Source: a virus. Taken from it: a stretch of DNA of 27,321 nt. Under the pieces are notes generated by a model, which searched no databases, was not told the origin of the DNA, and saw only the letters and a program-made list of their open reading frames with translations. Made by a program: the position numbers and the translations under genes. Below are positions 1-27,321 of this stretch, piece after piece. Where the stretch lies: the UHGV virus genome UHGV-0288412, one strand, 5' to 3'. How positions within the stretch are numbered: position 1 is the first letter of the stretch; every line of letters starts with the position of its first letter.

Positions 1-300
1 ATCTGTGTTGCGTCTTATGGTGTGTTCTCTACTGGTGTTTCCATCAAGAACTTGCATCATGTTATTTTCGGTCATCCAGTGAAGGAATCAACTATCGTTC
101 GTCAGAGTATCGGTCGTGCATTGCGTAAACATGGTTCTAAGGATATTGCTACCGTTTGGGATCTTATCGATCATTTGTGTATATTCGGTCGTAACGGAAA
201 AGTCAAGCATAAAAATTATGCGGTAAAACATGCACTTGAGAGAATCCGCTATTATCTAACCGACAAGTTCAGCTATGCAACTAAAACAATTGCTATATAA
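1..300 (+). CDS. Helicase, C-terminal fragment (5' end lies outside the window)
   Basis: Frame is open from base 1 (ICVASYGVFSTGVSIKNLHHVIFGHP...); contains RQSIGRALR, which resembles helicase motif VI (Q-x-x-G-R-x-x-R) of SF2 helicase C-terminal domains. Stop at 298-300, followed by a hairpin terminator. Confidence 0.55.
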   Translation: MCVASYGVFSTGVSIKNLHHVIFGHPVKESTIVRQSIGRALRKHGSKDIATVWDLIDHLCIFGRNGKVKHKNYAVKHALERIRYYLTDKFSYATKTIAI

Positions 301-301
301 C

Positions 302-334
302 AAAAAAGCGCCTCTAGTGGGCGCTTTAATTTTA
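302..334. terminator. Bidirectional rho-independent terminator between convergent genes
   Basis: AGCGCC-tctagtg-GGCGCT hairpin (307-325) flanked by an A-run upstream and a T-rich run downstream; sits between the plus-strand helicase stop (300) and the minus-strand endolysin stop (332). Confidence 0.6.
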
Positions 335-685
335 TCCATTCCATCGTGATTTTTTCGATCTGGAATCGATATGCGTAAAGGTTTTATATTTTCCTAAGCC
401 GTATTGAGTAGGATATTTCCCATCAAGATAAGCATGAACAATATCAGGCGAGACACCCTTGATAACAATGTCAGCCGCGCGGCCTCGAACATGATAGCTA
501 TTGGTTGCGCCGCCTACATTCTTGTTATGAGTCGGGCAACGGTTCCCACTGTTAATAATCACTGGTTTACCGAAGTGCTCTCGTACATCCTCAAGAATCA
601 CCAGTAATTCAGCGTCGATTGTATCATAATCACATTTTCCGCATTTACATTTAAATTCCTTGCGAGAAAAATGCTTACTTAACAT
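332..685 (-). CDS. Endolysin, zinc peptidase M15 family (DD-/LD-peptidase-like)
   Basis: 117 aa; SGNRCPTHNKNVGGATNSYHVRGRAADI and a downstream H-x-D (THID) match the Zn-binding His/Asp signature of M15 peptidoglycan peptidases as I recall it; size typical of phage L-alanyl-D-glutamate peptidase endolysins. Confidence 0.65.
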   Translation of the reverse strand: MLSKHFSRKEFKCKCGKCDYDTIDAELLVILEDVREHFGKPVIINSGNRCPTHNKNVGGATNSYHVRGRAADIVIKGVSPDIVHAYLDGKYPTQYGLGKYKTFTHIDSRSKKSRWNG

Positions 686-694
686 ATTACCCCC

Positions 695-1042
695 TTAGAT
701 CATTTCGAAGATATAACCAATAAAGCGCATACCCTTGATATAATAAGGAGCAGTGCCTACACACACCGCGCGTGCATCACCCAGACAGTTAAAGCTATAA
801 GGATTAACCACATCAACTTCTTGTCCTACACGAAAACGATACTTAGGACGTTTAGCCAATGTAGCGACACAAAACACGGTCCCTTTTTCATGATCGCGGA
901 TACATTCTTTATATTGTTTATGTTTAACTCTCTTCGCCTCAAAATCATGTGTCATGGATTCTGGGCTAATGCCATTGATAAAAATACCGGAAAGCTGGTC
1001 GACCGGATAAGTAGGAAATTCAGTGAAAATATTTTTAGCCAT
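695..1042 (-). CDS. Hypothetical protein (115 aa)
   Basis: Clean ORF immediately upstream of the endolysin on the same strand; no transmembrane segment, so not an obvious holin; no motif recognised. Confidence 0.4.
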   Translation of the reverse strand: MAKNIFTEFPTYPVDQLSGIFINGISPESMTHDFEAKRVKHKQYKECIRDHEKGTVFCVATLAKRPKYRFRVGQEVDVVNPYSFNCLGDARAVCVGTAPYYIKGMRFIGYIFEMI

Positions 1043-1080
1043 GTTATACCCCCATAAGATTCTATGAGGGTATTTATGGA

Positions 1081-1764
1081 TTAAACGTATCTCATGCGCG
1101 ATTTAATGTGCTTATTAATGTTCTTAAGCATCATTTCCTCGTTGCTTTCCCACGATCCTAGCGTCGAATAACGAGTAGAAATTTTATCCGACTTAACGGC
1201 AACAATTCGCTTACTCTGTTTCTGGATGCGTTTCTCTAAGCGACGTTTTGCCACCGCCGATCCATTCTTAGCGCGTTTGGTTCGGGATTTCTTAGGCTTG
1301 TACTTCTTCATGATAAAAGTCCCTTCCTTGTTCTCTACCTTGATGAAGTTGCCGTTTTCGATGTTACGCATCATCTTACCGCCTTTGATGGCCTTAATGT
1401 TCCCGTGGGCGTCTAAGACCTTACCGTTAGCGATTGGCACTAGCTTATTGATTTTGCCACCATCGAAATAGTGTTTCAGATAGTCATCCTGACTGCCGAT
1501 CTTCTTGTCCTTATCCCTTGCGCCCTTGATGAAGATTTGGTGTCTGGTCCCTGATCGGTTCTTGTAGTTGGTATTACCTACAGCTTGCTGAGTCCATCGA
1601 GTAGGTCTATCAACATTCTTGTTAATCTTCTTCTGGAGTGCTCTGGAAGCAAAGATCGCCCCTTCCCCTATCGCCTTTTCGAATGTATCGGTTGCTTTAT
1701 CAGTCCATTGGCGTAACGCTTTCTTAGTCCTTAGAGCGTTTCGTTTATTGGTACTGGTTGCCAT
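1081..1764 (-). CDS. Hypothetical highly basic protein (227 aa)
   Basis: Long ORF, very Lys/Arg-rich (KKYKPKKSRTKRAKNGSAVAKRRLEKRIQKQSKR); consistent with a nucleic-acid-binding or internal virion protein; function not assignable from sequence alone. Confidence 0.4.
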   Translation of the reverse strand: MATSTNKRNALRTKKALRQWTDKATDTFEKAIGEGAIFASRALQKKINKNVDRPTRWTQQAVGNTNYKNRSGTRHQIFIKGARDKDKKIGSQDDYLKHYFDGGKINKLVPIANGKVLDAHGNIKAIKGGKMMRNIENGNFIKVENKEGTFIMKKYKPKKSRTKRAKNGSAVAKRRLEKRIQKQSKRIVAVKSDKISTRYSTLGSWESNEEMMLKNINKHIKSRMRYV

Positions 1765-1765
1765 G

Positions 1766-1936
1766 TTAGCCCCCTAATAACGAAAAGACCCCCGCCAGTG
1801 TCCTTAGCAATTGTTCATCCACGGTCATAGCCGGGAGTTCAAGCCCAAAGGACGTAAGCAGAGGTCTAATTGCTACGTTATAAGTGAGGGCGATAATCAA
1901 GAGATAACCAAAATATTTCTTAAGTTTATTCTTCAT
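1766..1936 (-). CDS. Small membrane protein (56 aa from the internal Met; possible holin or exclusion protein)
   Basis: Start chosen at MKNKLKKYFGYLLIIALTYNVAI because it follows an AAAGGGGTGA Shine-Dalgarno and avoids overlap with the upstream gene; N-terminal hydrophobic helix and hydrophobic C-terminus; no lipobox Cys. Confidence 0.4.
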   Translation of the reverse strand: MKNKLKKYFGYLLIIALTYNVAIRPLLTSFGLELPAMTVDEQLLRTLAGVFSLLGG

Positions 1937-1955
1937 ATATTCACCCCTTTTATTA

Positions 1956-2234
1956 TTATTTTTGTTTGAGTATGTCGAGAACTTGGTCAAATTTAGCGTC
2001 CATCGCAACCACTTTCTTTTCTATACCGTGAAGGGTTTGTTCCATTCGATAAACTCTCTCGGCGATCTGGTCGTGGTTATTCTGCATTGTTTCAAACTTC
2101 TGATTAAACAATGCATCATTGGACTCTAATTTCGACAATCTATTTTCAGTTGCTAATTGATTTCGGTGAAGTCTCCAAAGACCACCACAAATTAAGGCGA
2201 TAACACCGATACCGCCATATATAATTTCAGTCAT
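1956..2234 (-). CDS. Membrane-anchored coiled-coil protein (92 aa; i-spanin-like topology or exclusion protein)
   Basis: N-terminal TM helix (IIYGGIGVIALICGGLW) followed by a charged, heptad-like region; GGGGG Shine-Dalgarno 5 nt upstream of the ATG. Confidence 0.45.
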   Translation of the reverse strand: MTEIIYGGIGVIALICGGLWRLHRNQLATENRLSKLESNDALFNQKFETMQNNHDQIAERVYRMEQTLHGIEKKVVAMDAKFDQVLDILKQK

Positions 2235-2287
2235 TACGCCCCCGATATTTTTATATAGTTTAATGGCAAAATTATTTAGATAAAAAT

Positions 2288-2321
2288 AATCCCGCCTAAC
2301 TCAAAAGAATTAAGCGGGATT
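2288..2321 (-). terminator. Rho-independent terminator downstream of the J-like gene
   Basis: On the minus strand AATCCCGCTTAATTC-TTTT-GAGTTAGGCGGGATT forms a roughly 15-bp stem (two G-U pairs) followed by a U-rich run (AUUUUUAU). Confidence 0.6.
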
Positions 2322-2340
2322 AATTATTAAAATTAAATTT

Positions 2341-5300
2341 TTAAGAAACAGTAATACCGGTAGTTGCTTTTTTAGTTACCATTACTGTTAAATCACTGAT
2401 CCATGTGCTAGGCGTCCAGTTGTTGATTGCGCTTGATTGCACTTCAAAGGTCAAGGTCACAGCACCTTTACCCGCTGGCATATCAATAACACCTGAGTAA
2501 AGACCAGTATTACCGCCATACGCCCTATTATACAACTCTGACCCATTCTTACGAACAATCAGGCGACAGGTGTCGTAATAGGTATTATTGTTCGACCCTT
2601 CACGCGCTCGCAATCCACCAAAACTAACAGCCGGAATAACGATTTGACGATCGAACTTGTGATCATCTTCAACGCGAACAGTGACCGTACCCTGTGGATA
2701 ACCAGCATAACCATTATCAACGTTAACATCACGATGCGGGAACTTACGTCCAATCACCTTAACGAAATCACCCTTAACCTGAGTAGCTTCGAGCATACCC
2801 TTAATAACACAGCTAGAGTTAATCGTGACGTTGTTCAGAGTACCAGAATCAGCCGTGATATTACCTTTAACGGTAGCGTTCATGAACGTAGCGGACCCGT
2901 TCTTGTTGATATGCCATCCGGTCGATCCGTTCCAGTTGGAAGACTGGATATAGTTACCGATTTTAGCGTTATCAATTGCACCGTTTACGATCTTCGCGTT
3001 AGTGATTGCCCCGTCCTGAATCTTCGCGCTGTTAATTGCAGCATTGCCGATTTTAGCCGTGGTAATCGCCGCATCATTAATCTGGGCTGTACCAATTGCA
3101 GCATTACGAATCATCGCATTATCGAGATAAACCTTGTTACCTTCGATACCAAACGGGCATACTTCCGATCCGTTCTGTGGAGCTACCGCAATTTTATCAG
3201 CATTAAAGATGATTCTCGTCGGTTGCGCCGGATCGTTGGTTGCGCTCATGTGAATACCAGCCACGCGACCATCTGCATTAACCGCCAGATTATATTTGCT
3301 GTTAATGGTTCCCCTCAAAGCATCGATTTTTACATCTGCTTCCTGATTCACACCAGCAATCTTGCCATCCATTTCTACCCGAACTTGGTCAATCTTACTT
3401 GCGCTTGCTGCTTCACTGGTAGCAATAGCTTGTTTCAGGGTAGTAGCAGATGCACTAACTTCTTTGGTGATATCGCCTTTCAGTTCAGCTTTAACCTGAT
3501 CAATCTTAGTGGAGCTAGCTTGCTCGCTGGTAGCAATCAGACTCTTTAAGGTATTGGCTGAGGCTTGGACCGTCTGCCCTGTTTCGGTAGTGATTTGCTT
3601 ATGCATTGCATCAATTTTAGCATCGGCATTAGCGCCAGCTTGAGCAATAGCATCCGCGATAGTTTCATCTAAGCGGTCTTGTAAACCAATCAGGTCTTCC
3701 AGTGCTTCTTTGTCCTGATCGTCCCAGCTAATTGTAGATCTCATTTGCATGAAATAAGGTTCAGACCAAACAGCATCATCCATACCGAAAATATCGTAAT
3801 GTGCCGCACGAAGATAATAATCACCATCAGCCAAATCAAAGGAAGTATGGCTAACACTATTCGTGCTTACTGCCCTTGCATCGGAGAAAGTGTTATCGGT
3901 TGCATACTGGATGATTGACCCTGCATAATCATGTTCTACGTCATCTGCCCAGCTAACAAACACACTATTAAAGCCACCACGCGCACTAAAACCTTTCATT
4001 GGCTTATGTTGTGGGTTGATAGCCACTAAACGCGCTGGGGCGCTCTCTGAGTTGTTATAGCCCTTAGCCGATACTTCTACCGTCAGTTGACGCGAAAGGC
4101 CGTTAAACTGGTTCATATCAAGCGTATAAGTCCATGATTCAGGATCGCGGGTACGGTACTGAATAGACTTACCAGCCTTGTTAGTCACCTTGATAATGTA
4201 TGCTTCAAACAGGTCACTAAACTTGTTAGTTTCACCGTTGATCTCAACATCTAAGCCTTGCTGGTTTTCCCATTCGATAATCAGATCATTACCTTCGAAA
4301 GTTCCTGGCGTGCTACCCTGATTTTTGATTCGAATAACCGGAGTCGGCAATTCATAGGTAACAGTCGGATTCTGGTTAATCAGTTCTACCCAATCGGATC
4401 GAGCGATGATACCGAAAGCACAAACTCGGTAATCATAAGAGCGATCTTTCGCCAGTGCATTGACACTGAAAATTTGCTGTGAAGTCTGTCCCAGCTTAAT
4501 CCAGTTAGGTGATCCGCTTACACGGTAATCAATCTGGAAACCATAACGGTTAAAATCTTCCGGTGCATCCCATGTCAAAGTAACATTTTTACCGTAAATC
4601 GTCTCGCCAGTTGCCTTAATTCTGAAATTAGTAGGCTTCTGTACTGTCATTGAATCCGGTAAACCACTTGGTCGGTTATCTGGGTTAGCCGCATAGTTCA
4701 GGTCAGTATAAACCTGAGAATTATATTCTGTAGCGGTGATAGTCATCATCCCAGCAATACCAGAATCAATCGAGCGATCAATTGCAGTAATACGCCATAA
4801 GGAATTATTCAGCTTCAATTCATCATAGGTTACGCTGATAACGTCCCATACTTCGGCAGTGAATGCGTCAGTAGTCATAAAGCTGATAACCTGAGTGATA
4901 CGAGATTTATTTCGTTCAATACTCGCAAGTTTATCAATCTGGGCTTTAGACTTAACAAAACGATATTCAATATCTTTAGCGATAATTCGACCATCTTGAC
5001 GAATAGTAGCATCGTTTTCAGCATCAGCCGGATAACGTAGCATTTGCTCGGAATAGTCGATTGATGGTTCCTGATACATCGCGTTAATGGTATTGAAATA
5101 ACCGTTAGTGCCACCTGTTTTCAGTGATACTTTCCCCATCATAATATTGTCTTCATTGAAGGTATGCTTAACAATATCAGGAGCATCCAGTTTCAGGGTA
5201 ATACGTCCAAAGGATTCGAACATCACCCCGCCGAAAGTCTGCATAAGGCTAGTCAAGTTCTCTTTAAAGCTGGCGTTCGGATCACATGCACCGTTTGAAT

Positions 5301-6117
5301 GTAGATCCATCTGGCGTACTTGTTTACGTACTTTCAGGAATGAATCAACGTTAATGTTTTCAATTGGTACGGATAAGCCATATTTTTCATTTGTTAGGTA
5401 GTGGAAAATCTGATCCACGCCGTTAGTGCTAGCCTCAATAGCATTGGTTTCAAGGTTACGGATTTTAAGGCCGCAAACGTCTACTGCTACCTGGCTATTT
5501 GGCTGGAGAATATCAACACCAGCAGCAAGAGATTTGTCATCGCGACGCAACACAATACACATGGTTGCAATACCATTGCCTTTGTAGTTGTCGTTCCAGT
5601 CTGACCCTAAATGACGTTTTGCCAGTGACAATGCGGTGTTAGGATTCTTACCAGTGCGGAACTCAACCTCTAAGACTTTCCGGTATTCTTCTTTAATGTT
5701 GCCTTTGTCCAGTACACCATCACGGATCGTCATGTTCTTACCAACAAGAACATTTTTGTTATCGATAAACAGTGCTTTGTAATGGTCGATTTCACCCTCG
5801 GCAATAGCGAAGATTTGCACTAACTTATTGTTTTCTTGCTTGGAAATTGCTTTGTAAACGCAGATTGCACCCGTGCGGGTAGTACCGAAAATAACGGGTA
5901 ATACTGTCTTAGGATCGTTTGATGTTCCTAGTGTCACCGCATTATCTGGGCTTTGTACTTTCGGTGTTTTTGGTGCGCCTACAGTGGAAGCGATCAAAGT
6001 CATTGCACCAGCAGCCATACCGATAGCGACTGCGGTCATAACCGAAAATGTTGCGGCTGCCGCCATCCCAGCCGAAGCACCAGCAATAACCGCGCCTACC
6101 AATACTTCAAATCCCAT
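2341..6117 (-). CDS. Central tail fibre / tail tip protein, lambda gpJ-like (1258 aa)
   Basis: Size and position at the end of the M/L/K tip gene block; the last ~150 aa (GNITADSGTLNNVTINSSC...DRQIVIP...GVIDMPAGKGAVTLTFE...MVTKKATTGITVS) align by eye with my recollection of the lambda J receptor-binding C-terminus; start overlaps the upstream stop (TAATG). Confidence 0.8.
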   Translation of the reverse strand: MGFEVLVGAVIAGASAGMAAAATFSVMTAVAIGMAAGAMTLIASTVGAPKTPKVQSPDNAVTLGTSNDPKTVLPVIFGTTRTGAICVYKAISKQENNKLVQIFAIAEGEIDHYKALFIDNKNVLVGKNMTIRDGVLDKGNIKEEYRKVLEVEFRTGKNPNTALSLAKRHLGSDWNDNYKGNGIATMCIVLRRDDKSLAAGVDILQPNSQVAVDVCGLKIRNLETNAIEASTNGVDQIFHYLTNEKYGLSVPIENINVDSFLKVRKQVRQMDLHSNGACDPNASFKENLTSLMQTFGGVMFESFGRITLKLDAPDIVKHTFNEDNIMMGKVSLKTGGTNGYFNTINAMYQEPSIDYSEQMLRYPADAENDATIRQDGRIIAKDIEYRFVKSKAQIDKLASIERNKSRITQVISFMTTDAFTAEVWDVISVTYDELKLNNSLWRITAIDRSIDSGIAGMMTITATEYNSQVYTDLNYAANPDNRPSGLPDSMTVQKPTNFRIKATGETIYGKNVTLTWDAPEDFNRYGFQIDYRVSGSPNWIKLGQTSQQIFSVNALAKDRSYDYRVCAFGIIARSDWVELINQNPTVTYELPTPVIRIKNQGSTPGTFEGNDLIIEWENQQGLDVEINGETNKFSDLFEAYIIKVTNKAGKSIQYRTRDPESWTYTLDMNQFNGLSRQLTVEVSAKGYNNSESAPARLVAINPQHKPMKGFSARGGFNSVFVSWADDVEHDYAGSIIQYATDNTFSDARAVSTNSVSHTSFDLADGDYYLRAAHYDIFGMDDAVWSEPYFMQMRSTISWDDQDKEALEDLIGLQDRLDETIADAIAQAGANADAKIDAMHKQITTETGQTVQASANTLKSLIATSEQASSTKIDQVKAELKGDITKEVSASATTLKQAIATSEAASASKIDQVRVEMDGKIAGVNQEADVKIDALRGTINSKYNLAVNADGRVAGIHMSATNDPAQPTRIIFNADKIAVAPQNGSEVCPFGIEGNKVYLDNAMIRNAAIGTAQINDAAITTAKIGNAAINSAKIQDGAITNAKIVNGAIDNAKIGNYIQSSNWNGSTGWHINKNGSATFMNATVKGNITADSGTLNNVTINSSCVIKGMLEATQVKGDFVKVIGRKFPHRDVNVDNGYAGYPQGTVTVRVEDDHKFDRQIVIPAVSFGGLRAREGSNNNTYYDTCRLIVRKNGSELYNRAYGGNTGLYSGVIDMPAGKGAVTLTFEVQSSAINNWTPSTWISDLTVMVTKKATTGITVS
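2930..3130 (-). repeat. In-frame octapeptide-type repeats within the J-like gene
   Basis: Encodes NAAIGTAQINDAAITTAKIGNAAINSAKIQDGAITNAKIVNGAIDNAKIG; visible as ~24-bp periodicity in the DNA (aat tgc/acc gcc att ...). Confidence 0.5.
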
Positions 6118-6536
6118 TATTCACCCCCGAATCTATAAACTTGTTCATAGTCAATGTCTGAAACAGGAATGGTCATCCAGATACCATCTTCTTCAACGAG
6201 GCCATAACCGGAATAATGAGGAACTACGGAATAATAATTACGGTTTCCTAATTTGTGGGCTGTGACCAGTAAGTCGCCGTCCTGTAAATCATCAGTGACT
6301 AATTTGAAATGTTTCTTAATTGGTTGAAGGATATTTGAATACCCGCTTAATTCTTTGCAGATTTTCAAGCCTTCTTCTTTAGTTGAATATTTTTTATAAA
6401 GAGAATTATATAGGTCAGTACCAGCGAGAATATCGATGATCTTACATGCAATGAGATTGCAATCATTCTCGCCTTGAACGAACTCCTGACCTATTAAAGA
6501 ATTGATGTAATCGGTGATAAGCCTAGTTTTTAGCAT
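6117..6536 (-). CDS. Tail tip assembly protein, NlpC/P60-like (lambda gpK-like), 139 aa from the internal start
   Basis: Start placed at MLKTRL (ATG 6534-6536), which follows GGAGG and does not overlap the upstream gene; ENDCNLIACKII carries a candidate catalytic Cys with His residues downstream; position between the L-like and J-like genes as in lambda. Confidence 0.55.
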   Translation of the reverse strand: MLKTRLITDYINSLIGQEFVQGENDCNLIACKIIDILAGTDLYNSLYKKYSTKEEGLKICKELSGYSNILQPIKKHFKLVTDDLQDGDLLVTAHKLGNRNYYSVVPHYSGYGLVEEDGIWMTIPVSDIDYEQVYRFGGE

Positions 6537-6582
6537 GTTGAATACCTCCATGCTGTTATTTACTAGGCTTAGGGAGAAGGGA

Positions 6583-7236
6583 TTATTTCTTAGAAGAATG
6601 CCACTTGCTTTCGCTATTCCACTTCCCGGCACGGGAGAAGAATAGATCGTTCTCGTTTCCAACATAGGATCGGTGGATACCATCGGAGGCATGACTACGA
6701 GCGTTTTTATCTAGAACTTCCCAGATACTATTAAGCTGAAATTCTGATTCGTTTTTACACTCATCATCTTCATGTTCGATGTTAATCCCGATGGAATCGA
6801 CTACCCCACGGAAAACAGGGTAAGTGGTTTCAACTTTGCCCGTGTTGGGGTTCAGGAACACCATCTCGATTTTCACATCTGATTTATCGAATTGCTTGTT
6901 TCGAATGAGAGTAATGTATTCTTCGCGAACGTTAGAAACGGTTACGTTGATCCCGTTGTTGTTGATCTCCTTCTCTTCGGTATTCGATGAGATTTGAAGA
7001 AAATCACCCGTTGCGAGATACGTAAATCCGTTATAGTCCAAATCGAAATACCCATCAGTAAGCCGTAGAACGTCCCCTGACGCTGTAATCACTTCGATAA
7101 TGTGAAACATCGATCCAGTGGAAAAAAGCTGCGGTAGCGTCAATCTAGACACGTTCTGACCTGTCTGGTCGTTGTATACCTCAATGAAGTCAAGATTAGT
7201 GCATAGTTTGCTGAATGATTCCTGAATAGTTGCCAT
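6583..7236 (-). CDS. Minor tail protein (lambda gpL-like position), 217 aa from the internal start
   Basis: Start at MATIQESF overlaps the upstream stop as TAATG (translational coupling); position between the M-like and K-like genes. Confidence 0.5.
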   Translation of the reverse strand: MATIQESFSKLCTNLDFIEVYNDQTGQNVSRLTLPQLFSTGSMFHIIEVITASGDVLRLTDGYFDLDYNGFTYLATGDFLQISSNTEEKEINNNGINVTVSNVREEYITLIRNKQFDKSDVKIEMVFLNPNTGKVETTYPVFRGVVDSIGINIEHEDDECKNESEFQLNSIWEVLDKNARSHASDGIHRSYVGNENDLFFSRAGKWNSESKWHSSKK

Positions 7237-7796
7237 TATACATTCTCCACTAATTCGAATTTCATCTTGCCAATCTGGGCGATCTTCCAATCGATGTTTT
7301 CAGTTTTGAGAACAAATTCGCCTTCTACGTTTTGATACTTGATCACCTCACCCGCCAGGACGTTCTGACGCAAGTTAGGGAAGAGTTTCATTTCACCACC
7401 TGATTTCACATCTTCGGTGATCGTGTAGATTTTCTTGTGGTTCTCAAACTGGATGACAGTTCCCGCTTTCAGTGTTCCGGTGAAGTTGGAGATTCTCACC
7501 TTACGCCCACCGCGAGCAGTACCAGCAGCAGCCGTTACCATCTGGCGTACATCACCTGTATATTTTGAAAAGTAAGACAGTGGCACATTGAAAGGACGAC
7601 CAAAAAGGTGACGTGCTACAAATTCTTTTACTTCGTTAATATCCTGAGCCATGAAATTAGCTGTAAATTCTGCTTCATAAAAATGGATGCCAGTAAAGCG
7701 ACGCTGGAACTTACCGGAGATAGATTGCGCCTTGAAGAAAGGCTGTTTTGATTTAAGAGTAAAATCTGTGATTTTAATATTTTTGGATTTGAACAT
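7236..7796 (-). CDS. Minor tail protein / distal tail protein (gpM-position), 186 aa
   Basis: Directly downstream of the tape measure gene and coupled to the next gene; no specific motif recognised. Confidence 0.5.
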   Translation of the reverse strand: MFKSKNIKITDFTLKSKQPFFKAQSISGKFQRRFTGIHFYEAEFTANFMAQDINEVKEFVARHLFGRPFNVPLSYFSKYTGDVRQMVTAAAGTARGGRKVRISNFTGTLKAGTVIQFENHKKIYTITEDVKSGGEMKLFPNLRQNVLAGEVIKYQNVEGEFVLKTENIDWKIAQIGKMKFELVENV

Positions 7797-7846
7797 AGAA
7801 AAGCCCCCGTAGTTTTATGATTATTTATCACTATGGGGGCTTTTAA

Positions 7847-10273
7847 TTACATCTTACGACGCTGAACGTCTTCTATCGCCTGAGCAACAAACTTAGCGTG
7901 ACGTTTGATAGCATCCATGACCATCTTGTCTGAGCTATTAACGTTGCCGTTAATGTTCAAAGGCGCATTAACTTCAATCGGCTGAGAGTTGCCACCTGAT
8001 TTTTGAGCAGCAAGGAAGTCTTTCAAATCACCGTTAGTACGCTGATCAACTACTCGTTCACCCTTATCAAGCAACCATGTACCCTCACGCGGGATGTTAT
8101 CGATACCATCATGAGCCATACCGCTAACGTTAGTAGACTTGATGTTTGCGATGTTCCCCATGTTCTGAGAAACAGCCAATGCAGCAGCAGCGATCTTTTG
8201 TCCTGTGGTAACGTTGGTCGGATCGTTCCATGCATCGGTAGCAGCCGTCCACATGTTCACCGTCGCTTGTCCGATAGAGAATGCTTTATGAGCATTGAAA
8301 GCCATCTGCATAGCTTTAGTGTTTTCCTGCCCGAAGAGAGTCATTGCAGCAGCAAAACCGCCATACATATCATCGGCTATTGACTGTCGAGCATCAGCAT
8401 ATTTCTTCTCAATTGCAGCCATTCGTTTTTGATGGTTTTCATTGAGTTTTTCTAATGCTTCCATCCGTTTAGCCGGATCATTAATACCGTCAATCTTGAG
8501 TTTATCGGTCTTATAATCTTGTTCAGCATCCGATTTCTCTTTATCGATTGCATTAAATTTAGCAAACGGATTATTTGAGTCCTGATAGTCTAAGCTATTG
8601 GTCAACTGATTGGTTTTAAAACCATCCATTCCATGCAAAGAATCTTCAATCTGTGAATAACTTTGTTCGGTATCATTCACACGGCGCATATATTCTTCGT
8701 AGGAGATAGCCTTACCATCAAGTAACCGTTTATGGCTTTCTAACTCATTGTCCCTGATTTGTTGCAATTGTGTTAAAGCATTCAGAGCATCAACCGGATC
8801 AGCACCTAAGATCATTTTGTATACGTTTTCAGTATTCTGATCGATTAAGGATTGGCGTTTCGCGGCTGCGTCTTGCTGAGAGATTAAGCCCAGATCTAAA
8901 GCAGTATCCAAATCTTTCAAGCTGGCTTCTAACTGCTTGTTTTGAGAAGCAATAGACGCGGCGACTTGCCCTTGCAATTTAACATCAAGTGCATTCAGTC
9001 GCTTGATTGCATCCTCACGTTCTTTCTGTGCTTTTTCTGCGGCTTCCTTAGCCTTTTTAGCTGCCTCTTCCGCTTTCTTGCGCGCTTCTTCCTCGGCTTT
9101 CTTCTCGTTGCCAGACTTACCCAATGAAGCTGGTCGAGTTGGTGTAGTCGGGATAGTCAAATCACGGTTAGGATCTGCCTTGCGGGTTAGATGTTCCCCG
9201 TTATCGACAACAATCAGAGAGCCATTTTTCTTATAAGAATCACCAAAACGTTTCTTAAATCCTTCAACATCAAAGCCAGCAGTACGAGGATCGACACCAG
9301 CACCACGGATCGCGGCCTTTTCCCAATCTGCCAGATTATTCCAACGCTTTTCTTTATTGTACTTGTCAATAATCTTTTGAGCGTCTTTATGGTTGGTGTT
9401 AAGAATACCACCAGTTGCGGTCTTGCCTTCTTTATTCAGTCGATCTAATGCCCTGAATAGAGAACTCTTTTCCCAATCAATATTAAACCAGTCAAATAGC
9501 CAGTTTAAGCTATCAACCAAAGGACCAGTAATGGTCATGCCGACACCTTTCAGGTTATTTTCCAGCTTATTAATATTCTGAGAAAATTTATCATATTTTT
9601 TAGCGTTTTCTTCGGTGACGTTAACAGATTGATTCTGAATAGCGATCATCGCCTCTTGAGCACTATTATATTTCTCAAGCTGGCTGGTCATATGGCTTGA
9701 ATCACTGGATAAAGATTCCATCATGAACTTGATTTCAGCCATTGATTTTCCGGCTTTCTTCATGTCATAGAACACTTGGATCGCCGCTTTCATACCACCT
9801 TGCGGATCTGTCATGAAGTGAGCATAGTTTTCTAACTTAAGACCAACCGATTCTAAGTCATCAGCAATACCACCACCGTTAGCCCATGCATCACCCATTT
9901 TATCTAAGGTGTCTTTGTTGATATCACCAAATTTTTCAACTGTTAGGCCAGTGCCAGAAAATTCCTTTTCCAGTCTTTGAAGGGATTCAATCGAGAGTCC
10001 GGTCGCCTTAGATACTTCTGAATACTGTTTAACGTATTCCGCACCAGCTTTAGCGGCTGCAACCACTGCGGTCGCAACTAAGCCGATACCACCAGCAGCC
10101 AAACCAGCAGAGCCAGCGATCCCACGAAGAGATCCAGTCAAACCAGACAAGCCACCACCAAAATCAATACCACTTGCCTTTTCAGACAAACTATCGAGAA
10201 GGTCGGCGGCTTCACTGGTACTTCTCCTTAGACCTTTATTATCCCCTTCTATTGTTACTATATGTTTTGTCAT
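7847..10273 (-). CDS. Tail tape measure protein (808 aa)
   Basis: Long, Ala/Gly-rich N-terminus with Gly-rich hydrophobic stretch, extended charged coiled-coil segments (AEEEARKKAEEAAKKAKEAAEKAQKERE); lies immediately after the G/T chaperone pair. Confidence 0.8.
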   Translation of the reverse strand: MTKHIVTIEGDNKGLRRSTSEAADLLDSLSEKASGIDFGGGLSGLTGSLRGIAGSAGLAAGGIGLVATAVVAAAKAGAEYVKQYSEVSKATGLSIESLQRLEKEFSGTGLTVEKFGDINKDTLDKMGDAWANGGGIADDLESVGLKLENYAHFMTDPQGGMKAAIQVFYDMKKAGKSMAEIKFMMESLSSDSSHMTSQLEKYNSAQEAMIAIQNQSVNVTEENAKKYDKFSQNINKLENNLKGVGMTITGPLVDSLNWLFDWFNIDWEKSSLFRALDRLNKEGKTATGGILNTNHKDAQKIIDKYNKEKRWNNLADWEKAAIRGAGVDPRTAGFDVEGFKKRFGDSYKKNGSLIVVDNGEHLTRKADPNRDLTIPTTPTRPASLGKSGNEKKAEEEARKKAEEAAKKAKEAAEKAQKEREDAIKRLNALDVKLQGQVAASIASQNKQLEASLKDLDTALDLGLISQQDAAAKRQSLIDQNTENVYKMILGADPVDALNALTQLQQIRDNELESHKRLLDGKAISYEEYMRRVNDTEQSYSQIEDSLHGMDGFKTNQLTNSLDYQDSNNPFAKFNAIDKEKSDAEQDYKTDKLKIDGINDPAKRMEALEKLNENHQKRMAAIEKKYADARQSIADDMYGGFAAAMTLFGQENTKAMQMAFNAHKAFSIGQATVNMWTAATDAWNDPTNVTTGQKIAAAALAVSQNMGNIANIKSTNVSGMAHDGIDNIPREGTWLLDKGERVVDQRTNGDLKDFLAAQKSGGNSQPIEVNAPLNINGNVNSSDKMVMDAIKRHAKFVAQAIEDVQRRKM

Positions 10274-10276
10274 AAA

Positions 10277-10627
10277 TTACCCCGTTTGTGCGCTTCTGAG
10301 TTTCTCAAGCAAAGATGGATCGAACATGCTCAATGTTGCAGCTTTACGTTCTTCTTCTTTCTTGCGTGCAAGTTCTTCCATTTCTTCTTTAGTTTTAAAG
10401 AGTTTTTCTTCTCTAATTAACTGGAATTGGCTAGGCTTGAGTTTCTTTGCAGTTTCGCGTGTCATTCCTTGCGACGTCATATACATGGAATATTGCAACA
10501 TCGCATTCTGCATATCATGAAACGCGGGGCTTTGTGGTTCTAAGTAGGTGTCGAAAATGTATAATTTCCAAAACAGAGTGATTGGCATATTATCCATTTC
10601 ATCTTTACTAAGCCCCGATCTCATCAT
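10277..10627 (-). CDS. Tail assembly chaperone, T segment (expressed as a G-T fusion by -1 frameshift)
   Basis: ORF is in the -1 frame relative to the G-like ORF and stays open upstream to 10672, overlapping the last 5 codons of G; gene order matches lambda G/G-T/H. Confidence 0.55.
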   Translation of the reverse strand: MMRSGLSKDEMDNMPITLFWKLYIFDTYLEPQSPAFHDMQNAMLQYSMYMTSQGMTRETAKKLKPSQFQLIREEKLFKTKEEMEELARKKEEERKAATLSMFDPSLLEKLRSAQTG

Positions 10628-10656
10628 TTGCCGGAAATAGAAATTCAGAAGCGGGT

Positions 10657-10663
10657 TTACTTT
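10657..10663 (-). promoter_or_regulatory. Candidate -1 frameshift site A-AAG-UAA at the end of the G-like gene
   Basis: Minus strand reads GAG GUA AAG UAA; tRNA-Lys on AAG can re-pair on AAA in the -1 frame, and the following stop would slow the A site; the -1 frame then continues VNPLLNFYFRQMMRSG... into the T ORF. Confidence 0.45.
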
Positions 10664-10965
10664 ACCTCGTTTTCAATTACTGCCGGATCTTGCATCAATG
10701 ATGCTTGAGCAACCAAACCGATTAATTCACTGCGGACGTTAGTATACAGTGCCTTAACTTGTTCCATAGATTCAAATACTGGCTTACCGTCTTCATCTTC
10801 AATACAACGAAGAATCGAACGTTCATCACGGTCATCTTTATCGGTATTGAAAACATGTTCGTTAAATTCTTTTACTGACATAGGGCGAGCATAGAAAGTG
10901 AATCCACCGATGGTCAGAGATTCACGTTTCGGAGAAAGAGCTTTCAGCATTTCATTAATATTCAT
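10657..10965 (-). CDS. Tail assembly chaperone, gpG-like (102 aa)
   Basis: Small acidic protein immediately upstream of the T segment and tape measure gene; ends ...ENEVK-UAA. Confidence 0.55.
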   Translation of the reverse strand: MNINEMLKALSPKRESLTIGGFTFYARPMSVKEFNEHVFNTDKDDRDERSILRCIEDEDGKPVFESMEQVKALYTNVRSELIGLVAQASLMQDPAVIENEVK

Positions 10966-11007
10966 TCTTGTTTCCTCTTAAGTTAATTCGATATGTTTAT
11001 TTAGAAT

Positions 11008-11514
11008 TTAAGAGATTTTCAAAGTCTGCTTAGTGCCAGTCTTCTTAATGTTGGTAAGGAAAGCAGCCGGAGGATTGCTTAACCAATAGTAATGAAAACC
11101 ACTTTGCATACTGTTATAAGGAACAGTGACAGCAGCACCACCCAAATTAACGGTTATATTCCCCGCTCTACCGTTCTGGAGATATACAGCCATAGTAGGA
11201 GTACCGCCATTGAATTGACCAACGATAACGCCAATCAGACGCCCTACGCCCACGTTTTCGGGGTTCTCCATAGATCCTTTACCGCGCATGTCAGTTACTG
11301 GATAGTTTGAAGCAGTTACACCCCAGTTATTACCCAATGAAGTAGACCACGCAGCAGTAGCTACAACCGTATCCATACCACGACCACACATCGCACTCAT
11401 GTTAGCTGGGCGACTAACCTTTAATGCGTTCATTGCTGCGCTCATCCATCGTTGACCAGTTACAGAAACAGCAGATGACCCGACCCAGCCAGGCTTATTA
11501 ACGACATTCGCCAT
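11008..11514 (-). CDS. Hypothetical Gly/Ala-rich protein (168 aa), probably tail-associated
   Basis: Clean ORF with GGAG Shine-Dalgarno, between the upstream terminator and the G-like gene; no motif recognised. Confidence 0.4.
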   Translation of the reverse strand: MANVVNKPGWVGSSAVSVTGQRWMSAAMNALKVSRPANMSAMCGRGMDTVVATAAWSTSLGNNWGVTASNYPVTDMRGKGSMENPENVGVGRLIGVIVGQFNGGTPTMAVYLQNGRAGNITVNLGGAAVTVPYNSMQSGFHYYWLSNPPAAFLTNIKKTGTKQTLKIS

Positions 11515-11527
11515 TTTGATTACTCCA

Positions 11528-11558
11528 ATAAAAAAGCCCCACCATTAAGGCAGGGCTT
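11528..11558 (-). terminator. Rho-independent terminator (copy A)
   Basis: Minus strand AAGCCCUGCC-UUAAU-GGUGGGGCUU followed by UUUUUU; a 10-bp stem with two G-U pairs. Near-identical to the terminator at 17364-17390. Confidence 0.7.
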
Positions 11559-11562
11559 ATAA

Positions 11563-11688
11563 TTAATCTTTAGCCTTGCGGCCTCGTTTTGCTGTGGCTT
11601 TCGCCGTAACTTCTTCTACTTCTGGAATCACCACCGCTTCATGTTCCGGCAGTGGTTCCGGTTCTGGTAAAGGAAGTTCTTCGTTAGT
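11563..11688 (-). other. In-frame 41-codon extension after the UGA stop of the 157-aa gene (candidate readthrough product)
   Basis: After UGA (11689-11691) the same frame reads TNEELPLPEPEPLPEHEAVVIPEVEEVTAKATAKRGRKAKD before UAA at 11563-11565; verified codon by codon. Confidence 0.55.
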
Positions 11689-12162
11689 TCATCCAGCGGT
11701 AAACACTTCCTGTTTCAGCGGAGCACCATCAACGGCAAAGGTAAACTCTTTAGTTACCACTTCTTCATCGCCACCGTTCATAGCAACTTTAGAAATGAAG
11801 CCGTTGTAAGCAATGCGAATACCAGTCTGTTTTCCGGCGTCAACATAATACTCTACTTTGATCTGGCAGCGAGTGCCGTCTTCGGCAGCTTTTGCGAGCT
11901 TCTCGTGTACCGCATCACCTGGGATGTAGTTAACGGTCAGAGTCAGATCTTCAACGTTCAGTTTACCAACCAGCTTACGGTTATACTGAGAAGAATACGA
12001 TTTGACTTCTACCGTACCGCGAGACAGTGAATATTCAGGAAAACCAGCACACTCTTTAATTTCTTCGTATGCTTCATCGGCAAGGTCGGTGTTAGTGGTA
12101 TCGGCGTGATAGAACAGACTTACCAGACCACCAGTAAAAATATCTTTGAATTGCTGAGACAT
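11689..12162 (-). CDS. Structural protein, possibly tail-tube-like (157 aa), ending at UGA
   Basis: Follows the fibre gene; pattern VGKLNVEDLTLTVNYIPGD...QIKVEY loosely resembles the core of the V-like protein at 15794-16627; ends VFTAG-UGA in the context GCUGGAUGAACUAAC. Confidence 0.45.
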   Translation of the reverse strand: MSQQFKDIFTGGLVSLFYHADTTNTDLADEAYEEIKECAGFPEYSLSRGTVEVKSYSSQYNRKLVGKLNVEDLTLTVNYIPGDAVHEKLAKAAEDGTRCQIKVEYYVDAGKQTGIRIAYNGFISKVAMNGGDEEVVTKEFTFAVDGAPLKQEVFTAG

Positions 12163-12219
12163 AGAATTACCCCTTAATTAAAATTGTTTATAACGGGGGA
12201 ACTAGTCCCCCGACTTTTA

Positions 12220-12561
12220 TTATTTAGTTGCTTTCAGTTCGGCAATTTCTTTCTGTAATGCTTCGATCTGTGCTTTATATTTGGCGTCCATTTCCTGCAT
12301 AGCCTTGATGATTAAAGCATTGACAGCAGAGTTAGAAATAGTCTTGATTGCTTCTGGATTTTCTGGATCATCGGTGGATTGAATACCTACTGCTTCCGGC
12401 AATACTTCTTCCAGATCCTGAGCAATAATACCTACTTCGCGTTTAATCACACTACGGTCTTTAAGAGATTTAACTTTATCGTAGGTGTAGACTTTCAGTG
12501 AGTTTACTTTCTCTAATGCGCCGTCCTGTAATTCTTCCTTGTTAATTTTCAAACGGGAGTC
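12220..12561 (-). other. Intramolecular chaperone domain of the tail fibre; predicted autocleavage at the S/D junction in RSDSRLK
   Basis: Conserved S-D-x-R-L-K-x-N motif at residues ~1052-1059, followed by a coiled-coil C-terminus (AQIEALQKEIAELK). Confidence 0.6.
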
Positions 12562-15500
12562 AGAGCGAATGTAAACATCGTTAAAGCTACCGTTACGACC
12601 TGCGGTAAAGTCACCAGCAGCGTTAAAGTCAAAGTTAGTATCATGAACATGGAGACGAACAAGAGCGTTACCGATAGTACCGCTAGGAACATGCACACCC
12701 ATTGCTGCAATGTGATATTTACCTTGATGGGTTGCTTTCCAGATGTTATGAGCGGAATCGGTTGATTGCTGGCAGTCGACCTGAATACCGGAAGCACGAT
12801 CACGCCAGCTAGCCCAACTACCACCAGCAACGCTACCACGAATAAGACCATTACCGCCACCGGATACAGTGCCCGTTTCAAGGTGAATCATCTTACCGCC
12901 GAATTTCCAGACTTCGGCTTGTTTCTCACCGCGCATACGCATAACACCAGCATCATCGCAGTACAACAGACCCAACTCTAAGCCGTTTGGATCTCTAAAC
13001 CATAAATGCTTGTTACCGCTTCGTTTAAATTCAATATCAGCACCGTTGATAGTGATATTACCGCCAGTGTGAATTGCTTTAGGCTTAACAGTACCGTTAA
13101 TGGAAAACTCGATTAATTCAGTACCCGGACCACCCGGTCGTTGTGTGTACCAGTGCCAACCGCTTTCATCAGCGCATTCGAATACTTGTTTACGAGCATC
13201 AGCACCCCATGCACGAATATTAAACGTTGATGTGGCGGTCCCCTTACCCCAACGAATTTGTCCAGCAGCTTCCAAATCACCGAAGAATTTAGTTTTAATC
13301 GCACCAGTTGCTAAAGTACGTTCAGTGGTGAAGTGTGCACCTTTGCTATCGTCAAGCTGTAGGATGTTATCACGAGCGTTATTACTATCGCCCCAATGGT
13401 TAAACCGGAAATAATCACGAGAATTTAATCGTCCAGCATCAAAGGTTAACATCCCATTACCGACATAAATGTCACCCGCAAAACGAGCAGCACGGCTATC
13501 TCTTTCGAGAACTAATGCACCTTCGTTACCATCACCACCTAACGTAACTTTACCCGTTGACAGGTCGTAAATGAATGGTCGGTTGCCGTTCCAACCACCA
13601 AATTTATCGTTTTCAGCAGTAGACAACAAATATACTTTTTGACCATCATTACGCCAGAATGCACCGTAGTTACCATAGATCATACGGAATGCGTTAGCGT
13701 ATGCAGCAACATATTCGCCGTTGGTGTATACAATTTTTGTTTTGCCAGTGGATAATGAAACCTGACCGTTCTCATCTAGACGTAATGAGTTATTACCTTC
13801 GGTTAATTCGTTTACTAGCTGCAACGTGTTAGTAGTTCCATCACCATAGCCTAGATAACCTTGACGGCGGTTAGCACCACTACGATAATCCATAAACTCC
13901 ATGTAGTTGCTTTGTCCGGTGCGTCGTTCCATTCGGATAGCATTATTGCCCTTAGTGAAAAGACGAACAACGGAAGTTCCGTTAGAGTCAATTCTTAATT
14001 TCTCGTCGGCATCAGTAGTACCCGTTGCTAGGCGATAGGTGCTACCTTCAACAGTTTCATGCCATATGGTCTCTACGGCTTGGCTACGGAATTTACGCAG
14101 ATATTTTTTAGCGCGTTCTTGTGTATTACTCAAACTTACAATATCGTAAGTTGCTTGTGAGTTATTATCAAAAGACAGAGTACCGCGTTTATTTTCAGTG
14201 TTAAACAGAGTAATAACTCGACCTTCGTTAACACCAGTAGACGGTTTAACGAGAGTTAATTCAGGCGTATCATACACATTTAAAGTCACATCAGCACTTT
14301 TACCGTACTCTACAGTTACTTTATCGGTATATTTGCGATATTTCACGTATACATCATAGTTATCGCCAGAAGTATTGACCGCAAAGGTTTCAAATTCATT
14401 ATTAGTATTTCGACGATAAGCTACAACGTTTACACCTTTCGGGTTTCCATTACCGGAACGGATAACAATTTCTACAATATCACACTGATCAGGACTATTA
14501 ACGTTATAACCATTCCCACCGAAAATACGGATGAAAAAGCCTCGACCACCTTGTGGAATTGTTGCCGTTGCCAGTTTAAAGTAACCAGCCGCATTTTCAC
14601 CAGTTGACATATGAACGGGTTTAGTGAACATCTGATCAACTTCGGCTTTACTATACACACCCAATTCAGTCGGAGTCGGCTTATCACCTTCGTGATACAT
14701 GCGGTAGCTGAATCGCTTATTACCATCTTTATCAAAGCCATAGGTTTTAACTTGAGATGAGCTAGACCCATAGTGGAACTCAAAACCGCGACCGTGTGCT
14801 TTACCGCCAGAATGAGGAATGTTAAGGATTAAGTTACCCCAACCTTCGGCATTGTTTGGACGGAATGCACCAAAATAATCAAGGTTACGAGCACCAGCAT
14901 CATCAAAATAGTTAGCTGTTTTGGTTAACAGATAGCCGTGATGGTAAGTGTTGGTATTCTTCTTGATGTAAGCAGCATCGGCACTACCTTCAATCGAATC
15001 AATTCGCTGGTTAGCTGCGGCAATTGCGGCATCAGTAGAAGATTTATTCTGGTCTACCTTGTTGTTAATTGCGGTATGGTTGCTATTAACAGTGCCAGTA
15101 AGATTGGTGATCTTCGTGTCGGCATCGCGTTTATTATTTGCTACGGTCGTTTCTATGGCTGATTTATTTGCTGCGACAGTATTCGTTAAGTTGGTAACGT
15201 TGGTATTAGTCTGATCAACTCGCGCATTAATATCTGTCTTGTTCTTGTTAATTGTCGCGTTGATAGTATCGCGGGTTGAAGTAATAGTCTGATTCAGTTC
15301 AGTCTTAGCAGCCGCCAGAGCGTTAGCCGCTTCGGTTTTATTGTTACCTACTGTGGTAGTCAAAGCATCAATTCGTTTGTTGGCTGCGTTATCTCCAGCA
15401 GTGATTGAAGCATTGAGAGTATCACGGGTAGAAGTGATAGTCTGATTCAGTTCAGCTTTAGCACTAGCCAGATTATCAGCGGCTTCTTGTTTGTTGGAAG

Positions 15501-15717
15501 CAATAACACGGTCAGTGTTGGTTTTGTTATTGTCTACTTTCGTATTCAGTTCAGCGTGTTTTTCTGGAGAAACACTAATTTGAACTACTGCGTTATTTTT
15601 ATCTTTGGTATACAGAACGTGATCAGCAAGGTTAATAGCCAATTCACCCTGTGATAATTGTTCCGGCGTTGGTTTTTTACCAGCCGTCTGTGTGCGTTTA
15701 AATTGGATTGATTGCAT
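12220..15717 (-). CDS. Long tail fibre with C-terminal intramolecular chaperone (S74-type autoproteolytic domain), 1165 aa
   Basis: N-terminus QFKRTQTAGKKPTPEQLSQGELAINLADHVLY is a recurrent fibre N-terminal motif; long N/T/A-rich coiled-coil region; C-terminal ~113 aa beginning SDSRLKINKEEL... matches the chaperone domain of T5 L-shaped fibre and endosialidases as I recall it. Confidence 0.8.
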   Translation of the reverse strand: MQSIQFKRTQTAGKKPTPEQLSQGELAINLADHVLYTKDKNNAVVQISVSPEKHAELNTKVDNNKTNTDRVIASNKQEAADNLASAKAELNQTITSTRDTLNASITAGDNAANKRIDALTTTVGNNKTEAANALAAAKTELNQTITSTRDTINATINKNKTDINARVDQTNTNVTNLTNTVAANKSAIETTVANNKRDADTKITNLTGTVNSNHTAINNKVDQNKSSTDAAIAAANQRIDSIEGSADAAYIKKNTNTYHHGYLLTKTANYFDDAGARNLDYFGAFRPNNAEGWGNLILNIPHSGGKAHGRGFEFHYGSSSSQVKTYGFDKDGNKRFSYRMYHEGDKPTPTELGVYSKAEVDQMFTKPVHMSTGENAAGYFKLATATIPQGGRGFFIRIFGGNGYNVNSPDQCDIVEIVIRSGNGNPKGVNVVAYRRNTNNEFETFAVNTSGDNYDVYVKYRKYTDKVTVEYGKSADVTLNVYDTPELTLVKPSTGVNEGRVITLFNTENKRGTLSFDNNSQATYDIVSLSNTQERAKKYLRKFRSQAVETIWHETVEGSTYRLATGTTDADEKLRIDSNGTSVVRLFTKGNNAIRMERRTGQSNYMEFMDYRSGANRRQGYLGYGDGTTNTLQLVNELTEGNNSLRLDENGQVSLSTGKTKIVYTNGEYVAAYANAFRMIYGNYGAFWRNDGQKVYLLSTAENDKFGGWNGNRPFIYDLSTGKVTLGGDGNEGALVLERDSRAARFAGDIYVGNGMLTFDAGRLNSRDYFRFNHWGDSNNARDNILQLDDSKGAHFTTERTLATGAIKTKFFGDLEAAGQIRWGKGTATSTFNIRAWGADARKQVFECADESGWHWYTQRPGGPGTELIEFSINGTVKPKAIHTGGNITINGADIEFKRSGNKHLWFRDPNGLELGLLYCDDAGVMRMRGEKQAEVWKFGGKMIHLETGTVSGGGNGLIRGSVAGGSWASWRDRASGIQVDCQQSTDSAHNIWKATHQGKYHIAAMGVHVPSGTIGNALVRLHVHDTNFDFNAAGDFTAGRNGSFNDVYIRSDSRLKINKEELQDGALEKVNSLKVYTYDKVKSLKDRSVIKREVGIIAQDLEEVLPEAVGIQSTDDPENPEAIKTISNSAVNALIIKAMQEMDAKYKAQIEALQKEIAELKATK
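15259..15472 (-). repeat. Imperfect direct repeat (~60 bp, two copies 154 bp apart) inside the fibre coiled-coil region
   Basis: gttgatagtatcgcgggttgaagtaatagtctgattcagttcag (15259-) against cattgagagtatcacgggtagaagtgatagtctgattcagttcag (15413-); encodes AELNQTITSTRDT(L/I)NA twice. Confidence 0.65.
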
Positions 15718-15748
15718 CTAGAATCACCTCACTATAAAACAGGAATAA

Positions 15749-15766
15749 GGGAGGCGTTAACCTCCC
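15749..15766 (-). promoter_or_regulatory. Intergenic hairpin between the V-like gene and the fibre gene (possible attenuator)
   Basis: GGGAGG-cgttaa-CCTCCC with a moderately U-rich 3' side on the minus strand; placed where tube-versus-fibre expression ratio could be set. Confidence 0.4.
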
Positions 15767-15793
15767 CGCGTCATGTTTTATTTAGGAAGTGAA

Positions 15794-16627
15794 TCAATAC
15801 TCCCCGAAATCGACTCTATCGGTCTTAGCTACTGCGCCAATTTCGCTAGGTGTCGGTTTCTCATTGGTGGAATATACCTTGATCCATTCAGAACGACCGT
15901 TTTCCTGAATATTTCGGACACGTAAACGCGGTGCGCCAGAAGTATTACAGGTTAATTGCCATGCGCCATGCTCATTAGCTTGAAGGTGAATTAATGATGT
16001 GTCGGTTGAATATGGATTACCGCTAGCAGTTCCCTTGTAAGTTACGAAACGGTTTCCGGCTAATGCCTCGCTATCAATCGGACCCGTGAATGGATTTACA
16101 CCAGCACCCAAACCAAAATCACCCTGACGTAAGATCCGGCCTTCGGTAGCAATACCCCTTGCCAAAATCCCGCCATCTGGTTCAAGTTTAAATTCCAGTG
16201 TTACAGCTTTGTTATCGCTACCACGGGTTTTATGTGATGTGACGTAAGCATCATAGATGACATAGTAACCAGTGTTAGCAGCACTATAGCCAGAGTTAAC
16301 AACATAGAACATACGGAAGCGTAAAGGTGTTTTATCCTCTACCGCTTTCATCAACAATGCTTGATGTTCGTCATCCAGAACACGGTTTAATGTGAGTGTT
16401 GTTGGTTCCAGTCTACGATAACCAGCAAGTTTCCCCGTAGCGTCCTGATCGTACTCTTCCAGAGTTTCAATCTCTGTGGATTCGGTTAGCGTAGGGAATG
16501 CTGCGACGTTCTCAATAGAACTAAAGCTAGGATCGAAAAAGTCCGGCTGGCTATCGACCATAGTAGACACGGAGACTTCAACATGCGACCCCGTAAAAAT
16601 ATCTAAGTTATCATGCGTAATATTCAT
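15794..16627 (-). CDS. Major tail tube protein, lambda gpV-like (277 aa)
   Basis: EEYDQDATGKLAGYRRLEPTTLTLNRVLDDEHQALLMKAVEDKTPLRFRMFYV parallels my recollection of lambda V (ESYDDS...TATGQ...FTLAW...[20 protein letters not shown]); follows the U-like gene; C-terminal extra domain ending KPTPSEIGAV. Confidence 0.6.
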   Translation of the reverse strand: MNITHDNLDIFTGSHVEVSVSTMVDSQPDFFDPSFSSIENVAAFPTLTESTEIETLEEYDQDATGKLAGYRRLEPTTLTLNRVLDDEHQALLMKAVEDKTPLRFRMFYVVNSGYSAANTGYYVIYDAYVTSHKTRGSDNKAVTLEFKLEPDGGILARGIATEGRILRQGDFGLGAGVNPFTGPIDSEALAGNRFVTYKGTASGNPYSTDTSLIHLQANEHGAWQLTCNTSGAPRLRVRNIQENGRSEWIKVYSTNEKPTPSEIGAVAKTDRVDFGEY

Positions 16628-16636
16628 TATTACCCC

Positions 16637-17059
16637 TTAAAAACGCGCTAGATAAGAAAATTTAAGGCTAAGTGTCCCAACGATACCCCCATCACTAGAA
16701 TCATCGTCATAATCGGTATTAGAAGCTACTGGAGTGATATCTGAAATAGAGAAGCCCAAATCTTTAAAACGTGGGTTATCTGGCTGAATCTGGATTATCT
16801 GGCAAATACCCTCATGGATTTTGGTTTCATGAATCTGAGAATACAATTGCATTTCGATAACGCATTCAGCTTGCATTGCATTACCACCACGGACCCTATT
16901 GTAAGTCTCATTCATTCCGGTAATCCAACAAACCACATCATCACTAAAGCCTTGCTGAGTTTGTTCTACGTTTAAAGCCAGACCTAAATCTTGTTCGATA
17001 ATATCCTGCAAGGCGCGTTTGATTTTCAGTCTCGGCATATTATTAACGGTAGCGAGCAT
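16637..17059 (-). CDS. Tail terminator protein, lambda gpU-like (140 aa)
   Basis: VVCWITGMNETY...AECVIEMQLY...DYDDDSSDGGIVGTLSLKFSY parallels recalled lambda U (AVAVYLTGAEY...AELHIEVFL...DYRRDDDAGLWSSADLTYVITYE); position upstream of the V-like gene. Confidence 0.5.
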   Translation of the reverse strand: MLATVNNMPRLKIKRALQDIIEQDLGLALNVEQTQQGFSDDVVCWITGMNETYNRVRGGNAMQAECVIEMQLYSQIHETKIHEGICQIIQIQPDNPRFKDLGFSISDITPVASNTDYDDDSSDGGIVGTLSLKFSYLARF

Positions 17060-17333
17060 GTGTACCCCCTGCTAAAGTGATAAAGCAATCAGTTGTATTG
17101 TCACCATTGCGCTTAACGTATTGAACTTTGAAACGCTGGTTTTCTACTGTGACAATATCACCTTGCTTTAAGTCTCCCTCACGACAAAATAGAAATTCGG
17201 TTTCTGTCATTACCCCTGATTCGTCGGTAGTAGTAATTTCATGATAAGCACGAATTGATTTACCACCTTCCACCGAAAATACAGGAGCACTTCGGAACAT
17301 TCTTGATAATTGTGATTCTGATAATTTGAACAT
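17043..17333 (-). CDS. Head-tail joining protein, lambda gpFII-like (96 aa)
   Basis: FLFCREGDLKQGDIVTVENQRFKVQYVKRNGDNTTDCFITLAGG parallels recalled lambda FII (LFVRTDEVRQLRRGDTLTIGEENFWVDRVSPDDGGSCHLWLGRG); first gene after the capsid terminator. Confidence 0.45.
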   Translation of the reverse strand: MFKLSESQLSRMFRSAPVFSVEGGKSIRAYHEITTTDESGVMTETEFLFCREGDLKQGDIVTVENQRFKVQYVKRNGDNTTDCFITLAGGTHARYR

Positions 17334-17363
17334 AGTTACCCCCTTTATGGAGTATTTACATAC

Positions 17364-17390
17364 AAAAAAGCCCCACCGTTAGGCAGGGCT
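17364..17390 (-). terminator. Rho-independent terminator (copy B)
   Basis: Minus strand AGCCCUGCC-UAAC-GGUGGGGCU followed by UUUUUU; near-identical to copy A at 11528-11558. Confidence 0.7.
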
Positions 17391-17395
17391 AATTA

Positions 17396-17524
17396 TTATT
17401 CTTTAGTTTTACGTTGTTTTTTAACTGTGGCTTTCGCCGTAACCTCTTGAACTTCTTCTTCCTGAGATGGAATCAGATTTTCTTCCCCCAAATCGGGGGA
17501 AGGTTCAGAAGGTTCTACGCTAGT
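17396..17524 (-). other. In-frame 42-codon extension after the UGA stop of the capsid gene (candidate readthrough product)
   Basis: After UGA (17525-17527) the same frame reads TSVEPSEPSPDLGEENLIPSQEEEVQEVTAKATVKKQRKTKE before UAA UAA; verified codon by codon. Confidence 0.55.
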
Positions 17525-19531
17525 TCATTCAGCGGAGATGTGAAGAACTTTCAGAGCTTCCGGCTGAGTAACAACATAATCCAGGTCTACCCAGATACGC
17601 GGAACAATTGCGGACTGTGCACGGTAGGTCGTGTCGTCCATATCCAATTCCAGACCGCCCCACTCACCGATAGTAATACCGGAGAAGTCACCCAGAACGA
17701 TGTGGTCTGCCGGAATAACGCCAGAAGTAACTACATCGTAACCAGCCAGTTTGCCGTTTTCGATGATATAACCGGAAACGCCGTTATCTTTCAGGGTAGA
17801 TTCCAGTTCAGCAGCAGTTGCACCGCTCATCGCAAACTTGATCGCCTGAGCAGGAACGCCAGCGTCAGTCAGTGCTGCAATTTCTTTCAGGAAGTCTTTG
17901 TAAGAGAAAGCGGCTTTCTTAGTAACGCGACCACCGTCTACCAGTTGTTTAACCAGACCAGCCGGACCGCGAGCATTTTCTTTATCAGACAGAATCAGTT
18001 GTTCCAGTTTGATGCGAACAGCTTTGTTAATGTGATCAGTGATCAGGGTAGCGATGCCCGGAACAGTTTTCAGCGACTGACGGCTGATCGGGTTGCCACC
18101 AGCAAAAGTTTTCGGAGACAGTTTCACGTTCGCAAATTCAGCTTTGCTTTCCGGTGCAGCACCGTTTTCATCAACGAAGCCGAAAGCGTCAACGCTGGAA
18201 GCGGTCATTTTTGGAATAGCGGTCGGAGCATTCAAGCCACTGTAAACAGTCACACCGAGGCGGCCTAAAACACTCTGAGGCAACAGCATTTCTACATAGG
18301 ATTCGGTCAGCAGTTTTTCGTCGGTGATAGCAGTCAGATCGGCTTTGGTGTTACCAGCAGCAGCAGCACGCATAGCAGCAGCCGGAACGAATACAGAGCC
18401 ACCGCGAGCAGCACGACCACGCTGCATAGTTGCAGTAGCAGCCATTGCGGAATATTCAGCTTCGTTAGCACCCAGAGCAGCACCATCTACCAGAGAGCGA
18501 ATTACGTTGTTCAGGTCAAAAGTTTTTTCCATGATTTGTTCCTTATTAATTTGTTCGTTATTACGTTGAGCATTGGTAATGTTATTTAGTGCCTTAGTGC
18601 GGAATGCTTCCGGCGTCATGTCTTTAATTGCCAATGCGCGTTTTAATTCTTCGTCGTCAATATTTAGTTCCCGCGCGATCTCGCGGATTTCTAATTCGTC
18701 TTCTTCGGAACGTTCAGCCACTTCCTCGGTTTTTTCTTCTTCAACCGGAACGGCTTCACGTTCTTCTTTTACTTCTTCTGTTTCCCGAACAGTTGAACTA
18801 TCATCATCAACACTTTCAGGATGTTCAGCGTCTTTTCCGTCTTCGAGATTTTCATTTTCTTTATTCTCTTCAACTTGGCGCTCTTGAGTTTCTTCAACTT
18901 CCGATTCTTTATTTTCTTCTACCGGAGTTTCTTCAACCTGAGCGGATTCTTGTTCTTCTTTGATTTCTTCAATTTGTTCTTTAGTCATATCGCGTTTAGC
19001 CTCCAAATTAACTGTGATAGTATTTAGAGAGCGATTTAAACCGACCGTATCGTCTGCGGGAACGGTGACAAATGAGAGTTCATAGGGTGCCCACTTAGTA
19101 ACAATCAATTGCCCTTTGGCGTAATCGATGTGATATTCTTTAATGTCATAGCCGACAGAAATTTTTTCCATCGTACCTTCAATGACTTTATTACGAATAT
19201 CATTAGCCATAGTCCCATGCTTGGAGAACTTAACCAGAGCACGACCTACGTTATCCGCATCGATTCGAGCGTTACAAACGACACCAATGTGATTATCGAA
19301 ATTGTGATTGAACAGCAACGGAGCGTTATTATTCAGACGAGACAGATCAACCGCTTCCGGTGTATGTACCAGAATTTCATCTAATACCACCATTTCTTGA
19401 TTTTGCTCATCCCAGAATTGGCGCTGATAAGGCTGTTCACTGGAGAAAGCAATTTCAAATTCGTATTGATCGTTATGCCCTTCGTTAATAACTCCACCGT
19501 AACCGTTAAGATCGCGGCGAAATTTAAGCAT
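17525..19531 (-). CDS. Fused prohead protease (HK97/S78-type) - scaffold-like acidic linker - major capsid protein (668 aa), ending at UGA
   Basis: N-terminus PLLFNHNFDNHIGVV...GRALVKF...ISVGYDIKEY fits the S78 prohead protease pattern (catalytic His and Ser); central Glu-rich coiled-coil (EEIKEEQESAQVEETPVEENKESEVEE...); C-terminal ~370 aa capsid-like; follows the portal gene; AGGTGA Shine-Dalgarno. Confidence 0.8.
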   Translation of the reverse strand: MLKFRRDLNGYGGVINEGHNDQYEFEIAFSSEQPYQRQFWDEQNQEMVVLDEILVHTPEAVDLSRLNNNAPLLFNHNFDNHIGVVCNARIDADNVGRALVKFSKHGTMANDIRNKVIEGTMEKISVGYDIKEYHIDYAKGQLIVTKWAPYELSFVTVPADDTVGLNRSLNTITVNLEAKRDMTKEQIEEIKEEQESAQVEETPVEENKESEVEETQERQVEENKENENLEDGKDAEHPESVDDDSSTVRETEEVKEEREAVPVEEEKTEEVAERSEEDELEIREIARELNIDDEELKRALAIKDMTPEAFRTKALNNITNAQRNNEQINKEQIMEKTFDLNNVIRSLVDGAALGANEAEYSAMAATATMQRGRAARGGSVFVPAAAMRAAAAGNTKADLTAITDEKLLTESYVEMLLPQSVLGRLGVTVYSGLNAPTAIPKMTASSVDAFGFVDENGAAPESKAEFANVKLSPKTFAGGNPISRQSLKTVPGIATLITDHINKAVRIKLEQLILSDKENARGPAGLVKQLVDGGRVTKKAAFSYKDFLKEIAALTDAGVPAQAIKFAMSGATAAELESTLKDNGVSGYIIENGKLAGYDVVTSGVIPADHIVLGDFSGITIGEWGGLELDMDDTTYRAQSAIVPRIWVDLDYVVTQPEALKVLHISAE

Positions 19532-19576
19532 TTAATCACCTTTAATTAATTGGGGGCATTGCGCCCCCGTTGGTTA

Positions 19577-21088
19577 TTAGGGATCGGCTGGGGAATTTTT
19601 TTCTTCACCCTCGCCATTAACGATAATATTTAGTGCGCTCTTTTCGGCTTGAATCTCTGAGAATACTTTTTCAGGATCATCACCACGTTCCAATATAACG
19701 GCAGTACGTGATTTAAGTCCGTTATCAATTAAAGCAATCTCGGCGCTTACGTCTTTAAATGGATCGACGGATTCAAAACGCGGACGAATAATAGTAGTGT
19801 TATCGATAATATGTGGAATTGCAGTAATACGAATCGGAACAACACCACGCGCGGAATAATGGCGTAGATATGCTTCGAAAATGGGCGACACCACTGTTTC
19901 AATCAATTTGTTTTGCAGTGCTTTAACTCGTGTGCGCTGGGTTAATTCACCGAAACGTGCGGCTGAGTAGTTGATCTGGCTAGTGTCACCAGTCAAGCCC
20001 TGTTTAAACACGCCTAAGCCCATTGATACGCTAGTAAACATCGCATCATTGAAGCTGTTAAAGTCATCACCGCTTTGCGTCGCCTGGATGCTCTTGATCG
20101 TTGCCCCTTCCGGTAATTCCTGAATAGTACCAGGTGCAAAATCCTGTACTACTTCCGGCGCTTGATATTGTTCATCATCTTCACCAGTATCAAAATCGTC
20201 ACCAGAATCTTTCGGACGCTCGATAAAGCCCATAGAGCTAGCTGCAATGCGTTTCTGGATAATTGCAGTTTCGCGGAATGCGTCTTGATGTGCGATATCC
20301 TTAATCACTGGCAGGAAGTCAGTCACACCACGCAGGGATTCGGCGGTAAGCGGTTGATAATAATGACATACTTGCGATGCATCTACGCGATAGTTATCAC
20401 CTGTGTAAGTCTGAGTCAGTAGGTTGATTTTACGAAACCAGTATGCAACAGGGCGCATTGTGTTCACGTCATACTCCACACCTTGATATATCGCACGCTC
20501 TTTGCTTATTTCACGGTTTAGCGACCAGTCGCATTTATCAGCAGACAGGATAGAAACATTTAACTCATTGTTTTCTTTAGTTAAAACGATGAAACACTCA
20601 CCACCCATAACGCGCTCACGTTCAGCCATTACCAGCAATTCACGGAAGTTAAAACGACCATTGCGAGAGAAGCGTTTAGCATTCTGCGCCCACTTCCAGA
20701 AAGCATTCTCGATCTGCTTATTCAGTGCGCTATCAAGTTTTCCATTTGGTTTAACAACTGACGGCTTCGGATCTAGGCCAGTACCTACCACCATATCGGT
20801 GATGTATTGCGTGTAGCGACTGCCTACGGAAGTGTTTAAGGCCAGAGTACGACCCTGATCATAAAGGCGCTTACCATTCGATTTGAGAGCCTTATTGAAG
20901 GTTCCTGTAATGGTGTCTTGTTGAAGTGATCCATCAATACGATCACCAACCAGTCCTAAACTACGAGTCGCCAGAGATTTCTGGAATTTTTCTACTTGCT
21001 TATCGATGAAAATTTTTGGTTGTTGCTGGCGGTGATTAGTTTTAACTGGAGTTTCTACCGCCTTTTTGCGTCGAAAAAGATTAAACAT
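19577..21088 (-). CDS. Portal protein (503 aa)
   Basis: Size and position between large terminase and protease/capsid gene; acidic C-terminus; assignment is by synteny and size rather than a specific motif. Confidence 0.7.
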   Translation of the reverse strand: MFNLFRRKKAVETPVKTNHRQQQPKIFIDKQVEKFQKSLATRSLGLVGDRIDGSLQQDTITGTFNKALKSNGKRLYDQGRTLALNTSVGSRYTQYITDMVVGTGLDPKPSVVKPNGKLDSALNKQIENAFWKWAQNAKRFSRNGRFNFRELLVMAERERVMGGECFIVLTKENNELNVSILSADKCDWSLNREISKERAIYQGVEYDVNTMRPVAYWFRKINLLTQTYTGDNYRVDASQVCHYYQPLTAESLRGVTDFLPVIKDIAHQDAFRETAIIQKRIAASSMGFIERPKDSGDDFDTGEDDEQYQAPEVVQDFAPGTIQELPEGATIKSIQATQSGDDFNSFNDAMFTSVSMGLGVFKQGLTGDTSQINYSAARFGELTQRTRVKALQNKLIETVVSPIFEAYLRHYSARGVVPIRITAIPHIIDNTTIIRPRFESVDPFKDVSAEIALIDNGLKSRTAVILERGDDPEKVFSEIQAEKSALNIIVNGEGEEKNSPADP

Positions 21089-21098
21089 GATTTACCCC

Positions 21099-21596
21099 TT
21101 ATCGCGTAAGACGTAATTTGATATTTTTAATCGGGCTAATTCCCTGTTTACGTCGTTCGGCTTGAATTAATTTAGATAACTGACGTTCATAATCGACTTT
21201 TAGAGTCTGGAGAACACCCAATGACTCATAAACGAAAGTATTCCCTTTCACTGTCATTTGAGATAATGCGGCTTCGTCCCCAGATAAACGGGCGAAAATA
21301 ACTTGCTCGATTAAGACGATAGTTTCCCGCAGATATTCTTTTTTGGATTGTTTGGCGAATACTGGTAAAACAGTTAATTCCTGCATTGATATCAGTTCTT
21401 CTTCCAAAGTTATTACGATGGTATATTTACCTTCGGCAAAATCTAAGGTTTTAATCTCGTGATTAGCCGGAGTATCATCAACCTGATAAATGATACCTTT
21501 ATTACTATTTCCTACCTGAATTGTTACACCCTCTTCATTCGCCAGCGTGATTTTTTCGCCTTTACGAATTACTAAGGGAATTAGTTCTAAACTCAT
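21099..21596 (-). CDS. Hypothetical protein (165 aa) between terminase and portal
   Basis: Clean ORF in the gpW-equivalent position but larger than lambda W; no motif recognised. Confidence 0.4.
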   Translation of the reverse strand: MSLELIPLVIRKGEKITLANEEGVTIQVGNSNKGIIYQVDDTPANHEIKTLDFAEGKYTIVITLEEELISMQELTVLPVFAKQSKKEYLRETIVLIEQVIFARLSGDEAALSQMTVKGNTFVYESLGVLQTLKVDYERQLSKLIQAERRKQGISPIKNIKLRLTR

Positions 21597-21668
21597 AATT
21601 ACCCCTTATTTAATTGTTATTGGATTAACAATATTTAGGAGTAAGCCGCCCCGAAGGACGGCGAGTTA

Positions 21669-23573
21669 TTAGAACGATGTTATCCAGCTACGGCCTCTAT
21701 TTGGACGTCTGACGATGTTTTGACGTTGTGGTCGTGTGATTGGCTTATTTTCTTCGATTTGCTCGTCAGATTGCGATTTAGGAGCTTCTACGGGTTCTTC
21801 TGGTTCACGGTTCAAACTATCTTTGATGGCTTCGAGTTTTTCCCATGACATTTTATTGAGTACATGGCGAGAAGCAGCATAGGAATAAGCCAGGCAGTCG
21901 AGAGCCTCGTTTCGTTGCTGACCAACTTTTACCCAACGTGTGGTATTACCCTGCCGTTTCAACTGTTCAGAAAGCAATTGCTCGCAATAGTCATCAGGAA
22001 CGTCACCAATCTGGAAGACAGTGTGAGGATCGCCATCTCTCAAGTTCCGGTTAATCATTTCACGGATCATCGTTTTAAGGTTGTTTACGCCCAGAATTTT
22101 AAGGGTAAAACCACCCGTTCTTGTGTCTTTTACCGGAAGGATTGGTGCATCAACATTGCTTGCGCCTTTAATGGCGCATAGATTTTGCCACCTAGTGCAA
22201 AAGCGGTAGATCACTTGCGTAGCTCGTCCGTTTGATGAGTCCACGAAAGCGGATAGCATCGGGATTCGTTGACCGGATCGGGTATAGAATTTTGCTTTCA
22301 GGAAGTTGTAAAGCTGGTCATATGCTGGTGATTCGTGGCGTTCGCAGTTCACATCATAGAATGATCGGTGATCAACTACGCATAGACCTTTACGAGAAAT
22401 ACCCAGCAAGGTAGATTCCAGACGGTCTTTTTGCTGGTCAACTCCACCTACCAGAGCCAGTACATCATCAGGAATATTGTCTAGGCTAATATCAGTTTTC
22501 AGCGTTTCCAGTTCGTCGGCTGTGCGGTCTTCGTTAAGATCATCGAAGGTTTCACCGAGGACTGTATTGTAGAACGTTGCCAGGGACATATTCGCGTAGC
22601 TATCAGCAAAGTCCACCACACACGCACGGATAGAACTAAACGGAGACATAAGGCGGTTAGCATGAAAACCGATTACTTCCGCATTTGGTTCGGTGGCGAC
22701 CCATTCTCCCTTAGCAACAGCACGTAGGCGATCCCCTTCGGTCCAGTCGGTTTCACATTCAGGACAACGATAAACGGCTGTATCTGGGTTGGGTAATGAT
22801 TTACCGTTAATCGTATGCCAATCGAAATGTACGTTACTCCATTCCATTACGTGCTTGTGTCCGCAATGCTGGCAAACGACATGATATTTTCTCTTATCCG
22901 AGAGTTCCCATTGTTGGTTAATCGCCCCATCACGAGCGGTTGGAGTGGAAGCAATTACGATCCTTGCATCTTCCCCGAAAGTGGTTGCGCGTTGTTCCGC
23001 TAGCTGGATCGGGTTCCCTTCGTCTGACTCATCAGCCGCATCAACTTCATCAAGAATAATCAAAGGGAGTGTTTTACCGCGAAGATGTGACGGACTATTC
23101 AACGACATGAAATACATAAACGATCCGTTACGAAGCTGAATAATCGATGAGTTGTTAACGGCATTGCGATCTGATTTGTCGGTGATCATCGCCTTTAATT
23201 CTGGCGTTGCCTCTAATACTGGCTTCACCTTACCAGCGATCCAAGAATTTAGTTCCCTAACGTTACTTTGCAACACCCCGATATTAGTAGGGTTACTCGC
23301 GATCCGATGGAAGATAATTCCGTTAAGAATCATGGTCTTACCCAACTGTGCCGAACATTTAAACACAATTTTTCTACGGTCTTCGGTGATCGCGTCCATC
23401 ATTCCACGTTGGAAGGGATGCAATTTAATTAGCGATCCGGCTTTAACACCATCGGTAGCAACTACATTAGCCTCTACCCATTCGCTAGGTTTCATGGCTT
23501 TAGGTGGACGAATTGCAGCAGAGATATTTTTAAGAATCTTTTTTAATTTGGCCTTGTTCGAAATCAGTTTCAT
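21669..23573 (-). CDS. Terminase large subunit, lambda gpA-like (634 aa)
   Basis: Walker A-like SAQLGKTM and Walker B-like LIILDEVD in the N-terminal ATPase; CQHCGH...CPEC zinc-ribbon-like motif; acidic nuclease-like C-terminal half; first gene of the structural operon. Confidence 0.8.
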   Translation of the reverse strand: MKLISNKAKLKKILKNISAAIRPPKAMKPSEWVEANVVATDGVKAGSLIKLHPFQRGMMDAITEDRRKIVFKCSAQLGKTMILNGIIFHRIASNPTNIGVLQSNVRELNSWIAGKVKPVLEATPELKAMITDKSDRNAVNNSSIIQLRNGSFMYFMSLNSPSHLRGKTLPLIILDEVDAADESDEGNPIQLAEQRATTFGEDARIVIASTPTARDGAINQQWELSDKRKYHVVCQHCGHKHVMEWSNVHFDWHTINGKSLPNPDTAVYRCPECETDWTEGDRLRAVAKGEWVATEPNAEVIGFHANRLMSPFSSIRACVVDFADSYANMSLATFYNTVLGETFDDLNEDRTADELETLKTDISLDNIPDDVLALVGGVDQQKDRLESTLLGISRKGLCVVDHRSFYDVNCERHESPAYDQLYNFLKAKFYTRSGQRIPMLSAFVDSSNGRATQVIYRFCTRWQNLCAIKGASNVDAPILPVKDTRTGGFTLKILGVNNLKTMIREMINRNLRDGDPHTVFQIGDVPDDYCEQLLSEQLKRQGNTTRWVKVGQQRNEALDCLAYSYAASRHVLNKMSWEKLEAIKDSLNREPEEPVEAPKSQSDEQIEENKPITRPQRQNIVRRPNRGRSWITSF

Positions 23574-23658
23574 GTAATTACCCTCATTACGAAATATGAA
23601 GGTATTTATTAAATTGTTGATATTTTGATAAATACGGGTATTAATTAAAGGGGGTTGT

Positions 23659-24264
23659 ATGCTAATTAATCAGCAAGAAAGAGATGAAGTAGAATTAGCC
23701 TTGTCTTGTTGTACCGATCATGAATATCGTTTGCCAGTTAAGCATAAGCATTTAAAAACCGACTACACTACATCTGGCTTTAGTCGTGAGGAAGCGAAAG
23801 AGATTTTAATAGAATTTTACCGCGATAATGGGTATACAGATATCCATAACTTCTTTAAGAAGCATAGAACATCACATACAGAGTTCCAGAGAGTCCGAGA
23901 TTGGTTTGATTTTGATATCAAGCGTTATTATCGAGTGGATGACGGTCCTATCTATCGGTTGCAGTGGAAGCCGATCCGAGAAGTGTTGAAACAGAAGAGA
24001 TTGAATCACGCAATTACACGCTATCGCAACGAGGCTTTCAAGAAAGGCTATGGTGATACAAGGGAACTATTCGTTGAACTCGCTAACGTGCGTTATAGCC
24101 ACTATTACAACGATCCTAAAGGGTTCTTTGAAGTGCTTCGCAAGGTTGATATAAGTCGGGGTACATACTATTCACGGTTGAAGAAGTACGGGATTAAGGC
24201 AGAGTTCTTTATGAGTATTGACGATGGAGAACTTTTTCCGATAAAATGTAAGTCCTCTAAATAA
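23659..24264 (+). CDS. Hypothetical protein (201 aa), divergent from the terminase gene
   Basis: Plus-strand ORF with GGGGG Shine-Dalgarno; rich in Tyr/Arg/Lys; no motif recognised. Confidence 0.45.
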   Translation: MLINQQERDEVELALSCCTDHEYRLPVKHKHLKTDYTTSGFSREEAKEILIEFYRDNGYTDIHNFFKKHRTSHTEFQRVRDWFDFDIKRYYRVDDGPIYRLQWKPIREVLKQKRLNHAITRYRNEAFKKGYGDTRELFVELANVRYSHYYNDPKGFFEVLRKVDISRGTYYSRLKKYGIKAEFFMSIDDGELFPIKCKSSK

Positions 24265-24292
24265 AGGTGAACATTCACTTTAATTTGGAGAA

Positions 24293-24526
24293 ATGACTAT
24301 GACTACTAAAGCTACTCGCGGTCGTCCTGCCCGTTTTACCCGTGAACAGATGGCTGATATTGCCTATGCTTACTATACAGCGGATCGTGGTAAGGAAGCG
24401 AAAGAACAGATTCTTAGTGAACATGGGATCTCAATCGCCCAATTCTATAAGAATATGAAGAAGTTAGACATTAAATTCTATGTTCAGATCGGTGATGGTC
24501 AGATCGTAGAAGCAACAGGTTTTTGA
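24293..24526 (+). CDS. Small putative DNA-binding protein (77 aa)
   Basis: N-terminal TRGRPARFTREQMADIAYAY resembles an HTH or AT-hook-like DNA-binding segment; followed by a canonical terminator; a small-terminase or regulator role cannot be separated. Confidence 0.4.
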   Translation: MTMTTKATRGRPARFTREQMADIAYAYYTADRGKEAKEQILSEHGISIAQFYKNMKKLDIKFYVQIGDGQIVEATGF

Positions 24527-24541
24527 GTTTTGATTCTCTTT

Positions 24542-24565
24542 GCCACTCTTCGGAGTGGCTTTTTT
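24542..24565 (+). terminator. Rho-independent terminator for the plus-strand gene pair
   Basis: GCCACTC-ttcg-GAGTGGC followed by TTTTTT. Confidence 0.75.
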
Positions 24566-24667
24566 GTATGTAAAACAATCGGCGCAAAACTGCGCTCATC
24601 TCTAAGTCATTGATTCTTTCGAAATTCTGTATTGCAGGTTTTCGGCGAAAAACTCCAGATACAAAAA

Positions 24668-24686
24668 GCCCCTGAAATTCAGGGGC
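24668..24686 (-). terminator. Hairpin terminator downstream of the Rha-like gene; built from an inverted pair of the TTCAGGGGC motif
   Basis: GCCCCTGAA-a-TTCAGGGGC flanked by A/T runs on both sides; shares the motif of the window-end repeats. Confidence 0.55.
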
Positions 24687-24694
24687 AAAAATTA

Positions 24695-25546
24695 TTACAG
24701 TCCGAAGTGTTCCAGTGATCCAGCATTCTGACGAATCAGCAAAGCAGTATTATTGACGATTGCTCGTGAGTTATTCGGCTGTGGCAATTTCAAAGTTGCG
24801 GACTTTTCTTCTTCAAGCAATCCGAGTTTTACGAGATGCGGGATAGCATCAGCAGTGAACTCGATCTGACCGTGTGCCGACATACGAGCGAACATATAGC
24901 CAGGAGGAAGCAGATCATAGCCGTTAGGCTTACCAGAAGCATCCAGACGACGCTCAAGAACACCAGCAGTACATAACCCTTTCAGAATCATTTGTACCTT
25001 TGTAGAGCCTCGTTTTTCGCCTAATAAGCGGGTTAGACTGTGCGCGTCGATGGCTTTACGGATATGAAGATCAACCAATTGTTGTTTTTCTTGAATCAGT
25101 TGTTCTTTTTCTTCTTCAAGTTTAACCGCTTCGCGCATCCAATCGAGCTTAGTCATCTTGCTTGCATCTGGGAACGGGCTTTTATTCTCTTCTTCTTTCT
25201 TTAAAAGTTCATTTTCGAGATAATTCCAACGCTCTACTAATTTACGAGTCATTTCAGGTACGTTTTGAGCAATAAGAACAATGGAATCCAATCGCCCTTG
25301 CTTACCGGAAAAAACATAATCTTTAACTGTCTGGTTTCTGTGGTTTTTAACTTCCTCCATTGGAGGGAGTTTCACAACACCTTGATTAACAAGGCGATGT
25401 AAACTACGTTCGATATTATCAAAACGTACCCCAATAAATTCCGAAATTTCACGCAAAGTCATTCGAACATCGGAATAATCTTCGTTTGCAGCTACCGGAG
25501 AAGCAAAGAAAGTCGGTGCAGTATTCATAGTTTTAACAGTATTCAT
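24695..25546 (-). CDS. Rha-family regulatory / anti-repressor-like protein with C-terminal KilA-C-like region (283 aa)
   Basis: N-terminus VRMTLREISEFIGVRFDNIERSLHRL resembles the Rha domain signature as I recall it; central coiled coil; AAGGGG Shine-Dalgarno. Confidence 0.55.
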   Translation of the reverse strand: MNTVKTMNTAPTFFASPVAANEDYSDVRMTLREISEFIGVRFDNIERSLHRLVNQGVVKLPPMEEVKNHRNQTVKDYVFSGKQGRLDSIVLIAQNVPEMTRKLVERWNYLENELLKKEEENKSPFPDASKMTKLDWMREAVKLEEEKEQLIQEKQQLVDLHIRKAIDAHSLTRLLGEKRGSTKVQMILKGLCTAGVLERRLDASGKPNGYDLLPPGYMFARMSAHGQIEFTADAIPHLVKLGLLEEEKSATLKLPQPNNSRAIVNNTALLIRQNAGSLEHFGL

Positions 25547-25650
25547 AGTAAGATTCCCCTTAATTAACGGTTTTGCGATTTAATCCTCCTGTTTTTAACT
25601 GTCCACACGCCAACGGCGCGCGGAACAATTTTATTTATAATAGAAATTTA

Positions 25651-25983
25651 TTACCAATCGATTTCTACCTGATCTTCTTCGTAGTAAGGAATCGCATATT
25701 CATAACGCCAGTTTTCGATGATTTCACGTTCTTCATTAGTAAGAAGGTGATTGCTAACTGGAGTCGCATTGTGATTACCAGCTTCGAATTGTTCGCGAAC
25801 TTCCAGCATTGCATGAATACCAGTTAAGGACATCAGATCAAACGGAACATGCATACTACGGGAGATTGTTTCACGGGATACGCCCCAATCATTTTCTACA
25901 TGGCTAGGGGTTACAGAAACGGTTTTGCCGGAGATTTTAACAGTCCAGTCATACAGGGATTTAGTGATGGTAAATTCTTTCAT
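25651..25983 (-). CDS. Hypothetical protein (110 aa)
   Basis: Clean ORF immediately downstream of a consensus-like promoter; no motif recognised. Confidence 0.45.
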   Translation of the reverse strand: MKEFTITKSLYDWTVKISGKTVSVTPSHVENDWGVSRETISRSMHVPFDLMSLTGIHAMLEVREQFEAGNHNATPVSNHLLTNEEREIIENWRYEYAIPYYEEDQVEIDW

Positions 25984-26039
25984 GTTACATCCTCTTTACA
26001 AATCTAGGTCAAATAGGTTCAAAGTTGTCAAGTGCGATA

Positions 26040-26068
26040 ATCATAAAAAAGTCAGAAAATTTTGTCAA
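26040..26068 (-). promoter_or_regulatory. Sigma-70-type promoter, TTGACA - 17 bp - TATGAT (minus strand)
   Basis: Minus strand reads TTGACAaaattttctgactttttTATGAT; -35 at plus 26063-26068 and -10 at plus 26040-26045, about 55 bp upstream of the 110-aa gene start. Confidence 0.6.
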
Positions 26069-26103
26069 TACCCCTTGACAAGACGCCAAAGGGTTGACCT
26101 AAC

Positions 26104-26556
26104 TTACAGCATATCTAAGCCTTCATCGTAACCGTAGAAGCCATTCTGAGAAGAGAAACAGATTGGCGCGTAGTCGTCGTCATCTTCGTCTTGTTCATCG
26201 TGTTCTGGGGCTTCCTGAGCGGGTTGTTTACCATAATCAGCCATAATCTGGTCAAGATCGGCGATCCCATAGTAAGAGCCTAAATCAACGTCATATTCAC
26301 GAACATCAAACGGCAGGTCATCACGAACAATAATTGCCGGAATGTTGTTGTATTGTTCACGACCTTCATCAGTAAAGCAGTCTACGATCACCGTAGGGCG
26401 TCCATTACGTTTAAAAGCATAGAAAGCAGTTGAGAAATTGGAGTCTTCGGAATGACGAATGATGTTATAACCACGATTAGCGAAAACATGCATCATATCC
26501 AGATTATCATCATGGTTCAGACCCAGAAGAATGAAAGGAGTTTTAGTATTGATCAT
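26104..26556 (-). CDS. Hypothetical protein with strongly acidic C-terminal segment (150 aa)
   Basis: ...QEAPEHDEQDEDDDDYAPICF...; first gene downstream of the large non-coding region on the minus strand. Confidence 0.45.
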   Translation of the reverse strand: MINTKTPFILLGLNHDDNLDMMHVFANRGYNIIRHSEDSNFSTAFYAFKRNGRPTVIVDCFTDEGREQYNNIPAIIVRDDLPFDVREYDVDLGSYYGIADLDQIMADYGKQPAQEAPEHDEQDEDDDDYAPICFSSQNGFYGYDEGLDML

Positions 26557-27235
26557 AGTGGAAATCCTCTAAAAGAAAGTGAATCAAACAAAGTACACTA
26601 TTATTTATAACGAGAAATTTTTGTCTAATTTGAAAGGAATTGGTATTCAGTCGGCTTCGCCTCCTTCATAGATTTTGATTAAATCATCATCAAAACGAAG
26701 AAGTATCTTTAGAATATAAGAATCTTTCTTTTGGAGAAATTATAATCAGGAAGCAATTTAGCAACCGAAGGTTGCAATCCCGAAGGGATACCAATACCTT
26801 TCATGATCATTAAAGTGATCTAGAATCATCTAGTAACCAGTTAACTACTATTATCTTCAAAGTGATTATTACTATCTTTCTAGAATCAGTTAGTAACTAG
26901 TTTAAAATCCCTTTCGAGAAAATCCTTTCAGAAGTGATTCTCGATGCCACGCAGTGGCGTCGCAGACGTTTGAGAGTGAGCGAAGCGAGCGAGCAAACTA
27001 GTTAATTCCTTCTAAGACCATCTAGTATCATCTAGTTTAAATTAGTGTTACTAGAAGTAATTGGTTAGCGCTTCGCGCAGTCGGGCTACGCCCTCCTAAT
27101 ATCTTTTTGGTTATTTGTTGTTTTTGGTTTTACACATGAGCGTAGCGAATGTGTTATATAATATCTATGCACGCCCGATCCCCCGCTTTTGCCCCTCGCT
27201 AAGTTAATGTTTTATAAAGAGTTTTTCTCACCAAT
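26557..27235. promoter_or_regulatory. About 680 bp non-coding, repeat-rich control region (candidate origin, pac or early-promoter region)
   Basis: No ORF of 60 aa or more on either strand; repeated TCTAGAATCA...TAGTAAC(C/T)AGTT units (26819-26842, 26879-26902), CATCTAGT repeats (27019-27039), AACTAGTT palindromes, and hairpins GCAACC-gaa-GGTTGC (26761-26775) and GCCAC-gca-GTGGC (26946-26958). Confidence 0.5.
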
Positions 27236-27240
27236 CCTTT

Positions 27241-27321
27241 TCGGGGGCAAATTTCAGGGGCAAAAATTAGATTTTCAGGGGCAATTATTGGCATTTCAGG
27301 GGCAAAAATGAGGGGCAAAAT
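27241..27321 (+). repeat. Five clustered direct repeats of (T)CAGGGGCAAAA(AT), running to the window edge
   Basis: GGGGC cores at 27244, 27257, 27278, 27299 and 27312 (spacings 13, 21, 21, 13); inverted copy TTTTGCCCCT at 27189-27198; same motif forms the hairpin at 24668-24686. Confidence 0.7.

Follow-up and report, generated by a model that had tools for sequence, protein, structure and literature searches.

The 3' end of the gene encodes a lambda J-type fiber tip

Positions 2344-2802 of the window, the 27,321-nucleotide stretch of UHGV virus genome UHGV-0288412 analyzed here, probably encode the receptor-binding tip of the central tail fiber of a temperate E. coli siphovirus prophage. As we read it, the tip is an Ig-like PF12421 domain in an allele clade of its own, and its similarity to lambda J does not tell which receptor it binds. 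The segment codes for the last 153 amino acids (aa 1106-1258) of a J-like protein, whose stop codon lies at 2341-2343. The features of the gene and its immediate surroundings are as follows:

2341-6117, minus strand: J-like central tail fiber / tail tip gene, 1258 aa (ORF list and translation, Pfam, PHROG, PGAP)
2344-2802, minus strand: segment under study, aa 1106-1258, collinear with lambda J 980-1132 (BLASTP)
2344-2748, minus strand: Ig_GpJ_C receptor-binding domain proper, aa 1124-1258 (PF12421; AlphaFold2 model; Foldseek)
2926-3105, minus strand: N-A-x-I type repeats, about 60 aa (1005-1064); a gap in the BLASTP alignment, without counterpart in lambda J
3034-3318, minus strand: Phage_Tail_Tip (PF09327) fiber shaft, aa 934-1028 (Pfam; aligned with lambda 872-931)
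2287-2322, minus strand: terminator-like hairpin of 16 pairs followed by a T run, 19 nt past the J stop codon

The original prediction held that the last ~150 aa are collinear with the C-terminus of lambda J, the part that recognizes the outer-membrane receptor, and both points were borne out. A BLASTP alignment of the last 153 aa with lambda J 980-1132 (NC_001416) was significant, with 62 of 153 identities (41%, E 3e-33), and ran collinear to the last residues with three small gaps; identity to lambda J over the 153 aa was 40-41%. The PF12421 profile, [quoted passage not shown], matched aa 1124-1258 over positions 3-135 of 135, at 117.1 bits (cut-off 26.2) and an E value of 7.7e-34. The likeness of the tip to lambda J is real and far beyond chance.

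The last 200 aa were modeled as a monomer with AlphaFold2, which gave an eight-strand sandwich at moderate confidence (mean pLDDT 72.6). In a Foldseek search of the PDB, the top four matches were the lambda central fiber (8xck, closed, and 8xcj, with LamB) and A8 gpJ (9wca and 9wcb), with E values from 2e-15 to 3e-14. The best match was 8xck (E 1.9e-15); TM scores for the four were about 0.52-0.54, normalized to the 200-aa query. By sequence, the first PDB match of the tip was A8 gpJ 713 (9wca/9wcb, E 3.5e-56), followed by lambda J (E 5e-38). The title of entry 9wcb is [quoted passage not shown].

As in lambda gpJ, the PF12421 domain forms the extreme C-terminus of the fiber and follows a PF09327 shaft, which is common to lambda J and many J-like proteins, including that of phage DCP80. 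Similarity to lambda J reached upstream to about aa 949, opposite lambda 872, and BLASTP found no significant segment against lambda J outside aa 949-1258. Unlike lambda J, the shaft here carries the N-A-x-I repeats, a 24-aa part of which is identical in the DCP80 protein. Besides PF12421 and PF09327, there were weak Pfam matches to PF13550 (20 bits, cut-off 23) and fn3 (18.4 bits, cut-off 25). The protein was assigned to tail-fiber families in PHROG, the gene is called "phage tail tip (domain-containing) protein" by PGAP in E. coli genomes, and its place is after the genes for the tape measure, distal tail protein, and hub. The full-length protein is analogous in architecture to lambdoid gpJ, with a hub/FNIII part, the N-terminal two thirds, that is not recognizably lambda-like by BLASTP.

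A conserved framework carries divergent predicted distal loops

Four distal loops were predicted from the secondary structure of the model and a loop alignment; for L4 the codons were also checked on the sequence. Each is given here with its counterpart in lambda J:

2695-2739, minus strand: predicted loop L1, aa 1127-1141, PHRDVNVDNGYAGYP; opposite lambda 1006-1016, which includes hot spot S1012
2572-2613, minus strand: predicted loop L2, aa 1169-1182, LRAREGSNNNTYYD; opposite lambda 1044-1055, which includes the indel hot spot 1048-1049
2506-2517, minus strand: predicted loop L3, aa 1201-1204, GGNT; opposite lambda 1074-1077, adjoining the indel hot spot 1077-1078
2407-2430, minus strand: predicted loop L4, aa 1230-1237, AINNWTPS; opposite lambda 1103-1110, which includes the critical residue D1107

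In lambda J, the hot spots for indels and host range lie at 1012, 1048-49, 1077-78, and 1107 (PMC6646904), and the four predicted loops coincide with them. These hot spots and the AlphaFold2 model were used for the mapping in place of structural LamB contacts; in the text of PMC11101478 and PMC12617516, the LamB-binding loops are named L1-L4 without residue numbers. Loops were assigned to the top or bottom of the domain from the strand order of the monomer model, not from a solved structure of this protein.

Strand order and framework were shared with lambda, including the turns DDHxFDRQ, NG, and (I/V)DMPAG (IDMPAG here) on the predicted membrane-distal side. Framework identity was 47% to lambda, 59% to the A8 tip, and 64% to the 1A2 tip. 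In the loops, by contrast, only 6 of 41 residues (15%) were identical to lambda, with indels in L1 (15 residues versus 11 in lambda), in L2 (a 2-aa insertion), and in or near L4 (a 1-aa gap). Loop identity was 23% to A8 and 29% to 1A2, and 32% between A8 and 1A2 themselves. The loops are only 23-29% identical to those of these OmpC binders, barely above lambda, which counts against the preference for OmpC given below.

Individual loops differed in what they resembled. L3 was partly like that of 1A2, and L1 and L2 were unrelated to those of the OmpC binders; in A8, L1 is short and L2 much longer. L4 contains the motif NNW(T/Y)P, which is common to A8 and 1A2 and not found in lambda (AINNWTPS here, GANNWTPT in A8). 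The tip also shares FDRQIVIPAV, CRLIVRKNG, and YSGVIDMPAG with 1A2, along with NNW.P in L4.

The tip is an exchangeable module

The fiber tip is a swappable module in this lineage, present as alleles I, II, III, and perhaps a fourth (IV). Among 26 full-length IMG/VR homologs, the first 900 aa were 95-99% identical, whereas the tips fell into allele types at 99-100%, 80-81%, and 61-68% identity. Nucleotide identity fell abruptly near aa 1000 or near aa 1100, which gives clear cassette boundaries. In a sister contig, the neighboring genes were 94-100% identical and the tip only 62%.

The best backbone matches were the J-like fibers of DCP80 (PQ671644) and of ~100-kb Vibrio phages. The DCP80 protein, the nearest deposited backbone relative, aligned over aa 29-1147 at 39.5% identity, and the DCP80 major capsid protein is 44% identical to its counterpart here. 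After a "KIEGDIV" junction, the C-terminus of the DCP80 protein is unrelated and has no PF12421 match, so the receptor domain has been exchanged between otherwise related fibers. A megablast search with the J gene gave no match among phage records; nothing at the DNA level therefore points to a recent acquisition of the tip from lambdoid phages. Composition likewise gave no transfer signal, with a GC content of 44.2% in the tip-coding segment and 43.9% in the rest of the gene.

In a neighbor-joining (NJ) tree, the tips of this lineage formed a separate clade with 95.5% bootstrap, apart from lambda and from A8/1A2. The split that joins this clade with the A8/1A2 group had 10.5% bootstrap, leaving the deep branching unsupported, and the receptor considerations below are based on identities and the loop comparison rather than on the tree. 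The tip lies outside the lambda allele class (40-41%, versus at least 99% within the class, which includes lambda, DE3, and HK629 and to which phage 21 is close) and outside the A8 and 1A2 classes (53% and 57%, versus 82-99% within each). On the best reading of these comparisons, the tip belongs to a domain already known to bind porins and adds a new allele clade to it. These results do not overturn current understanding. They add a distinct and well-populated clade of lambda J tips, carried by ~1% of complete E. coli genomes on an unrelated fiber backbone.

The closest relatives with tested receptors use OmpC

Among relatives whose receptor has been tested by experiment, the closest are 1A2, of the VT1-Sakai type, and A8, of the PhiR29_2 type. 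When gpJ chimeras carrying these tips, grafted at a conserved G-D-x-V-K junction (Eligo), were used, DNA was delivered into lamB/ompC-deleted cells complemented with ompC, whereas wild-type lambda gpJ gave no delivery into those cells (PMC11338833). 1A2 uses OmpC of the EDL933 type (Brodel et al., Nature 2024), and A8 uses OmpC of both MG1655 and EDL933 and has been solved together with OmpC (PDB 9wcb). The 1A2 sequence was OCR text with frameshifts and was pieced together by three-frame tblastn against VT1-Sakai J; as far as this text allows, its C-terminus is that of VT1-Sakai J, with every in-frame piece identical. The tip studied here was 57% identical over 153 aa to 1A2, 53% to A8, and 40% to lambda, and A8 and 1A2 were 63% identical to each other. 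Within deposited phage genomes, the 1A2 type was the nearest class, at 55-59% over 153 aa, though its NJ clade is a different one and its J backbone is lambdoid, with lom and stf coming next. In overall identity, the tip was thus closer to the OmpC binders than to lambda.

These identities suggest that the receptor may be OmpC, as in the two nearest tested relatives. We regard this as a serious candidate that falls somewhat short of an even chance. OmpC is more likely than LamB to be the receptor, judging from the sequence comparisons, and the rest of our expectation, after OmpC and LamB, goes to OmpF or another outer-membrane protein. In the literature on the PhiR, 640R1, PPompW, and DCP80 phages and in a preprint on lysogens 4C10 and 4A7, no receptor data were found.

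It is possible, though doubtful, that the tip binds an outer-membrane protein new to the domain family, such as native OmpF, OmpA, Tsx, FadL, or a TonB-dependent transporter, and that the allele types track different receptors. Such a receptor would fit the well-supported clade of this lineage, loops unlike those of every tested member, and alleles that differ mainly in their loops. However, every family member tested so far binds a trimeric porin, and the conserved framework and signal-relaying turns fit a three-fold symmetric receptor. A related proposal, which we put forward only tentatively, is that alleles I-III, and possibly IV, recognize one receptor, or several porin variants, new to the family and have been swapped as cassettes between a non-lambdoid temperate siphovirus and lambdoid prophages. 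If true, these alleles would offer parts already proven in nature for redirecting lambda-based DNA delivery particles, extending their reach past LamB and the two OmpC binders known so far. Alleles with new loops are of practical use, as such tips are now being grafted onto lambda gpJ to retarget DNA-delivery particles (Brodel et al. 2024).

The original prediction also took the likeness to lambda J to mean that the phage may use a maltoporin-like receptor, a step that the comparisons did not support. Binding to LamB, as in lambda, is unlikely. LamB is a proven receptor for this fold (PMC11101478), the tip shares its domain family and fold with the lambda tip that binds LamB, and porin specificity is plastic in this fold. 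On the other hand, at 40% identity the tip is no closer to lambda than the other allele classes are. Of 243 matching phage records, 21 carried the lambda allele at 99% identity or more, phage D2 had a partial match at 82%, and the other 221 did not exceed 46% identity to lambda. The nearer of the tested relatives act through OmpC and are independent of LamB, the loops are mostly unlike those of lambda and differ by indels in three of the four, and an N-W pair stands at or beside lambda's critical D1107, as in A8 and 1A2.

Approximately 40% identity to lambda is a family-level resemblance. At the nucleotide level, phage 21 J and lambda J share 94% identity, and in phage 21 a single mutation adds OmpC use, so receptor choice cannot be read at 40% identity in this fold. 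Since a handful of substitutions can change or broaden porin use in lambda (PMC6646904) and in phage 21, similarity is a weak guide in either direction. This serves as a caution on method that bears on genome-based host-range prediction: 40% identity to lambda J indicates a porin-binding tip, but not which porin it binds.

Proposed mechanism of the tip

With a porin-binding tip as the preferred reading, a mechanism can be proposed by homology. The PF12421 tip, covalently fused to the end of a J-like fiber with a non-lambdoid hub part, would be present in three copies at the fiber end, as in the lambda-LamB and A8-OmpC complexes. The four hypervariable distal loops of each copy would be inserted into the opening of a trimeric porin in the outer membrane. 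Binding would then spread the bottom of the trimer and tighten its top, and this change would pass up a beta-prism and helical shaft, open the tail hub, and lead to DNA ejection. The trigger part of this scheme is modeled on the lambda-LamB structure paper (PMC11101478), and the trimer and its insertion into a porin are extrapolated from that paper and from the title of PDB entry 9wcb; family membership, fold, position, the conserved framework with variable loops, and modular exchange are what the analysis shows directly.

The prophage also encodes a side fiber

This fiber belongs to a siphovirus prophage that is temperate and non-lambdoid; 55 of 5426 complete E. coli genomes carry it. One carrier is E. 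coli 23CRST001 (NZ_AP045758), where J lies at 3019145-3022921. When 25 kb of the window was searched by megablast against phage records, only a gp37-like gene matched, so this prophage has not been deposited as a phage. The genes after J encode small membrane or coiled-coil proteins and an M15 endolysin, and no receptor-binding proteins. Upstream of J are two tail-fiber genes:

12220-15717, minus strand: T-even gp37-like side (long) tail fiber protein, 1165 aa (phrog_1699, E 3e-142)
11008-11514, minus strand: gp38-like tail-fiber adhesin, 168 aa (phrog_1121; Pfam Gp38_N)

It is very improbable that the lambda-type tip is a passive remnant and that recognition is left to the side fiber or to a separate protein encoded after J, as in T5 and T1-like phages: a full side-fiber module is present, and in many small siphoviruses the J-like fiber has a separate receptor-binding protein attached to it (PMC8594841), but the tip was intact in every full-length homolog seen, was kept at 99-100% within allele type I and replaced as a unit between types, as expected of a working specificity module, and is followed by a terminator-like hairpin and by genes of the kinds listed above. 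A separate receptor-binding protein downstream of J had also been considered as the main reading and was rejected as such on the grounds of the downstream gene content, the hairpin, and the intact tip.

The gp37-like protein carries Gp34_trimer and Peptidase_S74 domains, and over 12289-14883 its gene was 76-83% identical at the nucleotide level to gp37 of RB49-like phages. The gp38-like adhesin was 44.6% identical to Stx-phage adhesins. Because a separate side fiber is encoded in addition to the central fiber tip, two specificities are plausible, in agreement with the earlier suggestion that a long side fiber provides the second.

Identification of the J-like tip

The J-like gene is a single long ORF and the last gene of a siphovirus structural module. 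The features of the region are as follows.

Features of the structural module and the genes beside it
21669-23573, terminase large subunit
19577-21088, portal
17525-19531, capsid protein of 668 aa with a protease/scaffold part
15794-16627 and 11689-12162, minus strand, two ORFs matching major-tail-protein families (phrog_158), either side of the side-fibre gene
Within the module, tail-tube-like genes
12220-15717, minus strand, gp37-like T-even-type side fibre
11008-11514, minus strand, gp38-like adhesin with a Gp38_N domain
7847-10273, tape measure
7236-7796, distal tail protein
Listed between the distal tail protein and the J-like gene, two hub/assembly genes
2341-6117, minus strand, J-like gene (1258 aa)
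2926-3105, minus strand, N-A-x-I type repeats of the fibre shaft, ~60 aa (aa 1005-1064)
2344-2802, minus strand, last 153 aa of the J-like protein (the tip), flagged in the original prediction
2341-2343, minus strand, stop codon of the J-like gene
332-2234, minus strand, five ORFs downstream of the J-like gene: a membrane and coiled-coil protein (92 aa), a small membrane protein (80 aa in the ORF list, 56 aa by PGAP), proteins of 227 and 115 aa that matched no family with confidence, and an M15 peptidase (332-685)

The original prediction held that the last ~150 aa are collinear with the C-terminus of lambda J, and this was confirmed. BLASTP of the tip against lambda J residues 980-1132 (NC_001416) gave 62/153 identities (41%, E 3e-33), with three small gaps and collinearity through the final residues. 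Pfam PF12421 (Tip attachment protein J, C-terminal receptor binding domain) matched aa 1124-1258 at 117 bits (cut-off 26.2 bits; profile positions 3-135 of 135), and PF09327 (tail tip fibre) matched immediately upstream at aa 934-1028. AlphaFold2 modelled the last 200 aa as an eight-strand sandwich (pLDDT 72.6). The best four Foldseek matches of the model in the PDB came from two fibres, the central fibre of lambda (8xck, 8xcj) and that of A8 gpJ (9wca, 9wcb), at E values of 2e-15 to 3e-14. The resemblance in family, fold and position is real and is already captured by Pfam and NCBI annotation. Aligned over its full length, the protein resembled lambda J from aa 949 to the C-terminus, with a break at the ~60 aa of N-A-x-I repeats, and the N-terminal two thirds gave no significant alignment. 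The lambda J shaft lacks these repeats, and lambda J also lacks a long hydrophobic Ala/Gly-rich stretch found within aa 1-50 (5968-6117, minus strand; MGFEVLVGAVIAGASAGMAAAATFSVMTAVAIGMAAGAMTLIASTVG) and conserved in all members of the prophage lineage.

Four distal loops, facing away from the shaft, were read from the strand order of the AlphaFold2 model; the rest of the tip is referred to as the framework.

Predicted distal loops of the tip
L1, aa 1127-1141, aligns with lambda 1006-1016
L2, aa 1169-1182, aligns with lambda 1044-1055
L3, aa 1201-1204, aligns with lambda 1074-1077
L4, aa 1230-1237, aligns with lambda 1103-1110

The lambda regions aligned with these loops correspond to four hot spots (1012, 1048-49, 1077-78 and 1107), which are linked to gain of OmpF use in lambda and to indels in natural J lineages (PMC6646904). 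The loops also fit the four "bottom loops" of the lambda tip that enter LamB (PMC11101478). The framework is conserved and the loops are variable: framework identity was 47% to lambda and 59% and 64% to the gpJ chimeras A8 and 1A2, and loop identity was 15%, 23% and 29%, respectively. The shaft-side turns DDHxFDRQ, NG and IDMPAG are conserved with lambda. L4 reads AINNWTPS in the window, GANNWTPT in A8, LVNNWYPT in 1A2 and RHSADIPP in lambda.

By homology with lambda, whose mechanism is described in PMC11101478, the tip would be expected to trimerise, bind a porin and be triggered. Three tips at the fibre end would put L1-L4 into a trimeric outer-membrane porin, insertion would spread the bottom of the trimer and tighten its top, and this change would act through a beta-prism and helical shaft to open the hub.

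Receptor choice

A maltoporin-like (LamB) receptor had also been proposed from the likeness to lambda J. This inference was unjustified and is probably wrong, because the distance is family-level only, the closer relatives for which a receptor has been tested rely on OmpC, conservation does not extend to the parts that contact the receptor, and porin choice is labile in this fold. Among 243 phage records matching the lambda tip, 21 did so at ≥99%, one (phage D2) was a partial match at 82% and the other 221 were ≤46% identical. At 40%, the tip is no nearer to lambda than any other allele class is.

Compared by sequence with the PDB, the tip matched "A8 gpJ 713" best (9wca/9wcb; E 3.5e-56), with lambda J behind (E 5e-38). 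A8 and 1A2 are chimeras in which lambda gpJ carries the C-terminus of a J protein from a natural E. coli phage; they were designed for OmpC, not LamB (PMC11338833). With lamB and ompC deleted and MG1655 ompC supplied on a plasmid, delivery by wild-type lambda gpJ reached 1.9% of the cells at an MOI of 135 and delivery by A8 95% at an MOI of 84; 1A2 requires EDL933-type OmpC (PMC11338833). By its title, PDB 9wcb shows the open state of A8 gpJ together with EDL933 OmpC. The A8 tip is of the PhiR29_2 type (99%), and the 1A2 tip, within the limits of its OCR text, is that of VT1-Sakai J. Over 153 aa, the tip was 59% identical to that of phage 640R1 and closer to the OmpC users 1A2 (57%) and A8 (53%) than to lambda (40%). 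A8 and 1A2 share 63% identity over the tip, and each has 41-43% to lambda. Phage 21, whose J gene has 94% nucleotide identity to lambda's, natively uses LamB and gained OmpC by one mutation, then OmpF (PMC11336670). OmpC is a tentative candidate for the receptor, OmpF or another outer-membrane protein takes the rest of the probability, and LamB is unlikely.

Exchange of the tip

The tip is a cassette in this prophage lineage too, which parallels the evolution of the lambda J "specificity region" as an independent module (PMC6646904). The 26 full-length homologues from IMG/VR were 95-99% identical to the window over their first 900 aa, and their last 153 aa fell into type I (the window's own; 99-100%, 16 contigs), type II (80-81%, six contigs) and type III (61-68%, four contigs; protein shorter by 10 aa). 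Three more contigs have the first 15 residues KGMLEATQVKGDFVK in common and a different loop set again (47-49%). Nucleotide identity of types II and III to the window falls from >90% to 54-76% at ~aa 1000, or at ~aa 1100 in one type III variant; the start of the repeats is one recombination boundary between tip alleles. A sister contig from the public run SRR30896110 had five neighbour genes at 94-100% identity and a tip at only 62%, with the differences located in the four loops. The J-like frame of this contig (positions 1-994) is broken within the repeats, with two called genes overlapping at 368-393, through either sequencing error or gene disruption.

The J-like protein of Escherichia phage DCP80 carries an identical 24-aa stretch of N-A-x-I repeats and is otherwise 39.5% identical. 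The repeats are in common up to KIEGDIV, followed by an unrelated C-terminus, and PF12421 had no match in this protein. In a neighbor-joining tree, the tips of the prophage lineage formed one clade (95.5% bootstrap) and A8 and 1A2 another (76%), with deeper nodes lacking resolution. The tip represents a new clade of alleles within a known type of receptor-binding domain, and the backbone that carries it is unusual. In several E. coli proteins in the databases, a PF12421 tip is attached to unrelated domains (ClpP protease, terminase small subunit, HTH, minor tail protein L). These proteins look like products of fusion at contig ends or of frameshifts, and they account for a stray "head maturation protease" PHROG match of the tip.

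Prophage lineage and side fibre

The J-like gene was found in 55 of 5426 complete E. coli genomes, always chromosomal, at 88-98% nucleotide identity, and IMG/VR held 30 contigs of the same lineage. In strain 23CRST001 (NZ_AP045758 2999145-3042921), it lies in a prophage that carries a large serine recombinase and a Rha-type regulator and is integrated next to the curli (csg) locus and ycdY. Deposited phage genomes had no DNA-level match to the lineage except in the side-fibre gene. The best protein match of the capsid protein was DCP80 (44%), and those of the fibre backbone were DCP80 (39.5%) and ~100 kb Vibrio phages. Given the chromosomal lysogens and these matches, E. coli is the host and the phage is temperate, with head, tail and hub genes that are not lambdoid. 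The lineage also encodes a UvsW-like helicase and a GIY-YIG nuclease. DCP80 (PQ671644) is classified as Straboviridae/Gaprivervirus and has T4-type genes (motA, ndd, endonuclease VII), along with a siphovirus-type capsid protein, tape-measure-size genes and the related J-like protein; mixed assembly is one possible explanation of the record, an unusual mosaic another.

The suggestion that the long side fibre provides a second specificity remains plausible, as gp37-like and gp38-like proteins are encoded upstream. Here a T-even-type side fibre is carried by a temperate siphovirus prophage. The gp37-like gene has 76-83% nucleotide identity over 12289-14883 to gp37 of RB49-like (Krischvirus) myoviruses, which suggests a fairly recent exchange with virulent phages. 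The adhesin best matched "tail fibre adhesins" of short-tailed Stx phages (44.6%). A Peptidase_S74 chaperone domain lies near the end of the gp37-like protein, an odd combination with a gp38-type adhesin. Since phrog_158 ORFs lie on both sides, the side-fibre gene sits within the tail-tube region, whereas in lambda it follows J. The five ORFs after the J-like gene are probably a lysis region; lom, cor and a separate receptor-binding gene were absent among them. A 301-aa antisense ORF within the J-like gene (2644-3549, plus strand, TTG start) is most likely a chance ORF.

What the first reader, a model, noticed from the sequence alone, without database searches (positions are those of the whole stretch)
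10657..10672. G-T tail chaperone pair with a likely -1 frameshift at A-AAG adjacent to the G stop codon
The T ORF is in the -1 frame relative to G and is open from 10672, overlapping the last five G codons. The only plausible shift point is GUA-AAG-UAA, where tRNA-Lys can re-pair on AAA while the stop codon occupies the A site. This is not the canonical G-GGA-AAG heptamer known from lambda, so the mechanism would be a stop-adjacent lysine slip.
Basis: partly seen in the sequence, partly recalled or inferred. Interest (0 to 1): 0.5.

Follow-up and report, generated by a model that had tools for sequence, protein, structure and literature searches.

The report
Tail chaperone frameshift at a lysine codon
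An E. coli prophage most likely makes its two tail-assembly chaperones from one message by a backward one-base ribosome slip on a lysine codon next to the stop codon; this is an ordinary phage trick at an unusual, so far unannotated, slip site.

Summary

I tabulated 22 related G-T junction sequences, down to 32% identity. In all of them the homologous lysine is AAG preceded by A. The preceding codon varies: GUA, GCA or GAA, or UUA and AAA, which give the canonical heptamers U_UUA_AAG and A_AAA_AAG. The -1 frame is under protein-coding constraint upstream of its first ATG. That ATG has no Shine-Dalgarno sequence and is not conserved.

So a programmed -1 slip of tRNA-Lys from AAG to AAA, giving a 229-aa GT fusion, is well supported in silico. 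The adjacent stop is kept throughout the enterobacterial clade, but it lies 1 to 11 codons downstream in other relatives. It is therefore at most a helper. I found no conserved RNA structure or upstream Shine-Dalgarno-like stimulator.

Verdict: a new, unannotated member of a known kind, of modest interest.

Side note: a tail-tube paralogue carries a conserved UGA followed by a conserved in-frame extension.

The parts
10657..10965 (-). Gene G, tail assembly chaperone (102 aa plus the TAA stop at 10659..10657)
10660..10666 (-). Proposed shift site G_GUA_AAG. Lys-tRNA leaves AAG (10662..10660) and re-pairs with AAA (10663..10661).
   Evidence: Sequence. GGTAAAG is invariant in 80 close loci. A_AAG is invariant at the homologous Lys in all 22 junction sequences tabulated.
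10657..10659 (-). G stop codon UAA, immediately 3' of the shift codon; a possible 'shifty stop' helper
   Evidence: A stop follows AAG directly in 23 of 28 G protein clusters. It lies 1 to 11 codons downstream in other relatives.
10277..10660 (-). T part of the GT fusion, in the -1 frame. It is read from GUA at 10660..10658 and has 127 codons plus a stop at 10279..10277. The frame is open from 10672.
   Evidence: Translation. Weak Pfam Phage_tail_T hits. Ungapped alignment across the junction with relatives.
10628..10660 (-). T-frame segment upstream of the first ATG (VNPLLNFYFRQ). It is translatable only after a frameshift.
   Evidence: Among 9 haplotypes, 10 of 12 third codon positions vary, against 3 of 12 first and 3 of 12 second positions (counted by hand from the haplotype list). 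F109 and R112 are invariant across 13 lineages down to 32% identity.
10625..10627 (-). First ATG in the T frame; not a credible independent start
   Evidence: No Shine-Dalgarno sequence (anti-SD duplex -1.1 kcal/mol). It is ATT in L070. The first T-frame start codon lies 4 to 29 codons after the slip site in the different relatives.
10669..10675 (-). Alternative site U_GAA_AAC inside the overlap; rejected
   Evidence: Replaced by gaa-gaa-tcg in L024 and L070 while GGTAAAG is kept. E. coli tRNA-Asn supports only two-tRNA slips (review PMC5009743).
7847..10273 (-). Tape measure protein gene (808 aa), immediately downstream of T
   Evidence: PHROG 13674, E 2e-66.
11689..12162 (-). Tail tube protein paralogue (157 aa) upstream of G, separated from it by a gp38-like adhesin gene at 11008..11514
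   Evidence: PHROG 158; sub-threshold Pfam tail-tube hits PF16460, PF16461 and PF06199. PGAP calls it 'phage tail tube protein'.

Best explanation
G and T are the tail-assembly-chaperone pair of a roughly 35-kb E. coli prophage with a long non-contractile tail.

Most ribosomes translate G and terminate at UAA (10659..10657). A small fraction slip back one base at G_GUA_AAG. The single E. coli tRNA-Lys (anticodon mnm5s2UUU) pairs poorly with AAG. It leaves AAG and re-pairs with the overlapping AAA. The next codon read is then GUA, and translation continues in the -1 frame. The product is a 229-aa GT fusion (...ENEVK-VNPLLNFYFRQMM...).

The 5' codon GUA is not itself slippery, because Val-tRNA re-pairs with GGU at only one or two positions. 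The site is therefore of the NNA_AAG 'hexanucleotide' or Z_ZZN tetramer type, not a full X_XXY_YYZ heptamer.

The adjacent UAA probably gives peptidyl-tRNA-Lys a second chance to slip while the A site waits for a release factor, and so raises the yield. It is not required in the wider family.

By analogy with lambda, the G part of both proteins would coat the tape measure protein, and the rare T part would recruit the tube protein.

Shown here: the anatomy, homology, fold, conservation of the site, and coding constraint on the -1 frame. Inferred: that the slip occurs, its efficiency, the ribosomal site at which it happens, and the role of the stop.
For: 1. Anatomy. There are two overlapping ORFs in a -1 relation, downstream of a tube gene and directly upstream of the tape measure gene.
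2. G is a tail assembly chaperone by sequence and by fold.
3. Site conservation. GGTAAAG is invariant in 80 close loci while the flanks vary. All 22 tabulated junction sequences, from E. coli, Salmonella, Proteus, metagenomes and phage DCP80, have AAG preceded by A at the aligned Lys. AAG makes up only 27% of the other Lys codons in these genes. For about 8 clusters below 60% identity, chance would be roughly 0.27^8 = 3e-5.
4. DCP80 has the canonical U_UUA_AAG and L101 has the dnaX-type A_AAA_AAG at the same aligned position.
5. In several relatives the overlap is as short as in the window (-1 frame open 13-16 nt before the G stop in L027, L070, L072, L073, L106), and A_AAG is the only feature these overlaps share.
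6. The -1 frame upstream of its first ATG shows third-position-biased substitution (counted by hand) and residues invariant to 32% identity.
7. T has no conserved start codon or Shine-Dalgarno sequence.
8. Literature. A_AAG is by far the most shift-prone tetramer in E. coli (PMC4066793). NNA_AAG sites are used at B. subtilis cdd and IS1222, and efficiency rises with the wobble propensity of the tRNA reading the 5' codon (PMC5009743). Lambda needs G:GT of only about 30:1.
Against: - No protein evidence exists. Everything here is comparative.
- No conserved downstream structure. The window's 106 nt fold no better than shuffles (z +1.4), and 13 lineages give z from -1.8 to +1.2 with unrelated folds.
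- No conserved upstream Shine-Dalgarno-like element and no Rfam match.
- In reporter assays A_AAG without a stimulator was barely above background (about 0.15%). The best V_VVA_AAG heptamers gave about 0.3%. The yield here may therefore be very low unless the stop or an unseen element helps.
- GAGGU directly 5' of the site is Shine-Dalgarno-like at a spacing that from general knowledge favours +1 rather than -1 shifts. It is not conserved (TCGGT in L024 and L070).
- Several relatives have a TTG four codons after the slip site, with GAGGT 15 nt upstream. The window has CTG there.
Confidence: 0.85

Rival explanations
1. The slip happens essentially only while peptidyl-tRNA-Lys sits in the P site and UAA waits in the A site. 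This is a -1 'shifty stop'. Under this reading the stop is the stimulator, and the G:GT ratio depends on release-factor activity.
For: - A stop follows AAG directly in the whole enterobacterial clade: 80 close loci and 23 of 28 G protein clusters. It also does so in the L074 lineage.
- In L013 a 3-nt insertion still leaves a stop (UAG) adjacent.
- No other stimulator was found.
- Stops that are slow to decode are known to promote shifts of the P-site tRNA (PMC5009743).
Against: Relatives keep A_AAG with a sense codon after it. L071 and L103 differ by a single change, UAA to AAA, and extend G by 4 codons. L072, L073, L077, L078 and L099 have the stop one codon later. L101, DCP80 and L076 have it 6, 10 and 11 codons later. 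The adjacency in L013 follows automatically from duplicating GTA.
Confidence: 0.3
2. There is no recoding. T is translated on its own from ATG 10627, or by termination-reinitiation after G, and G and T act as separate proteins.
For: An ATG-ATG pair lies 30 nt after the G stop. PGAP and other pipelines annotate a separate downstream ORF.
Against: - There is no Shine-Dalgarno sequence before ATG 10627.
- The Met is not conserved: it is ATT in L070, and no start codon occurs for 27-29 codons in L072, L073 and L078.
- The 11 codons upstream of the ATG are under coding constraint and contain invariant F and R residues.
- Gene callers choose different starts in different genomes (T products of 80 to 116 aa).
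Confidence: 0.05
3. The shift occurs two codons earlier, at U_GAA_AAC, by a slip of tRNA-Asn.
For: The motif lies inside the 16-nt overlap, and A_AAC is a good A-site slip sequence in eukaryotic systems.
Against: The motif is lost in L024 and L070 (gaa-gaa-tcg) and in all distant relatives, while A_AAG is kept. E. coli tRNA-Asn supports only two-tRNA slips, and GAA to UGA re-pairing in the P site is poor.
Confidence: 0.03
4. The locus is a decaying prophage and T is a frame-disrupted relic with no function.
For: RefSeq annotates only hypothetical proteins here.
Against: The same two-frame arrangement is present in 51 complete E. coli genomes, 80 close loci, several genera and a 141-kb phage record, with purifying selection on both frames. 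The rest of the structural module is intact.
Confidence: 0.02

Closest known systems
Phage lambda G/GT tail assembly chaperones (-1 frameshift at G_GGA_AAG; Levin et al. 1993, Xu et al. 2004, as summarised in PMC5009743)
   Same: Gene order with the G-T pair directly upstream of the tape measure gene. The downstream ORF is in the -1 frame and has no start of its own. The shift is on a Lys AAG codon near the end of G. Low-level production of a fusion is expected.
   Different: The 5' codon is GUA, not the slippery GGA, so the canonical heptamer rule is not met. The G stop directly abuts the shift codon. A gp38-like adhesin gene sits between the tube gene and G. Sequence similarity to lambda T is only sub-threshold.
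HK97 tail assembly chaperone (PDB 2ob9)
   Different: 18% sequence identity.
Hexanucleotide NNA_AAG -1 frameshifting: Bacillus subtilis cdd (A_CGA_AAG) and IS1222 (G_CGA_AAG)
   Same: A single tRNA-Lys slips from AAG to AAA, with a 5' codon that cannot fully re-pair. The level is low (PMC5009743).
   Different: The 5' codon is GUA (GCA or GAA in relatives) instead of CGA. The gene is a phage structural gene. No stimulator was identified apart from the adjacent stop.
E. coli dnaX (A_AAA_AAG with an upstream Shine-Dalgarno-like element and a downstream hairpin)
   Same: The same shift-prone tRNA-Lys and AAG codon. Relative L101 carries the identical heptamer at the homologous position.
   Different: dnaX has two strong stimulators and about 50% efficiency, and it yields a shorter product. 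Here no stimulators were found and the product is longer.
'Shifty stop' recoding, for example the prfB +1 frameshift at CUU_UGA
   Same: A stop codon directly 3' of the shift codon, which would occupy the A site while the P-site tRNA re-pairs.
   Different: The direction is -1, not +1. There is no conserved Shine-Dalgarno-like stimulator, and the stop is dispensable in relatives.

Membership tests
Tail assembly chaperone G/GT pair with programmed frameshift (lambda-type) | Two overlapping ORFs lying between the major tail/tube gene and the tape measure gene | tested here: met
   Order on the minus strand: tube 12162..11689, a gp38-like insert, G 10965..10657, T to 10277, tape measure 10273..7847. 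In relatives the tube gene directly precedes G.
Tail assembly chaperone G/GT pair with programmed frameshift (lambda-type) | The upstream ORF is a tail-assembly-chaperone homologue | tested here: met
Tail assembly chaperone G/GT pair with programmed frameshift (lambda-type) | The downstream ORF is in the -1 frame, is open back into the end of G, and has no conserved start of its own | tested here: met
Tail assembly chaperone G/GT pair with programmed frameshift (lambda-type) | A canonical X_XXY_YYZ slippery heptamer in the overlap | tested here: not met
   The window has G_GUA_AAG, and only the Z_ZZN part (A_AAG) is slippery. The feature is met at the homologous position in DCP80 (U_UUA_AAG) and L101 (A_AAA_AAG).
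Tail assembly chaperone G/GT pair with programmed frameshift (lambda-type) | The shift site and two-frame coding are conserved among relatives | tested here: met
   22 of 22 junction sequences keep A_AAG. Third-position variation and invariant residues are seen in the -1 frame upstream of any start codon.
Tail assembly chaperone G/GT pair with programmed frameshift (lambda-type) | The T domain is related to lambda T (PF06223) | tested here: inconclusive
   E 4e-4, 21.1 bits against a cut-off of 25.9. 6 of 13 members hit at E <= 0.01.
Tail assembly chaperone G/GT pair with programmed frameshift (lambda-type) | A GT fusion protein is made at a low ratio to G and is needed for tail assembly | not testable with these tools
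   This needs proteomics and genetics.
NNA_AAG hexanucleotide / Z_ZZN tetramer -1 frameshift sites (cdd, IS1222 type) | An in-frame A_AAG whose 5' codon cannot fully re-pair in the -1 frame | tested here: met
   GUA_AAG. The -1 P-site codon is GGU.
NNA_AAG hexanucleotide / Z_ZZN tetramer -1 frameshift sites (cdd, IS1222 type) | The host decodes AAA and AAG with a single tRNA-Lys (UUU) | not tested
   The host is E. coli. That E. coli has a single tRNA-Lys is stated in PMC5009743. No tRNA gene was examined here.
NNA_AAG hexanucleotide / Z_ZZN tetramer -1 frameshift sites (cdd, IS1222 type) | A stimulator: a 3' structure or a 5' Shine-Dalgarno-like element at 6-17 nt | tested here: not met
   No conserved structure. 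No conserved Shine-Dalgarno-like element. No Rfam family. Pseudoknots were not searched for specifically.
'Shifty stop' recoding | A 0-frame stop immediately 3' of the shift codon | tested here: met
   AAG_UAA in the window and the enterobacterial clade. Not conserved across the wider family.
'Shifty stop' recoding | Shift efficiency depends on the stop codon and on release-factor level | not testable with these tools
   This needs reporter assays.

The most novel reading that the evidence does not exclude
In this enterobacterial prophage clade the 0-frame stop directly after the Lys codon is the main stimulator of a -1 P-site slip, a backward counterpart of the prfB mechanism. The G:GT ratio, and so tail assembly, would then be tuned by termination efficiency at UAA-A. 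Sister lineages that lost the adjacent stop would compensate with better heptamers or with ribosome queuing at a stop about 10 codons downstream.
Probability: 0.2. Interest if true: 0.5.

Novelty: new member of a known kind. Interest (0 to 1): 0.3.

Why it matters
- **Annotation.** The family is present in about 1% of complete E. coli genomes, and also in Salmonella, Shigella, Proteus and Edwardsiella. It is currently annotated as hypothetical proteins or, wrongly, as "cytochrome", with no frameshift. The GT product is therefore missing from protein databases.
- **A natural series of sites.** The family offers canonical heptamers (U_UUA_AAG, A_AAA_AAG) and minimal NNA_AAG sites at one homologous position, with the stop at 0, 1, 4, 6, 10 or 11 codons. 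This is convenient material for testing how the 5' codon and a nearby stop set -1 frameshift efficiency in E. coli.
- **Limits.** It does not change the understanding of tail assembly or of recoding.

Tried and rejected
- **DNA searches.** Megablast and blastn of the G-T region against the phage collection and the plasmid collection found nothing. tblastn found only phage DCP80.
- **Protein search with the fusion.** Searching the large protein database with the 229-aa fusion gave no hit. G alone worked.
- **Species-representative genomes.** This scan gave a single locus.
- **Downstream stimulatory structure.** The window's 106 nt fold no better than shuffles. Thirteen lineages give no common fold and z-scores from -1.8 to +1.2. 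Rejected as a conserved element, although pseudoknots were not searched for.
- **Upstream Shine-Dalgarno-like stimulator.** AAGG sits about 13 nt upstream in L024 and L071 only. GAGGU abuts the site in the window but not in L024 or L070. Rejected as not conserved.
- **Rfam.** No family matched anywhere in the window.
- **Alternative slip site U_GAA_AAC.** Rejected because it is not conserved.
- **Transcriptional slippage.** Rejected because the A run is only 3 nt.
- **Structure prediction of the fusion.** G alone was modelled instead.
- **Literature.** Licznar et al. 2003 on NNA_AAG could not be read, so I relied on its summary in PMC5009743. A search for GGUAAAG or GUA_AAG found no description of this site.
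- **Tube side finding.** The one database protein that looked like a stop-free tube-plus-extension (P0032) still has TGA in its DNA. The W there, and the failure of the call to match a table-11 translation, suggest it was called with a genetic code that reads UGA as Trp.

Full report
**What is there**

The genes of this part of the window run on the minus strand. Gene G occupies 10965..10657 (102 codons plus TAA) and ends ...GAA AAC GAG GUA AAG UAA. The frame one base back has a TGA at 10675..10673. It is then open from 10672 to a stop at 10279..10277. Its first ATG is at 10627. Four bases after that stop begins an 808-aa tape measure protein gene (10273..7847; PHROG 13674, E 2e-66). Upstream of G lie a gp38-like adhesin gene and a 157-aa tail tube gene.

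In-frame A_AAG is rare in the window's ORFs: 21 in 7824 codons. One falling in a 5-codon overlap has a chance of about 1.3%.

**Identity of G and T**

- G matches PHROG 344 'tail assembly chaperone' (E 3e-7).
- In an alignment of 13 reconstructed fusions, 11 members hit Pfam Phage_TAC_13 (best E 4.5e-7). Six hit lambda-type Phage_tail_T weakly.

**Origin of the window**

The window is an E. coli prophage. The G-T segment is found at 60-99% identity in 51 of 5426 complete E. coli genomes. RefSeq calls G, T and even the tape measure protein 'hypothetical protein' there, with no frameshift annotated. Protein databases name G homologues 'cytochrome', which is a misannotation.

**Comparative test of the shift site**

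I collected about 100 related loci from IMG/VR, metagenomes, species-representative genomes, one phage record (Escherichia phage DCP80) and contigs encoding G homologues from Salmonella, Proteus and unnamed sequencing runs.

In 80 close loci the string GGTAAAG-TAA-ACCC is invariant, apart from a single-base TAA-to-AAA change in L071 and one 3-nt insertion noted below. This holds even where the upstream codons change from AAC-GAG to GAA-TCG. That change removes both the alternative A_AAC motif and the Shine-Dalgarno-like GAGG.

I tabulated 22 junction sequences that reach down to 32% protein identity. The reconstructed fusions align without gaps across the junction, and the Lys is in one column. 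The heptamers are as follows:

| Heptamer | Number of sequences | Where |
|---|---|---|
| G_GUA_AAG | 12 | window clade |
| G_GCA_AAG | 1 | L100 |
| G_GAA_AAG | 4 | L072, L073, L074, L077 |
| A_GUA_AAG | 1 | L076 |
| A_GAA_AAG | 2 | L078, L099 |
| U_UUA_AAG | 1 | DCP80 |
| A_AAA_AAG | 1 | L101 |

The last two are textbook bacterial -1 heptamers.

The Lys codon is AAG in all 22, although AAG makes up only 27% of the other Lys codons in these genes. The preceding codon always ends in A. For roughly eight clusters below 60% identity this is about 3e-5 by chance, treating synonymous sites as independent. In several relatives the overlap is as short as in the window (-1 frame open 13-16 nt before the G stop in L027, L070, L072, L073, L106), and A_AAG is the only feature these overlaps share.

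**Is the -1 frame translated from the slip site?**

- Nine haplotypes cover the 12 codons between the slip site and the first ATG. Counting by hand from that list, ten of twelve third positions vary, against three first and three second positions. Nearly all changes are synonymous in the T frame.
- F109 and R112 of the fusion both lie upstream of Met114 (ATG 10627). Both are invariant across all 13 aligned lineages.
- ATG 10627 has no Shine-Dalgarno sequence and is ATT in L070.
- The first possible start in the T frame lies anywhere from 4 to 29 codons after the slip site in different lineages. In some it lies beyond the conserved F-x-Y-R-x-x-L-R-R-G-L motif.
- Gene callers choose inconsistent T starts, giving products of 80 to 116 aa.

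Independent translation of T is therefore very unlikely.

**Mechanism**

According to the reviews and reporter work read here:

- A_AAG is by far the most shift-prone Z_ZZN tetramer in E. coli, because the single tRNA-Lys pairs poorly with AAG (PMC4066793; PMC5009743).
- NNA_AAG sites whose 5' codon cannot re-pair are used at B. subtilis cdd (A_CGA_AAG) and IS1222 (G_CGA_AAG).
- Efficiency rises when the 5' codon is read by a tRNA with high wobble propensity.

GUA, GCA and GAA are read by modified-U34 tRNAs; this point rests on my own knowledge. In 19 of 22 sequences the first heptamer base equals the first base of the P-site codon, which allows partial P-site re-pairing. I therefore favour a tRNA-Lys AAG-to-AAA slip of the NNA_AAG kind.

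**Stimulators**

I found no stimulator.

- The 106 nt after the site fold no better than shuffles (z +1.4).
- Thirteen lineages give unrelated folds with z from -1.8 to +1.2.
- No upstream Shine-Dalgarno-like element is conserved.
- Rfam finds nothing.

Without stimulators, A_AAG tetramers were barely above background in reporters (about 0.15%). The best V_VVA_AAG heptamers gave about 0.3%, rising to about 3.7% in the best 3' context. Lambda needs about 1 GT per 30 G. The yield here is thus uncertain and may be low.

**The adjacent stop**

A stop follows AAG directly in all 80 close loci, in 23 of 28 G protein clusters from E. coli, Shigella, Salmonella and Proteus, and in the more distant L074 lineage.

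It is not obligatory, however.

- L071 (Edwardsiella-like) and L103 (Salmonella) differ by one base (UAA to AAA) and extend G by four codons.
- Five lineages have the stop one codon later.
- L101, DCP80 and L076 have it 6, 10 and 11 codons later.

I treat the stop as a probable helper, a second chance for P-site tRNA-Lys to slip, not as the mechanism. The stops 10-11 codons downstream in DCP80 and L076 lie just beyond the 8-10-codon spacing at which ribosomes queued behind a terminating ribosome showed raised -1 shifting in reporters (PMC6815119). That link is speculation.

**Verdict**

This is an ordinary G/GT tail-chaperone recoding event at a non-canonical but already known type of slip site, in a prophage family where it has not been annotated. 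It is a new member of a known kind, of modest interest.

**Seen in passing**

The 157-aa tube paralogue ends in UGA (11691..11689). It is followed in frame by 41 open codons (11688..11566, TNEELPLPEPEPLPEHEAVVIPEVEEVTAKATAKRGRKAKD). A strong hairpin-plus-T-run terminator follows directly.

- Across 23 haplotypes, TGA-ACT is invariant. The extension stays open with lengths of 36, 39, 40 or 41 codons, all length differences being whole codons.
- An Edwardsiella homologue has a contiguous C-terminal tail that aligns with part of the extension (...VIPE...).
- This looks like possible UGA read-through. From my own knowledge, UGA-A is a leaky context in E. coli. A tolerated truncation is not excluded.
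- The third-position bias in the extension is weak: 13, 7 and 16 variable sites at codon positions 1, 2 and 3.
- The indels lie in a Pro/Glu repeat.

Noticed in passing
window 11563-11691 (minus strand); terminator at 11534-11558: The 157-aa tail tube paralogue ends in UGA and is followed in frame by 41 open codons (a Pro/Glu-rich linker plus a basic tail). A strong intrinsic terminator follows directly. TGA-ACT is invariant in 23 haplotypes, and the extension stays open with whole-codon length differences (36 to 41 codons). An Edwardsiella homologue (P0045) has a contiguous tail that aligns to part of it. This may be programmed UGA read-through, or a tolerated truncation.
   Followed up: partly
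window 11008-16627 (minus strand): There are two paralogous tube proteins (277 aa at 16627..15794 and 157 aa at 12162..11689, 31% identical). A T4 gp37-like long tail fibre gene (15717..12220) lies between them. A gp38-like adhesin gene (11514..11008) is inserted between the second tube gene and G. In most relatives the tube gene directly precedes G; L102 has the gp38-like gene as in the window.
   Followed up: partly
window 10657-10965 and homologues P0001-P0027: NCBI names many G homologues 'cytochrome' in E. coli, Salmonella, Proteus and Edwardsiella, although they have the tail-assembly-chaperone fold. RefSeq also calls the 808-aa tape measure protein 'hypothetical'.
   Followed up: partly
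L013 (= L048), junction about 3300: One prophage has a 3-nt insertion at the junction (GGTAAAG-TAG-TAAACC). It adds one Val to the fusion and still leaves a stop (UAG) directly after the shift codon.
   Followed up: yes
L001 (PQ671644.1, Escherichia phage DCP80): This 141-kb phage record is filed under Straboviridae/Gaprivervirus (T4-like). Yet it carries a lambda-style tube, G-T and tape measure module with a canonical U_UUA_AAG site, all annotated as hypothetical. The taxonomy line looks doubtful.
   Followed up: no
L108 (ENA metagenome contig k141_243218), protein P0032: A database protein that seemed to be a stop-free tube-plus-extension still has TGA in its DNA. The W at that position, and the mismatch with a table-11 translation, suggest it was called with a genetic code that reads UGA as Trp.
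   Followed up: yes
window 17525-19531 (minus strand): A 668-aa protein matches major head protein families. Its N-terminal half matches a 'major head and protease' family, suggesting a fused protease/scaffold-capsid gene.
   Followed up: no

Follow-up and report, generated by a model that had tools for sequence, protein, structure and literature searches.

Relationship to Described Fibre and Tail Systems

In the distal half-fibre of T-even phages (gp36-gp37-gp38; RB49/Krischvirus and T2 types), trimeric T4 gp36 binds the N-terminal region of gp37 (PMC3004832). The locus examined here, part of a 27,321-nucleotide stretch of viral DNA (UHGV-0288412; the whole stretch is hereafter the window), resembles this assembly in each of these components. 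Its fibre is homologous to gp37 (68% identity over 900 aa) and has both the N-terminal domain and the C-terminal S74 chaperone; the C-terminus of its 277-aa protein is homologous to that of gp36 and has the same terminal DFGxY/F motif; and its 168-aa protein bears the Gp38_N tip-attachment domain. Unlike the T-even phages, however, the window phage is without gp34, gp35 and a contractile-tail baseplate. In place of a gp35-binding N-terminus, its gp36-like module has a tail-tube domain of the siphovirus kind; a predicted coiled coil of ~210 aa is inserted in its fibre, and its gp38-like gene lies beyond the tube gene and encodes no C-terminal GP38 Pfam domain.

Side fibres on a non-contractile tail, serving reversible primary adsorption, are a second point of likeness, here to T5 pb1 on the p132 collar and to lambda Stf/Tfa. 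T5 pb1 carries a C-terminal S74 intramolecular chaperone, as does the window fibre by its Pfam match. The T5 collar protein is Ig-like, whereas the anchor in the window is a tube paralogue. In lambda, stf and tfa are found downstream of J; the fibre genes of the window lie between its U-like and V-like genes, and no Tfa was found in the window.

The third set of counterparts comprises lambda gpV and the siphovirus major tail proteins, whose gpV-type tube fold or family recurs in both the N-terminal domain of the 277-aa protein and the 157-aa protein; the gene of the latter sits upstream of G/T, as V does in lambda. In contrast to lambda and SPP1, the window phage has two paralogous tube genes, and the extension of the 277-aa protein is a fibre connector rather than an Ig or FN3 decoration of the lambda V kind. 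In the Listeria phages PSA and A118, programmed frameshifting adds a C-terminal extension to the major capsid protein and to the major tail protein. The capsid and tail tube genes of the window likewise both appear to yield a minor C-extended form, although by a proposed in-frame UGA readthrough, and with the same short basic peptide on both proteins. The 157-aa protein in its apparent minor extended form recalls SPP1 gp17.1* (PMC8718954), except that readthrough of UGA, not a frameshift, would produce it.

Overall Organization of the Locus

All of the genes concerned lie on the minus strand. An earlier note had placed these open reading frames correctly, and had rightly remarked that the fibre module stands upstream of G/T instead of downstream of the tip protein; it took the 277-aa protein for the tail tube and saw a fibre cassette inserted between V and G. 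The actual order is U, [tube-paralogue anchor, fibre], V, [gp38], G, T, H (tape measure), such that only the gp38-like gene truly intervenes between V and G, and this only in the E. coli clade. The region, part of a lambda-like siphovirus prophage of E. coli, is likely to encode a side (long) tail fibre of modular build together with the true tail tube gene, the fibre being anchored by a paralogue of the tube protein.

The Probable Tail Tube Protein and Its Putative Readthrough Tail

The 157-aa protein (11689-12162, minus strand) is most likely the real tail tube, the equivalent of lambda V and the probable major tail protein. It is the better tube match of the two paralogues, with an E-value of 1.1e-20 against phrog_158 compared with 1.3e-8 for the 277-aa protein (residues 16-154). 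Pfam TTP_11, TTP_12 and Phage_tail_2 and NCBIfam tube_lmo2291 all match it below their curated cutoffs, and PGAP labels a homologue "phage tail tube protein". The earlier note had overlooked this tube homology in what it called the readthrough gene. In all eight distant relatives, the orthologous gene lies directly upstream of G. Codon adaptation and terminator placement, which are proxies for abundance only, suggest that the 157-aa protein would be the abundant tube subunit: its gene has the highest CAI of the module (0.533), compared with 0.496 for the capsid gene and a low 0.302 for the 277-aa gene.

The tube gene ends in a TGA followed by 41 in-frame, stop-free codons (11566-11688), closed by a TAA at 11563-11565. 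This extension is probably a programmed UGA readthrough tail. The TGA-ACT at the end of the gene is invariant in 25 of 25 sequences, the extension measures 36, 39 or 41 codons, all of its indels being in-frame, and it retains a conserved C-terminal peptide, VTAKATAKRxRKAK. Relatives from Edwardsiella and Proteus have a homologous tail that is a constitutive part of the tube protein. The downstream RNA is predicted to fold with a z of -2.7. A strong intrinsic terminator follows at 11534-11558 (11528-11558 in the earlier note); it is conserved, and the capsid gene, which shows the same TGA-ACT and probable readthrough tail, is followed by a nearly identical one at 17369-17390.

Could the 277-aa protein instead be the major tube subunit, with a fibre-like decoration at its C-terminus, and the 157-aa protein a minor tube-like ring, for example an initiator? 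The 277-aa gene does stand directly after the terminator gene, as V stands after U in lambda, its product has a gpV-like fold, and C-terminal decoration domains are common on tube proteins (e.g., SPP1 gp17.1*; PMC8718954). Fibres would then dock along the whole tail or on many rings. This arrangement is nonetheless unlikely. The disparity in CAI runs against it, as do the adjacency of the 157-aa gene to G/T in all relatives and the readthrough tail and terminator that this gene has in common with the capsid gene. Moreover, the 157-aa orthologue of one relative carries the Ig-like decoration domain (L026, Ig/Hoc-like and C-terminal, as in lambda gpV), and the homologues of the 277-aa protein, mostly complete fibres of 600-1500 aa, would be implausible as a subunit present in ~200 copies.

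A Probable Fibre Anchor Paralogous to the Tube Protein

The 277-aa protein (15794-16627, minus strand), although V-like in fold as the earlier note had it, is probably a fibre anchor rather than the tail tube; most likely it is the anchor of a T4-type tail fibre, consisting of a copy of the tube protein fused to a gp36-like connector. Its tube-fold domain spans residues 1 to about 162 (16142-16627) and is paralogous to the 157-aa protein, the two being 31% identical over 156 aa (E = 4e-18). AF2 modelled most of residues 13-162 at a pLDDT of 70-91, with lower values around residues 56-68 and 110-120, and the top Foldseek matches of this domain are lambda gpV (E = 1e-7), the YDC107 tail core and the 80alpha tube (E from 1e-7 to 1e-6).

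The connector occupies residues 180-277 (15797-16090) and ends in DFGEY. It aligns with residues 396-496 of RB49 gp36, to the C-termini of both proteins, at 30% identity (pairwise E = 5e-5). This match is modest in itself. A 482-aa homologue of the 277-aa protein, P0077, matches gp36 residues 229-496 with an E-value of 1e-17 and the C-terminal end of the profile phrog_16472 with one of 7e-20, and another homologue (L035) gives a weak match to Pfam Phage_T4_gp36. Because the C-terminal half was modelled with low confidence (pLDDT 29-61), the gp36-like fold of the connector is read from sequence.

Tube folds recur in Dit, hub and terminator proteins, and receptor-binding fibres are usually attached distally; the L-shaped fibres of T5 hang from a collar near the tip. 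The 277-aa protein might accordingly lie outside the tube, as a Dit/hub-type tip adaptor or a T5 p132-like collar holding the fibres at the distal end. Conceivable as it is, such a role is doubtful for a domain that is so close a paralogue of the phage's own tube protein, with 31% identity over its full length, and that finds its best structural matches among tube proteins rather than among Dit or hub proteins. A separate pb9-like Dit of 186 aa is also encoded downstream, and within the block of tail genes the 277-aa gene occupies the head-proximal end.

The Fibre and Its Proposed Joint with the Anchor

The 1165-aa protein (12220-15717, minus strand) is a fibre, as the earlier note had recognized, and of gp37 type: it matches phrog_1699 with an E-value of 2.6e-142 and bears the Pfam domains Gp34_trimer and Peptidase_S74. 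Judged by its sequence, it is a full-length homologue of RB49 gp37 that carries a predicted coiled-coil insert. Residues 1-51 (15565-15717) form the gp37-N-terminal socket domain, which is 47% identical by BLASTP to residues 4-54 of RB49 gp37. The ~210-aa insert follows (residues 52-261; 14935-15564), and the gp37 body resumes at residues 262-1162, with 68% identity to residues 71-977. Within this body, residues 1052-1110 constitute the Peptidase_S74 intramolecular chaperone.

Both the anchor and the fibre bear conserved motifs at the joint between them. At every one of the seven split junctions, which come from the window, RB49 and five relatives, KPTxxDxGAV....xDxGxx-COOH closes the upstream piece and M..IQFKR...G..PT...GELAIN..D..YTKD opens the downstream one. 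In most relatives, anchor and fibre are one polypeptide: among 149 distant cluster representatives, 111 combine an N-terminal tube domain and a fibre in one fusion protein, with a median length of 924 aa.

Horizontal exchange acts inside the fibre slot. Over 12289-14883 of the window, the fibre DNA is ~77% identical to gp37 of RB49-like Krischvirus phages. Among close relatives the fibre is the most variable gene, with 54-89% identity compared with 87-99% for the 277-aa protein. Within the fibre family, conservation is 91% for the N-terminus and the chaperone, and 47-79% for the middle part.

Putative Tip Adhesin, Terminator, and Chaperones

The 168-aa protein (11008-11514, minus strand) would be the gp38-type adhesin of the fibre tip. 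It matches Pfam Gp38_N with 57 bits (cutoff 25; E = 1.9e-15) and phrog_1121, "tail fiber adhesin", with an E-value of 2e-33, and a homologue bears the PGAP label "receptor recognizing protein Gp38". Its N-terminal 40-50 residues are 46-72% identical to the gp38 of T2 and JSE, the highest value being that to JSE, and its best full-length match is the adhesin of the Shigella Stx phage 75/02 (44.6%). Since the C-terminal GP38 Pfam domain is absent from this protein, the adhesin role is drawn from the N-terminal domain and the family names.

Directly upstream of the anchor gene, the 140-aa protein (16637-17059, minus strand) is, by its predicted structure, a gpU-like tail terminator separate from the tube genes. 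Its AF2 model has a mean pLDDT of 78.8, and Foldseek against the PDB retrieved lambda gpU (3fzb), the T5 p142 terminator and the neck terminators of T1, NF5 and SaPI1 (E from 7e-6 to 1e-3). At the other end of the module, position and a -1 frame geometry fit the assignment of G (10657-10965) and T (10277-10627) as tail assembly chaperones (together 10277-10965, minus strand). G ends with a candidate -1 shift site, A_AAG_TAA. Relative to G, the reading frame of T stands in the -1 register and is open from position 10672; no ribosome-binding site was found for T. Pfam support is weak, TAC_13 and Phage_tail_T each matching at E = 3e-4, below the curated cutoffs, and phrog_344 matches with an E-value of 3e-7.

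An Ancestral Gene Order with Exchangeable Content

According to the earlier note, the fibre genes form a horizontally acquired cassette under expression control of their own, inserted between V (the 277-aa gene) and G/T. Several features are in keeping with this proposal, namely the ~77% DNA identity of the fibre body to Krischvirus gp37, the identity of up to 72% between the gp38-like N-terminus and JSE gp38, the variability of the fibre among relatives and the hairpins that flank its gene. The synteny of the region contradicts a recent insertion. The full gene order recurs in 19 of 24 close relatives from IMG/VR, the other five being truncated contigs that agree with it, and the core order of anchor, fibre genes, tube, G and T is kept in eight of eight distant relatives; the sole one of these for which identity was measured, DCP80, stands at 33-43% at the protein level. 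The arrangement is thus ancestral and uniform in the lineage. In addition, the supposed cassette contains the better tube homologue, whose gene adjoins G in relatives, and the 277-aa protein bears a fibre connector domain. The composition of 11008-15793 shows no anomaly in GC, GC3 or codon usage (CAI) relative to the flanks. A recent insertion is therefore highly improbable; the part of the proposal that holds is that the content of this host-range module has been exchanged horizontally.

Neither is there a sign of separate expression control in a promoter excess, with 16 promoter-like sites found compared with 18.2 expected by chance. The hairpin in the spacer between anchor and fibre (15748-15767, minus strand; 15749-15766 in the earlier note) reads GGGGAGG-TTAACG-CCTCCCT, is followed by a T-rich tail, and is conserved in sequence in all relatives where the spacer could be extracted; from its predicted structure, it is possibly a weak terminator or attenuator. 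A third hairpin, absent from the earlier note, lies between the fibre and tube genes (12194-12212, minus strand; CGGGGGA-CTAGT-TCCCCCG) and is conserved in relatives as well; it was scored on the plus strand, and being a palindrome reads the same on both. These hairpins resemble the attenuating terminators that commonly follow genes for abundant structural proteins.

A Model for Fibre Attachment

The likely reading, a side fibre held by a tube paralogue, can be put as follows. The 277-aa protein, the probable anchor, is a diverged duplicate of the tube protein whose last ~100 residues are homologous to the gp36 C-terminus of T-even phages. Its tube-fold domain would form a ring of tube type within or on the tail, adjoining either the terminator or the tip. 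The gp36-like C-termini would then form trimers that hold the gp37-like N-terminal domain of the fibre in a plug-and-socket joint, as in T-even long tail fibres. The C-terminal S74 chaperone would be cleaved off once the fibre has folded, and the gp38-like protein would cap the fibre tip as the receptor-binding adhesin. Homologies, paralogy, gene order and joint motifs are observed; the tail ring, its place and the number of fibres per virion are inferences. Matching trimeric fibres to a hexameric tube ring is not straightforward; its six C-termini would give two trimers.

In evolutionary terms, the fibre was probably split here at a joint of gp36/gp37 type, and an exchange with T-even (Krischvirus-like) phages then affected its distal part. 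The layout itself is most likely ancestral to a widespread, uncharacterised phage lineage, in which anchoring through a paralogue of the tail tube would represent a new way of fibre attachment.

Organization of the tail gene block

The entire tail block lies on the minus strand, as seen in the ORF listing of the window, and the gene order and positions found there bear out the coordinates of the earlier note, whose ORF, hairpin, and terminator positions were re-derived. Transcription begins with a protease–capsid fusion gene (17525-19531) that is followed by a strong terminator (17369-17390), a 96-aa FII-like protein with a below-cutoff match to Pfam Phage_attach (17043-17333), and a 140-aa protein of predicted gpU-like fold (16637-17059). 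Next come a 277-aa protein that combines a tube domain with a gp36-like C-terminus (15794-16627), a hairpin in the adjoining spacer (15748-15767), a 1165-aa fibre homologous to gp37 (12220-15717), and a second hairpin (12194-12212) ahead of a 157-aa protein with matches to tube families (11689-12162). A strong terminator (11534-11558) separates the latter from a 168-aa gp38-like protein bearing a Gp38_N domain (11008-11514), which precedes the chaperone genes G (10657-10965) and T (10277-10627) and an 808-residue tape measure (7847-10273). Thereafter follow a 186-aa Dit-like protein, two small tail proteins, and a 1258-aa J-like tip protein, all on the same strand. At 6117-7290, two mechanically called ORFs run into their neighbours, one of 235 aa with a TTG start by 55 bases and one of 191 aa by 110 bases; since their RefSeq homologues measure 217 aa and 139 aa (DUF6950), the true starts of both are probably internal.

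The position, sizes, and weak Pfam matches of G and T fit the G/GT pattern of lambda. Relative to G, T is read in the -1 register, its frame being open from 10672, and no ribosome-binding site precedes it. No canonical XXXYYYZ heptamer was seen at the overlap (10657-10672), where the only plausible candidate shift site is A_AAG_TAA by the G stop (GTA AAG TAA). A homologue of G in E. coli MEI003 (12458-12766 of its contig, L031; WP_112037349.1) carries the RefSeq name "cytochrome," which looks like an annotation error.

Two tube-like paralogues, one probable tail tube

The 277-aa protein had been labeled "V-like," and at the level of fold the label is right. Its N-terminal domain is modeled by AlphaFold (AF2) with a pLDDT of 70-91 over most of residues 13-162, and the best PDB matches of this model in Foldseek are lambda gpV 7t4f, 8k36, 7t2e, and the 80alpha tube, that is, lambda gpV and other siphovirus tubes. 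Pfam and NCBIfam scans of the protein gave no hits. A role as tail terminator was considered and rejected, because its best structural matches are tube proteins and the gpU fold belongs to the 140-aa protein encoded upstream. The model of the latter (pLDDT 79) matches lambda gpU and T5 p142, both tail terminators, so that the phage has a terminator of its own.

The predicted fold does not make the 277-aa protein the major tube subunit: its gene never adjoins G/T, its codon adaptation index (CAI) is 0.302, and fibre fusions of 342-1563 aa make up most of its homologues. The 157-aa protein is its paralogue, with 31% identity across the whole 157-aa length (E 4e-18), and this shorter protein belongs by sequence to the tail tube families. 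It matches phrog_158, "major tail protein," at E 1.1e-20, as well as phrog_41 and phrog_1407, whereas the 277-aa protein matches phrog_158 more weakly (E 1e-8). Alone of the two, it also touches the tube models of Pfam and NCBIfam (TTP_11, TTP_12, Phage_tail_2, and tube_lmo2291), at E 2e-5 to 1.5e-3, all below the curated cutoffs. Searching the PDB by sequence with either paralogue returned nothing up to E 1.

Five observations make the 157-aa protein the probable tail tube. Its orthologue lies directly 5′ of G in all eight distant relatives, while in the window the gp38-like gene intervenes. One orthologue, in the relative L026, has a C-terminal Ig/Hoc-like domain, as does lambda gpV. The two highest CAI values of the module are those of the 157-aa protein (0.533) and the capsid protein (0.496). 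Like the capsid gene, the 157-aa gene carries a TGA-ACT followed by an extension and a terminator, as described in the next section, and a homologue is named tail tube protein by PGAP/RefSeq. The abundance of the protein is here judged by proxies, namely the CAI and the capsid-like terminator and readthrough module.

A probable shared UGA readthrough tail on capsid and tube

In both the capsid and the tube gene, TGA-ACT opens into an in-frame, stop-free extension, of 42 codons in the former (17399-17527) and 41 codons in the latter (11566-11691). In each extension an acidic linker rich in proline leads to the same basic peptide at the C-terminus (VTAKATxK..RK.K), with a near-identical terminator beyond it. 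The TGA-ACT of the tube gene is invariant in 25 of 25 sequences, and the indels in its extension are all multiples of three. The printed capsid-gene spacers of relatives contain the same kind of tail, with some capsid variants ending in an AT-hook-like GRPPK, and the tube proteins of the Edwardsiella and Proteus prophages bear a short homologous tail that no stop interrupts. Beyond either TGA the RNA is predicted to fold, with z-scores of -2.7 for the tube gene and -4.0 for the capsid gene, the structured stretches lying at 11600-11700 and 17430-17535, respectively. Together, the invariant TGA-ACT, the in-frame indels, the shared peptide, the constitutive tails of the relatives, and the structured RNA point to programmed UGA readthrough by which capsid and tube proteins would both gain one shared peptide. 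The terminators that follow these two genes look like the usual attenuators found after abundant structural genes.

A proposed gp36/gp37-type joint between anchor and fibre

What the 277-aa protein carries beyond its tube domain was judged by sequence comparison, since its C-terminal half is modeled by AF2 at a pLDDT of 29-61, too low for fold comparison. Its last ~100 residues align with the C-terminus of gp36 of the T-even phage RB49, flush with the ends of both proteins, at 30% identity (BLASTP, E 5e-5). A 482-aa homologue (P0077) matches residues 229-496 of RB49 gp36 at E 1e-17 and the end of the profile phrog_16472 at E 7e-20, and the homologue in the relative L035 has a weak match to Pfam Phage_T4_gp36. 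A terminal DFGxY/F motif is common to gp36 and the 277-aa protein. The C-terminus is thus homologous, by these alignments, to the region of gp36 that adjoins gp37. The full-length architecture of gp36, including its gp35-hinge-binding N-terminal part, is absent, the N-terminal 160 residues being the tube domain, and no homologue of gp35 or gp34 is encoded within the window.

The 1165-aa fibre on the other side of this boundary is a full-length gp37 homologue, with both the N-terminal gp36-binding domain and the C-terminal chaperone region. It matches phrog_1699 at E 2.6e-142. Residues 1-51 are 47% identical to residues 4-54 of RB49 gp37, and residues 262-1162 are 68% identical to residues 71-977; the intervening residues 52-261 form a predicted coiled-coil insert that is absent from RB49 gp37. 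At its C-terminus the fibre carries a Peptidase_S74 chaperone (52 bits, cutoff 22). Because the 76-nt spacer has in-frame stops, the 277-aa gene cannot be read through into the fibre gene.

The strongest argument that the two proteins are joined comes from a survey of how every fibre piece begins and ends in the window, in RB49, and in five relatives, comprising seven junctions and including a three-piece chain in the Proteus prophage. At seven of seven, the upstream piece ends in a plug, ...KPTxxDxGAV....xDxGxx, and the downstream piece starts with a socket, M..IQFKR...G..PT...GELAIN..D..YTKD. In phage T4, gp36 forms a trimer that binds gp37 in its N-terminal region (PMC3004832). From the motifs and the biochemistry of T4, the C-terminus of the 277-aa protein is predicted to bind the N-terminus of the fibre, and the 277-aa protein would be the proximal fibre piece, joined to the 1165-aa fibre as gp36 is to gp37.

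Taken with the socket domain, the coiled-coil insert (14935-15564) seems to have its counterpart in a separate 198-aa gene of the Proteus prophage (10882-11478 of its contig, L028), as judged by the shared N-terminal domain and the Proteus C-terminal sequence. The 198-aa protein ends in a DFGTF plug of its own, and the next gene is gp37-like and brings another socket; this arrangement suggests that fibre pieces undergo fusion and splitting at the gp36/gp37-type joint.

The fibre tip is the likely partner of the 168-aa protein. Its N-terminus contains Gp38_N (PF21721; 57 bits against a cutoff of 25) and is 46-72% identical to gp38 of T2 and JSE, and the protein is called an adhesin by PHROGs, as is a homologue by PGAP. 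PF05268, the C-terminal GP38 receptor-binding domain with its glycine-rich motifs and hypervariable segments, found no match in the 168-aa protein, whose C-terminal part resembles instead the adhesin of Stx phage 75/02. The position and size of gp38-type genes vary. In the Edwardsiella prophage, a 256-aa protein with both Gp38_N and GP38 is encoded directly after the fibre and before the tube gene (14524-15294 of its contig, L030); in the E. coli clade, the 168-aa protein with Gp38_N only is encoded after the terminator of the tube gene; and in JSE, an RB49-like phage, gene 38 lies ~108 kb from gene 37.

An old fibre slot between U and V

The earlier note read the fibre genes as a horizontally acquired cassette, inserted between V and G and equipped with its own expression control. 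The oddity of the placement is real, and indeed more general than was claimed, while the insertion and the separate control were for the most part refuted. The GC, GC3, and CAI values of 11008-15793 lie inside the range spanned by the tail genes on either side, with no anomaly. The order 96-aa, 140-aa, 277-aa, fibre, 157-aa, gp38-like, G, T, and tape measure agrees in all 24 IMG/VR relatives, being full in 19 and cut by contig ends in five truncated contigs. A core order, FII-like, U-like, tube::fibre, accessory fibre genes, short tube protein, G, and T, is shared by eight distant relatives, which comprise phage DCP80, the Proteus and Edwardsiella prophages, and five further contigs from metagenomes and from read-run or unnamed assemblies. 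On composition and synteny, a recent insertion is therefore rejected. As for control, a sigma-70 scan counted 16 promoter-like sites against 18.2 expected by chance from shuffled sequence, with no convincing promoter upstream of the fibre or gp38 gene, and there is no evidence for independent expression of the cassette. In relatives, both the hairpin after the 277-aa gene and the one after the fibre gene are conserved, and no covariation is seen by which to test the structures.

Within the conserved order, the content of the slot varies: one fibre gene in two contigs (L036 and L037), a fibre with a Caudo_TAP chaperone in a third (L034), two or three fibre pieces in DCP80, L035, and the Proteus prophage, and a fibre with a full gp38 ahead of the tube gene in the Edwardsiella prophage. 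Since the core order is kept while the content changes, the slot between U and V is, to judge from these genomes, an old and stable feature of the lineage, and it is its content that horizontal exchange alters. A gene between V and G, the gp38-like one, occurs in the E. coli clade only. In a Vibrio phage that is more distant still and has only one tube gene, the order is tail completion protein, tube, a gene annotated "tail-component," and chaperone.

The element is present in 55 of 5426 complete E. coli genomes (~1%), one of them that of strain MEI003 (NZ_CP071263, prophage at ~228-259 kb). Searched with a profile of the 277-aa family, 1.84 billion cluster representatives yielded 279 relatives; among the matches listed, 149 were not yet known, and 111 of these have the N-terminal tube domain in proteins of 342-1563 aa (median 924 aa), and the remainder of each scanned tube::fibre protein matches tail-fibre families. 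These 111 cluster representatives are at present labeled "hypothetical" or "major tail protein." By tblastn of the 277-aa protein against 50,697 phage genomes, only DCP80 was found, a distant member and the sole isolate of the family in that collection, so that the family has no characterised isolate. DCP80 (PQ671644.1, region 1-32000) is a 141-kb phage filed under Straboviridae/Gaprivervirus and has the T4-type genes motA and endonuclease VII. Its structural module is that of the window, with gpA terminase, protease–capsid fusion, tube::fibre, tube, G, T, tape measure, and J; either its taxonomy label is wrong or its genome is a large hybrid.

A proposed fibre-bearing tube ring

The observed homologies, paralogy, joint motifs, and conserved gene order can be drawn into a mechanism. 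The tube-fold domain of the 277-aa protein would occupy a ring of the tail, its gp36-like C-termini would trimerise and hold the fibre, the S74 chaperone would be cleaved off, and the 168-aa protein may cap the fibre tip as an adhesin. Six subunits in such a ring would be set against trimeric fibres. Where the ring would sit is addressed by two lines of reasoning: the location of the gene, flanked by those of terminator and tube, hints weakly at the head-proximal end of the tail, and function suggests the distal end. At 0.15 nm of tail per residue of tape measure, a common rule of thumb, the 808 residues give a tail of ~120 nm, and the fibre, with its 210-residue coiled coil and gp37-like body, measures roughly 90 nm; these lengths are compatible with either position.

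At slightly less than an even chance, the window represents a widespread, uncharacterised lineage of lambda-like siphoviruses (with gpA terminase, protease–capsid fusion, and J-type tip) that carry long fibres on a dedicated tail-tube paralogue. This "fibre-bearing tube ring," encoded between the terminator and tube genes, would be coupled to interchangeable fibre pieces by a T-even gp36-C/gp37-N joint, and UGA readthrough would put one basic peptide on the major capsid and major tail proteins. The parts are familiar: gp36, gp37, and gp38 of T-even phages, the lambda-type tube protein, gpU, and G/T. What appears, within the literature searched, to be undescribed is their combination: a tube-protein paralogue used as an N-terminal fibre anchor between U and V, and a gp36/gp37 joint in a siphovirus. 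The literature on tube-domain fibre anchors, siphovirus gp36 fusions, DCP80, and capsid/tail readthrough was covered incompletely; the arrangement was not found described there, which is no proof of its absence.

To our knowledge, side-fibre attachment to non-contractile tails is understood for very few phages, through the T5 collar and lambda Stf. Anchoring by a tube paralogue would solve this problem differently and be easy to spot in genomes. It would correct annotation, the first tube-like gene after the terminator not being V, and explain the recurrent fibre slot upstream of the tube gene. The short conserved joint, a C-terminal ...DFGxY/F and an N-terminal ...IQFKR...GELAIN..., would mark a swap point between T-even phages and temperate siphoviruses, useful for host-range engineering and for predicting the tropism of prophages in E. 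coli, Salmonella, Shigella, Proteus, and Edwardsiella. If this reading is true, the joint would be a universal coupler, through which distal fibre modules, gp38 adhesins included, are mobile between myoviruses and siphoviruses.

Follow-up and report, generated by a model that had tools for sequence, protein, structure and literature searches.

The window analysed here, an E. coli prophage, is the whole stretch of 27,321 nucleotides of the virus genome UHGV-0288412, and all the features described below lie on its minus strand. The gene for the major tail tube protein has 157 sense codons (11692..12162; 11689-12162 with the stop codon), and its product ends in ...VFTAG, followed by a TGA at 11691-11689. 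This product matched PHROG 158, 'major tail protein', with an E-value of 1e-20, as well as the Pfam families TTP_11, TTP_12 and Phage_tail_2 and the NCBIfam family tube_lmo2291, which is taken here, from its name, to be a Listeria prophage tube family, the Pfam and NCBIfam matches all lying below the curated cut-offs. The AF2 model of the protein (pLDDT 71) is similar to the YDC107 tail core and to the tube domain of lambda gpV (TM 0.63-0.65, E 1e-7 to 1e-6), and the Foldseek matches of the model include the tubes of lambda gpV, YDC107, NF5, 80alpha and SPP1. In relatives, the tube gene is located directly upstream of the genes for gpG/gpT-like chaperones and of the tape measure gene. The PHROG match, the fold and the synteny identify the 157-aa product as the major tail tube protein of a siphovirus, with the fold of the lambda gpV N-domain. 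The sequence-only reading had described it as a tail-associated protein; it is the tube protein itself.

Behind the UGA, which stands in the context UGA-ACU-A (11689..11691), the frame stays open for 41 sense codons (TNEELPLPEPEPLPEHEAVVIPEVEEVTAKATAKRGRKAKD, 11566..11688), with an acidic, Pro-rich linker (TNEELPLPEPEPLPEHEAVVIPEVEEV) as the first part of the putative extension and a basic tail (TAKATAKRGRKAKD, 11566-11607) at its end. The frame is closed by the stops UAA UUA UAA, the two in-frame TAA codons being those at 11565-11563 and 11559-11557. At the RNA level, the same stretch begins with a 10-nt unpaired spacer (ACUAACGAAG, 11679..11688) that leads from the UGA to a long irregular hairpin inside the extension ORF (11608..11678), seen in the minimum free energy fold and closed by the helix AACUUC/GAAGUU. 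Next comes a nearly invariant 19-nt core (GUUACGGCGAAAGCCACAG, 11592..11610), which encodes V-T-A-K-A-T and includes a mini-hairpin, GGC-GAAA-GCC (11596-11605). A terminator scan placed an intrinsic terminator at the end of the cassette (11530..11558), with a stem-loop at 11558-11534 followed by a U-run; its 10-bp stem with six G-C pairs, its loop UUAAU and the U-run are those of a Rho-independent terminator, and it is the best-scoring terminator-like site between positions 10000 and 20000. The arrangement of the 157-aa ORF, the UGA, the 41 open codons, the UAA and the terminator had been given exactly, in coordinates and in sequence, by the sequence-only reading. The tube extension, 41 aa of low complexity, had no Pfam match at E <= 0.1.

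A second copy of the same unit follows the gene for a prohead protease-scaffold-major capsid fusion protein of 668 aa (17525..19531; Pfam Peptidase_S78 and Phage_capsid, PHROG 617), which ends in ...HISAE-TGA, with its UGA at 17527-17525. The capsid copy (17369..17524) consists of a 10-nt spacer, a long hairpin (17514-17441) with a fold z-score of -4.45, a mini-hairpin (17438-17429), an extension of 42 codons (17524-17399), the closing stops UAA UAA (17398-17393) and a terminator (17390-17369). The tube and capsid terminators are the top two terminator-like sites in 10 kb. The alignment of the two copies begins 8 nt before the TGA (CCGCTG[G/A]ATGAACTA) and extends to the T-run, with 75% identity over 93 nt of the aligned stretch, and the exact 19-mer core is common to the tube copy, the capsid copy and 40 IMG/VR loci. 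The alignment bears out the earlier proposal that the two terminators are near-identical and that one homologous cassette, made up of the UGA context, the acidic Pro-rich linker, the basic tail and the terminator, is attached to two structural genes, one of the head and one of the tail. Furthermore, segments have been swapped between the tube and capsid copies, as for the capsid tail AKRGRKPKE in loci L005 and L009.

The comparative set, drawn from E. coli genomes, IMG/VR prophages and one Salmonella prophage, comprised 46 unique cassette variants with 79 occurrences in all. The junction stop is TGA-A in all 46 unique variants, with eight forms of the -1 codon and four of the +2 codon. In the window, TAA ends 23 of the 26 genes, and the tube and capsid genes are the only ones with a TGA stop and a long open frame behind it. 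Genes of the same family that lack the cassette end in TAA directly before the terminator (tube genes of L014-16, L060, L062, L064/65 and L001; capsid genes of L064/65 and L001), so that TGA, hairpin and open frame always occur together. Frame 0 is open in 46/46 variants, with 11 different extension lengths from 81 to 135 nt, every one a multiple of 3, and frames +1 and +2 each contain at least one stop in all of them; none of the 46 has a shifted frame, a premature stop within frame 0 or TAA in place of the TGA. The closing stop, usually in tandem, is separated from the AGCC of the terminator by 8 nt in 45 of the 46 variants. Open frames of 41 codons also arise by chance, in 14.7% (tube) and 10.8% (capsid) of dinucleotide shuffles, so the observation in a single window is not significant alone, and it is on the relatives and on stop-codon usage that the significance of the putative extension frame rests. 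The comparative data point strongly to selection on the UGA and on the frame that follows, as programmed readthrough predicts. A recently duplicated terminator segment with no conservation of frame in relatives, the scenario against which the sequence-only reading had set its own proposal, fails because both the frame and the TGA are kept throughout the variants.

The RNA structure behind the UGA is also conserved. When folded without the terminator, the tube copy had a z-score of -3.64 against dinucleotide shuffles, and 0 of 200 shuffles were as stable. The architecture of spacer and closing helix is common to all variants, the spacer being 10 nt long in every one and semi-conserved in sequence (ACUAACGAAG, ACUAGCGUAG, AAUAACGAAG, ACUCCUGUAG, ACUUUCGAAG). 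The closing helix is 85-86% paired over 16-23 unique arm combinations, compared with 25-54% in slid registers, a level of pairing reached by none of 2000 partner shuffles, and it covaries at helix positions 4-6. Similarly, the apical stem of the capsid copy changes from CUUCCCCC/GGGGGAAG to CUCUCCCC/GGGGAGAG in Salmonella, which amounts to two compensatory pairs, and the mini-hairpin variant GGA-GAAA-UCC preserves the base pair. The covariation evidence is the comparison between cassette variants, and RNAalifold within tube type A alone gave no double-sided compensatory change. A conserved RNA structure starting 10 nt past the UGA accounts for much of the nucleotide conservation of the cassette. 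No Rfam family was matched. The sequence-only reading had been made without this structure.

A UGA with a hairpin at this distance also recalls a bacterial SECIS, in which case the UGA would encode selenocysteine; the spacing in the minimal E. coli SECIS, UGA plus about 10-11 nt, is similar. However, the apical loops differ completely among variants (GAACAUGAAG, GAUUU, AAAUC, GAAA), with no conserved SelB loop or bulge, and the Rfam search gave no match. The lack of a conserved SelB apical loop argues that the hairpin is not a SECIS, and selenocysteine insertion is considered extremely improbable. The GGA before the tube UGA made bypassing of the T4 gene 60 type a candidate, which was rejected from inspection of the sequence because the capsid copies have GAA, GAG, GAC or GAT at that position, the GGA triplets further on lie in other frames, and hopping ribosomes would have no need of an in-frame interior. 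Inspection likewise spoke against an independent small ORF, as no start codon is conserved; the ATG that overlaps the stop (GG-ATG-A) yields only M-N-stop and disappears where C, T or G is the last base of the -1 codon.

At the peptide level, composition is conserved. The linkers are acidic and Pro-rich throughout the variants, with a mean charge of -7.6, and the tails have a mean charge of +5.5, including sequence-unrelated tails at net +4 to +6 (KRGRKAKD, KKQRKTKE, KKVGRPPKAK, KKERKTKAK, KRGRKPKE). An AT-hook was rejected for the tube tail, as KRGRKAKD has no GRP and no Pfam match; GRP is limited to KKVGRPPKAK, a capsid variant that some relatives have. The extension has no synonymous excess, the variable sites by codon position being [12,8,12] in the tube and [12,17,17] in the capsid copy, with minimum numbers of synonymous versus amino-acid changes of 9 vs 16 (tube) and 11 vs 28 (capsid), and the five substitutions observed in the 19-nt core are all nonsynonymous. 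Thus, the amino-acid constraint is weak or compositional and the RNA-level constraint strong, and because of the missing third-position bias, a purely RNA-level role stays a rival of readthrough.

Such a role could be that of a structured untranslated 3' UTR, in which the hairpins, together with the terminator, would serve to stabilise or process the transcripts of the two virion proteins present in the highest amounts, with the open frame being incidental. The strength, conservation and covariation of the RNA structure speak for it, as do the nucleotide-level invariance of the core, with its exclusively nonsynonymous changes, and the position of both copies after the most highly expressed genes, ending in strong terminators; the capsid gene of T7 likewise has a terminator behind it. 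Nevertheless, an untranslated element leaves unexplained why the stop is always TGA here, in contrast to the TAA of the cassette-free relatives and of 23 of the 26 window genes, why 11 of 11 length classes are multiples of 3 with frame 0 as the only stop-free frame in the 46 variants, why the frame closes, with tandem stops, at a constant 8 nt from the terminator, and why unrelated tail sequences are all strongly basic. On balance, this explanation is regarded as rather unlikely.

The fixed distance of the closing stop from the terminator in 45 of 46 variants is also what would be expected if a ribosome at the distal UAA masked the 5' half of the terminator, so that the polymerase continued into the downstream tail genes and the peptide was irrelevant. 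The terminators do lie within what must be a long late operon, and conservation of the frame without conservation of the amino acids would be explained. However, a few per cent of ribosomes would rescue only a few per cent of transcripts, and the charge pattern of the peptide would have no explanation. The cassette-free relatives, moreover, have the terminator right after the TAA, which indicates that downstream expression is independent of masking. Terminator masking is considered quite improbable.

The prophage family is present in ~1% of complete E. coli genomes, and the tube copy in ~20 of the ~54 E. coli genomes bearing the family, so this copy is accessory rather than essential. Searches of 50,697 cultured-phage records (megablast, blastn) found no close relative, all relatives being prophages, and the sole cultured-phage match, DCP80, has 43% amino-acid identity and no clean cassette. 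A scan of species-representative genomes with an 18-mer of the core gave three chance matches, in unrelated phyla. Within E. coli and Salmonella, the linker and the tail of the cassette have diverged into many forms, with capsid bodies only ~60% identical. The tube proteins of Edwardsiella and Proteus have a similar tail fused without a stop codon (..APLATYHMNVIPEAVAAKEK); in BLASTP with full tube proteins the alignment crosses the stop position and reaches VIPE, and the similarity of the Edwardsiella tail tested alone was not significant. The fused tails count in favour of a translated extension. In an Edwardsiella relative, a -1 frameshift may lead to the same tail. Among capsid homologues, a search for an extension joined on via a sense codon found none. 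The database protein P0001 (198 aa) was rejected as a fused tube protein, as its DNA has the TGA, which a gene call in the style of code 4 had read as Trp.

Fused tails of this kind, the restriction of the tube copy to a sub-lineage (~20/54 genomes) and the segment exchange in L005 and L009 would be consistent with a functionless relic, either a once-fused C-terminal tail that a nonsense mutation has separated from its protein or a terminator segment that was duplicated passively. Against this stand the many linker and tail variants of E. coli and Salmonella on capsid bodies only ~60% identical, all of which have kept the frame intact, free of stops and behind a TGA, and a relic is considered very unlikely.

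Here it is proposed, as the somewhat favoured reading of the stop codon, the frame and their conservation, that programmed UGA readthrough adds the acidic Pro-rich linker and the basic tip to a minor share of the tube protein, giving an isoform of 199 aa; translation of the extension as such is considered likely. Selection would keep the UGA of the tube gene leaky, most ribosomes would stop there and produce the 157-aa tube protein, and a minority would insert an amino acid at the UGA and translate the 41 codons to the UAA..UAA before the terminator. The inserted residue would most likely be Trp, through a near-cognate Trp-tRNA in competition with RF2. The binding of RF2 to UGAA is relatively weak (PMC5373646), and readthrough of UGA by Trp-tRNA is ~2-4% in E. 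coli K-12 (PMC10570021). The RF2 variant of natural E. coli is an efficient one, in whose presence at least one natural product of UGA readthrough could no longer be detected (PMC5373646); this efficiency counts against readthrough. No suppressor tRNA was found in the window or in 31 related loci; the 91-nt Gln/Glu tRNAs called by ARAGORN fall within a structural gene, in antisense orientation, and are probably false.

If the UGA is read through, the 10-nt spacer, the long hairpin and the GNRA mini-hairpin would most likely raise the efficiency, as in alphaviruses and furoviruses, and stimulation by the hairpin is, taken as a whole, an almost evenly balanced proposition. Stem-loops 7-9 nt past a UGA increase readthrough 3- to 14-fold in eukaryotic viruses (PMC3159437). 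Literature searches found no bacterial precedent for hairpin-stimulated near-cognate readthrough and no case of stop-codon readthrough in a dsDNA phage. The extension would begin at the position where lambda gpV bears its outer Ig-like domain, so that a few co-assembled long subunits would display the tether outside the tail, and in SPP1 the C-terminal additions of the tube proteins are outside the tube (PMC8718954). The displayed part would be a flexible tether, acidic and rich in Pro, that ends in a tip rich in Lys/Arg, and the cassette of the capsid gene would give the same display on the head. Display on the outside with a function in weak adhesion is a tentative and rather doubtful suggestion, and binding of polyanions by the basic tail is speculation.

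C-terminal extensions made by frameshifting, on the major capsid protein as well as on the major tail protein, have been described in the Listeria phages PSA, A118 and A500 and the Lactobacillus phage A2, and related cases are gene 10A/10B of T3/T7 and gp17.1/gp17.1* of SPP1 (PMC5009743, PMC8718954). The cassette works like these frameshift-derived extensions but is not a member of their class. As in PSA, A118, A500 and A2, the capsid and tail tube genes are the ones targeted and the putative recoding site is at the very end of the gene, and as in systems of the PSA and SPP1 type, the predicted long isoform, as the minor species, would assemble together with the short one, with the addition at the site of the outer decoration domains of the tube. 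In contrast to the +1 or -1 frameshifts of PSA, A118, A2 and SPP1, the extension here is in frame 0 behind a UGA; it is a low-complexity peptide of 28-45 aa instead of the folded Ig-like/FN3 domains of PSA/SPP1-type systems (T7 excepted), and one homologous cassette, including the terminator, is common to both genes.

In the levivirus Qbeta, the leaky UGA of the coat gene is read by the host Trp-tRNA in a few per cent of cases, giving A1 as a minor extended subunit. The cassette, if translated, would resemble A1 in having a leaky UGA at the end of a gene and a minor extended virion subunit. Qbeta is an ssRNA phage with no tail gene, the A1 extension, which infection requires, is a folded domain of ~200 aa, and we know of no 3' stem-loop stimulator in this phage. 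UGA readthrough signals with an extended 3' stem-loop occur in alphaviruses, furoviruses, tobraviruses and related viruses, and no bacterial example of a stem-loop readthrough signal is described in the same work (PMC3159437). The cassette has the layout of these signals, with a UGA, a short conserved spacer, covarying stem arms and a variable, partly structured interior; its 10-nt spacer is slightly longer than their 7-9 nt, and they act on eukaryotic ribosomes, with a polymerase or coat extension as the product.

Annotation pipelines let the tube and capsid genes end at the UGA; in one metagenomic gene call, the codon had been silently translated as Trp. With about 1% of complete E. coli genomes carrying the prophage family, test material is easily obtained; E. 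coli PSJ-22 (NZ_AP027634), MEI003 (NZ_CP071263) and 14EC007 (NZ_CP024131), for instance, have both cassettes. In tailed phages, frameshifting is already known to give capsid and tail proteins in a long and a short version; to our knowledge, stop-codon readthrough for such isoforms is textbook knowledge only for the RNA phage Qbeta. It is possible, with the balance tilting somewhat against it, that the cassette is the first bacterial case of near-cognate stop readthrough stimulated by RNA structure, in which an alphavirus-like signal and a terminator form a portable cassette on capsid and tube genes. If true, structure-stimulated readthrough, so far a mechanism of eukaryotic viruses, would extend to bacterial ribosomes, and a compact natural element of ~100 nt would be at hand for tuning the proportions in which E. 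coli makes two isoforms of a protein. For the phages themselves, it would mean that a family of temperate siphoviruses makes minor extended virion subunits of both head and tail.

The genes discussed here are all encoded on the minus strand of the window. The tube gene, a 157-aa ORF (12162-11692) with the C-terminus ...VFTAG, is followed by a junction TGA (11691-11689) and an in-frame extension of 41 open codons (TNEELPLPEPEPLPEHEAVVIPEVEEVTAKATAKRGRKAKD, 11688-11566) closed by TAA TTA TAA, and the terminator scan placed a strong intrinsic terminator 3' of it (11558-11530). A second copy was found behind the 668-aa prohead protease-scaffold-capsid fusion gene (19531-17528), with the order ...HISAE-TGA, 42 codons (TSVEPSEPSPDLGEENLIPSQEEEVQEVTAKATVKKQRKTKE), TAA TAA and a terminator near-identical to that of the tube copy. 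The copies can be aligned from 8 nt 5' of the TGA (CCGCTG[G/A]ATGAACTA) through the whole T-run, with no alignment upstream of that position. Because both copies read as the sequence-only reading had described, its observation of a 157-aa ORF ending VFTAG-UGA, 41 more codons, UAA and terminator, with one cassette carried by a head and a tail gene, was exact.

The open frame of the window sequence taken alone is no more than chance; frame 0 stays open in 14.7% (tube) and 10.8% (capsid) of dinucleotide shuffles. The cassette is significant because of the stop-codon usage of the window and the comparison of relatives. TAA is the stop of 23 of the 26 window genes, and TGA ends only the tube gene, the capsid gene and a 277-aa gene, where the run-on is 3 codons. 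The cassette sample, drawn from the window, 17 annotated E. coli loci, 40 IMG/VR loci and one Salmonella locus, comprised 79 occurrences (46 unique sequences), every occurrence adjoining a capsid or tube gene. All 46 unique cassettes have TGA-A at the junction, while the codon 5' of this stop takes eight forms (GGA, GCT, TCT, GGT, GAA, GAG, GAC, GAT) and the second codon 3' of it four. The extensions come in 11 lengths (81-135 nt), each a multiple of three; frames +1 and +2 are never stop-free (mean stops 2.1 and 3.8), and the closing stop, usually tandem, lies 8 nt from the terminator in 45/46. Family genes without an in-frame cassette end in TAA and pass directly to the terminator, as in the tube genes of relatives L014-16, L060 (an Edwardsiella tarda prophage), L062, L064/65 and phage DCP80, and the capsid genes of L064/65 and DCP80; therefore, TGA, open frame and downstream structure go together. 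Across the sequences compared, this is the pattern that selection for occasional translation would predict, and that a purely untranslated element would not. That the extension is a decaying relic is highly improbable, given that the cassette has diversified with zero frame-breaking changes.

The variable sites per codon position ([12,8,12] in tube and [12,17,17] in capsid) have no third-position concentration, a substitution pattern at odds with simple protein coding. At the nucleotide level the 19-nt core GTTACGGCGAAAGCCACAG hardly varies, and 5/5 of its changes are nonsynonymous. Protein-level conservation is one of composition: a linker of about 25 aa (about 49% Pro+Glu+Asp, mean net charge -7.6) precedes a tail of about 14 aa (mean net charge +5.5, minimum +4), and the tails are unrelated in sequence yet all basic (KRGRKAKD, KKQRKTKE, KKVGRPPKAK, KKERKTKAK, KRGRKPKE). 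The tube and capsid copies evolve in concert, since segments have been exchanged between them, such as the capsid tail AKRGRKPKE (L005, L009), which is like the tube tail. Masking of the terminator by a read-through ribosome would account for frame conservation without amino-acid conservation, but it is improbable, being weak quantitatively and not needed by the relatives without the cassette.

Folding without the terminator gave z = -3.64 (tube) and -4.45 (capsid) against shuffles, with 0/200 shuffles as good for each. Among the variants folded (tube types A and B; capsid long, medium and 28-codon forms; the Salmonella copy), nearly every one shares one plan: the UGA is followed by an unpaired stretch of exactly 10 nt, then by a hairpin with a closing helix that begins AAC.. 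and finishes ..GUU, and, after 2 nt, by the mini-hairpin GGC-GAAA-GCC. The first eight positions of the closing helix are 85-86% paired over 16-23 unique arm combinations, falling to 25-54% with either arm slid 1-3 nt, and 0/2,000 partner shuffles matched the observed pairing. The covariation, which derives from comparison among cassette variants themselves linked by descent and recombination, includes U-A/A-U/C-G at position 4, U-A/A-U/G-U/G-C at position 5 and C-G/U-A/U-G at position 6, a change of the mini-hairpin to GGA-GAAA-UCC in two contexts, and a minor stem in L044 (GGUGG..CCACC to GGCGG..CCGCC); tube type A examined alone had no double-sided compensatory change. The capsid apical stem changes from CUUCCCCC[GAUUU]GGGGGAAG in E. 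coli to CUCUCCCC[GAUAAU]GGGGAGAG in Salmonella, with variable loops, and in the short capsid form a GAAA loop caps a stem of 11 bp. No Rfam family was matched by the cassette RNA. The lack of conservation in the apical loops ruled out a SECIS identity for the hairpin; selenocysteine insertion and translational bypassing were both rejected. This conserved stem-loop, absent from the sequence-only reading, adds to the interest of the finding. A purely RNA-level, untranslated 3' UTR element would account for the structure and nucleotide conservation; it is nevertheless rather unlikely, as it leaves unexplained why the stop is TGA with the cassette and TAA without it, why the lengths are multiples of three, why just one frame is open and why the charge is conserved.

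A Salmonella prophage whose capsid is only about 60% identical keeps the hairpin, TGA-ACT-CCT and an extension that is in frame but shorter. In the Edwardsiella and Proteus tube proteins a similar tail (..APLATYHMNVIPEAVAAKEK) is continuous with the rest of the protein, with no intervening stop, and BLASTP alignment of the full-length proteins crosses the stop position and reaches VIPE; the tails aligned alone were not significant. These fused tails end in KEK, and Salmonella and Providencia tube proteins have short ..ARK/GRK/SRK tails with TAA stops (L060 10430-10530; P0014, P0042, P0011-P0017); therefore, a basic C-terminal tip seems common in the family, with or without an intervening UGA. 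The Edwardsiella tarda capsid gene ends in GUA AAG CAA GGG UGA (L060 3760-3890), with an extension-like peptide (VIPTGREEVSVKSGRKPKTDN) in the -1 frame and a 1-nt insertion in the core (GGUCGAAAGCC), and this single sequence may represent a frameshifting form of the cassette. Its GUA_AAG motif is shared with the 102-aa gpG-like and 116-aa gpT-like genes of the window (10277-10965, minus strand), which are joined by an open -1 frame beginning at GAG GUA AAG UAA at the end of the gpG-like gene, probably the usual G/GT -1 frameshift at GUA_AAG beside the stop codon.

The 157-aa protein, earlier called only tail-associated, is the major tail tube protein. Its sequence matched PHROG 158 (E 1e-20) and gave sub-threshold but concordant matches to three Pfam tube families and NCBIfam tube_lmo2291; structural matches of its AlphaFold model (pLDDT 71) include the tube domains of YDC107 and lambda gpV (TM 0.63-0.65), the tubes of NF5, 80alpha and SPP1, and Hcp. 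In relatives, gpG/gpT-like chaperone and tape measure genes lie directly downstream of the tube gene, whereas in the window the chaperones are separated from the tube gene by a gp38-like adhesin gene. In the siphovirus tail module of the window (11008-15717), the tube gene is flanked by a long tail fibre gene of the T4 gp37 type (1165 aa) and by this adhesin gene (168 aa); the Edwardsiella order is fibre, gp38, tube (L060 5531-10528), and relatives with no adhesin gene after the tube gene (L014-L016) have no tube cassette either. The 277-aa protein (15794-16627, minus strand), encoded between the head-tail joining genes and the fibre gene, also matches PHROG 158 through its N-terminal half (E 1e-8) and may represent a second, tube-like paralogue. 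Some relatives have a GIY-YIG nuclease gene between the 277-aa and fibre genes (L015 3337-4374, L016 2967-4211), and in others the fibre gene is broken by IS2/IS3 elements (L013 6661-7889, L018 10715-11862). A public metagenomic gene call rendered the tube-gene TGA as Trp in P0001, a 198-aa "fused" protein (L002 ENA contig); such database entries can imitate sense-codon variants.

The window belongs to a temperate prophage of siphovirus type. Its family is carried by 54-55 of 5,426 complete E. coli chromosomes and also occurs in IMG/VR prophage contigs (about 35 kb) and in Enterobacterales that include Salmonella and Edwardsiella. No close relative was found among cultured phages, the nearest being DCP80 (L001, PQ671644, 141 kb), with a 43% identical tube protein; it is filed under Straboviridae, yet its head-tail module is syntenic with the prophage. 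Two TAA stops follow its capsid gene, with a 28-codon ATG-started ORF that includes an A7 tract and, immediately 5' of the terminator, a basic peptide in frame with the capsid; together these may be a degenerate cassette. Direct repeats of 21 nt (TTTCAGGGGCAAAAAT..) occur as three tandem copies at the window end (27239-27320) and once 2.6 kb away (24675-24697), and may be operator, iteron or packaging-related sites. ARAGORN called a 91-nt tRNA-Gln(ttg) or tRNA-Glu(ttc) at L003 4282-4372, where it is antisense within the 140-aa head-tail gene, and at the same place in eight other relatives, and none in the window; the calls are probably false positives.

Programmed UGA readthrough at the tube and capsid junctions appears to be the best reading of these comparisons, and the earlier interpretation is largely supported: the UGA and frame conserved among relatives argue for it, and the lack of third-position bias against. 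RF2 binding is relatively weak at UGA followed by A (PMC5373646), and Trp-tRNA competes with RF2 at UGA in E. coli K-12, so that readthrough is about 2% at 37 °C and about 4% at 25 °C (PMC10570021). The RF2 of natural E. coli works more efficiently, and at least one product of natural readthrough vanishes in its presence (PMC5373646); therefore, a stimulatory element is plausible. The cassette anatomy parallels the signals of alphaviruses and several plant viruses, where a stem 7-9 nt after the UGA raises readthrough 3- to 14-fold (PMC3159437); no bacterial case was found in the literature searched, nor in that source. As the sequence-only reading had suggested, the cassette is a functional counterpart of the frameshift-made long capsid and tail forms of Listeria PSA, A118 and A500, Lactobacillus A2, T3/T7 and SPP1 (PMC5009743, PMC8718954), although reading in frame 0 and the lack of an Ig-like domain place it outside that group; Qbeta A1 is a further counterpart, but the cassette is not the Qbeta system either.

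Readthrough would yield a 199-aa tube isoform. In the structure match, the extension begins where lambda gpV has its outer Ig-like domain, and SPP1 gp17.1* has an FN3 domain at the corresponding place (PMC8718954); because of this, the most economical picture would be a flexible acidic tether with a basic tip outside the tail. The capsid copy may place such a tether outside the head too, and the tips may bind polyanions.

Follow-up and report, generated by a model that had tools for sequence, protein, structure and literature searches.

The window, that is, the whole 27,321-nucleotide stretch of DNA analysed here, is a structural module of an uncharacterised siphovirus prophage whose host is E. 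coli. Two of its genes concern us. Pfam identified a Peptidase_S78 domain (residues 40–162, E 2e-10) and a Phage_capsid domain (residues 411–664, E 1.6e-25) in a 668-aa ORF that also matched PHROG 617, major head protein (E 3e-92); this domain content makes its product an HK97-fold major capsid protein with an N-terminal protease-scaffold fusion. A 157-aa protein is a lambda gpV-like tail tube protein, as evidenced by its best Foldseek matches (lambda gpV, 7t2e and 8k36, E about 2e-6) and by the gene order, with the genes for the tail assembly chaperone and the tape measure lying downstream; matches of this protein to Pfam TTP_11 and TTP_12 remained under their cut-offs. The earlier note on this DNA had correctly described the former as a protease/scaffold/capsid gene, here a Peptidase_S78 and Phage_capsid fusion; the latter encodes a tail tube protein, for which lambda gpV is the top fold match. 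A megablast search of the capsid region against 50,697 GenBank phages gave no match, and when 25 kb of the window was compared with GenBank phages only a T-even-like fibre gene was matched; there is therefore no characterised phage isolate for this family. Scanning species-representative genomes with the capsid alignment yielded only two distant loci, which were uninformative on the features described below.

The capsid ORF ends ...LHISAE at a UGA, past which the same frame is open for exactly 42 codons (TSVEPSEPSPDLGEENLIPSQEEEVQEVTAKATVKKQRKTKE). The UGA, the 42-codon open frame, the UAA UAA and the strong terminator that the earlier note had described after this gene all lie precisely where it had placed them:

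17528..19531, minus strand: gene for the fused prohead protease-scaffold-major capsid protein, 668 aa (Pfam and PHROG)
17525..17527, minus strand: stop codon of the capsid gene, UGA with a following A (UGA-ACU), the proposed readthrough site (ORF translation, relatives)
17399..17524, minus strand: in-frame capsid extension of 42 codons, an acidic Pro/Glu linker with a Lys/Arg tip
17515..17524, minus strand: 10-nt spacer separating the UGA from the helix downstream (counted to its first paired base), of equal length in all variants
17503..17514, minus strand: 5' strand of the closing helix (AACCUUCUGAAC), pairing with 17441-17452
17482..17502, minus strand: inner hairpin of 8 bp, CUUCCCCC-GAUUU-GGGGGAAG, in long capsid variants only
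17441..17452, minus strand: 3' strand of the closing helix (GUUCAAGAGGUU; fold, covariation)
17429..17438, minus strand: GGC-GAAA-GCC tetraloop hairpin, within the 19-mer at 17425-17443
17393..17398, minus strand: tandem UAA UAA closing the extension
17369..17390, minus strand: intrinsic terminator 3' of the extension (9 bp, 6 GC, T-run)

The terminator hairpin ranks second-best in the scanned region. The distal stop of the capsid modules is TAATAA throughout the lineage of the window and TGA TAA in part of a second lineage, whose capsid protein is 38% identical. The tube ORF, for its part, ends ...FTAG, and the frame past its TGA is open for 41 codons (TNEELPLPEPEPLPEHEAVVIPEVEEVTAKATAKRGRKAKD); the claim that a paralogous open extension, 41 as opposed to 42 codons long, follows the UGA of the 157-aa gene was thus borne out. 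Its terminator is the best in the scanned region. G5/C5 hairpins sit just upstream in both genes. The features at the tube gene are as follows:

11692..12162, minus strand: gene for the tail tube protein, 157 aa, lambda gpV N-domain-like (PHROG 158, E 1e-20; Foldseek)
11689..11691, minus strand: stop codon of the tube gene, UGA with a following A (UGA-ACU; ORF translation)
11566..11688, minus strand: in-frame tube extension of 41 codons, paralogous to the capsid extension
11667..11678, minus strand: 5' strand of the closing helix (AACUUCCUUUAC), beginning 10 nt past the UGA
11608..11619, minus strand: 3' strand of the closing helix (GUAGAAGAAGUU)
11596..11605, minus strand: GGC-GAAA-GCC tetraloop hairpin, within the 19-mer at 11592-11610
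11563..11565, minus strand: UAA closing the extension, with another in-frame UAA at 11557-11559
11534..11558, minus strand: intrinsic terminator 3' of the extension (10 bp, 6 GC, T-run)

Within the window the exact 19-mer GTTACGGCGAAAGCCACAG is confined to two places, 17425-17443 and 11592-11610, with no such repeat expected by chance, and the C-terminal peptide EVTAKAT(V/A)K is present in both extensions as reported earlier. The shared context GCTG(A/G)ATGAACTA was likewise found in both genes of the window, but its upstream part varies among relatives, in which the codon preceding the UGA is GAA, GAG, GAC, GAT, GGA, GGT, GCT or TCT. The full 13-nt context GCUG(G/A)AUGAACUA, being variable upstream of the UGA, was ruled out as a conserved signal; the robustly conserved stop context among relatives is UGA-A-(C/A)-U only.

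A single 42-codon open run after a stop would be met by chance in ~13% of cases (a rough estimate), which is unremarkable on its own, and other genes of the window have similar or longer open runs past their stops. What lies far beyond chance, as judged from the sequences, is the paired, homologous and frame-preserving arrangement together with its conservation in relatives, of which we collected 48 unique versions in viral contigs and in genomes of E. coli, to which metagenomes added about 10 new ones. Frame 0 is open in all of these modules, and frames +1 and +2 contain 1–6 stops each. The capsid extension is 28, 33, 42, 43, 44 or 45 codons long and the tube extension 36, 39, 40 or 41. Indels were evaluated through distances between landmarks that do not depend on the reading frame: from the UGA to the GNRA hairpin there are 41, 62, 71, 80, 86 or 89 nt, all 2 mod 3, and from the hairpin to the terminator stem 48, 51, 54 or 57 nt, all 0 mod 3. 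All eight of the eight length differences are therefore multiples of 3, for which we estimate a chance of about 1.5e-4. Stops or frame-breaking indels in related genomes, which by the earlier note would refute readthrough, were seen in none of the ~58 modules, and this test did not refute the reading.

The identity of the stop is equally constant. It is TGA followed by A in every module (48 unique and about 10 metagenomic), in a window where 23 of the 27 genes end in TAA. The capsid homologues surveyed that lack the module (32–49% identity) end in TAA, with the exceptions of L125, which is frame-disrupted, and the Edwardsiella-type L113/L076. Tube orthologues of at least 82% identity all carry TGA-A and the extension; tube alleles and homologues of at most 61% identity in the surveyed loci all end in TAA and have no extension. 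As a control, the stop of the neighbouring 277-aa gene alternates between TAA and TGA among the same genomes. The capsid lineage of only 38% identity carries this TGA-A module too, likewise in frame. Within the prophage family there is also an alternative tube allele that has TAA as its stop and a terminator directly behind it; the tube extension is hence dispensable in nature, which counts against the readthrough interpretation. Two signs would be expected of readthrough, an extension conserved as a coding frame and a leaky stop conserved with its context, and both are seen here.

An open frame could also be reached from within, either as an independent small gene or by reinitiation. A public record, P0018, calls MGEENLIPPQEEESQTVKAKATAKKVGRPPKAK a hypothetical protein of 33 aa that starts from the TTG of ...DLGEEN... 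in the capsid extension, and in an Edwardsiella-type relative a GTG that overlaps the capsid UGA (GTGA) opens the frame of the tail peptide. However, the TTG lies within the 8-bp G/C hairpin without a Shine-Dalgarno sequence, and the short capsid variant lacks any start codon in frame and yet is open from the UGA on. The tube extension, also open from the UGA, has no ATG; its sole candidate start is an internal GTG GTG pair that no evident ribosome-binding site precedes. Moreover, the region between the UGA and the putative start also changes by multiples of 3 only, which an internal start would not constrain. In view of the start-less capsid variant and the unsupported GTG pair of the tube, P0018 was rejected as an independent small ORF, and we regard this explanation in general as very improbable.

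If translated, the extensions would encode a peptide whose charge architecture is kept through many substitutions. The codon log-likelihood is +0.36 bits per codon in frame 0 vs. -0.85 and -1.06 in the other frames, and the frame-0 codon usage of the extensions is phage-like. All 37 unique peptides consist of an acidic body (-3 to -9) followed by a tip of +4 to +6. Evidence from substitutions is less favourable. The pN/pS ratio is 0.66 for the long capsid extension and 0.40 for the tube extension, compared with 0.22 and 0.10 for the gene bodies; across three extension groups it is 0.66, 0.40 and 0.13, and the variable sites show no clear enrichment at third codon positions. Purifying selection on the peptide is thus only weakly indicated, and of the synonymous-biased pattern for which the earlier note had proposed to look there is a weak signal, at ratios that exceed those of the gene bodies. 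In view of the weak dN/dS, the main weight was put on the frame and the phase of indels, on the stop codon used, on codon usage and on the distribution of charge. The note's broader argument, that selection acts on a translated product, is favoured by frame, codon usage and charge; the EVTAKAT block on which it was founded is at least as well, and in our view better, explained by RNA-level constraint or gene conversion, because among relatives the VTAKAT block has three non-synonymous changes and no synonymous one, and it adjoins and overlaps conserved RNA helices.

The suggestion of a flexible tail agreed with the prediction. In the AlphaFold2 model the tube domain is folded, and disorder is predicted for the extension, which has a pLDDT of 36–53 and no secondary structure. 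The C-terminus of some capsid variants reads ...AKKVGRPPKAK, where a GRP core flanked by Lys/Arg resembles an AT-hook (PF02178). The match in this variant tail reached 14.2 bits (E 0.039), under the Pfam cut-off of 17.4 bits, and the tails of the window itself (KKQRKTKE, KRGRKAKD) gave no match. The identity was rejected as sub-threshold and confined to variant tails; DNA binding has not been shown.

Folding of the modules revealed a feature that the earlier note had not included, a covarying RNA helix at a fixed distance from the UGA, which qualifies as the conserved base-paired element expected of a recoding signal stimulated by 3' RNA structure. The fold z-scores are -4.26 for the capsid module and -3.24 for the tube module, and the closing helix begins 10 nt after the UGA in every variant. 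Pairing is retained in 76% of cells, as opposed to 28–46% when the partner strand is slid, and 8 of the 12 pairs have changed on both sides. The covariation score of 0.312 compares with 0.141 ± 0.018 after shuffling, and none of 500 shuffles reached the observed value. In every variant a GNRA-type tetraloop hairpin follows 2 nt past the closing helix. The hairpin apices are wholly different from one variant to the next, and covariation is also seen in a third hairpin, that of the GRPPKAK-type tails. Several compensatory changes replace the encoded residue (L to S, V to I, L to Q, E to V), and pairing of the RNA therefore outweighs the sequence of the peptide at those sites. The first two pairs of the helix are A-U, so that the effective spacer may be 12 nt.

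Such a structure could serve an mRNA whose open frame is never translated. The ~130 nt from the UGA to the terminator would then be a structured 3' UTR cassette whose hairpins serve to stabilise the two most abundant late mRNAs, to process them or to protect them against Rho or RNases, and the open frame would be what remains of a coding tail that an ancestor had lost to a nonsense mutation. The strong covariation, including compensatory changes at the expense of would-be amino acids and the covarying third hairpin, is in keeping with this explanation, as are the z-scores (-4.3 and -3.2), the 19-mer kept at the nucleotide level with zero synonymous variation and the high pN/pS. The G5/C5 hairpins upstream at both genes suggest mRNA-level bracketing, and no fusion through a sense codon was found in public protein data. 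A 3' UTR nevertheless leaves unexplained why eight independent length differences should all be multiples of 3, and why ~58 diverged variants should have no stop in frame 0 with both other frames closed. Nor does it account for an invariant weakest stop followed by A when homologues without the module and most window genes have TAA and the stop of a neighbour drifts, or for codon usage and an acidic-body/basic-tip charge that persist across variants ~50% different. We consider it unlikely, albeit a real possibility.

The search for sense codons involved three queries: the tube protein joined through W to its extension, the capsid C-terminus joined likewise, and a profile of the extension. No sense codon was found at the UGA position among the matches in a collection of 5.8 billion protein clusters. 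This absence would fit a need for low-level readthrough and would fit a lack of translation equally well. P0001, the sole full-length match, has Trp at the site and was rejected as evidence: its gene call reads UGA as Trp, presumably under genetic code 4, and its DNA carries TGA and, with table 11, does not translate into the query. The extended products are missing both from the RefSeq (PGAP) record that we examined and from the gene calls underlying the public protein matches.

A Trp record and a hairpin about 10–11 nt past the UGA, a spacing similar to that of the E. coli SECIS, might be taken to mean that the UGA is read as selenocysteine, by a dedicated suppressor tRNA or under a UGA-sense genetic code. 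We give this next to no credence. The hairpin apices are unrelated between variants, hence there is no conserved SelB-binding loop and a SECIS is not supported; Rfam gave no match at the gathering threshold, and relaxing to E <= 5 added only noise caused by terminators. There is no tRNA in the window and no suppressor in relatives, the Trp record stems from the gene call just described, and the host is E. coli. Antisense 'tRNAs' of 91 nt that ARAGORN called in relatives were judged to be false positives, as their anticodon differs from locus to locus.

Similar tails are reached by other means in related lineages. Some fuse a basic tail directly to the capsid or tube protein (...PAEAKAAKQ*, ...ETRVKK*, ...NVIPEAVAAKEK*), and in others such tails lie in the -1 frame, downstream of slippery runs of A, among them an in-phase A_AAA_AAG. 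If readthrough, itself inferred, is counted, capsid tails have arisen by three routes (direct fusion, -1 frameshift and UGA readthrough) and tube tails by two (direct fusion and readthrough). These lineages also bear on the possibility that readthrough is real but that selection acts on ribosome traffic: ribosomes would occlude the terminator stem, thereby tuning transcription into downstream head-completion or tail genes, or the fate of the mRNA, with the peptide a by-product. Only 2 nt (capsid) or 4 nt (tube) separate the distal stop from the terminator stem, the module is always accompanied by its terminator, and a weak constraint on the peptide coexists with a strict one on the frame. Proximity of stop and terminator is expected, however, of any gene followed by a terminator and is uninformative, and a few per cent of ribosomes would shift termination only marginally. 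Constitutive fusions of basic tails and a charge architecture kept through many substitutions argue for a role of the peptide. Selection on traffic alone seems to us quite unlikely.

Our preferred interpretation, to which we assign a probability of roughly 0.7 on sequence evidence alone, is that programmed UGA readthrough yields minor tailed subunits of the capsid and tube proteins; that readthrough takes place, how efficient it is and whether virions contain the product are matters of inference. Most ribosomes would stop at the UGA of either gene, and a minority would insert an amino acid, most likely Trp through near-cognate tRNA-Trp, this being the usual residue at UGA in E. coli. These ribosomes would translate 41–42 more codons to a strong UAA, tandem UAA UAA in the capsid gene, and the products would contain ...SAE-W-TSVEPSEPSPDLGEENLIPSQ... 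(capsid) and ...FTAG-W-TNEELPLPEPEPLPEH... (tube). The leak would depend on three features, namely UGA as the weakest stop of E. coli, the A at the next position and the stable helix 10 nt downstream, which we propose as a stimulator of readthrough akin to the 3' structures of eukaryotic viral readthrough. TGA has been documented as the leakiest stop in E. coli, decoded mostly as Trp, with readthrough that varies with context and environment (PMC11126739). The resulting minor subunits would bear a disordered appendage made of an acidic Pro/Glu tether of ~15–30 residues and a cationic tip of +4 to +6. By analogy with lambda gpV, SPP1 gp17.1* and T7 gp10B, the tails may project from the outer surface of tail and head. 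The C-terminal domain of lambda gpV does project outward (PMC8718954), and T7 gp10B provides a precedent for display (PMC3444042), from which the outward orientation of the capsid C-terminus is inferred. The tails would most likely, again by inference, adhere weakly through their charge to anionic polymers of the cell surface or serve some other accessory function at the surface.

The module is carried by two unrelated capsid lineages and by the tail tube. A bolder proposal, which we advance tentatively and would not ourselves favour on present evidence, is that it constitutes a portable bacterial readthrough cassette composed of UGA-A, a 10-nt spacer, a covarying stem, a GNRA hairpin, an ORF for a charged tail, a strong stop and a terminator. 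In such a cassette the helix would actively raise UGA readthrough by E. coli ribosomes, and recombination would have appended the whole to different structural genes, decorating head and tail sub-stoichiometrically with one and the same cationic tether. We know of no precedent for a non-SECIS hairpin that stimulates UGA readthrough in bacteria; if the proposal is true, the helix would be a prokaryotic, non-SECIS counterpart of the 3' stimulators of eukaryotic viruses, and the amount of decoration might depend on temperature or nutrient state. Readthrough at these genes, if confirmed, would represent a conserved case in the structural genes of dsDNA phages, the tailed phages being otherwise known for frameshifting. 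It would offer recoding biology a candidate cis-acting RNA stimulator in E. coli, and phage evolution a natural experiment on what requires certain virion decorations to be sub-stoichiometric. As regards annotation, the extended products are absent from public calls, and the lone record with Trp is an artefact of reading UGA as Trp.

Among known systems, the A1 protein of Qbeta (Allolevivirus) is alike in that an E. coli phage terminates its major coat gene with a leaky UGA, in-frame readthrough of which gives a minor C-terminally extended subunit; decoding by near-cognate tRNA-Trp is expected there. Besides selenocysteine insertion, it is the only selected stop readthrough in bacteria or phages known to us or found in the literature searched, where readthrough of this kind was encountered for RNA phages and plant viruses and not for tailed DNA phages. 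Qbeta is, however, an ssRNA phage with an unrelated coat fold and a folded extension of ~200 aa, whereas the present phage is a dsDNA siphovirus with an HK97-type capsid, a disordered tail of 28–45 aa, the module on its tail tube gene as well, and a covarying helix 10 nt downstream of the UGA. In RNA viruses of plants and animals, coat proteins extended by readthrough are minor virion components (PMC9553062; PMC5009743). The signals of luteovirus CP-RTD and of the alphavirus and MuLV types share with ours a leaky stop, a short spacer and a base-paired element within the readthrough ORF. They operate on eukaryotic ribosomes and release factors, and their structures are unrelated in sequence; stimulation by the present helix is only inferred.

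The frameshifting phages provide the remaining comparison set (T7/T3 gp10B; Lactobacillus phage A2; Cps and Tsh of Listeria A118, A500 and PSA; SPP1 gp17.1*). In these as well, the 3' end of the major capsid and/or tail gene is recoded and a minor longer form is incorporated beside the major one, and in T7 gene 10 the extension is followed by a terminator. In the Listeria phages both the capsid and the tail genes of one phage are recoded (PMC5009743; PMC8718954). These systems differ in relying on -1 or +1 frameshifting and in extensions that are mostly folded Ig-like/FN3 domains not common to head and tail; here the signal is UGA-A with a helix, and capsid and tube share a homologous short charged tail. 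With readthrough itself still an inference, we regard the module as a variant of the extended capsid and tail proteins that phages generate by recoding.

The capsid gene and the tail tube gene of this phage carry the same module at their 3' ends: a UGA-A stop, an in-frame extension with RNA hairpins, a distal stop and a terminator. All genes of interest in the window lie on the minus strand, in the order large terminase, portal, 668-aa protein, 96-aa head-tail attachment-like protein, 140-aa protein, 277-aa tube-like protein, 1165-aa fibre, 157-aa protein, gp38-like adhesin, two tail assembly chaperone-like proteins and tape-measure protein. In the 668-aa protein (PHROG 617, E 3e-92) a Peptidase_S78 prohead protease is fused to an acidic scaffold-like segment and a Phage_capsid domain. 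The 157-aa protein belongs to the tail tube proteins (PHROG 158, E 1e-20), and the AlphaFold2 model of a close homologue gave lambda gpV (7t2e, 8k36) as its best PDB match. The capsid region is 90-96% identical in 55 of 5,426 complete E. coli genomes, and the element is an E. coli prophage family, present for example in E. coli Z0117EC0005 (NZ_CP098223, near 1.92 Mb) and, with both modules, in IMG isolates; a search of sequenced phage isolates returned none close to the window phage.

The tube gene with its module sits between the fibre gene (12220-15717, minus) and the gp38-like adhesin gene (11008-11514, minus). The fibre has Gp34_trimer and Peptidase_S74 domains, in a siphovirus prophage, and its gene shares 76-83% DNA identity with gp37, the gene for the distal long tail fibre in RB49-like T-even phages. 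The two chaperone-like ORFs (10277-10965, minus) encode 102 aa (Phage_TAC_13-like match) and 116 aa (Phage_tail_T-like match), separated by a gap of about 30 nt without overlap.

Features of the capsid and tube modules
19551-19569: G5/C5 hairpin upstream of the capsid start, mRNA strand sequence ACGGGGGCGCAAUGCCCCCA
17525-17527, minus: TGA stop of the capsid gene, which ends ...LHISAE
17399-17524, minus: capsid extension, 42 codons in frame, then TAA TAA; junction if UGA is read as Trp, ...SAE-W-TSVEPSEPSPDLGEENLIPSQ...
17503-17514, minus: 5' strand of the helix in the capsid extension
17369-17390, minus: terminator after the capsid extension
12194-12212: G5/C5 hairpin upstream of the tube start, mRNA strand sequence CGGGGGACUAGUUCCCCCG
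11689-11691, minus: TGA stop of the tube gene, which ends ...FTAG
11566-11688, minus: tube extension, 41 codons in frame, then TAA; junction if UGA is read as Trp, ...FTAG-W-TNEELPLPEPEPLPEH...
11667-11678, minus: 5' strand of the helix in the tube extension
11534-11558, minus: terminator after the tube extension

These coordinates bear out the earlier note, which had described a capsid UGA followed by a 42-codon open frame, TAA TAA and a terminator; the paralogous extension that it placed behind the UGA of the 157-aa gene was also found, with 41 codons and the shared blocks. The 3' regions of the two genes are paralogous, with TGAACTA, an exact 19-mer (present nowhere else in the window) and the terminator in common and with diverged middles. 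In the NCBI annotation both genes end at UGA and the extension is left unannotated. It is predicted to be unstructured (pLDDT 36-53 in the AlphaFold2 model of the close tube homologue). Read through, it would add about 4.5 kDa to either protein, with no Lys or Arg in the peptides that span the junctions. The G5/C5 hairpins lie immediately before the capsid and tube start codons, in the short gaps between genes, so that, with the module structures downstream, each gene is flanked by structures on both sides; such structures around both highly expressed genes may reflect mRNA processing or stabilisation.

A lone open run of 42 codons is unremarkable, and it is the comparison with relatives that is decisive. 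Viral contigs scanned with the capsid protein and with the 19-mer, one E. coli genome and metagenomes yielded 48 unique modules and approximately 10 new metagenomic ones, in every one of which the stop is TGA followed by A. Frame 0 is open up to the distal stop beside the terminator, and frames +1 and +2 contain 1-6 stops each. The extension is 28, 33, 42, 43, 44 or 45 codons long behind the capsid gene and 36, 39, 40 or 41 codons behind the tube gene. Since counting to the next in-frame stop can only give a multiple of three, distances were taken between landmarks that are independent of the frame. The distance from UGA to an invariant GGC-GAAA-GCC hairpin is 41, 62, 71, 80, 86 or 89 nt, all 2 mod 3, and that from the hairpin to the terminator stem is 48, 51, 54 or 57 nt, all 0 mod 3. 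All eight landmark length differences are in phase, for which our own estimate of the chance is ~1.5e-4. The frame that the earlier note expected to stay open in related genomes has thus met no stop across these modules, and the indels are in phase.

By the codon table of the phage itself, frame 0 scores +0.36 bits per codon, as compared with -0.85 and -1.06 for the other frames. All 37 unique peptides have an acidic body (net -3 to -9), and their last dozen residues are basic (net +4 to +6), a charge layout common to them despite widely different sequences. We put the probability that the extension is translated through selected readthrough at about 0.7; the inference is drawn from sequence patterns, with no readthrough measurement behind it.

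Selection on the peptide, as the earlier note had proposed, is supported only in part. Frame, codon usage and charge are kept, but pN/pS reaches 0.66 in the long capsid variant of the extension and 0.40 in that of the tube (0.13 in the short capsid variant, from few sites), values above those of the gene bodies (0.22 and 0.10) in the long capsid and tube cases, and variable sites are not enriched at third positions. The EVTAKAT peptide had been taken as a sign of such selection; the VTAKAT block shows three non-synonymous and zero synonymous substitutions and is therefore conserved at the nucleotide level. Among the matches from searches of a large protein collection, none has a sense codon replacing UGA. 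The one apparent fusion, with Trp at this position, is the public record P0001, and it was rejected as an artefact, its gene call having translated UGA as Trp: it is a 198-aa 'tube protein' on an 842-bp contig (ENA contig L075), for which the caller apparently used genetic code 4. A second record, P0018, is a hypothetical protein of 33 aa whose call begins at a TTG within the capsid extension; both records are artefacts of annotation to which the module gave rise.

The choice of stop codon is distinctive. TAA ends 23 of the 27 window genes, and TGA only the capsid gene, the tube gene, the 277-aa gene and a small plus-strand gene. The 277-aa gene (15794-16627, minus), which encodes a second tube-like protein (PHROG 158, E 1e-8) and ends TGA-T with a TAA three codons further, served as a control for neutral stop-codon drift: its stop alternates between TAA and TGA among the same genomes, so time has sufficed for drift, yet the two module stops are unchanged. 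Capsid homologues without the module (32-49% identity) all end in TAA, except at the frame-disrupted locus L125; the TGA exceptions among capsid homologues are a 38%-identical lineage, which has this module likewise in frame, and a lineage of Edwardsiella type. Likewise, tube orthologues of at least 82% identity all have TGA-A and the extension, and the other tube alleles and homologues in the loci (at most 61% identity) all end in TAA without it, including an alternative allele in the same prophage family that runs directly into a terminator. The two most highly expressed virion genes hence keep the least efficient stop of E. coli. TGA is the leakiest stop in this host and is read mostly as Trp, according to reporter and proteome data, and its leakage varies with context, temperature and nutrients, being higher in the cold (PMC11126739).

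A conserved RNA helix 3' of the UGA is a feature that the earlier note had missed. The two window extensions are more stably folded than shuffled controls (z = -4.26 and -3.24). The helix starts exactly 10 nt 3' of the UGA; this holds for most modules in the MFE fold, and for all 25 distinct strand pairs in the aligned strands. A variable stretch of 26-74 nt lies within the helix, and its 3' strand ends 2 nt before the GGC-GAAA-GCC tetraloop hairpin. Covariation was tested on a trimmed alignment of the 25 strand pairs. Paired cells make up 76% of the helix, versus 28-46% with the partner strand slid, both sides have changed in 8 of 12 pairs, and the covariation score is 0.312 against 0.141 +/- 0.018 in shuffled alignments, none of 500 shuffles reaching 0.312. 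Some compensatory changes alter the encoded residue, for example a U-A to C-G replacement in the short capsid variant (Leu to Ser, Val to Ile) and two U-A to A-U flips in a tube variant (Leu to Gln, Glu to Val). These helix data are the main support for a rival view, that of an untranslated structured 3' UTR cassette, which accounts for the covariation and leaves unexplained why the indels keep phase, why the alternative frames are closed and why the weak stop is invariant, as well as the codon usage and charge pattern. Stimulators of frameshifting, and those of readthrough in eukaryotic viruses, are typically recognised by a structure that lies a short, constant distance 3' of the recoding site (PMC5009743, PMC9553062). 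We propose this role for the helix under translated readthrough, the reading that we prefer; that it is a true readthrough stimulator is inferred, and we hold it as a tentative idea at somewhat less than even odds. Relatives with ...KK(V/A)GRPPKAK tails (loci L004, L026 and L046, for example) have a third hairpin between the GNRA hairpin and the distal stop, which covaries as well (GGUGG...CCACC versus GGCGG...CCGCC; Val to Ala, Pro synonymous).

Selenocysteine, a suppressor tRNA and an alternative genetic code were considered for the UGA and are not supported, and an independent small ORF was rejected because the start codon used by automatic annotation is missing in other variants. ARAGORN called a 91-nt 'tRNA' in several relatives (loci L081, L083, L087 and others), approximately 600-750 nt downstream of the capsid gene end and antisense; no call of this type was made in the window. 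Its anticodon differs by locus (Gln, Glu, Lys) and it lies antisense within a coding region, so that these calls are probably false positives.

Similar tails arise by other routes in related lineages. Some capsid homologues have short Ala/Lys-rich tails fused directly, ending ...PAEAKAAKQ, ...PAEVKAALKASA, ...ETRKAK or, in Salmonella, ...ETRVKK; tube homologues end ...VVGSRK or, in Edwardsiella, ...NVIPEAVAAKEK, the latter resembling the ...VVIPEVEEVTAKATAK of the extension. The lineage of phage DCP80 (loci L001, L115, L118 and L121) has TAA at the end of its capsid gene, with the -1 frame encoding 20-35 residues of an Ala/Lys-rich tail (region 7756-7878 in DCP80, L001). The short overlap contains an A-run, namely an in-phase A_AAA_AAG in L121, GTA_AAA_ACG in L115, GAA_AAA_CAA in L118 and GAA_AAG in DCP80. 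The L121 heptamer is the dnaX slippery sequence. A hairpin, read by eye from the sequences, follows 5-7 nt past the TAA in L001, L115 and L121. This capsid gene is a probable candidate for -1 programmed frameshifting in a T7 10A/10B-like arrangement. In an Edwardsiella-type prophage (L076/L113), the capsid gene ends ...KQG-TGA (L076 3787) with a GTG overlapping the stop (GTGA), and the -1 frame encodes a homologue of the extension peptide (VIPTGREEVSVKSGRKPKTDN); the tube gene of the same phage (L076 10001-10528) has the fused tail ...NVIPEAVAAKEK. A decayed module, frameshifting and coupled reinitiation are candidates for this arrangement, among which we cannot decide. The parallel tails speak for a tail that is a protein feature of this capsid/tube family, its dose apparently being controlled differently by different lineages, in cases only partly followed. 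It is possible that the selected effect is instead ribosome traffic to the terminator, given that the distal stop directly adjoins the terminator stem; this would leave unexplained the tails that are fused constitutively elsewhere and the conserved charge layout.

As for the function of a tail made by readthrough, parts C-terminal to the tube domain project outward in lambda gpV, T5 pb6 and SPP1 gp17.1* (PMC8718954), and the T7 capsid surface displays peptides that are fused to the C-terminus of the frameshift product gp10B (PMC3444042). On these analogies, a few capsid and tube subunits per virion would bear an outward-facing acidic tether with a cationic tip, which might serve weak electrostatic adhesion to anionic surface polymers. 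Such adhesion is the most economical guess, and this functional step is the least secure. The tip is an AT-hook-like GRPPKAK in some variants, with a sub-threshold match to Pfam AT_hook.

A search of the literature found no account of readthrough, at UGA or at stop codons generally, in the capsid or tail genes of tailed phages. The A1 readthrough protein of Qbeta is closest by mechanism, and the frameshift-derived long capsid or tail forms of T7/T3, A2, A118/A500/PSA and SPP1 are closest by biology (PMC5009743, PMC8718954). The window phage differs from both in the proposed UGA readthrough in a dsDNA phage, with one short charged module shared by head and tail genes and occurring on two unrelated capsid lineages and, unlike these systems, a covarying helix at a fixed 10-nt spacing.

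Follow-up and report, generated by a model that had tools for sequence, protein, structure and literature searches.

A prohead protease–major capsid fusion gene of an E. coli prophage with a candidate internal start and a candidate UGA-readthrough tail

Organization of the locus

The window analysed here is the whole 27,321-nucleotide stretch of the virus genome UHGV-0288412, and a single gene on its minus strand encodes, in an E. coli prophage, the protease that matures the head, followed by an acidic linker, a scaffold-like helical domain and the major capsid protein. This gene and the spacer that precedes it are as follows.

17525..19531, minus strand: complete fusion gene, 668 codons plus TGA, ATG start (ORF list, Pfam, PHROGs, NCBIfam)
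19551..19569, minus strand: GC-rich hairpin GGGGGC-GCAAT-GCCCCC in the 45-nt portal-capsid spacer; no T-run on the coding strand

Upstream, a lambda-family portal gene (19577-21088) ends 45 nt from the fusion gene, and a gpFII-like gene (17043-17333) lies downstream. Pfam searches of the 17 other window ORFs, seven of which were also compared with PHROGs, revealed no further protease or scaffold gene, and the ORF scans thus bear out the claim of the initial annotation that none lies between portal and capsid. An Rfam search of positions 17300-19650 gave no match. TAA is the stop codon of 22 of the 25 genes in the window.

Both enzymatic and structural domains reside in one ORF in the order protease, linker, capsid according to Pfam and PHROGs. 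The match to PHROG 617 is full-length, covering residues 21-663 (E 3e-92); a second match, PHROG 4523, carries the name 'major head and protease protein'. The NCBIfam model NF045541, 'prohead protease/major capsid protein fusion protein', matches partially, over residues 22-348, and its 128.4 bits fall so far below the cut-off of 525 that the gene is assigned to a different sub-family with the same architecture. The fusion itself is not new: both NCBIfam and PHROGs already have a name for it, phages carry it very commonly, and the novelty implied by the initial annotation was overstated.

A genuine gene with a wide distribution

The fusion architecture is shared by 461 clusters at 50% identity and by more than 570 viral contigs. 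The E. coli prophage represented by the window occurs in about 1% of complete genomes, and the whole region is present in 48 complete genomes. An identical 668-aa protein is encoded on six contigs and is 100% identical to the NCBI protein P0001, while independent assemblies of E. coli and Shigella have contributed over 100 database proteins, 665-669 aa long, that are 95-100% identical to it. The nearest relatives outside E. coli are only 25-44% identical, and hundreds of distant homologues keep the same length and layout. Using tblastn, the same fused gene is found in the cultured phages phiHAP-1, RcCronus, ECO1230-10, ep3, the FoX phages and Bas97.

These counts bear directly on the idea that a frameshift, sequencing or assembly error joined two or three genes, an eventuality for which the initial annotation had allowed. 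The identical protein on six contigs and its many variants of near-constant length, the 48 complete genomes and the recurrence of the architecture in clusters and viral loci leave virtually no chance of such an artefact; the independent assemblies and the distant homologues refute it. The fusion is one genuine gene, carried by a siphophage-type prophage of E. coli.

The protease domain

The N-terminal part of the protein contains the following elements.

19028..19471, minus strand: S78 prohead serine protease domain, residues 21-168 (Pfam PF04586, HK97 gp4 alignment, AF2)
19304-19306, minus strand: catalytic residue His76, aligned with HK97 gp4 His65
19157-19159, minus strand: catalytic residue Ser125, aligned with HK97 gp4 Ser114
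19079-19081, minus strand: invariant Glu151 (homologue alignment)

The S78-type protease and the capsid-like domain that had been proposed from the sequence are both recovered by HMM searches above the Pfam cut-offs. Peptidase_S78 (PF04586) matches residues 40-162 with 41.5 bits against a cut-off of 21, and the assignment is strengthened by the alignment of the catalytic His and Ser with those of HK97 gp4. The protease domain is predicted by AF2 with a pLDDT above 90, and a model of the domain itself reaches a pLDDT of 87.

A degenerate relic that serves as extra scaffold only, with maturation carried out by a host or another phage protease or with no cleavage at all, would account for two observations. 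The score against TIGR01543, a narrower equivalog model, is 35.9 and thus below its cut-off of 59, and the fold matches to solved proteases are weak: Foldseek lists mostly T4 gp21 (5JBL) and herpesvirus assemblins, with TM of 0.3-0.45 and E of ~0.02, each match being insignificant on its own. However, His76, Ser125 and Glu151 are unchanged in 93 of 93 fused homologues with identities of only 25-44%, Pfam scores the S78 domain at twice the threshold, the scanned ORFs of the window yielded no second protease, and the N-terminal 361 residues of the homologous R4C protein are absent from its virion chain (see below). A relic is therefore very improbable, and the protease looks active.

Linker, helical domain and capsid domain

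The remainder of the protein is divided into three segments.

18722..19027, minus strand: acidic Glu-rich linker, residues 169-270, predicted disordered (composition, AF2 pLDDT below 50)
18341..18721, minus strand: helical domain, residues 271-397, at the position of the HK97 delta (internal scaffold) domain (AF2, conservation)
17528..18337, minus strand: HK97-fold capsid domain, about residues 399-668 (Pfam PF05065, PDB 8GTA, Foldseek)

The whole AF2 model has a mean pLDDT of 82 and comprises three folded modules and a disordered linker. Over residues 181-345 the Glu content is 28% and the net charge -35, and both length and sequence of the linker vary strongly among homologues. Residues 271-397 fold separately and confidently (helices 276-391, pLDDT 82-97), and this domain closes with a conserved G-x-x-V-P-x-D-x-L-R motif whose Arg388 is present in 89 of 93 homologues. 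Of the three-part architecture drawn in the initial annotation, the order of protease, linker and capsid stands; the acidic stretch as a 120-aa coiled coil is ruled out by AlphaFold2, which divides it into the disordered residues 169-270 and the helical fold 271-397. A scaffold role for the helical domain may be inferred from its position and by analogy.

Phage_capsid (PF05065) matches residues 411-664 with 90.5 bits against a cut-off of 24.2, the capsid domain matches the sequence of PDB 8GTA with E 8e-25, and Foldseek relates the capsid module to the capsids of R4C, HK97, D3, GTA and SaPI1 with E values from 1e-18 to 1e-11. BLASTP between the capsid part and HK97 gp5 barely reaches significance; the identification rests on profile and fold searches rather than on this comparison.

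Phage R4C offers the closest view of maturation. Its fused gene encodes 629 residues, and the virion chain in PDB 8GTA consists of the C-terminal 268 (residues 362-629), the start of which aligns with residue 399 of the fusion protein. Lys103/Ser104 of HK97 gp5, the cleavage site of that protein, is aligned two residues past this R4C-equivalent start. The R4C structure paper makes no mention of a protease, cleavage or mass spectrometry, and the 268-aa chain could merely be the ordered part; other literature consulted, including papers reached through phiHAP-1, gave no information on how fused capsid proteins are processed. Removal of the N-terminal part at maturation is thus supported indirectly, by homology with the R4C chain, and a mature capsid protein of ~270-280 aa is predicted.

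A candidate internal start and the dose of protease

Close to the boundary between protease and linker lies a possible second site of translation initiation.

18986..19004, minus strand: candidate internal start, GGAGG at 19000-19004, 11-nt spacer, in-frame ATG codon 182 at 18986-18988

Initiation at codon 182 would give a 487-aa product that comprises linker, helical domain and capsid domain and lacks the protease. The SD-like duplex energy is -9.3 kcal/mol at codon 182 compared with -4.3 at the annotated start, and across 23 related loci, which are not phylogenetically independent, 14 of 25 boundary Mets are preceded by SD-like sites where 3.6 are expected (p 1.6e-6). The spacer of 11 nt before ATG182 is long and the linker is purine-rich, both of which weaken the signal. 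The mere count of boundary Mets was set aside as unconvincing evidence for an internal start in favour of the SD-energy test: a Met near the domain boundary is found in 50 of 93 homologues against roughly 40% by chance and is not clearly over-represented.

The cis-acting maturation and stoichiometric delivery of the initial annotation correspond to a scheme with the full-length 668-aa chain as the sole translation product, one protease arriving with each capsid subunit and each chain maturing in cis. This simpler scheme agrees with the single ORF and the absence of another protease or scaffold gene, and it must apply to those six of the 23 related loci that have no Met near the boundary and can use full-length chains alone. 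Furthermore, the GGAGG is not strictly kept within the clade, as it becomes GGGGG in two alleles, and by a rough estimate 415 copies of the 44-kDa N-terminal part would occupy about half the lumen of a T=7 procapsid, a tight but feasible fit. On the other hand, SD-like sites before boundary Mets are four times as frequent as the local background predicts, the annotated start in the window has a weaker SD than the internal one, and nested starts are used in lambda C/Nu3, HSV UL26/26.5 and HFTV1 gp17/17.5 (bioRxiv 10.64898/2026.09.13.751334); moreover, a disordered linker of ~100 residues permits cleavage in trans as well as in cis. On balance we consider exclusive synthesis of the full-length chain unlikely, albeit a serious contender. 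Since the SD and ATG at the boundary recur above chance across the family, they point to a nested product devoid of protease and to protease in sub-stoichiometric amounts. As stated, a 'stoichiometric' delivery is accordingly doubtful and not supported, and neither is 'cis-acting' maturation, since cleavage in cis and in trans are indistinguishable by sequence.

The UGA stop codon and a candidate readthrough cassette

The 3′ end of the gene and a second gene in the window carry related elements.

17525..17527, minus strand: stop codon TGA with A as the next base (UGA-A), unchanged in 20 of 20 alleles of the prophage clade
17393..17524, minus strand: in-frame 42-codon extension TSVEPSEPSPDLGEENLIPSQEEEVQEVTAKATVKKQRKTKE, closed by TAATAA at 17393-17398, a candidate UGA-readthrough tail
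17359..17390, minus strand: intrinsic terminator after the extension, 9-bp stem and T-run, invariant in the alleles
11563..11691, minus strand: related cassette, in which the TGA-ACT stop of the tail tube gene (11689-12162) is followed in frame by a 41-codon extension that ends in ...VTAKATAKRGRKAKD before a TAA

UGA followed by A is a leaky stop signal in E. coli. The frame of the extension is open in all 20 alleles over 27-44 codons and the other frames are closed, whereas shuffled sequences have an open frame in only 6% of cases. Indels within the extension measure 42, 27, 6 and 3 nt, all of them whole codons, while the non-coding stretch just downstream has 1-nt indels. In the outgroup the extension is absent, and 29 of 30 fusion genes end in TAA. 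The tail tube gene has TGA-ACT in nine of nine alleles with the frame open throughout, and the capsid and tail tube cassettes are homologous at the DNA level. Variable sites in the extension fall on codon positions 1, 2 and 3 in 9, 13 and 14 cases; in the absence of a third-position excess the amino-acid identity of the extension is weakly constrained, and what argues for coding is therefore the preserved frame, the lengths of the indels and the duplication of the cassette. Taken together, the comparative data fit programmed UGA readthrough at the stop of the capsid gene and lend good support to the readthrough extension that the initial annotation had proposed.

Upon readthrough, the junction peptide of the capsid protein would read VLHISAE-W-TSVEPSEPSPDLGEENLIPSQEEEVQEVTAK (...HISAE-X-TSVEPSEP...) and that of the tail tube protein ...FTAG-W-TNEELPLPEPEP... 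A restart of the ATGA type at the stop can be dismissed, as its frame closes after two codons. Past the UGA, the RNA of the window can form a large structure (z = -4.9), but other alleles do not preserve its outer stems; all that the long alleles share is an 8-bp hairpin ~22 nt past the stop, and the short alleles have a different hairpin. Phage DCP80, whose fusion protein is 44% identical, has a similar peptide downstream of a TAA stop, encoded in the -1 frame. Current annotations of these prophages do not record the candidate UGA-readthrough cassette, and a limited literature search turned up no dsDNA phage in which UGA readthrough is described as decorating both capsid and tail tube.

A model of head maturation

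The explanation that we favour, with a probability of roughly 0.6, is a genuine fusion that matures by proteolysis in the interior of the procapsid and is expressed with a probable internal start and a leaky UGA. The gene would probably yield more than one primary product, the internal SD and ATG at codon 182 giving rise to a protease-less form, and the ratio of translation from the two starts would set the protease dose, as in lambda C/Nu3, herpesvirus UL26/UL26.5 and HFTV1 gp17/17.5. The precursors would assemble together on the portal, forming a procapsid that holds their N-terminal parts inside, and the shell would be T=7, judging by the related viral contigs of ~37-38 kb and the homologous phage R4C. 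Concentrated within the shell, the protease domains would cut off everything N-terminal of about residue 389-402; the cleaved fragments would exit, and a capsid protein of ~270-280 aa would stay. Leaky termination at UGA-A would add a 43-residue tail, first acidic and then basic, to a minority of the subunits. All product stoichiometries in this scheme are ones that we infer.

A more elaborate version regards the gene as a 'recoding hub', in which two starts (codons 1 and 182) and two ends combine into four products, and a mobile tail cassette of ~150 nt is common to the capsid and tail tube genes. The cassette would consist of the last codons, the UGA-A, an acidic/Pro linker, a basic 'TAKATAKRGRKxK' end and the terminator. 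The chances of this full combination are slightly below even.

The interest of the system may lie in how protease-capsid fusions set the dose of their protease, and the internal-start signal suggests a nested-gene logic shared with lambda, herpesviruses and an archaeal virus. If readthrough takes place as proposed, the same flexible tail would be displayed on the virion surface by a fraction of both capsid and tail tube subunits, and the UGA-readthrough cassette would be a compact and easily engineered means of displaying a peptide on some of the subunits of head and tail.

Comparison with known systems

Protease-capsid fusions have been described in the Rhodobacter phage cluster RcC (PMC8601537) and in thaumarchaeal proviruses (PMC6563490), and the SEA-PHAGES term for them is 'major capsid and protease fusion protein'. 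Known fusions (NF045541, PHROG 617 and 4523, phiHAP-1, R4C, RcCronus, ECO1230-10, ep3) have the same module order, are likewise located directly after the portal gene and share the conserved His, Ser and Glu.

With HK97 gp4/gp5 the fusion protein has in common the alignable catalytic His and Ser, the capsid fold and, by analogy, an N-terminal helical region before that fold which would be removed at an equivalent position. In HK97, however, the protease is encoded by a separate gene, is targeted non-covalently by a C-terminal tail and is far less abundant than one copy for each subunit, whereas in the fusion protein it is covalently joined via an acidic linker of ~100 residues, and the helical region is longer. 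Lambda C/Nu3, UL26/UL26.5 and HFTV1 gp17/gp17.5 resemble the proposed arrangement in that a long form with protease is accompanied by a more abundant short form from an internal start; in those nested genes the short form is a free scaffold, while the short form of the fusion gene would still carry the capsid protein.

Recoded C-terminal extensions of structural proteins arise by frameshifting in T7 10A/10B, in Cps and Tsh of Listeria phage PSA and in Lactobacillus phage A2, and Qbeta A1 is a product of UGA readthrough. The likeness is that a major structural protein would have a longer version made in minor amounts and, as in PSA and A2, the feature is carried by both the capsid and the tail tube genes. 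Unlike in PSA and A2, the signal is an in-frame UGA-A rather than a frameshift, and one DNA-homologous cassette is found on two genes; the peptide that it would add is short and probably disordered, acidic and Pro-rich at first with a basic end, rather than an Ig-like domain.

Organization and identity of the fusion gene

The protease-capsid fusion lies in a block of head genes on the minus strand, in the following order of transcription.

21669-23573, minus strand: gpA-type large terminase
21099-21596, minus strand: head-tail joining protein
19577-21088, minus strand: lambda-family portal
17525-19531, minus strand: fusion ORF, ATG start, 668 codons
17043-17333, minus strand: gpFII-like protein, with tail genes farther on

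The initial annotation had placed a prohead protease and a major capsid protein in this one ORF, and profile searches confirm it. Pfam Peptidase_S78 matches residues 40-162 of the N-terminal part (41.5 bits; cut-off 21), Phage_capsid matches residues 411-664 (90.5 bits; cut-off 24.2), and PHROG 617 ('major head protein') covers residues 21-663, nearly end to end, over its full profile length (E 3e-92). PHROG 4523, 'major head and protease protein', is a further match, and the NCBIfam model NF045541 ('prohead protease/major capsid protein fusion protein') reaches 128 bits on residues 22-348, far under its cut-off of 525. The absence of a separate protease or scaffold gene is likewise borne out, as nothing resembling either was found among the 17 other window ORFs scanned. 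The observation thus holds, while its interpretation is supported only in part.

The portal and fusion genes are 45 nt apart. Five alleles share a GC-rich hairpin in this spacer (GGGGGC-GCAAT-GCCCCC, 19551-19569), which lacks a T-run on the coding strand and may act in RNA processing or stability, or as an attenuator.

A sequencing error as the source of the fused ORF is excluded by an identical NCBI protein ('phage major capsid protein [Escherichia coli]'), by over 100 close variants (665-669 aa, 95-100% identity) from E. coli and Shigella genomes assembled independently, and by chromosomal copies. Of 5,426 complete E. coli genomes, 55 carry the region (93-95% nucleotide identity), in every case on the chromosome; in strain PSJ-22 it lies within a prophage adjoining ycdX, ghrA and tRNA-Ser.

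Protease-capsid fusions are already established through the NCBIfam name, the PHROG families and published cases, and the window gene is a correctly described further example. The family comprises 461 clusters at 50% identity (E below 1e-30), nearly all of the best 150 of which are 560-700 aa long, and more than 570 IMG/VR loci; cultured phages with homologues include phiHAP-1, RcCronus, R4C, ECO1230-10, ep3, the FoX phages and Bas97. SEA-PHAGES uses the functional term 'major capsid and protease fusion protein', and S78 protease-MCP fusions are known from thaumarchaeal proviruses (PMC6563490).

Two related records are unusual. Escherichia phage DCP80 (PQ671644.1) is classed as a 141-kb T4-like Straboviridae phage; its bases 1-13786 encode a lambda-type terminase, a portal and a protease-capsid fusion 44% identical to the window protein, all annotated as hypothetical, and the record may be a chimeric assembly. 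Protein P0143 (297 aa, 48% identical) consists of the protease domain and acidic linker without a capsid domain, and may represent a truncated record or a lineage with a split fusion.

Domain structure and predicted maturation

Across an alignment of 93 fused homologues, which outside the E. coli clade share 25-44% identity with the query, only five columns are invariant: Leu54, His76, Ser125, Glu151 and Gly614. His76 and Ser125 align with His65 and Ser114 of HK97 gp4, the catalytic residues of the HK97 enzyme. An AlphaFold2 model from the same alignment (mean pLDDT 82) divides the protein into four parts, the last two joined by a hinge.

Residues 21-168: beta-rich domain, pLDDT above 90
Residues 169-270: disordered stretch, pLDDT below 50
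Residues 271-397: helical domain, modelled with confidence
Residues 398-407: low-confidence hinge
From the hinge to residue 668: HK97 fold

With Foldseek, the capsid module matches the capsids of R4C (PDB 8GTA, E 1e-18), HK97, D3, RcGTA and SaPI1. The protease module alone (model pLDDT 87) yields weak matches (E about 0.02), in a list dominated by T4 gp21 and herpesvirus assemblins, the fold expected for the protease's clan. Glutamate makes up 28% of residues 181-345, where the net charge is -35; in place of the 120-aa Glu-rich coiled coil originally proposed, the model predicts a disordered acidic linker followed by a separate folded helical domain. The latter occupies the position of the HK97 delta domain, from which we infer a possible scaffold role. 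The predicted linker, about 100 residues long, would allow cleavage in cis, as first suggested, as well as in trans.

The best proxy for the maturation site comes from Dinoroseobacter phage R4C, whose gene 006 encodes a similar fusion protein of 629 aa. The capsid chain in 8GTA is exactly the last 268 residues of this protein, beginning at Gly362, the counterpart of residue 399 in the window protein. The R4C structure paper nowhere mentions a protease or cleavage, and the chain may be just the ordered segment of a protein that is longer. In a joint alignment, Lys103|Ser104 of HK97, its maturation site, falls two residues past the R4C-equivalent start; ten residues upstream, Arg388 (89 of 93 homologues) ends a conserved G-x-x-V-P-x-D-x-L-R motif. 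Because of the R4C chain start, the HK97 site and the Arg388 motif, the mature N-terminus is predicted to lie within residues 389-402, which would leave a capsid chain some 270-280 aa long.

Proposed readthrough extensions of the capsid and tail tube genes

Downstream of the fusion gene, the reading frame continues beyond the stop codon.

17393-17524 (17393-17527 with the stop), minus strand: extension, 42 in-frame sense codons closed by TAATAA, directly after the TGA stop of the fusion gene, whose next base is A
17359-17390: intrinsic terminator, 3' of the extension

We compared 20 alleles of the prophage clade, 17 of them aligned and three added. The TGA is invariant in all 20, while the two to four codons that directly precede it vary. 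Beyond it, every allele has an open frame of 27-44 codons that ends in a double stop; both alternative frames, compared in the 17 aligned alleles, run into a stop within 0-10 codons. The four indels in the extension are all whole-codon (42, 27, 6 and 3 nt), and the roughly 65 non-coding nt just 3' of it carry three 1-nt indels. When the 126 nt are shuffled, an open frame results in just 6% of cases. TAA terminates 22 of the 25 window genes and 29 of 30 outgroup fusion genes, none of the 30 having a comparable extension. The encoded peptide has an acidic and Pro-rich part followed by a basic part; its residues vary freely without an excess of third-position substitutions, as expected of a disordered tail. 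The extension is unannotated in the RefSeq records inspected, Rfam gave no match in the region, and a literature search found no description of such a readthrough extension.

Long alleles contain an 8-bp hairpin (CTTCCCCC/GGGGGAAG) about 22 nt past the stop, and short alleles a different one, CCGGAA-GAAA-TTCCGG.

A second copy supports a coding reading of the capsid extension: the tail tube gene is followed by a homologous cassette, within an unusual tail gene order (11008-16627, minus strand).

15794-16627, minus strand: 277-aa protein, weak 'major tail protein' PHROG match, TGA stop without an extension
12220-15717, minus strand: 1165-aa tail fibre gene with a chaperone-like C-terminal end, between the 277-aa protein and the tail tube gene
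11689-12162, minus strand: lambda-like tail tube gene, ending TGA-ACT
11563-11691, minus strand: tail tube extension, 41 in-frame codons then TAA; peptide TNEELPLPEPEPLPEHEAVVIPEVEEVTAKATAKRGRKAKD, ending ...VTAKATAKRGRKAKD
11008-11514, minus strand: gene following the tail tube gene; its product carries a T4 Gp38-like adhesin N-terminal domain

DNA homology between the two extensions covers the surroundings of the stop and the final 60 nt with the terminator. TGA-ACT is kept in nine of nine tail tube alleles, with the extension open at 36, 39, 40 or 41 codons, again as whole-codon length variants. In E. coli, termination at UGA is leaky when the next base is A. Programmed UGA readthrough is the most economical reading of both extensions and is strongly supported by sequence comparison; the readthrough extension of the initial annotation gains, at this level, a conserved TGA, a maintained frame and what looks like a cassette shared by both major virion proteins. 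Readthrough would place the same flexible tail on a minority of capsid and tail tube subunits, probably on the virion outside, since the C-termini of HK97-fold and lambda-type tube proteins point outward.

Similar termini occur elsewhere. In DCP80, a -1-frame ORF past the TAA stop encodes ...SLGAEALDAAPVKKSKSASG, like the window extension. Protein P0123 of IMGVR_UViG_2654587654_000004, a 41-44% identical fusion, ends ...KGTPAEVKAALKASA before TAA, a short Ala/Lys-rich tail within the normal frame, similar to the C-terminus of the proposed readthrough peptide.

A candidate internal start

The initial annotation assumed one protease per capsid subunit. The sequence suggests otherwise, as an in-frame start codon with a Shine-Dalgarno (SD) motif lies at the protease/linker boundary.

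19000-19004, minus strand: GGAGG, 11 nt upstream of the codon 182 ATG
18986-18988, minus strand: in-frame ATG, codon 182

Predicted pairing with the 16S rRNA 3' end is -9.3 kcal/mol here versus -4.3 at the annotated start. Boundary sites are also present in distant relatives, among them R4C (GGAGG-N6-ATG), DCP80 (TAAGGA-N7-ATG) and many IMG/VR loci (AAGGA or GAGGA type). Among 25 Met codons up to 45 residues past the protease domain in 23 related loci, 14 are preceded by an SD-like site (-5.5 kcal/mol or better); taking every codon position of that purine-rich region as background gives an expectation of 3.6 (p 1.6e-6 by a binomial test, for loci that are not phylogenetically independent). The boundary Met is absent from six of the 23 loci, and a Met near the boundary, found in 50 of 93 homologues, is not clearly over-represented. 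The 11-nt spacer at codon 182 is long, and GGAGG is changed to GGGGG in two alleles of the prophage clade. We put initiation at codon 182 at about even odds. The boundary motif and Met suggest a nested product that lacks the protease and is 487 aa long, and SD-like sites before boundary Met codons in 14 of the 23 loci suggest that such products may be a general feature of the fusion family.

The fusion alone is of low interest; two features go beyond current annotation and add to it because both are directly testable in E. coli, namely the probable readthrough cassette on two genes and the internal-start evidence, which speaks against stoichiometric protease delivery. The candidate start at codon 182 would follow the same nested-product logic as lambda C/Nu3 and herpesvirus UL26/UL26.5, and in the archaeal virus HFTV1 a nested pair, gp17/gp17.5, has been shown by ribosome profiling (bioRxiv 10.64898/2026.09.13.751334).

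Follow-up and report, generated by a model that had tools for sequence, protein, structure and literature searches.

A conserved direct-repeat array that is exchanged together with an orphan protein in a lineage of E. coli prophages

The window that we analysed, a 27,321-nucleotide stretch of viral DNA, ends within an array of short head-to-tail repeats. This array is real, non-random and conserved, and comparison with related prophages indicates that it is probably the cognate site array of an exchangeable cassette built around p313, a protein of 313 aa whose gene lies just past the end of the window. The array most likely marks the place where replication or early control of the phage is centred. 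A fuller and more tentative reading, to which we assign a probability of about 0.4, is that the array belongs to a swappable p313 specificity cassette that also has an origin role.

Five copies of the core GGGGCAA start at positions 27244, 27257, 27278, 27299 and 27312 on the plus strand, within the last 82 bases of the window, which bears out the statement in an earlier note on this DNA that five direct copies occur here with spacings of 13, 21, 21 and 13 bp. The consensus of the head-to-tail repeat is TTCAGGGGCAAAAAT. The first copy (27240–27254, core at 27244) is degenerate, reading TTCGGGGGCAAATTT, and has a position-weight score of 21.3. The second (27253–27267) and the fourth (27295–27309) are identical to the consensus and score 26.3 each, the third (27274–27288, TTCAGGGGCAATTAT) scores 22.7, and the fifth (27308–27321, ATGAGGGGCAAAAT) is truncated by the window end; all are on the plus strand. 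Each repeat carries an A5 tract, and several of the spacings are 21–22 bp, equal to two helical turns. The inverted copy that the note had placed about 45 bp upstream of the direct copies is also present, as a minus-strand match with one mismatch (GAGGGGCAAAA, 27187–27197). It is lost or degenerate in the related loci L008/L031, L016, L019, L012/L030 and L017 and, because it is not kept among relatives, is probably dispensable.

The window is essentially the whole of a metagenome contig (ENA k141_33956, 27,323 bases) that breaks inside the array, and the window edge is therefore the end of that contig. An E. coli contig (L002) that overlaps the window by 11,218 bases, without a single difference, runs past this edge and holds further copies, confirming the suspicion that the array had been cut. 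In the extended coordinates of this continuation, copies 6–9 occupy 27338–27433 on the plus strand (cores at 27342, 27364, 27405 and 27419), and a degenerate additional copy, CTAGGGGATTTT, lies at 27389. The complete array, about 190 bp long, comprises nine good direct copies with spacings of 13, 21, 21, 13, 30, 22, 41 and 14 bp, of which the window contains five, as well as the degenerate one. Iterons are recognised as at least three clustered direct repeats at one place in a replicon, and nine are found here.

GGGGCAA occurs nine times in the window, compared with 2.2 ± 1.6 times in shuffled sequences, none of 100 of which reached nine, and six of the nine matches fall within the final 135 bp. 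Matches to the 11-mer with at most one mismatch number six in the window, against 0.48 expected. The earlier note had proposed counting the motif across the full genome as a check. A position-weight scan of the prophage and its flanks (59 kb) gave strong matches only in the array (nine) and in one hairpin, and because the strong matches are confined in this way the motif is not dispersed.

The element that houses the array is a prophage of about 37 kb (~36.8 kb) that is inserted in, and splits, ycdX in the annotated E. coli genome NZ_AP027850.1. In the orientation of the window it starts with attL, three small ORFs, a large serine recombinase and a GIY-YIG/CapR nuclease, followed by a 185-aa CapR-domain protein and a UvsW-like helicase, the end of which lies at window positions 22–300. 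Next comes a minus-strand block of lysis, tail and head genes, a lambda-family portal and a gpA-type large terminase (TerL), and then plus-strand genes for proteins of 201 aa (p201) and 77 aa (p77) and a terminator. A minus-strand operon follows, with genes for a Rha/Ant-like protein of 283 aa and for proteins of 110 aa (p110) and 150 aa (p150, encoded at 26104–26556 and present on 13 public contigs). The array is situated in the 1.39-kb non-coding gap between this operon and a divergent plus-strand operon that encodes a 60-aa protein (p60) and p313. The element ends with a 94-aa gene and a gene for a Nu1-like small terminase of 184 aa (TerS; phrog_57, E = 2.6e-16), both on the minus strand, and attR.

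We found the array in 33 of 5426 complete E. coli genomes and the p313 gene in 32–37, and the lineage is thus present in about 0.6% of such genomes. No close relative was found among deposited phages in a megablast search of the region against INPHARED. The best TerL match, at 43.7% identity, is to Escherichia phage DCP80; this phage was not informative, and its first ~26 kb resembles a different phage from the T4-like rest of the record. A scan of species-representative genomes with a p60 alignment returned no relative, and a scan with a TerL alignment returned two distant prophages without arrays. The distant relatives, in Buttiauxella and Atlantibacter, have a long intergenic region with hairpins but no large array. 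Our literature search on the integration site and the protein accessions found nothing. Searches of Pfam, PHROGs and PADLOC gave nothing for p60, p77, p150, p110 or p201 beyond coiled-coil noise, and p60 searched alone had no match among PDB sequences.

We used tblastn and counts of the motif to compare about 40 related loci drawn from IMG/VR, NCBI, Logan and ENA. All loci that encode p313 and cover the array site carry the array, with 6–9 copies in the 16 complete variants. The five loci without p313 (L026, L027, L032, L033 and L038) contain just 1–3 scattered GGGGCAA matches and retain p60 (up to 100% identical), p150, TerS and TerL. At the array position, these loci have arrays of other kinds: 7–8 copies of TAGTGTAGGTTT in L026, L027, L032 and L033 (type B) and about 15 copies of CGGGGA(T/C/A)A in L038 (type C). 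Each type of array has its own protein partner: p313 for type A, a protein of 331 aa for type B and two of 333 aa for type C. The partners in types B and C are encoded downstream of p60 and are built like p313: a beta-rich N-domain of about 170 aa is followed by a coiled coil, then by an acidic stretch and finally by a short tail. The N-domains of types B and C are 27% identical (E = 2e-5), and the tail LHDxxYxTN(F/Y)S is common to types A and B.

Pairwise blastn resolved the differences between the types into two separate non-homologous segments, one of which is exactly the p313 coding sequence and the other a regulatory block of 1.1 kb (breaks at L002 positions 8658 and 9718–9755 in the comparisons of L002 with L026, L038 and L032). 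The p60 gene between the two swapped segments is 97% identical, and an identical p60 accompanies both type A and type B arrays. Conversely, in L030, L017 and L028 the promoter, the leader and the p60 allele are different, yet the type A array and p313 on either side of them are retained. The alleles of TerS, p77, Rha, p150 and p60 assort independently of the array, and in L035 and L037 TerL is only 59% identical, yet the array is exact. The repeats and the product of the adjacent gene change together, as they do in iteron systems, here in the form of co-variation. The compared loci are related to one another and are not independent samples; their mosaic flanks argue for several separate recombination events.

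A more distant locus, L041, encodes a p313 orthologue (P0124) with 50% identity in the same prophage context. It carries seven copies of AGGGGCAAAAAT with spacings of 22, 23, 19, 55, 20 and 33 bp and a perfect TTGACA-17-TATAAT promoter downstream. The motif is thus kept while copy number, spacers and flanks vary, which is what selection on a recognition sequence leaves behind. The comparative data agree with the general idea in the earlier note that a multimeric DNA-binding protein has its sites clustered here, because the motif is conserved while the copy number (6–9) and the spacers differ.

The p313 protein has a beta-rich N-terminal domain, a coiled coil of about 55 residues, an acidic linker and a short C-terminal helix. 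It had no match in Pfam, PHROGs, PADLOC or PDB sequences beyond coiled-coil noise, the PDB sequence search having used a profile of six p313-family proteins, and tblastn of p313 against phages and plasmids returned nothing. A first homology search gave only near-identical E. coli copies among the 120 matches listed, and an exhaustive HMMER search of 1.8 billion representative proteins gave only 12 clusters, of which two were useful (P0124 and P0128). An AlphaFold2 model from a six-sequence alignment is of moderate confidence (mean pLDDT 62.6), with values of 70–89 at residues 11–120 and lower values at both ends of the N-domain, and has a long helix at residues 182–236 and a disordered tail. 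We detected in p313 no helix-turn-helix, repressor or other recognisable DNA-binding fold, and no fold of the winged-helix Rep, lambda-O or helicase type by which iteron initiators are known. Because the protein has no recognisable DNA-binding fold, it is from the co-variation that we infer p313 to be the protein that binds the array.

The array forms part of a variable regulatory block of about 1.1 kb (extended 26803–27898), bounded by the blastn breaks, the left part of which lies in the window (26803–27321). The block contains CTAG-rich repeats, GC mini-hairpins and the array. The mini-hairpins, 150–300 bp to the left of the array, are conserved with compensatory changes. After the last repeat there are three GTGTAGG motifs, two tandem promoters, an A+T-rich leader of about 380 nt and a small hairpin, and beyond these the p60 gene, an intrinsic terminator and the p313 gene. 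The first promoter reads TTGACA-17-TACACT and the second is a 12/12 match, TTGACA-17-TATAAT. About 35 bp separate the end of the final repeat from the first −35 hexamer, so that the array extends from about −35 to −230 relative to that hexamer; operator sites of the Mu c or P1 C1 type overlap or flank promoter elements, and the array lies upstream of the −35. The most A+T-rich and least stable window of the block between the array and p60, with 82% A+T, starts about 70 bp past the last repeat and coincides with the consensus promoter and transcript start. An alternative leader of the p60–p313 operon contains two or three LexA-box-like sites (for example, TGCTGTATGAATTAACAGTG). These suggest expression at the time of induction, and a function of the operon then rather than in lysogeny maintenance. 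On the other side of the array, a TTACAC...TATAAT sequence at 27130–27162 was considered as an array-facing promoter and dismissed; its −35 element has only 2/6 matches, and the promoter scan did not list it.

We propose that the cassette has two parts. The first would be the set of 6–9 head-to-tail (TTC)AGGGGCAAAAAT repeats placed 35–230 bp upstream of a consensus sigma-70 promoter, and the second the operon read from that promoter, p60 followed by p313. The p313 protein would oligomerise through its coiled coil, and its variable N-domain would read the repeats in one orientation, covering about 190 bp. The resulting nucleoprotein complex may be the origin/initiator module of the phage, where iterons adjoin an active promoter and the stretch of lowest duplex stability, with 82% A+T, and would probably feed back on its own promoter in the manner of plasmid Rep proteins. 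In lambdoid O/ori and SaPI rep/ori systems, the variable recognition domain is swapped together with its repeats and the tail is conserved, a pattern that speaks for an origin/initiator module here too.

That the output is replication rather than transcription alone is something we infer from a set of features around the array. We lean towards an origin because no recognisable initiator was found among the scanned non-structural prophage genes, which yielded only a UvsW-like helicase, because of the low-stability A+T-rich stretch about 70 bp past the last repeat and the several spacings of 21–22 bp, and because of the LexA-box-like sites in the alternative leader and the conserved GC mini-hairpins to the left. 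Other observations sit less easily with the origin and cassette view. The spacing, from 13 to 41 bp, is irregular, unlike that of classical plasmids with their regular 22-bp iterons, we noticed no DnaA box when reading through the sequence, and the Buttiauxella and Atlantibacter relatives lack a large array. The placement of the array directly upstream of promoters between divergent operons would suit transcription equally, an intrinsic terminator separates p60 from p313, and p313 itself has no database match and an AlphaFold model of only moderate quality.

The same pairing of protein and sites could have a purely transcriptional output, with p313 repressing or activating the p60–p313 promoter and perhaps also the divergent p150–p110–Rha operon, in which case the three types of cassette would represent heteroimmune modules or alternative early switches. 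The position of the array between divergent operons, ending about 35 bp upstream of two tandem promoters, speaks for this, as does the exchange of protein and sites among near-identical phages, which is typical of immunity regions. The domain order of p313 also recalls that of the phage Mu repressor, which consists of a DNA-binding domain, a coiled coil and a C-terminal tail and covers about nine sites in O1–O3, and several p313-family homologues end in -AA or -VA. However, the sites are upstream of the −35 without overlapping the promoter, 9–15 sites over 190–250 bp are many for an operator, p313 lacks a helix-turn-helix or other repressor fold, and the LexA-box-like sites oppose a role for p313 as a repressor that maintains lysogeny. 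The irregular spacing, the unrecognised fold of p313 and the lack of a large array in Buttiauxella and Atlantibacter weigh on this reading and the origin reading alike. We regard a purely transcriptional role as rather unlikely, and slightly favour an origin with autoregulation over a pure operator or enhancer; the replication initiator and the phage transcription factor of the earlier note thus both keep an appreciable probability.

Other explanations dispense with p313 as the binder. In one, the binder is p60, a protein of the host or an unannotated product, or else the array acts through intrinsic A-tract curvature, and the link with p313 reflects the shared ancestry of one block. The lack of a DNA-binding fold in p313 would be accounted for in this way, the A5 tract in each repeat and the 21–22-bp spacings mean that the DNA could be bent, and co-occurrence in related loci does not amount to independent trials. 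We nevertheless consider this improbable: the array and p313 are two separately swapped segments around a conserved gene, they stay together in L030, L017 and L028 despite the replaced promoter, leader and p60 allele, the same p60 occurs with type A and type B arrays, and curvature alone fails to explain why the GGGGC core is kept in a relative with 50% divergence. Far less credible still is that the repeats work at the RNA level, where they would form a CsrB-like decoy or sponge with many sites for an RNA-binding protein. All copies do share the orientation of the downstream operon, and as RNA the region has unusually little structure (z = +2.86), which would suit single-stranded sites, but the convincing promoters lie downstream of the array rather than upstream, the motif lacks the GGA core of CsrA sites, and the three array types have no RNA-level feature in common. 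A CsrB-like sponge would be a transcribed, Rfam-recognisable small RNA with repeated GGA; no Rfam family was matched in 7.2 kb around the array even at the permissive threshold of E ≤ 1, where hits were at chance level. The array RNA is no more structured than shuffled controls (z = −0.16 and +2.86), which fits a site in duplex DNA. Least probable of all is a packaging site, cosB- or pac-like, bound by the small terminase, which was one of the suggestions of the earlier note and which the comparison of loci leads us to reject. The phage does have a lambda-type gpA large terminase and a Nu1-like small subunit, and lambda cosB is likewise made of repeated Nu1 sites. Yet the array does not adjoin the small-terminase gene, as a terminase site, placed beside that gene and the cleavage site, would: TerS (L002 6157–6711) is about 2.4 kb away, with the opposite-strand p60 and p313 genes in between, and on the other side about 3.7 kb separate the array from TerL. 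Moreover, the five relatives that lack the array retain both TerS and TerL, the two TerS alleles (96–100% and 86–89% identity) each occur with several array types and vary independently of types A, B and C, and the exact array is found alongside the TerL of only 59% identity. The 77-aa protein, which had also been put forward as a candidate binder, fares no better, since its alleles (58–100% identity) do not follow the array.

The p313 cassette that we favour resembles several known systems in part. With the iteron origins of plasmid P1 (oriR/RepA), pSC101 (repA), the lambdoid phages (ori/O) and SaPIs (rep–ori) it shares clustered direct repeats, an adjoining A+T-rich stretch and a location upstream of the gene for the matched protein. 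As in those systems, the repeats and a variable protein domain are exchanged together while a C-terminal tail is conserved, and a promoter adjoins the repeats in a way that would allow autoregulation. It differs in that its repeats are shorter (12–15 bp) and irregularly spaced (13–41 bp), that p313 has no winged-helix Rep, O-protein or helicase fold and no DnaA boxes were noticed, and that a 60-aa gene, a 380-nt leader and a terminator come between the repeats and the p313 gene. The operators of the Mu repressor (c; O1–O3) and of P1 C1 are similar in having many asymmetric sites for an oligomerising phage protein, a property that is putative for p313, in the order of N-domain, coiled coil and C-terminal tail, and in the location of the array between divergent units; here, by contrast, the sites do not overlap promoters, p313 has no sequence or fold similarity to these repressors, and the LexA-box-like sites in the operon of some variants suggest expression at induction. 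Lambda cosB (R1–R3) with gpNu1 is also a cluster of repeated sites in a phage with gpA- and Nu1-type subunits, but our array is apart from the terminase genes, independent of their alleles and absent from relatives with the same terminase. Finally, plasmid R1 parC has about ten short direct repeats beside the promoter of the operon for their binding protein, ParR. The present element differs in being an integrated prophage; p313 does not belong to the ribbon-helix-helix proteins, and the operon, consisting of p60 and p313 only, has no detected ATPase domain (actin-like or ParA) that could supply the partner NTPase of a ParR/parC system.

Iteron or operator arrays that come with a matched protein are already known, and this array is of that kind; its interest lies in the orphan family and its three interchangeable specificities. 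It is possible, though we say so tentatively, that p313 and its type B and type C counterparts represent an unrecognised family of sequence-specific DNA-binding proteins, in which a new beta-rich domain is mounted on a coiled coil and each member has its own array of 7–15 direct repeats, and that protein and array together act as origin/initiator or early-switch modules that are interchangeable within an uncharacterised lineage of temperate E. coli phages. This lineage is marked by integration through a large serine recombinase, split terminase genes, a UvsW-like helicase and the absence of a recognisable repressor or initiator; its recognisable DNA-metabolism genes are those for the serine recombinase, the GIY-YIG nuclease and the UvsW-like helicase. 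If p313 reads the array, the three pairs would constitute a compact natural set of orthogonal protein–site combinations on one scaffold, the N-domain would be a DNA-recognition domain that current profile and fold libraries do not identify, and the array would show where replication or control is centred in a prophage lineage of which no representative has been cultured or annotated. A practical outcome is the removal of a tempting but wrong annotation as a pac site.

The one strong match to the repeat outside the array lies in the hairpin at 24668–24686, which the earlier note had counted as an inverted pair of the motif. The palindrome exists, and it folds with ΔG = −15.2 kcal/mol (z = −3.6), but it does not co-vary with the array and has no place in the array system. 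It is an ordinary intrinsic terminator, on the minus strand, of the leftward Rha-like operon: an 8-bp GC-rich stem is followed by a U5 run (UUUUUGUAU on the minus strand), directly after the stop codon of the Rha-like gene at 24695 and thus at the end of the unit. The hairpin occurs with all three array types, including in the type B and type C phages L027, L033 and L038, and is swapped for unrelated terminator hairpins in the type A loci L013, L014, L018, L025, L029 and L030. Because this distribution is independent of array type, we place the hairpin outside the array system, and on the same ground we discarded it as a distal p313 site for DNA looping. Only its right arm with the A-tract (24678–24692) holds the full 15-mer TTCAGGGGCAAAAAT. 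By our own estimate about 5e-5 such matches would be expected, so that the 15-nt identity exceeds chance, and this terminator arm may be the source of the repeat unit.

At window 24678-24692, the Rha-operon terminator (right arm plus A-tract) matches the 15-nt array consensus TTCAGGGGCAAAAAT exactly, and this terminator arm may be the source of the array unit. The presence of the terminator hairpin is independent of the array type. Short hairpin units with the pattern GGCGCAAAACTGCGC-TCATCT-(CT)AAG occur in the interval that separates the 77-aa gene from the terminator (window 24530-24665). Their number varies from 0 to about 5, with both expansion and contraction among otherwise near-identical prophages (same interval, loci L008, L013, L017, L021 and L036).

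To the left of the array, window 26946-27154 contains a cluster of GC-rich mini-hairpins, all very short and with loops of 3 nt. They comprise GCCAC-GCA-GTGGC (26946-26958), GCGAAGC (26980-26986), GCGC-TTC-GCGC (27068-27078), GGGC-TAC-GCCC (27083-27093) and GCGTAGC (within 27132-27154). Pairing is maintained in relatives by compensatory changes, giving stems GGCC/GGCC in L041 (the locus of the 50%-identical p313 orthologue), CGGC/GCCG in the type B locus L026 and GGGGC/GCCCC in the more distant Atlantibacter relative; L041 also carries the variant GTCCC-GTA-GGGAC. Relatives that lack any array still retain the mini-hairpins. Read on one or other strand, the mini-hairpins are of the GNA-loop type, which is known at single-strand initiation sites, and they might serve in priming or as structural signals. 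Between them and the p150 promoter region is a second, CTAG-rich repeat set (window 26810-26900 and 26990-27060) with units TCTAGAATCATCTAGTAAC, AACTAGTTA and ATCTAGT. These repeats, conserved in part in L041 and the type C locus L038, could be sites for another regulator.

Beyond the window end, the p60 gene occurs with different leaders. An alternative leader type has LexA-box-like sites such as CACTGTATATCCGATCAGTG and TGCTGTATGAATTAACAGTG, two or three in number, at 100-200 bp upstream of p60, and is found at L026 4581-4703, L027 4635-4739 and L032 3408-3530 (type B loci), L038 4488-4592 and the p313 locus L030 4324-4446. By contrast, no LexA-box-like sites were present in the window's own p60 leader type, represented by L002, the E. 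coli contig that continues past the window end. Because the leader types differ in this respect, the p60 operon may be under SOS control in some variants and under different control in others. A small hairpin (L002 8655-8669, extended coordinates ~27888-27902) that resembles a terminator, with a T run after it, immediately precedes the p60 ribosome-binding site and is kept in all leader types by compensatory changes (GAGCG..CGCTC, GAGC..GCTC and GGGCG..GCTCT). Taken together with a strong bidirectional terminator in the gap between p60 and p313 (L002 8358-8389, extended ~28168-28199), this hairpin suggests that the p60-p313 operon could be controlled by attenuation or antitermination.

The p60 protein and the 77-aa protein (window 24293-24526) are paralogues with a common N-terminal motif, RP-x-(K/R)-FTRE. 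Each gene adjoins a larger orphan gene, of 313 aa for p60 (module at L002 7371-8613, beyond the window) and 201 aa for the 77-aa protein (window 23659-24526), and the terminase genes lie on the other strand from both modules. The two modules and the Rha operon are interposed between the genes for the Nu1-like small terminase and the gpA large terminase, which are therefore about 6.3 kb apart. This splitting of the packaging genes is an unusual arrangement.

Elsewhere, in window 22-300 and L022 15849-22287, the prophage encodes a UvsW-like helicase and the 559-aa large serine recombinase through which it is integrated in ycdX; among the prophage's non-structural genes scanned, none was recognized as a CI/Cro-type repressor, primase, polymerase or known initiator. 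The prophage also encodes two proteins with CapR domains, one of which is a fusion with a GIY-YIG nuclease. The 141-kb record of Escherichia phage DCP80 (L023, PQ671644.1), classified as a T4-like Gaprivervirus, has in its first ~26 kb (1-26500) three genes related to this prophage lineage, for a gpA-type terminase, a portal and a Nu1-like protein. Genes of T4 type, motA among them, come next, and the assembly of this record may be chimeric.

Follow-up and report, generated by a model that had tools for sequence, protein, structure and literature searches.

The gene-free stretch at positions 26557-27235 of the analyzed DNA (a metagenome contig of 27,321 nucleotides, here called the window) is the left half of the gene-free early control region of an uncharacterized E. 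coli prophage. At its right border begins an array of short direct repeats, whose type pairs one-to-one with the type of p313, an orphan protein of 313 amino acids (313-343 aa across loci) encoded ~0.9 kb to the right of the array. The array is of the iteron/operator type, with a cognate but unprecedented protein. A role as control region is well supported by divergent promoters, conserved candidate sites, nearby helix-turn-helix (HTH)-like proteins, and a leader-terminator arrangement. The sequence tentatively suggests more, namely that this divergent early control region of a temperate prophage also comprises an iteron-type origin bound by p313, a reading whose probability we place somewhat short of an even chance.

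DNA identical to the window is found in E. coli chromosomes as part of a ~36-kb prophage, which occupies ycdX or, in some strains, hicB and encodes a large serine recombinase. On the minus strand of the window lie genes for a lambda-type gpA large terminase, a lambda-family portal, a protease-capsid fusion, and tail proteins, and the gene of a Nu1-like small terminase is situated at the far end of the prophage. The closest relative of the capsid is 44% identical, sequenced phages contain no near-identical (megablast-level) match to the prophage family, and no report of this prophage was found in the literature. No initiator, polymerase, or primase is recognizable in the prophage, the sole recognizable replication-related gene being that of a UvsW-type helicase. 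The flagged region separates two diverging transcription units. The leftward operon encodes, in this order, a 150-aa protein, a 110-aa protein, and a Rha/Ant-like protein of 283 aa; to the right, a leader is followed by a gene for a 60-aa HTH-like protein (p60) and then by the p313 gene. The 110-aa protein is HTH-like as well, and a 201-aa protein, transcribed against the late genes, consists of two p60-like HTH units.

The original prediction held that 26557-27235 is without a convincing open reading frame (ORF), which is borne out: zero ORFs of at least 40 aa are located wholly inside. It also described this stretch as the largest non-coding one, and it is indeed the largest gene-free DNA in the window, but its right end at 27235 is artificial. 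Gene-free DNA runs on to the window end at 27321, where the contig breaks off inside the repeat array, and then for another 622 nt up to the start of the 60-aa gene, which brings the gene-free DNA to 1387 nt. The 622-nt extension was read from E. coli genomes identical to the window over a 1218-nt overlap; one locus (L001, 0 mismatches over this overlap) provides the coordinates past 27321, which are given as virtual positions (36557 minus the L001 position). The same gap spans 1200-1464 nt in 13 annotated E. coli relatives and is without an annotated feature in each. The region is present in 58 of 5426 complete E. coli genomes (~1%), and in nearly all 58 carriers the NCBI pipeline annotation places no feature under the match; the control region of 1.2-1.5 kb is essentially unannotated everywhere. 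Its size and emptiness are conserved and its sequence is mosaic. A megablast search of the region against 50,697 phage records returned no match, no tRNA was found in it, and Rfam 15 yielded no family at the gathering score in the window; for the full region, a search at E <= 1 had no credible hit. A protein gene concealed by a frameshift can be discarded: there is no conserved ORF, and the differences among relatives consist of indels with lengths not divisible by three and of replacements of whole segments. One ORF candidate was ruled out separately, its sole ATG sitting in an optional duplication.

The following features make up the left part of the region:

26104-26556, minus strand: 150-aa gene, the first of the leftward operon; acidic C-terminus, no family match
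26557-26599, minus strand: 5' untranslated leader and Shine-Dalgarno sequence (AGAGGA) of the 150-aa gene; 76-95% conserved in 13 loci
26600-26627, minus strand: leftward promoter-like site TAGACA-16-AATAAT, including the invariant 8-mer TATAAATA (26602-26609)
26653-26661, no strand assigned: mini-hairpin a, GGC-TTC-GCC; stem kept in relatives, loops differ
26665-26749, plus strand: K-box cassette of 85 nt, matching RB49-like T4 phages at 75-82% identity in intergenic spots without annotation
26761-26789, no strand assigned: two adjoining perfect hairpins, GCAACC-GAA-GGTTGC (26761-26775) and ATCCC-GAA-GGGAT (26777-26789)
26797-26916, plus strand: partial tandem duplication of ~60 bp with CTAG boxes at 26819-26842 and 26879-26902
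26904-26928, plus strand: direct repeat AAAATCC(C)TTTC in 2 copies, inside a block conserved at 90-93%
26942-26962, no strand assigned: hairpin d, CGATGCCAC-GCA-GTGGCGTCG; stem kept in relatives
26980-26986, no strand assigned: GCGAAGC mini-hairpin motif, kept in types A and B
26995-27055, plus strand: second CTAG-box cluster with AACTAGTT, two copies of CATCTAGT, and TACTAGAAG
27068-27093, no strand assigned: hairpins f, GCGC-TTC-GCGC (27068-27078), and g, GGGC-TAC-GCCC (27083-27093)
27098-27132, plus strand: T-rich and A+T-rich tract to the left of the array, in type-A loci only
27133-27153, no strand assigned: hairpin h, CACAT-N11-ATGTG, enclosing GCGTAGC

Conservation was determined from an alignment of 13 loci. 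It amounts to 72-95% over 26557-26796 and to 82-94% over 26857-26936; the intervening 26797-26856 is an optional insertion, and the sequence to the right of 26936 is mosaic. The leftward promoter-like site lies 44 nt upstream of the 150-aa gene, and its -10 region is kept in 13/13 aligned loci. The 24-nt units that had been described as iteron-like are located where they were predicted (TCTAGAATCATCTAGTAACCAGTT at 26819-26842, TCTAGAATCAGTTAGTAACTAGTT at 26879-26902, offset by 60 bp; 2 matches vs 0.00 expected in 100 shuffles), but their interpretation has to be revised. They represent a lineage-specific duplication of a conserved CTAG box, and the array that does resemble iterons extends from 27239 onward. 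Since the first unit belongs to the optional partial tandem duplication, which is present in roughly 45% to half of the related loci and in 14 of the 37 loci scored for it, the units do not form a family-wide iteron series. Only the second duplication copy is kept in 13/13 aligned loci, including its CTAG box CTAGAATCAGTTAGTAACTAGT, which is probably a protein-binding site. Both shorter repeats of the original prediction are present, CATCTAGT three times (26827, 27019, 27029; all within the region, 0.65 expected) and AACTAGTT twice (26895, 26996). CTAG reaches 34 per kb in 26820-27051 vs 1.5 per kb in the remaining window, a 23-fold local enrichment.

The predicted pair of perfect hairpins exists, yet the count was too low. 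With a stem of at least 4 bp, at least 3 G:C pairs, and a loop of 3-4 nt as criteria, 26557-27240 contains seven perfect hairpins vs 0.54 expected; this number was attained in 0 of 1000 dinucleotide shuffles, and such hairpins are 8-fold as dense here as in the remainder of the window. These GC-rich mini-hairpins are highly enriched, and their stems survive both loop changes and compensatory changes. Hairpin a has a compensatory variant among relatives (GGGC/GCCC vs TGGC/GCCA), and its module CAGTCGG(G)C-loop-GCC(C)TCCT is found again at 27079-27096. Hairpin d differs by two compensatory pairs in locus L131 (GATGTCCC-GTA-GGGACGTC; GCCAC/GTGGC vs GTCCC/GGGAC) and reads CGCC-GTA-GGCG in type-B loci. 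In hairpins f and g the stems are constant and the loops vary (TTC, TAC, TAAA), with a compensatory version of g in L131 (GGCC-TAC-GGCC; GGGC/GCCC vs GGCC/GGCC). Most of the GC-rich hairpins display a C-GNA-G triloop on one strand or the other, a loop that confers unusual stability on DNA mini-hairpins, d(GCGAAGC) being an example.

The right part of the region is dominated by the repeat array, together with a single copy in the opposite orientation:

27187-27197, minus strand: single inverted copy of the array motif, GAGGGGCAAAA, 45 nt to the left of the array
27239-27321, plus strand: first five copies of the direct-repeat array TTCAGGGGCAAAA, with cores at 27244, 27257, 27278, 27299, and 27312

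Complete genomes reveal nine direct copies of TTCAGGGGCAAAA, four of them past the window end; elsewhere in the prophage the motif is essentially absent. Among the loci compared, an array consists of 6-18 repeats that in types A, B, and C are all in the same orientation and form one cluster. Spacings are mostly 11, 13, 21-23, and 41-44 bp, which favors ~11/22 bp, and the best-fitting period is 10.7-11.3 bp (R 0.79-0.94), with no significance at exactly 10.5 bp (p = 0.03-0.65). The arrays of 37 loci were assigned to five types and one intermediate; these loci are related and do not represent 37 independent events, and types C, D, and E are based on 1-2 loci each. The dominant motif is AGGGGCAA in type A (20 loci), AGTGTAGG in type B (12 loci; array motif TAGTGTAGGTTT), TGGAATCT in type C (1 locus; array motif GGAATCTTGGGGATTT), and TGTACATC in type D (1 locus, with CTTGTACATC alongside CTAATACCGGGGA); type E, found at 1-2 loci, contains ACGGGGA ~18 times. 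Arrays are composite, type-A loci including two or three B-type motifs and one C-like motif, and the mapping of motif to protein is therefore not clean. Neither DnaA boxes (TTATCCACA, up to 1 mismatch) nor sites for IHF (WATCAANNNNTTR) occur in the 1387-nt region, and a scan of it for GATC clusters was negative. Perfect DnaA boxes are confined to locus L131, which has three of them directly upstream of p313.

The dominant array motif and the p313 type correspond one-to-one in 36 loci (first in 13, then in 36). Within types A and B, p313 is 91-99% identical, and between types the identity drops to 23-29%. At the 37th locus p313 is 50% identical to type A and the array keeps the type-A core GAGGGGCAAAAAT; with this intermediate, the co-variation is graded. 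Neighboring elements do not follow the array type. The leader variants R1 and R2 assort independently of it, as do the at least four variants of the 60-aa gene between array and p313 (p60 is 96% identical between one type-A and one type-B locus), and the 150-aa, Rha-like, and 75-aa proteins vary without regard to it. A single crossover in the conserved middle segment would create a mismatched pair of array and p313, and none of the loci has such a pair. The absence of mismatched pairs is read as selection for the matched pair, i.e. for specific recognition of the array by p313, and it is from this that we infer binding of p313 to its array.

The small terminase was considered as an array partner and rejected, since it does not co-vary with the array: the proteins from an A locus and a B locus are 96% identical, their N-terminal DNA-binding part included. 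The same observation weighs against the region being a packaging site, in which cos would be located here and the Nu1-like small terminase would bind the repeats as cosB-like sites. The phage does combine a lambda-type gpA large terminase with a Nu1-like small terminase, and cosB of lambda likewise consists of repeated protein-binding sites. The small terminase gene, however, is ~3 kb away at the prophage end, where its own preceding gene-free stretch of 360 nt, with a GC-rich segment, is the better cos candidate. Such a packaging function is regarded as very improbable.

In types A, B, and C, the first 170 aa of p313 form a basic N-terminal part (pI 9.5-9.8); the remainder is mostly acidic (pI ~4.2), with a basic central segment in type C. 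Residues 181-236 are predicted to adopt a long coiled coil. Sequence and profile searches of Pfam, PHROG, and PDB gave no match, tblastn against plasmids and sequenced phages detected no relative, and no similarity in sequence or fold to RepA, RepE, or pi (Rep_3, winged-helix) and no HTH was seen. Roughly four full-length clusters of p313 are present among 1.8 billion representative proteins, and a search of 5.8 billion proteins was empty or uninformative. The structure model is weak and the fold search uninformative. Partial p313 matches in four genomes, considered as domain chimeras, were dismissed, the three inspected being truncations by IS3/IS5.

Co-variation of a protein with its sites amid shuffled flanks is also the classical signature of phage immunity, and the pairing is explained equally well if p313 is a repressor or autoregulator, the repeats are its operators, and the origin lies elsewhere. 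This arrangement of an operator array with an immunity or autoregulatory protein is the main rival of the origin reading and is considered possible, though unlikely. In it, the array types would be heteroimmunity types, and the operators would immediately precede the strongest early promoter. The position of the array is in keeping with it, because the array adjoins the promoter driving p313 and its last motifs overlap the upstream edge of this consensus promoter. Both a type-A and a type-B prophage are present in genome UTME-9, which would be expected of heteroimmune phages, and a basic N-terminal domain followed by a coiled coil recalls the repressor of phage Mu, which binds about nine sites over 200 bp. 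On the other hand, 6-18 repeats in the same orientation are unusual for operators, p313 is without an HTH, its gene is placed behind a 384-nt leader and a terminator, and the HTH or HTH-like proteins of 201, 110, and 60 aa are better repressor candidates. In addition, genome BS74R-D has two places that match type-A p313.

The DNA that follows the array contains the signals for rightward expression. A perfect TTGACA-17-TGnTATAAT promoter with extended TG (virtual 27495-27523, rightward) adjoins the array, and a second promoter (10/12) is likewise directly to the right of it. The most A+T-rich 40-mer of the region (85% A+T, virtual 27506-27545) overlaps the rightward promoter; no 13-mer-type repeats were seen. 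The leader comprises ~384 nt, its predicted RNA folds with z = -4.5 vs shuffles, and at its 3' end, ~35 nt before p60, a hairpin with a T-run constitutes a terminator that is kept in all aligned variants of both leader types. With promoters in both directions between diverging units, the original suggestion of a control region is well founded; the origin proposed along with it is plausible, albeit not at the repeats that had been named.

In the RNA-based immunity of P4, P1, and N15, the regulated genes are likewise preceded by a strong promoter, a leader RNA that undergoes processing, and a terminator. The flagged stretch or the leader might accordingly serve mainly to produce one or more structured regulatory RNAs, which we consider improbable. 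The folding of the leader far beyond shuffles and the terminator before p60 in both variants agree with such a locus, and so do the compensatory changes that preserve the mini-hairpin stems. Moreover, ATCAAAA of the K-box can pair with an upstream or a downstream TTTTGA/G in a mutually exclusive manner, with compensatory variants in L016, L017, L021, and JSE. Against this stand the empty Rfam search, even at E <= 1, and RNAalifold, which detected no consensus structure in an alignment of 15 K-box copies. Windows of 100 nt in the flagged range are mostly unremarkable (2/24 at z < -2.5), the promoter scan of 26627-27467 identified no site meeting its criteria, and the loops of the hairpins, on alternating strands, correspond to the stable C-GNA-G type of DNA and not to RNA tetraloops. 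Finally, the pairing of array and p313 would be left unexplained.

For the favored combination of control region and iteron-type origin, the following course of events is proposed. The basic N-terminal domain of p313 would bind the array of its own type, and the coiled coil would multimerize the protein along the repeats. The resulting complex may open the adjoining A+T-rich promoter DNA and thereby allow phage replication with host enzymes, possibly assisted by transcription from the strong neighboring promoter, as at lambda ori. The same complex could feed back on the rightward promoter, and CTAG boxes together with the small HTH proteins would set the divergent early promoters. An origin with its initiator is favored because the repeats are numerous and direct, with spacings that tend toward multiples of ~11/22 bp, because a strong promoter and A+T-rich DNA adjoin the array, and because stable hairpins on both strands neighbor it. 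Further reasons are the insertion of three perfect DnaA boxes beside p313 in one lineage and the lack of any other candidate initiator or origin in the phage. Points against an origin are that p313 resembles no known initiator or DNA-binding fold and has no relative on plasmids or in sequenced phages, that the 1387-nt region is devoid of DnaA boxes and IHF sites, that phasing is not significant at exactly 10.5 bp, and that repressor-operator pairs just as typically co-vary in this manner.

The K-box in the left part points to exchange with virulent phages. It matches 59 phage records, all of them Krischvirus (RB49-like T4 phages), in 1-3 places per genome. It is composed of the palindrome TTTTGAT-N9-ATCAAAA (26673-26695), which takes the compensatory form TTGGTT-N7-AACCAA in JSE, the conserved AACGAAGAAGTATCTTTAGAA, the likewise conserved AACGAAGAA..ATCTTTAGAA, and TATAAT at 26741-26746. 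An exact-pattern scan of IMG/VR for the K-box core returned 101 stretches, and similarity past the core pattern is confined to two groups, ~25 contigs of the prophage family and six Krischvirus copies. Two adjoining hairpins, differing in sequence, follow each full-length Krischvirus copy that was examined as well as the K-box of the prophage family; some relatives and Krischvirus have other sequences at the position of 26761-26789, which again form two adjoining hairpins. The full-length prophage UvsW is 80-83% identical to that of Krischvirus, and prophage uvsW came from the RB49-like group. This lends support to a horizontal gain of the K-box, which is treated here as a putative regulatory module acquired by such exchange. 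K-box and RB49-derived uvsW together document that a temperate phage and virulent T4-like phages have recently exchanged regulatory DNA.

RB49 and phi1 are known for PeSL cassettes, each an early promoter with a stem-loop (PMC2839356, PMC4122927), of which dozens populate hyperplastic regions of a genome (~50 per genome in PMC2839356). The K-box with its two hairpins is similarly a short intergenic module of regulatory appearance in the same phage genus, always followed by stem-loops, and the rightward promoter of the prophage has the perfect TTGACA-N17-TATAAT of RB49 early promoters. An assignment of the K-box to the PeSLs was nevertheless rejected, as it is without TTGACA-N17-TATAAT and rare, with 1-3 places per genome vs ~50. 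By eye, its best promoter reading is 3/6 with TAGAAT, and the promoter scan finds none there. In further contrast to PeSLs, the conserved core of the K-box sits at the would-be promoter spacer and its hairpins are not of the G(n)-loop-C(n) type.

The invariant 8-mer TATAAATA of the leftward promoter-like site is a T4 late-promoter 8-mer. Copies of it, accompanied by poor -35 elements, are located 40-110 nt upstream of six non-structural prophage genes, and the 20-kb structural operon contains zero copies. Given these copies, a K-box that is otherwise confined to Krischvirus, and a UvsW 80-83% identical to that of Krischvirus, it is conceivable, at a low level of confidence, that the control region is arranged so as to detect an infection by RB49-like T4 phages or to profit from it. 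In this rather doubtful scenario, a superinfecting RB49-like phage, whose DNA contains unmodified cytosine, would turn on the early genes and the origin of the prophage through its late transcription machinery. If true, the outcome could be escape, piracy, or defence; as an example of the latter, untimely UvsW would unwind the R-loop origins of the invader.

Array and orphan protein constitute a clean candidate specificity pair, with five or six array types and a protein family that has no recognizable DNA-binding fold. If p313 is an initiator, it would found a new initiator family and provide naturally orthogonal origin-initiator pairs; if it is a repressor, it would define a new immunity system.

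Several known systems share elements with the region. Comparable components are found in oriV of the IncQ plasmid RSF1010, namely iterons, an A+T-rich segment, and stable hairpins located on opposite strands; the IncQ hairpins are single-strand initiation sites, but no plasmid-type primase or helicase gene is recognizable in the prophage. The R-loop origins oriF and oriG of T4 pair a promoter with an unwinding element downstream of it, and UvsW, which regulates them, is a helicase also encoded by the prophage. Phage immunity regions (imm of lambda, 434, and P22; the Mu c repressor with O1-O3) resemble the prophage in the pairing of a protein with specific DNA sites inside exchangeable conserved flanks, in the location of the sites at the main early promoter, and in the co-residence of different types in one genome. 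They differ in that the prophage sites are direct instead of dyad-symmetric and far more numerous, that they are upstream of the promoter and not over it, and that p313 is an orphan without an HTH. Iteron-type origins with a cognate initiator are known from P1 (oriR/RepA), F (ori2/RepE), R6K, pSC101, lambda (ori/O), and SaPIs (ori/Rep). Compared with these, p313 is without the winged-helix Rep fold and without homology to any initiator, the prophage repeats have cores of 13-15 nt and are arranged as irregular singlets and doublets, and ~550-650 nt (promoter, leader, and small gene) separate the array from the p313 gene. DnaA boxes are absent here except in one lineage; such boxes or an IHF site are common, though not universal, in iteron origins. 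The similarities to this group comprise clustered short repeats of the same orientation, with spacings that tend toward multiples of ~11/22 bp, one inverted copy nearby, and the position of the array beside an A+T-rich stretch and a promoter, near the gene of a type-matched protein. As in lambdoid phages and SaPIs, specificity types of the putative origin-initiator pair are distributed among otherwise mosaic relatives.

The T4 late-promoter 8-mer, TATAAATA, occurs seven times in the 36-kb prophage, at sites that include, in coordinates of the window or of loci L008 and L009:
26602-26609, minus strand, TATAAATA
25632-25639, minus strand, TATAAATA
L008 21715, 21773 and 23729, TATAAATA
L009 12214, TATAAATA

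Six of the seven lie 40-110 nt upstream of non-structural genes and in the orientation of the gene, preceding those for the 150-aa protein that heads the leftward operon, a Rha-like protein, the helix-turn-helix-like 60-aa protein (twice), a 94-aa and an 81-aa protein. The context cgtTATAAATA is common to these six, accompanied by poor -35 elements, and the scan of the 36-kb prophage revealed no copy in the 20-kb structural operon. Ahead of the 60-aa gene, a consensus promoter precedes an untranslated leader (coordinates beyond 27321 are virtual, extended through the identical locus L001 as 36557 minus the L001 position):
27530-27913 (L001 8644-9027, minus strand in L001), 384-nt leader

This leader has a strong predicted fold (z = -4.5) and is closed by a terminator directly ahead of the 60-aa gene. 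It occurs as two mutually unrelated sequence variants, R1 and R2, both of which retain TATAAATA and the terminator; R1 carries five (T/A)AACA(C/T) repeats.

The neighboring direct-repeat arrays, whose motif type (A-E) pairs with that of a 313-aa orphan protein, p313, are composite. Beside the promoter, type-A loci contain a single C-like motif along with two or three of type B, and one type-B locus shows a C-type motif (L016, about 3308):
27385 and 27432-27490 (virtual), C-like and B-type motifs in the type-A array

Two family prophages of differing array/p313 types, A and B, reside in E. coli UTME-9 (NZ_CP157110.1, 2806354 and 3413984), and type A was matched at two places in strain BS74R-D. 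The metagenome contig end at 27321 falls within the repeat array and most likely represents an assembly break at repeats rather than the genome end. Three perfect DnaA boxes (TTATCCACA) are found in the divergent member L131, inside an insertion between the 60-aa and p313 genes, and in none of the remaining family loci:
L131 3192, 3212 and 3351, DnaA boxes

Further genes concern packaging, capsid formation, and possibly regulation:
23659-24264, plus strand, 201-aa protein, its gene transcribed in opposition to the late genes
L001 6157-6711, Nu1-like small terminase, at the prophage end beside the attachment site
21669-23573, gpA large terminase
17525-19531, minus strand, protease-capsid fusion

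Judged from its sequence, the 201-aa protein, a candidate repressor, seems to contain the helix-turn-helix-like unit of the 60-aa protein twice in tandem (..FHKLLKKYDIKVK versus ..YSRLKKYGIKAEF). About 6 kb with two opposing transcription units separate the terminase genes, and a GC-rich segment (L001 about 5990-6040) within the 360-nt gap upstream of the small terminase gene may be cos. The major capsid protein and an S78 prohead protease domain are fused in a single 668-aa product.

A further gene encodes a UvsW-type helicase with a Pfam UvsW_N match (1e-34):
1-300, running on left of the window (L009 6724-8214), plus strand, UvsW-type helicase

Across its full 496 aa, it is 80-83% identical to UvsW of RB49-like T4 phages, the same genus that has the 85-nt cassette in common with the prophage.
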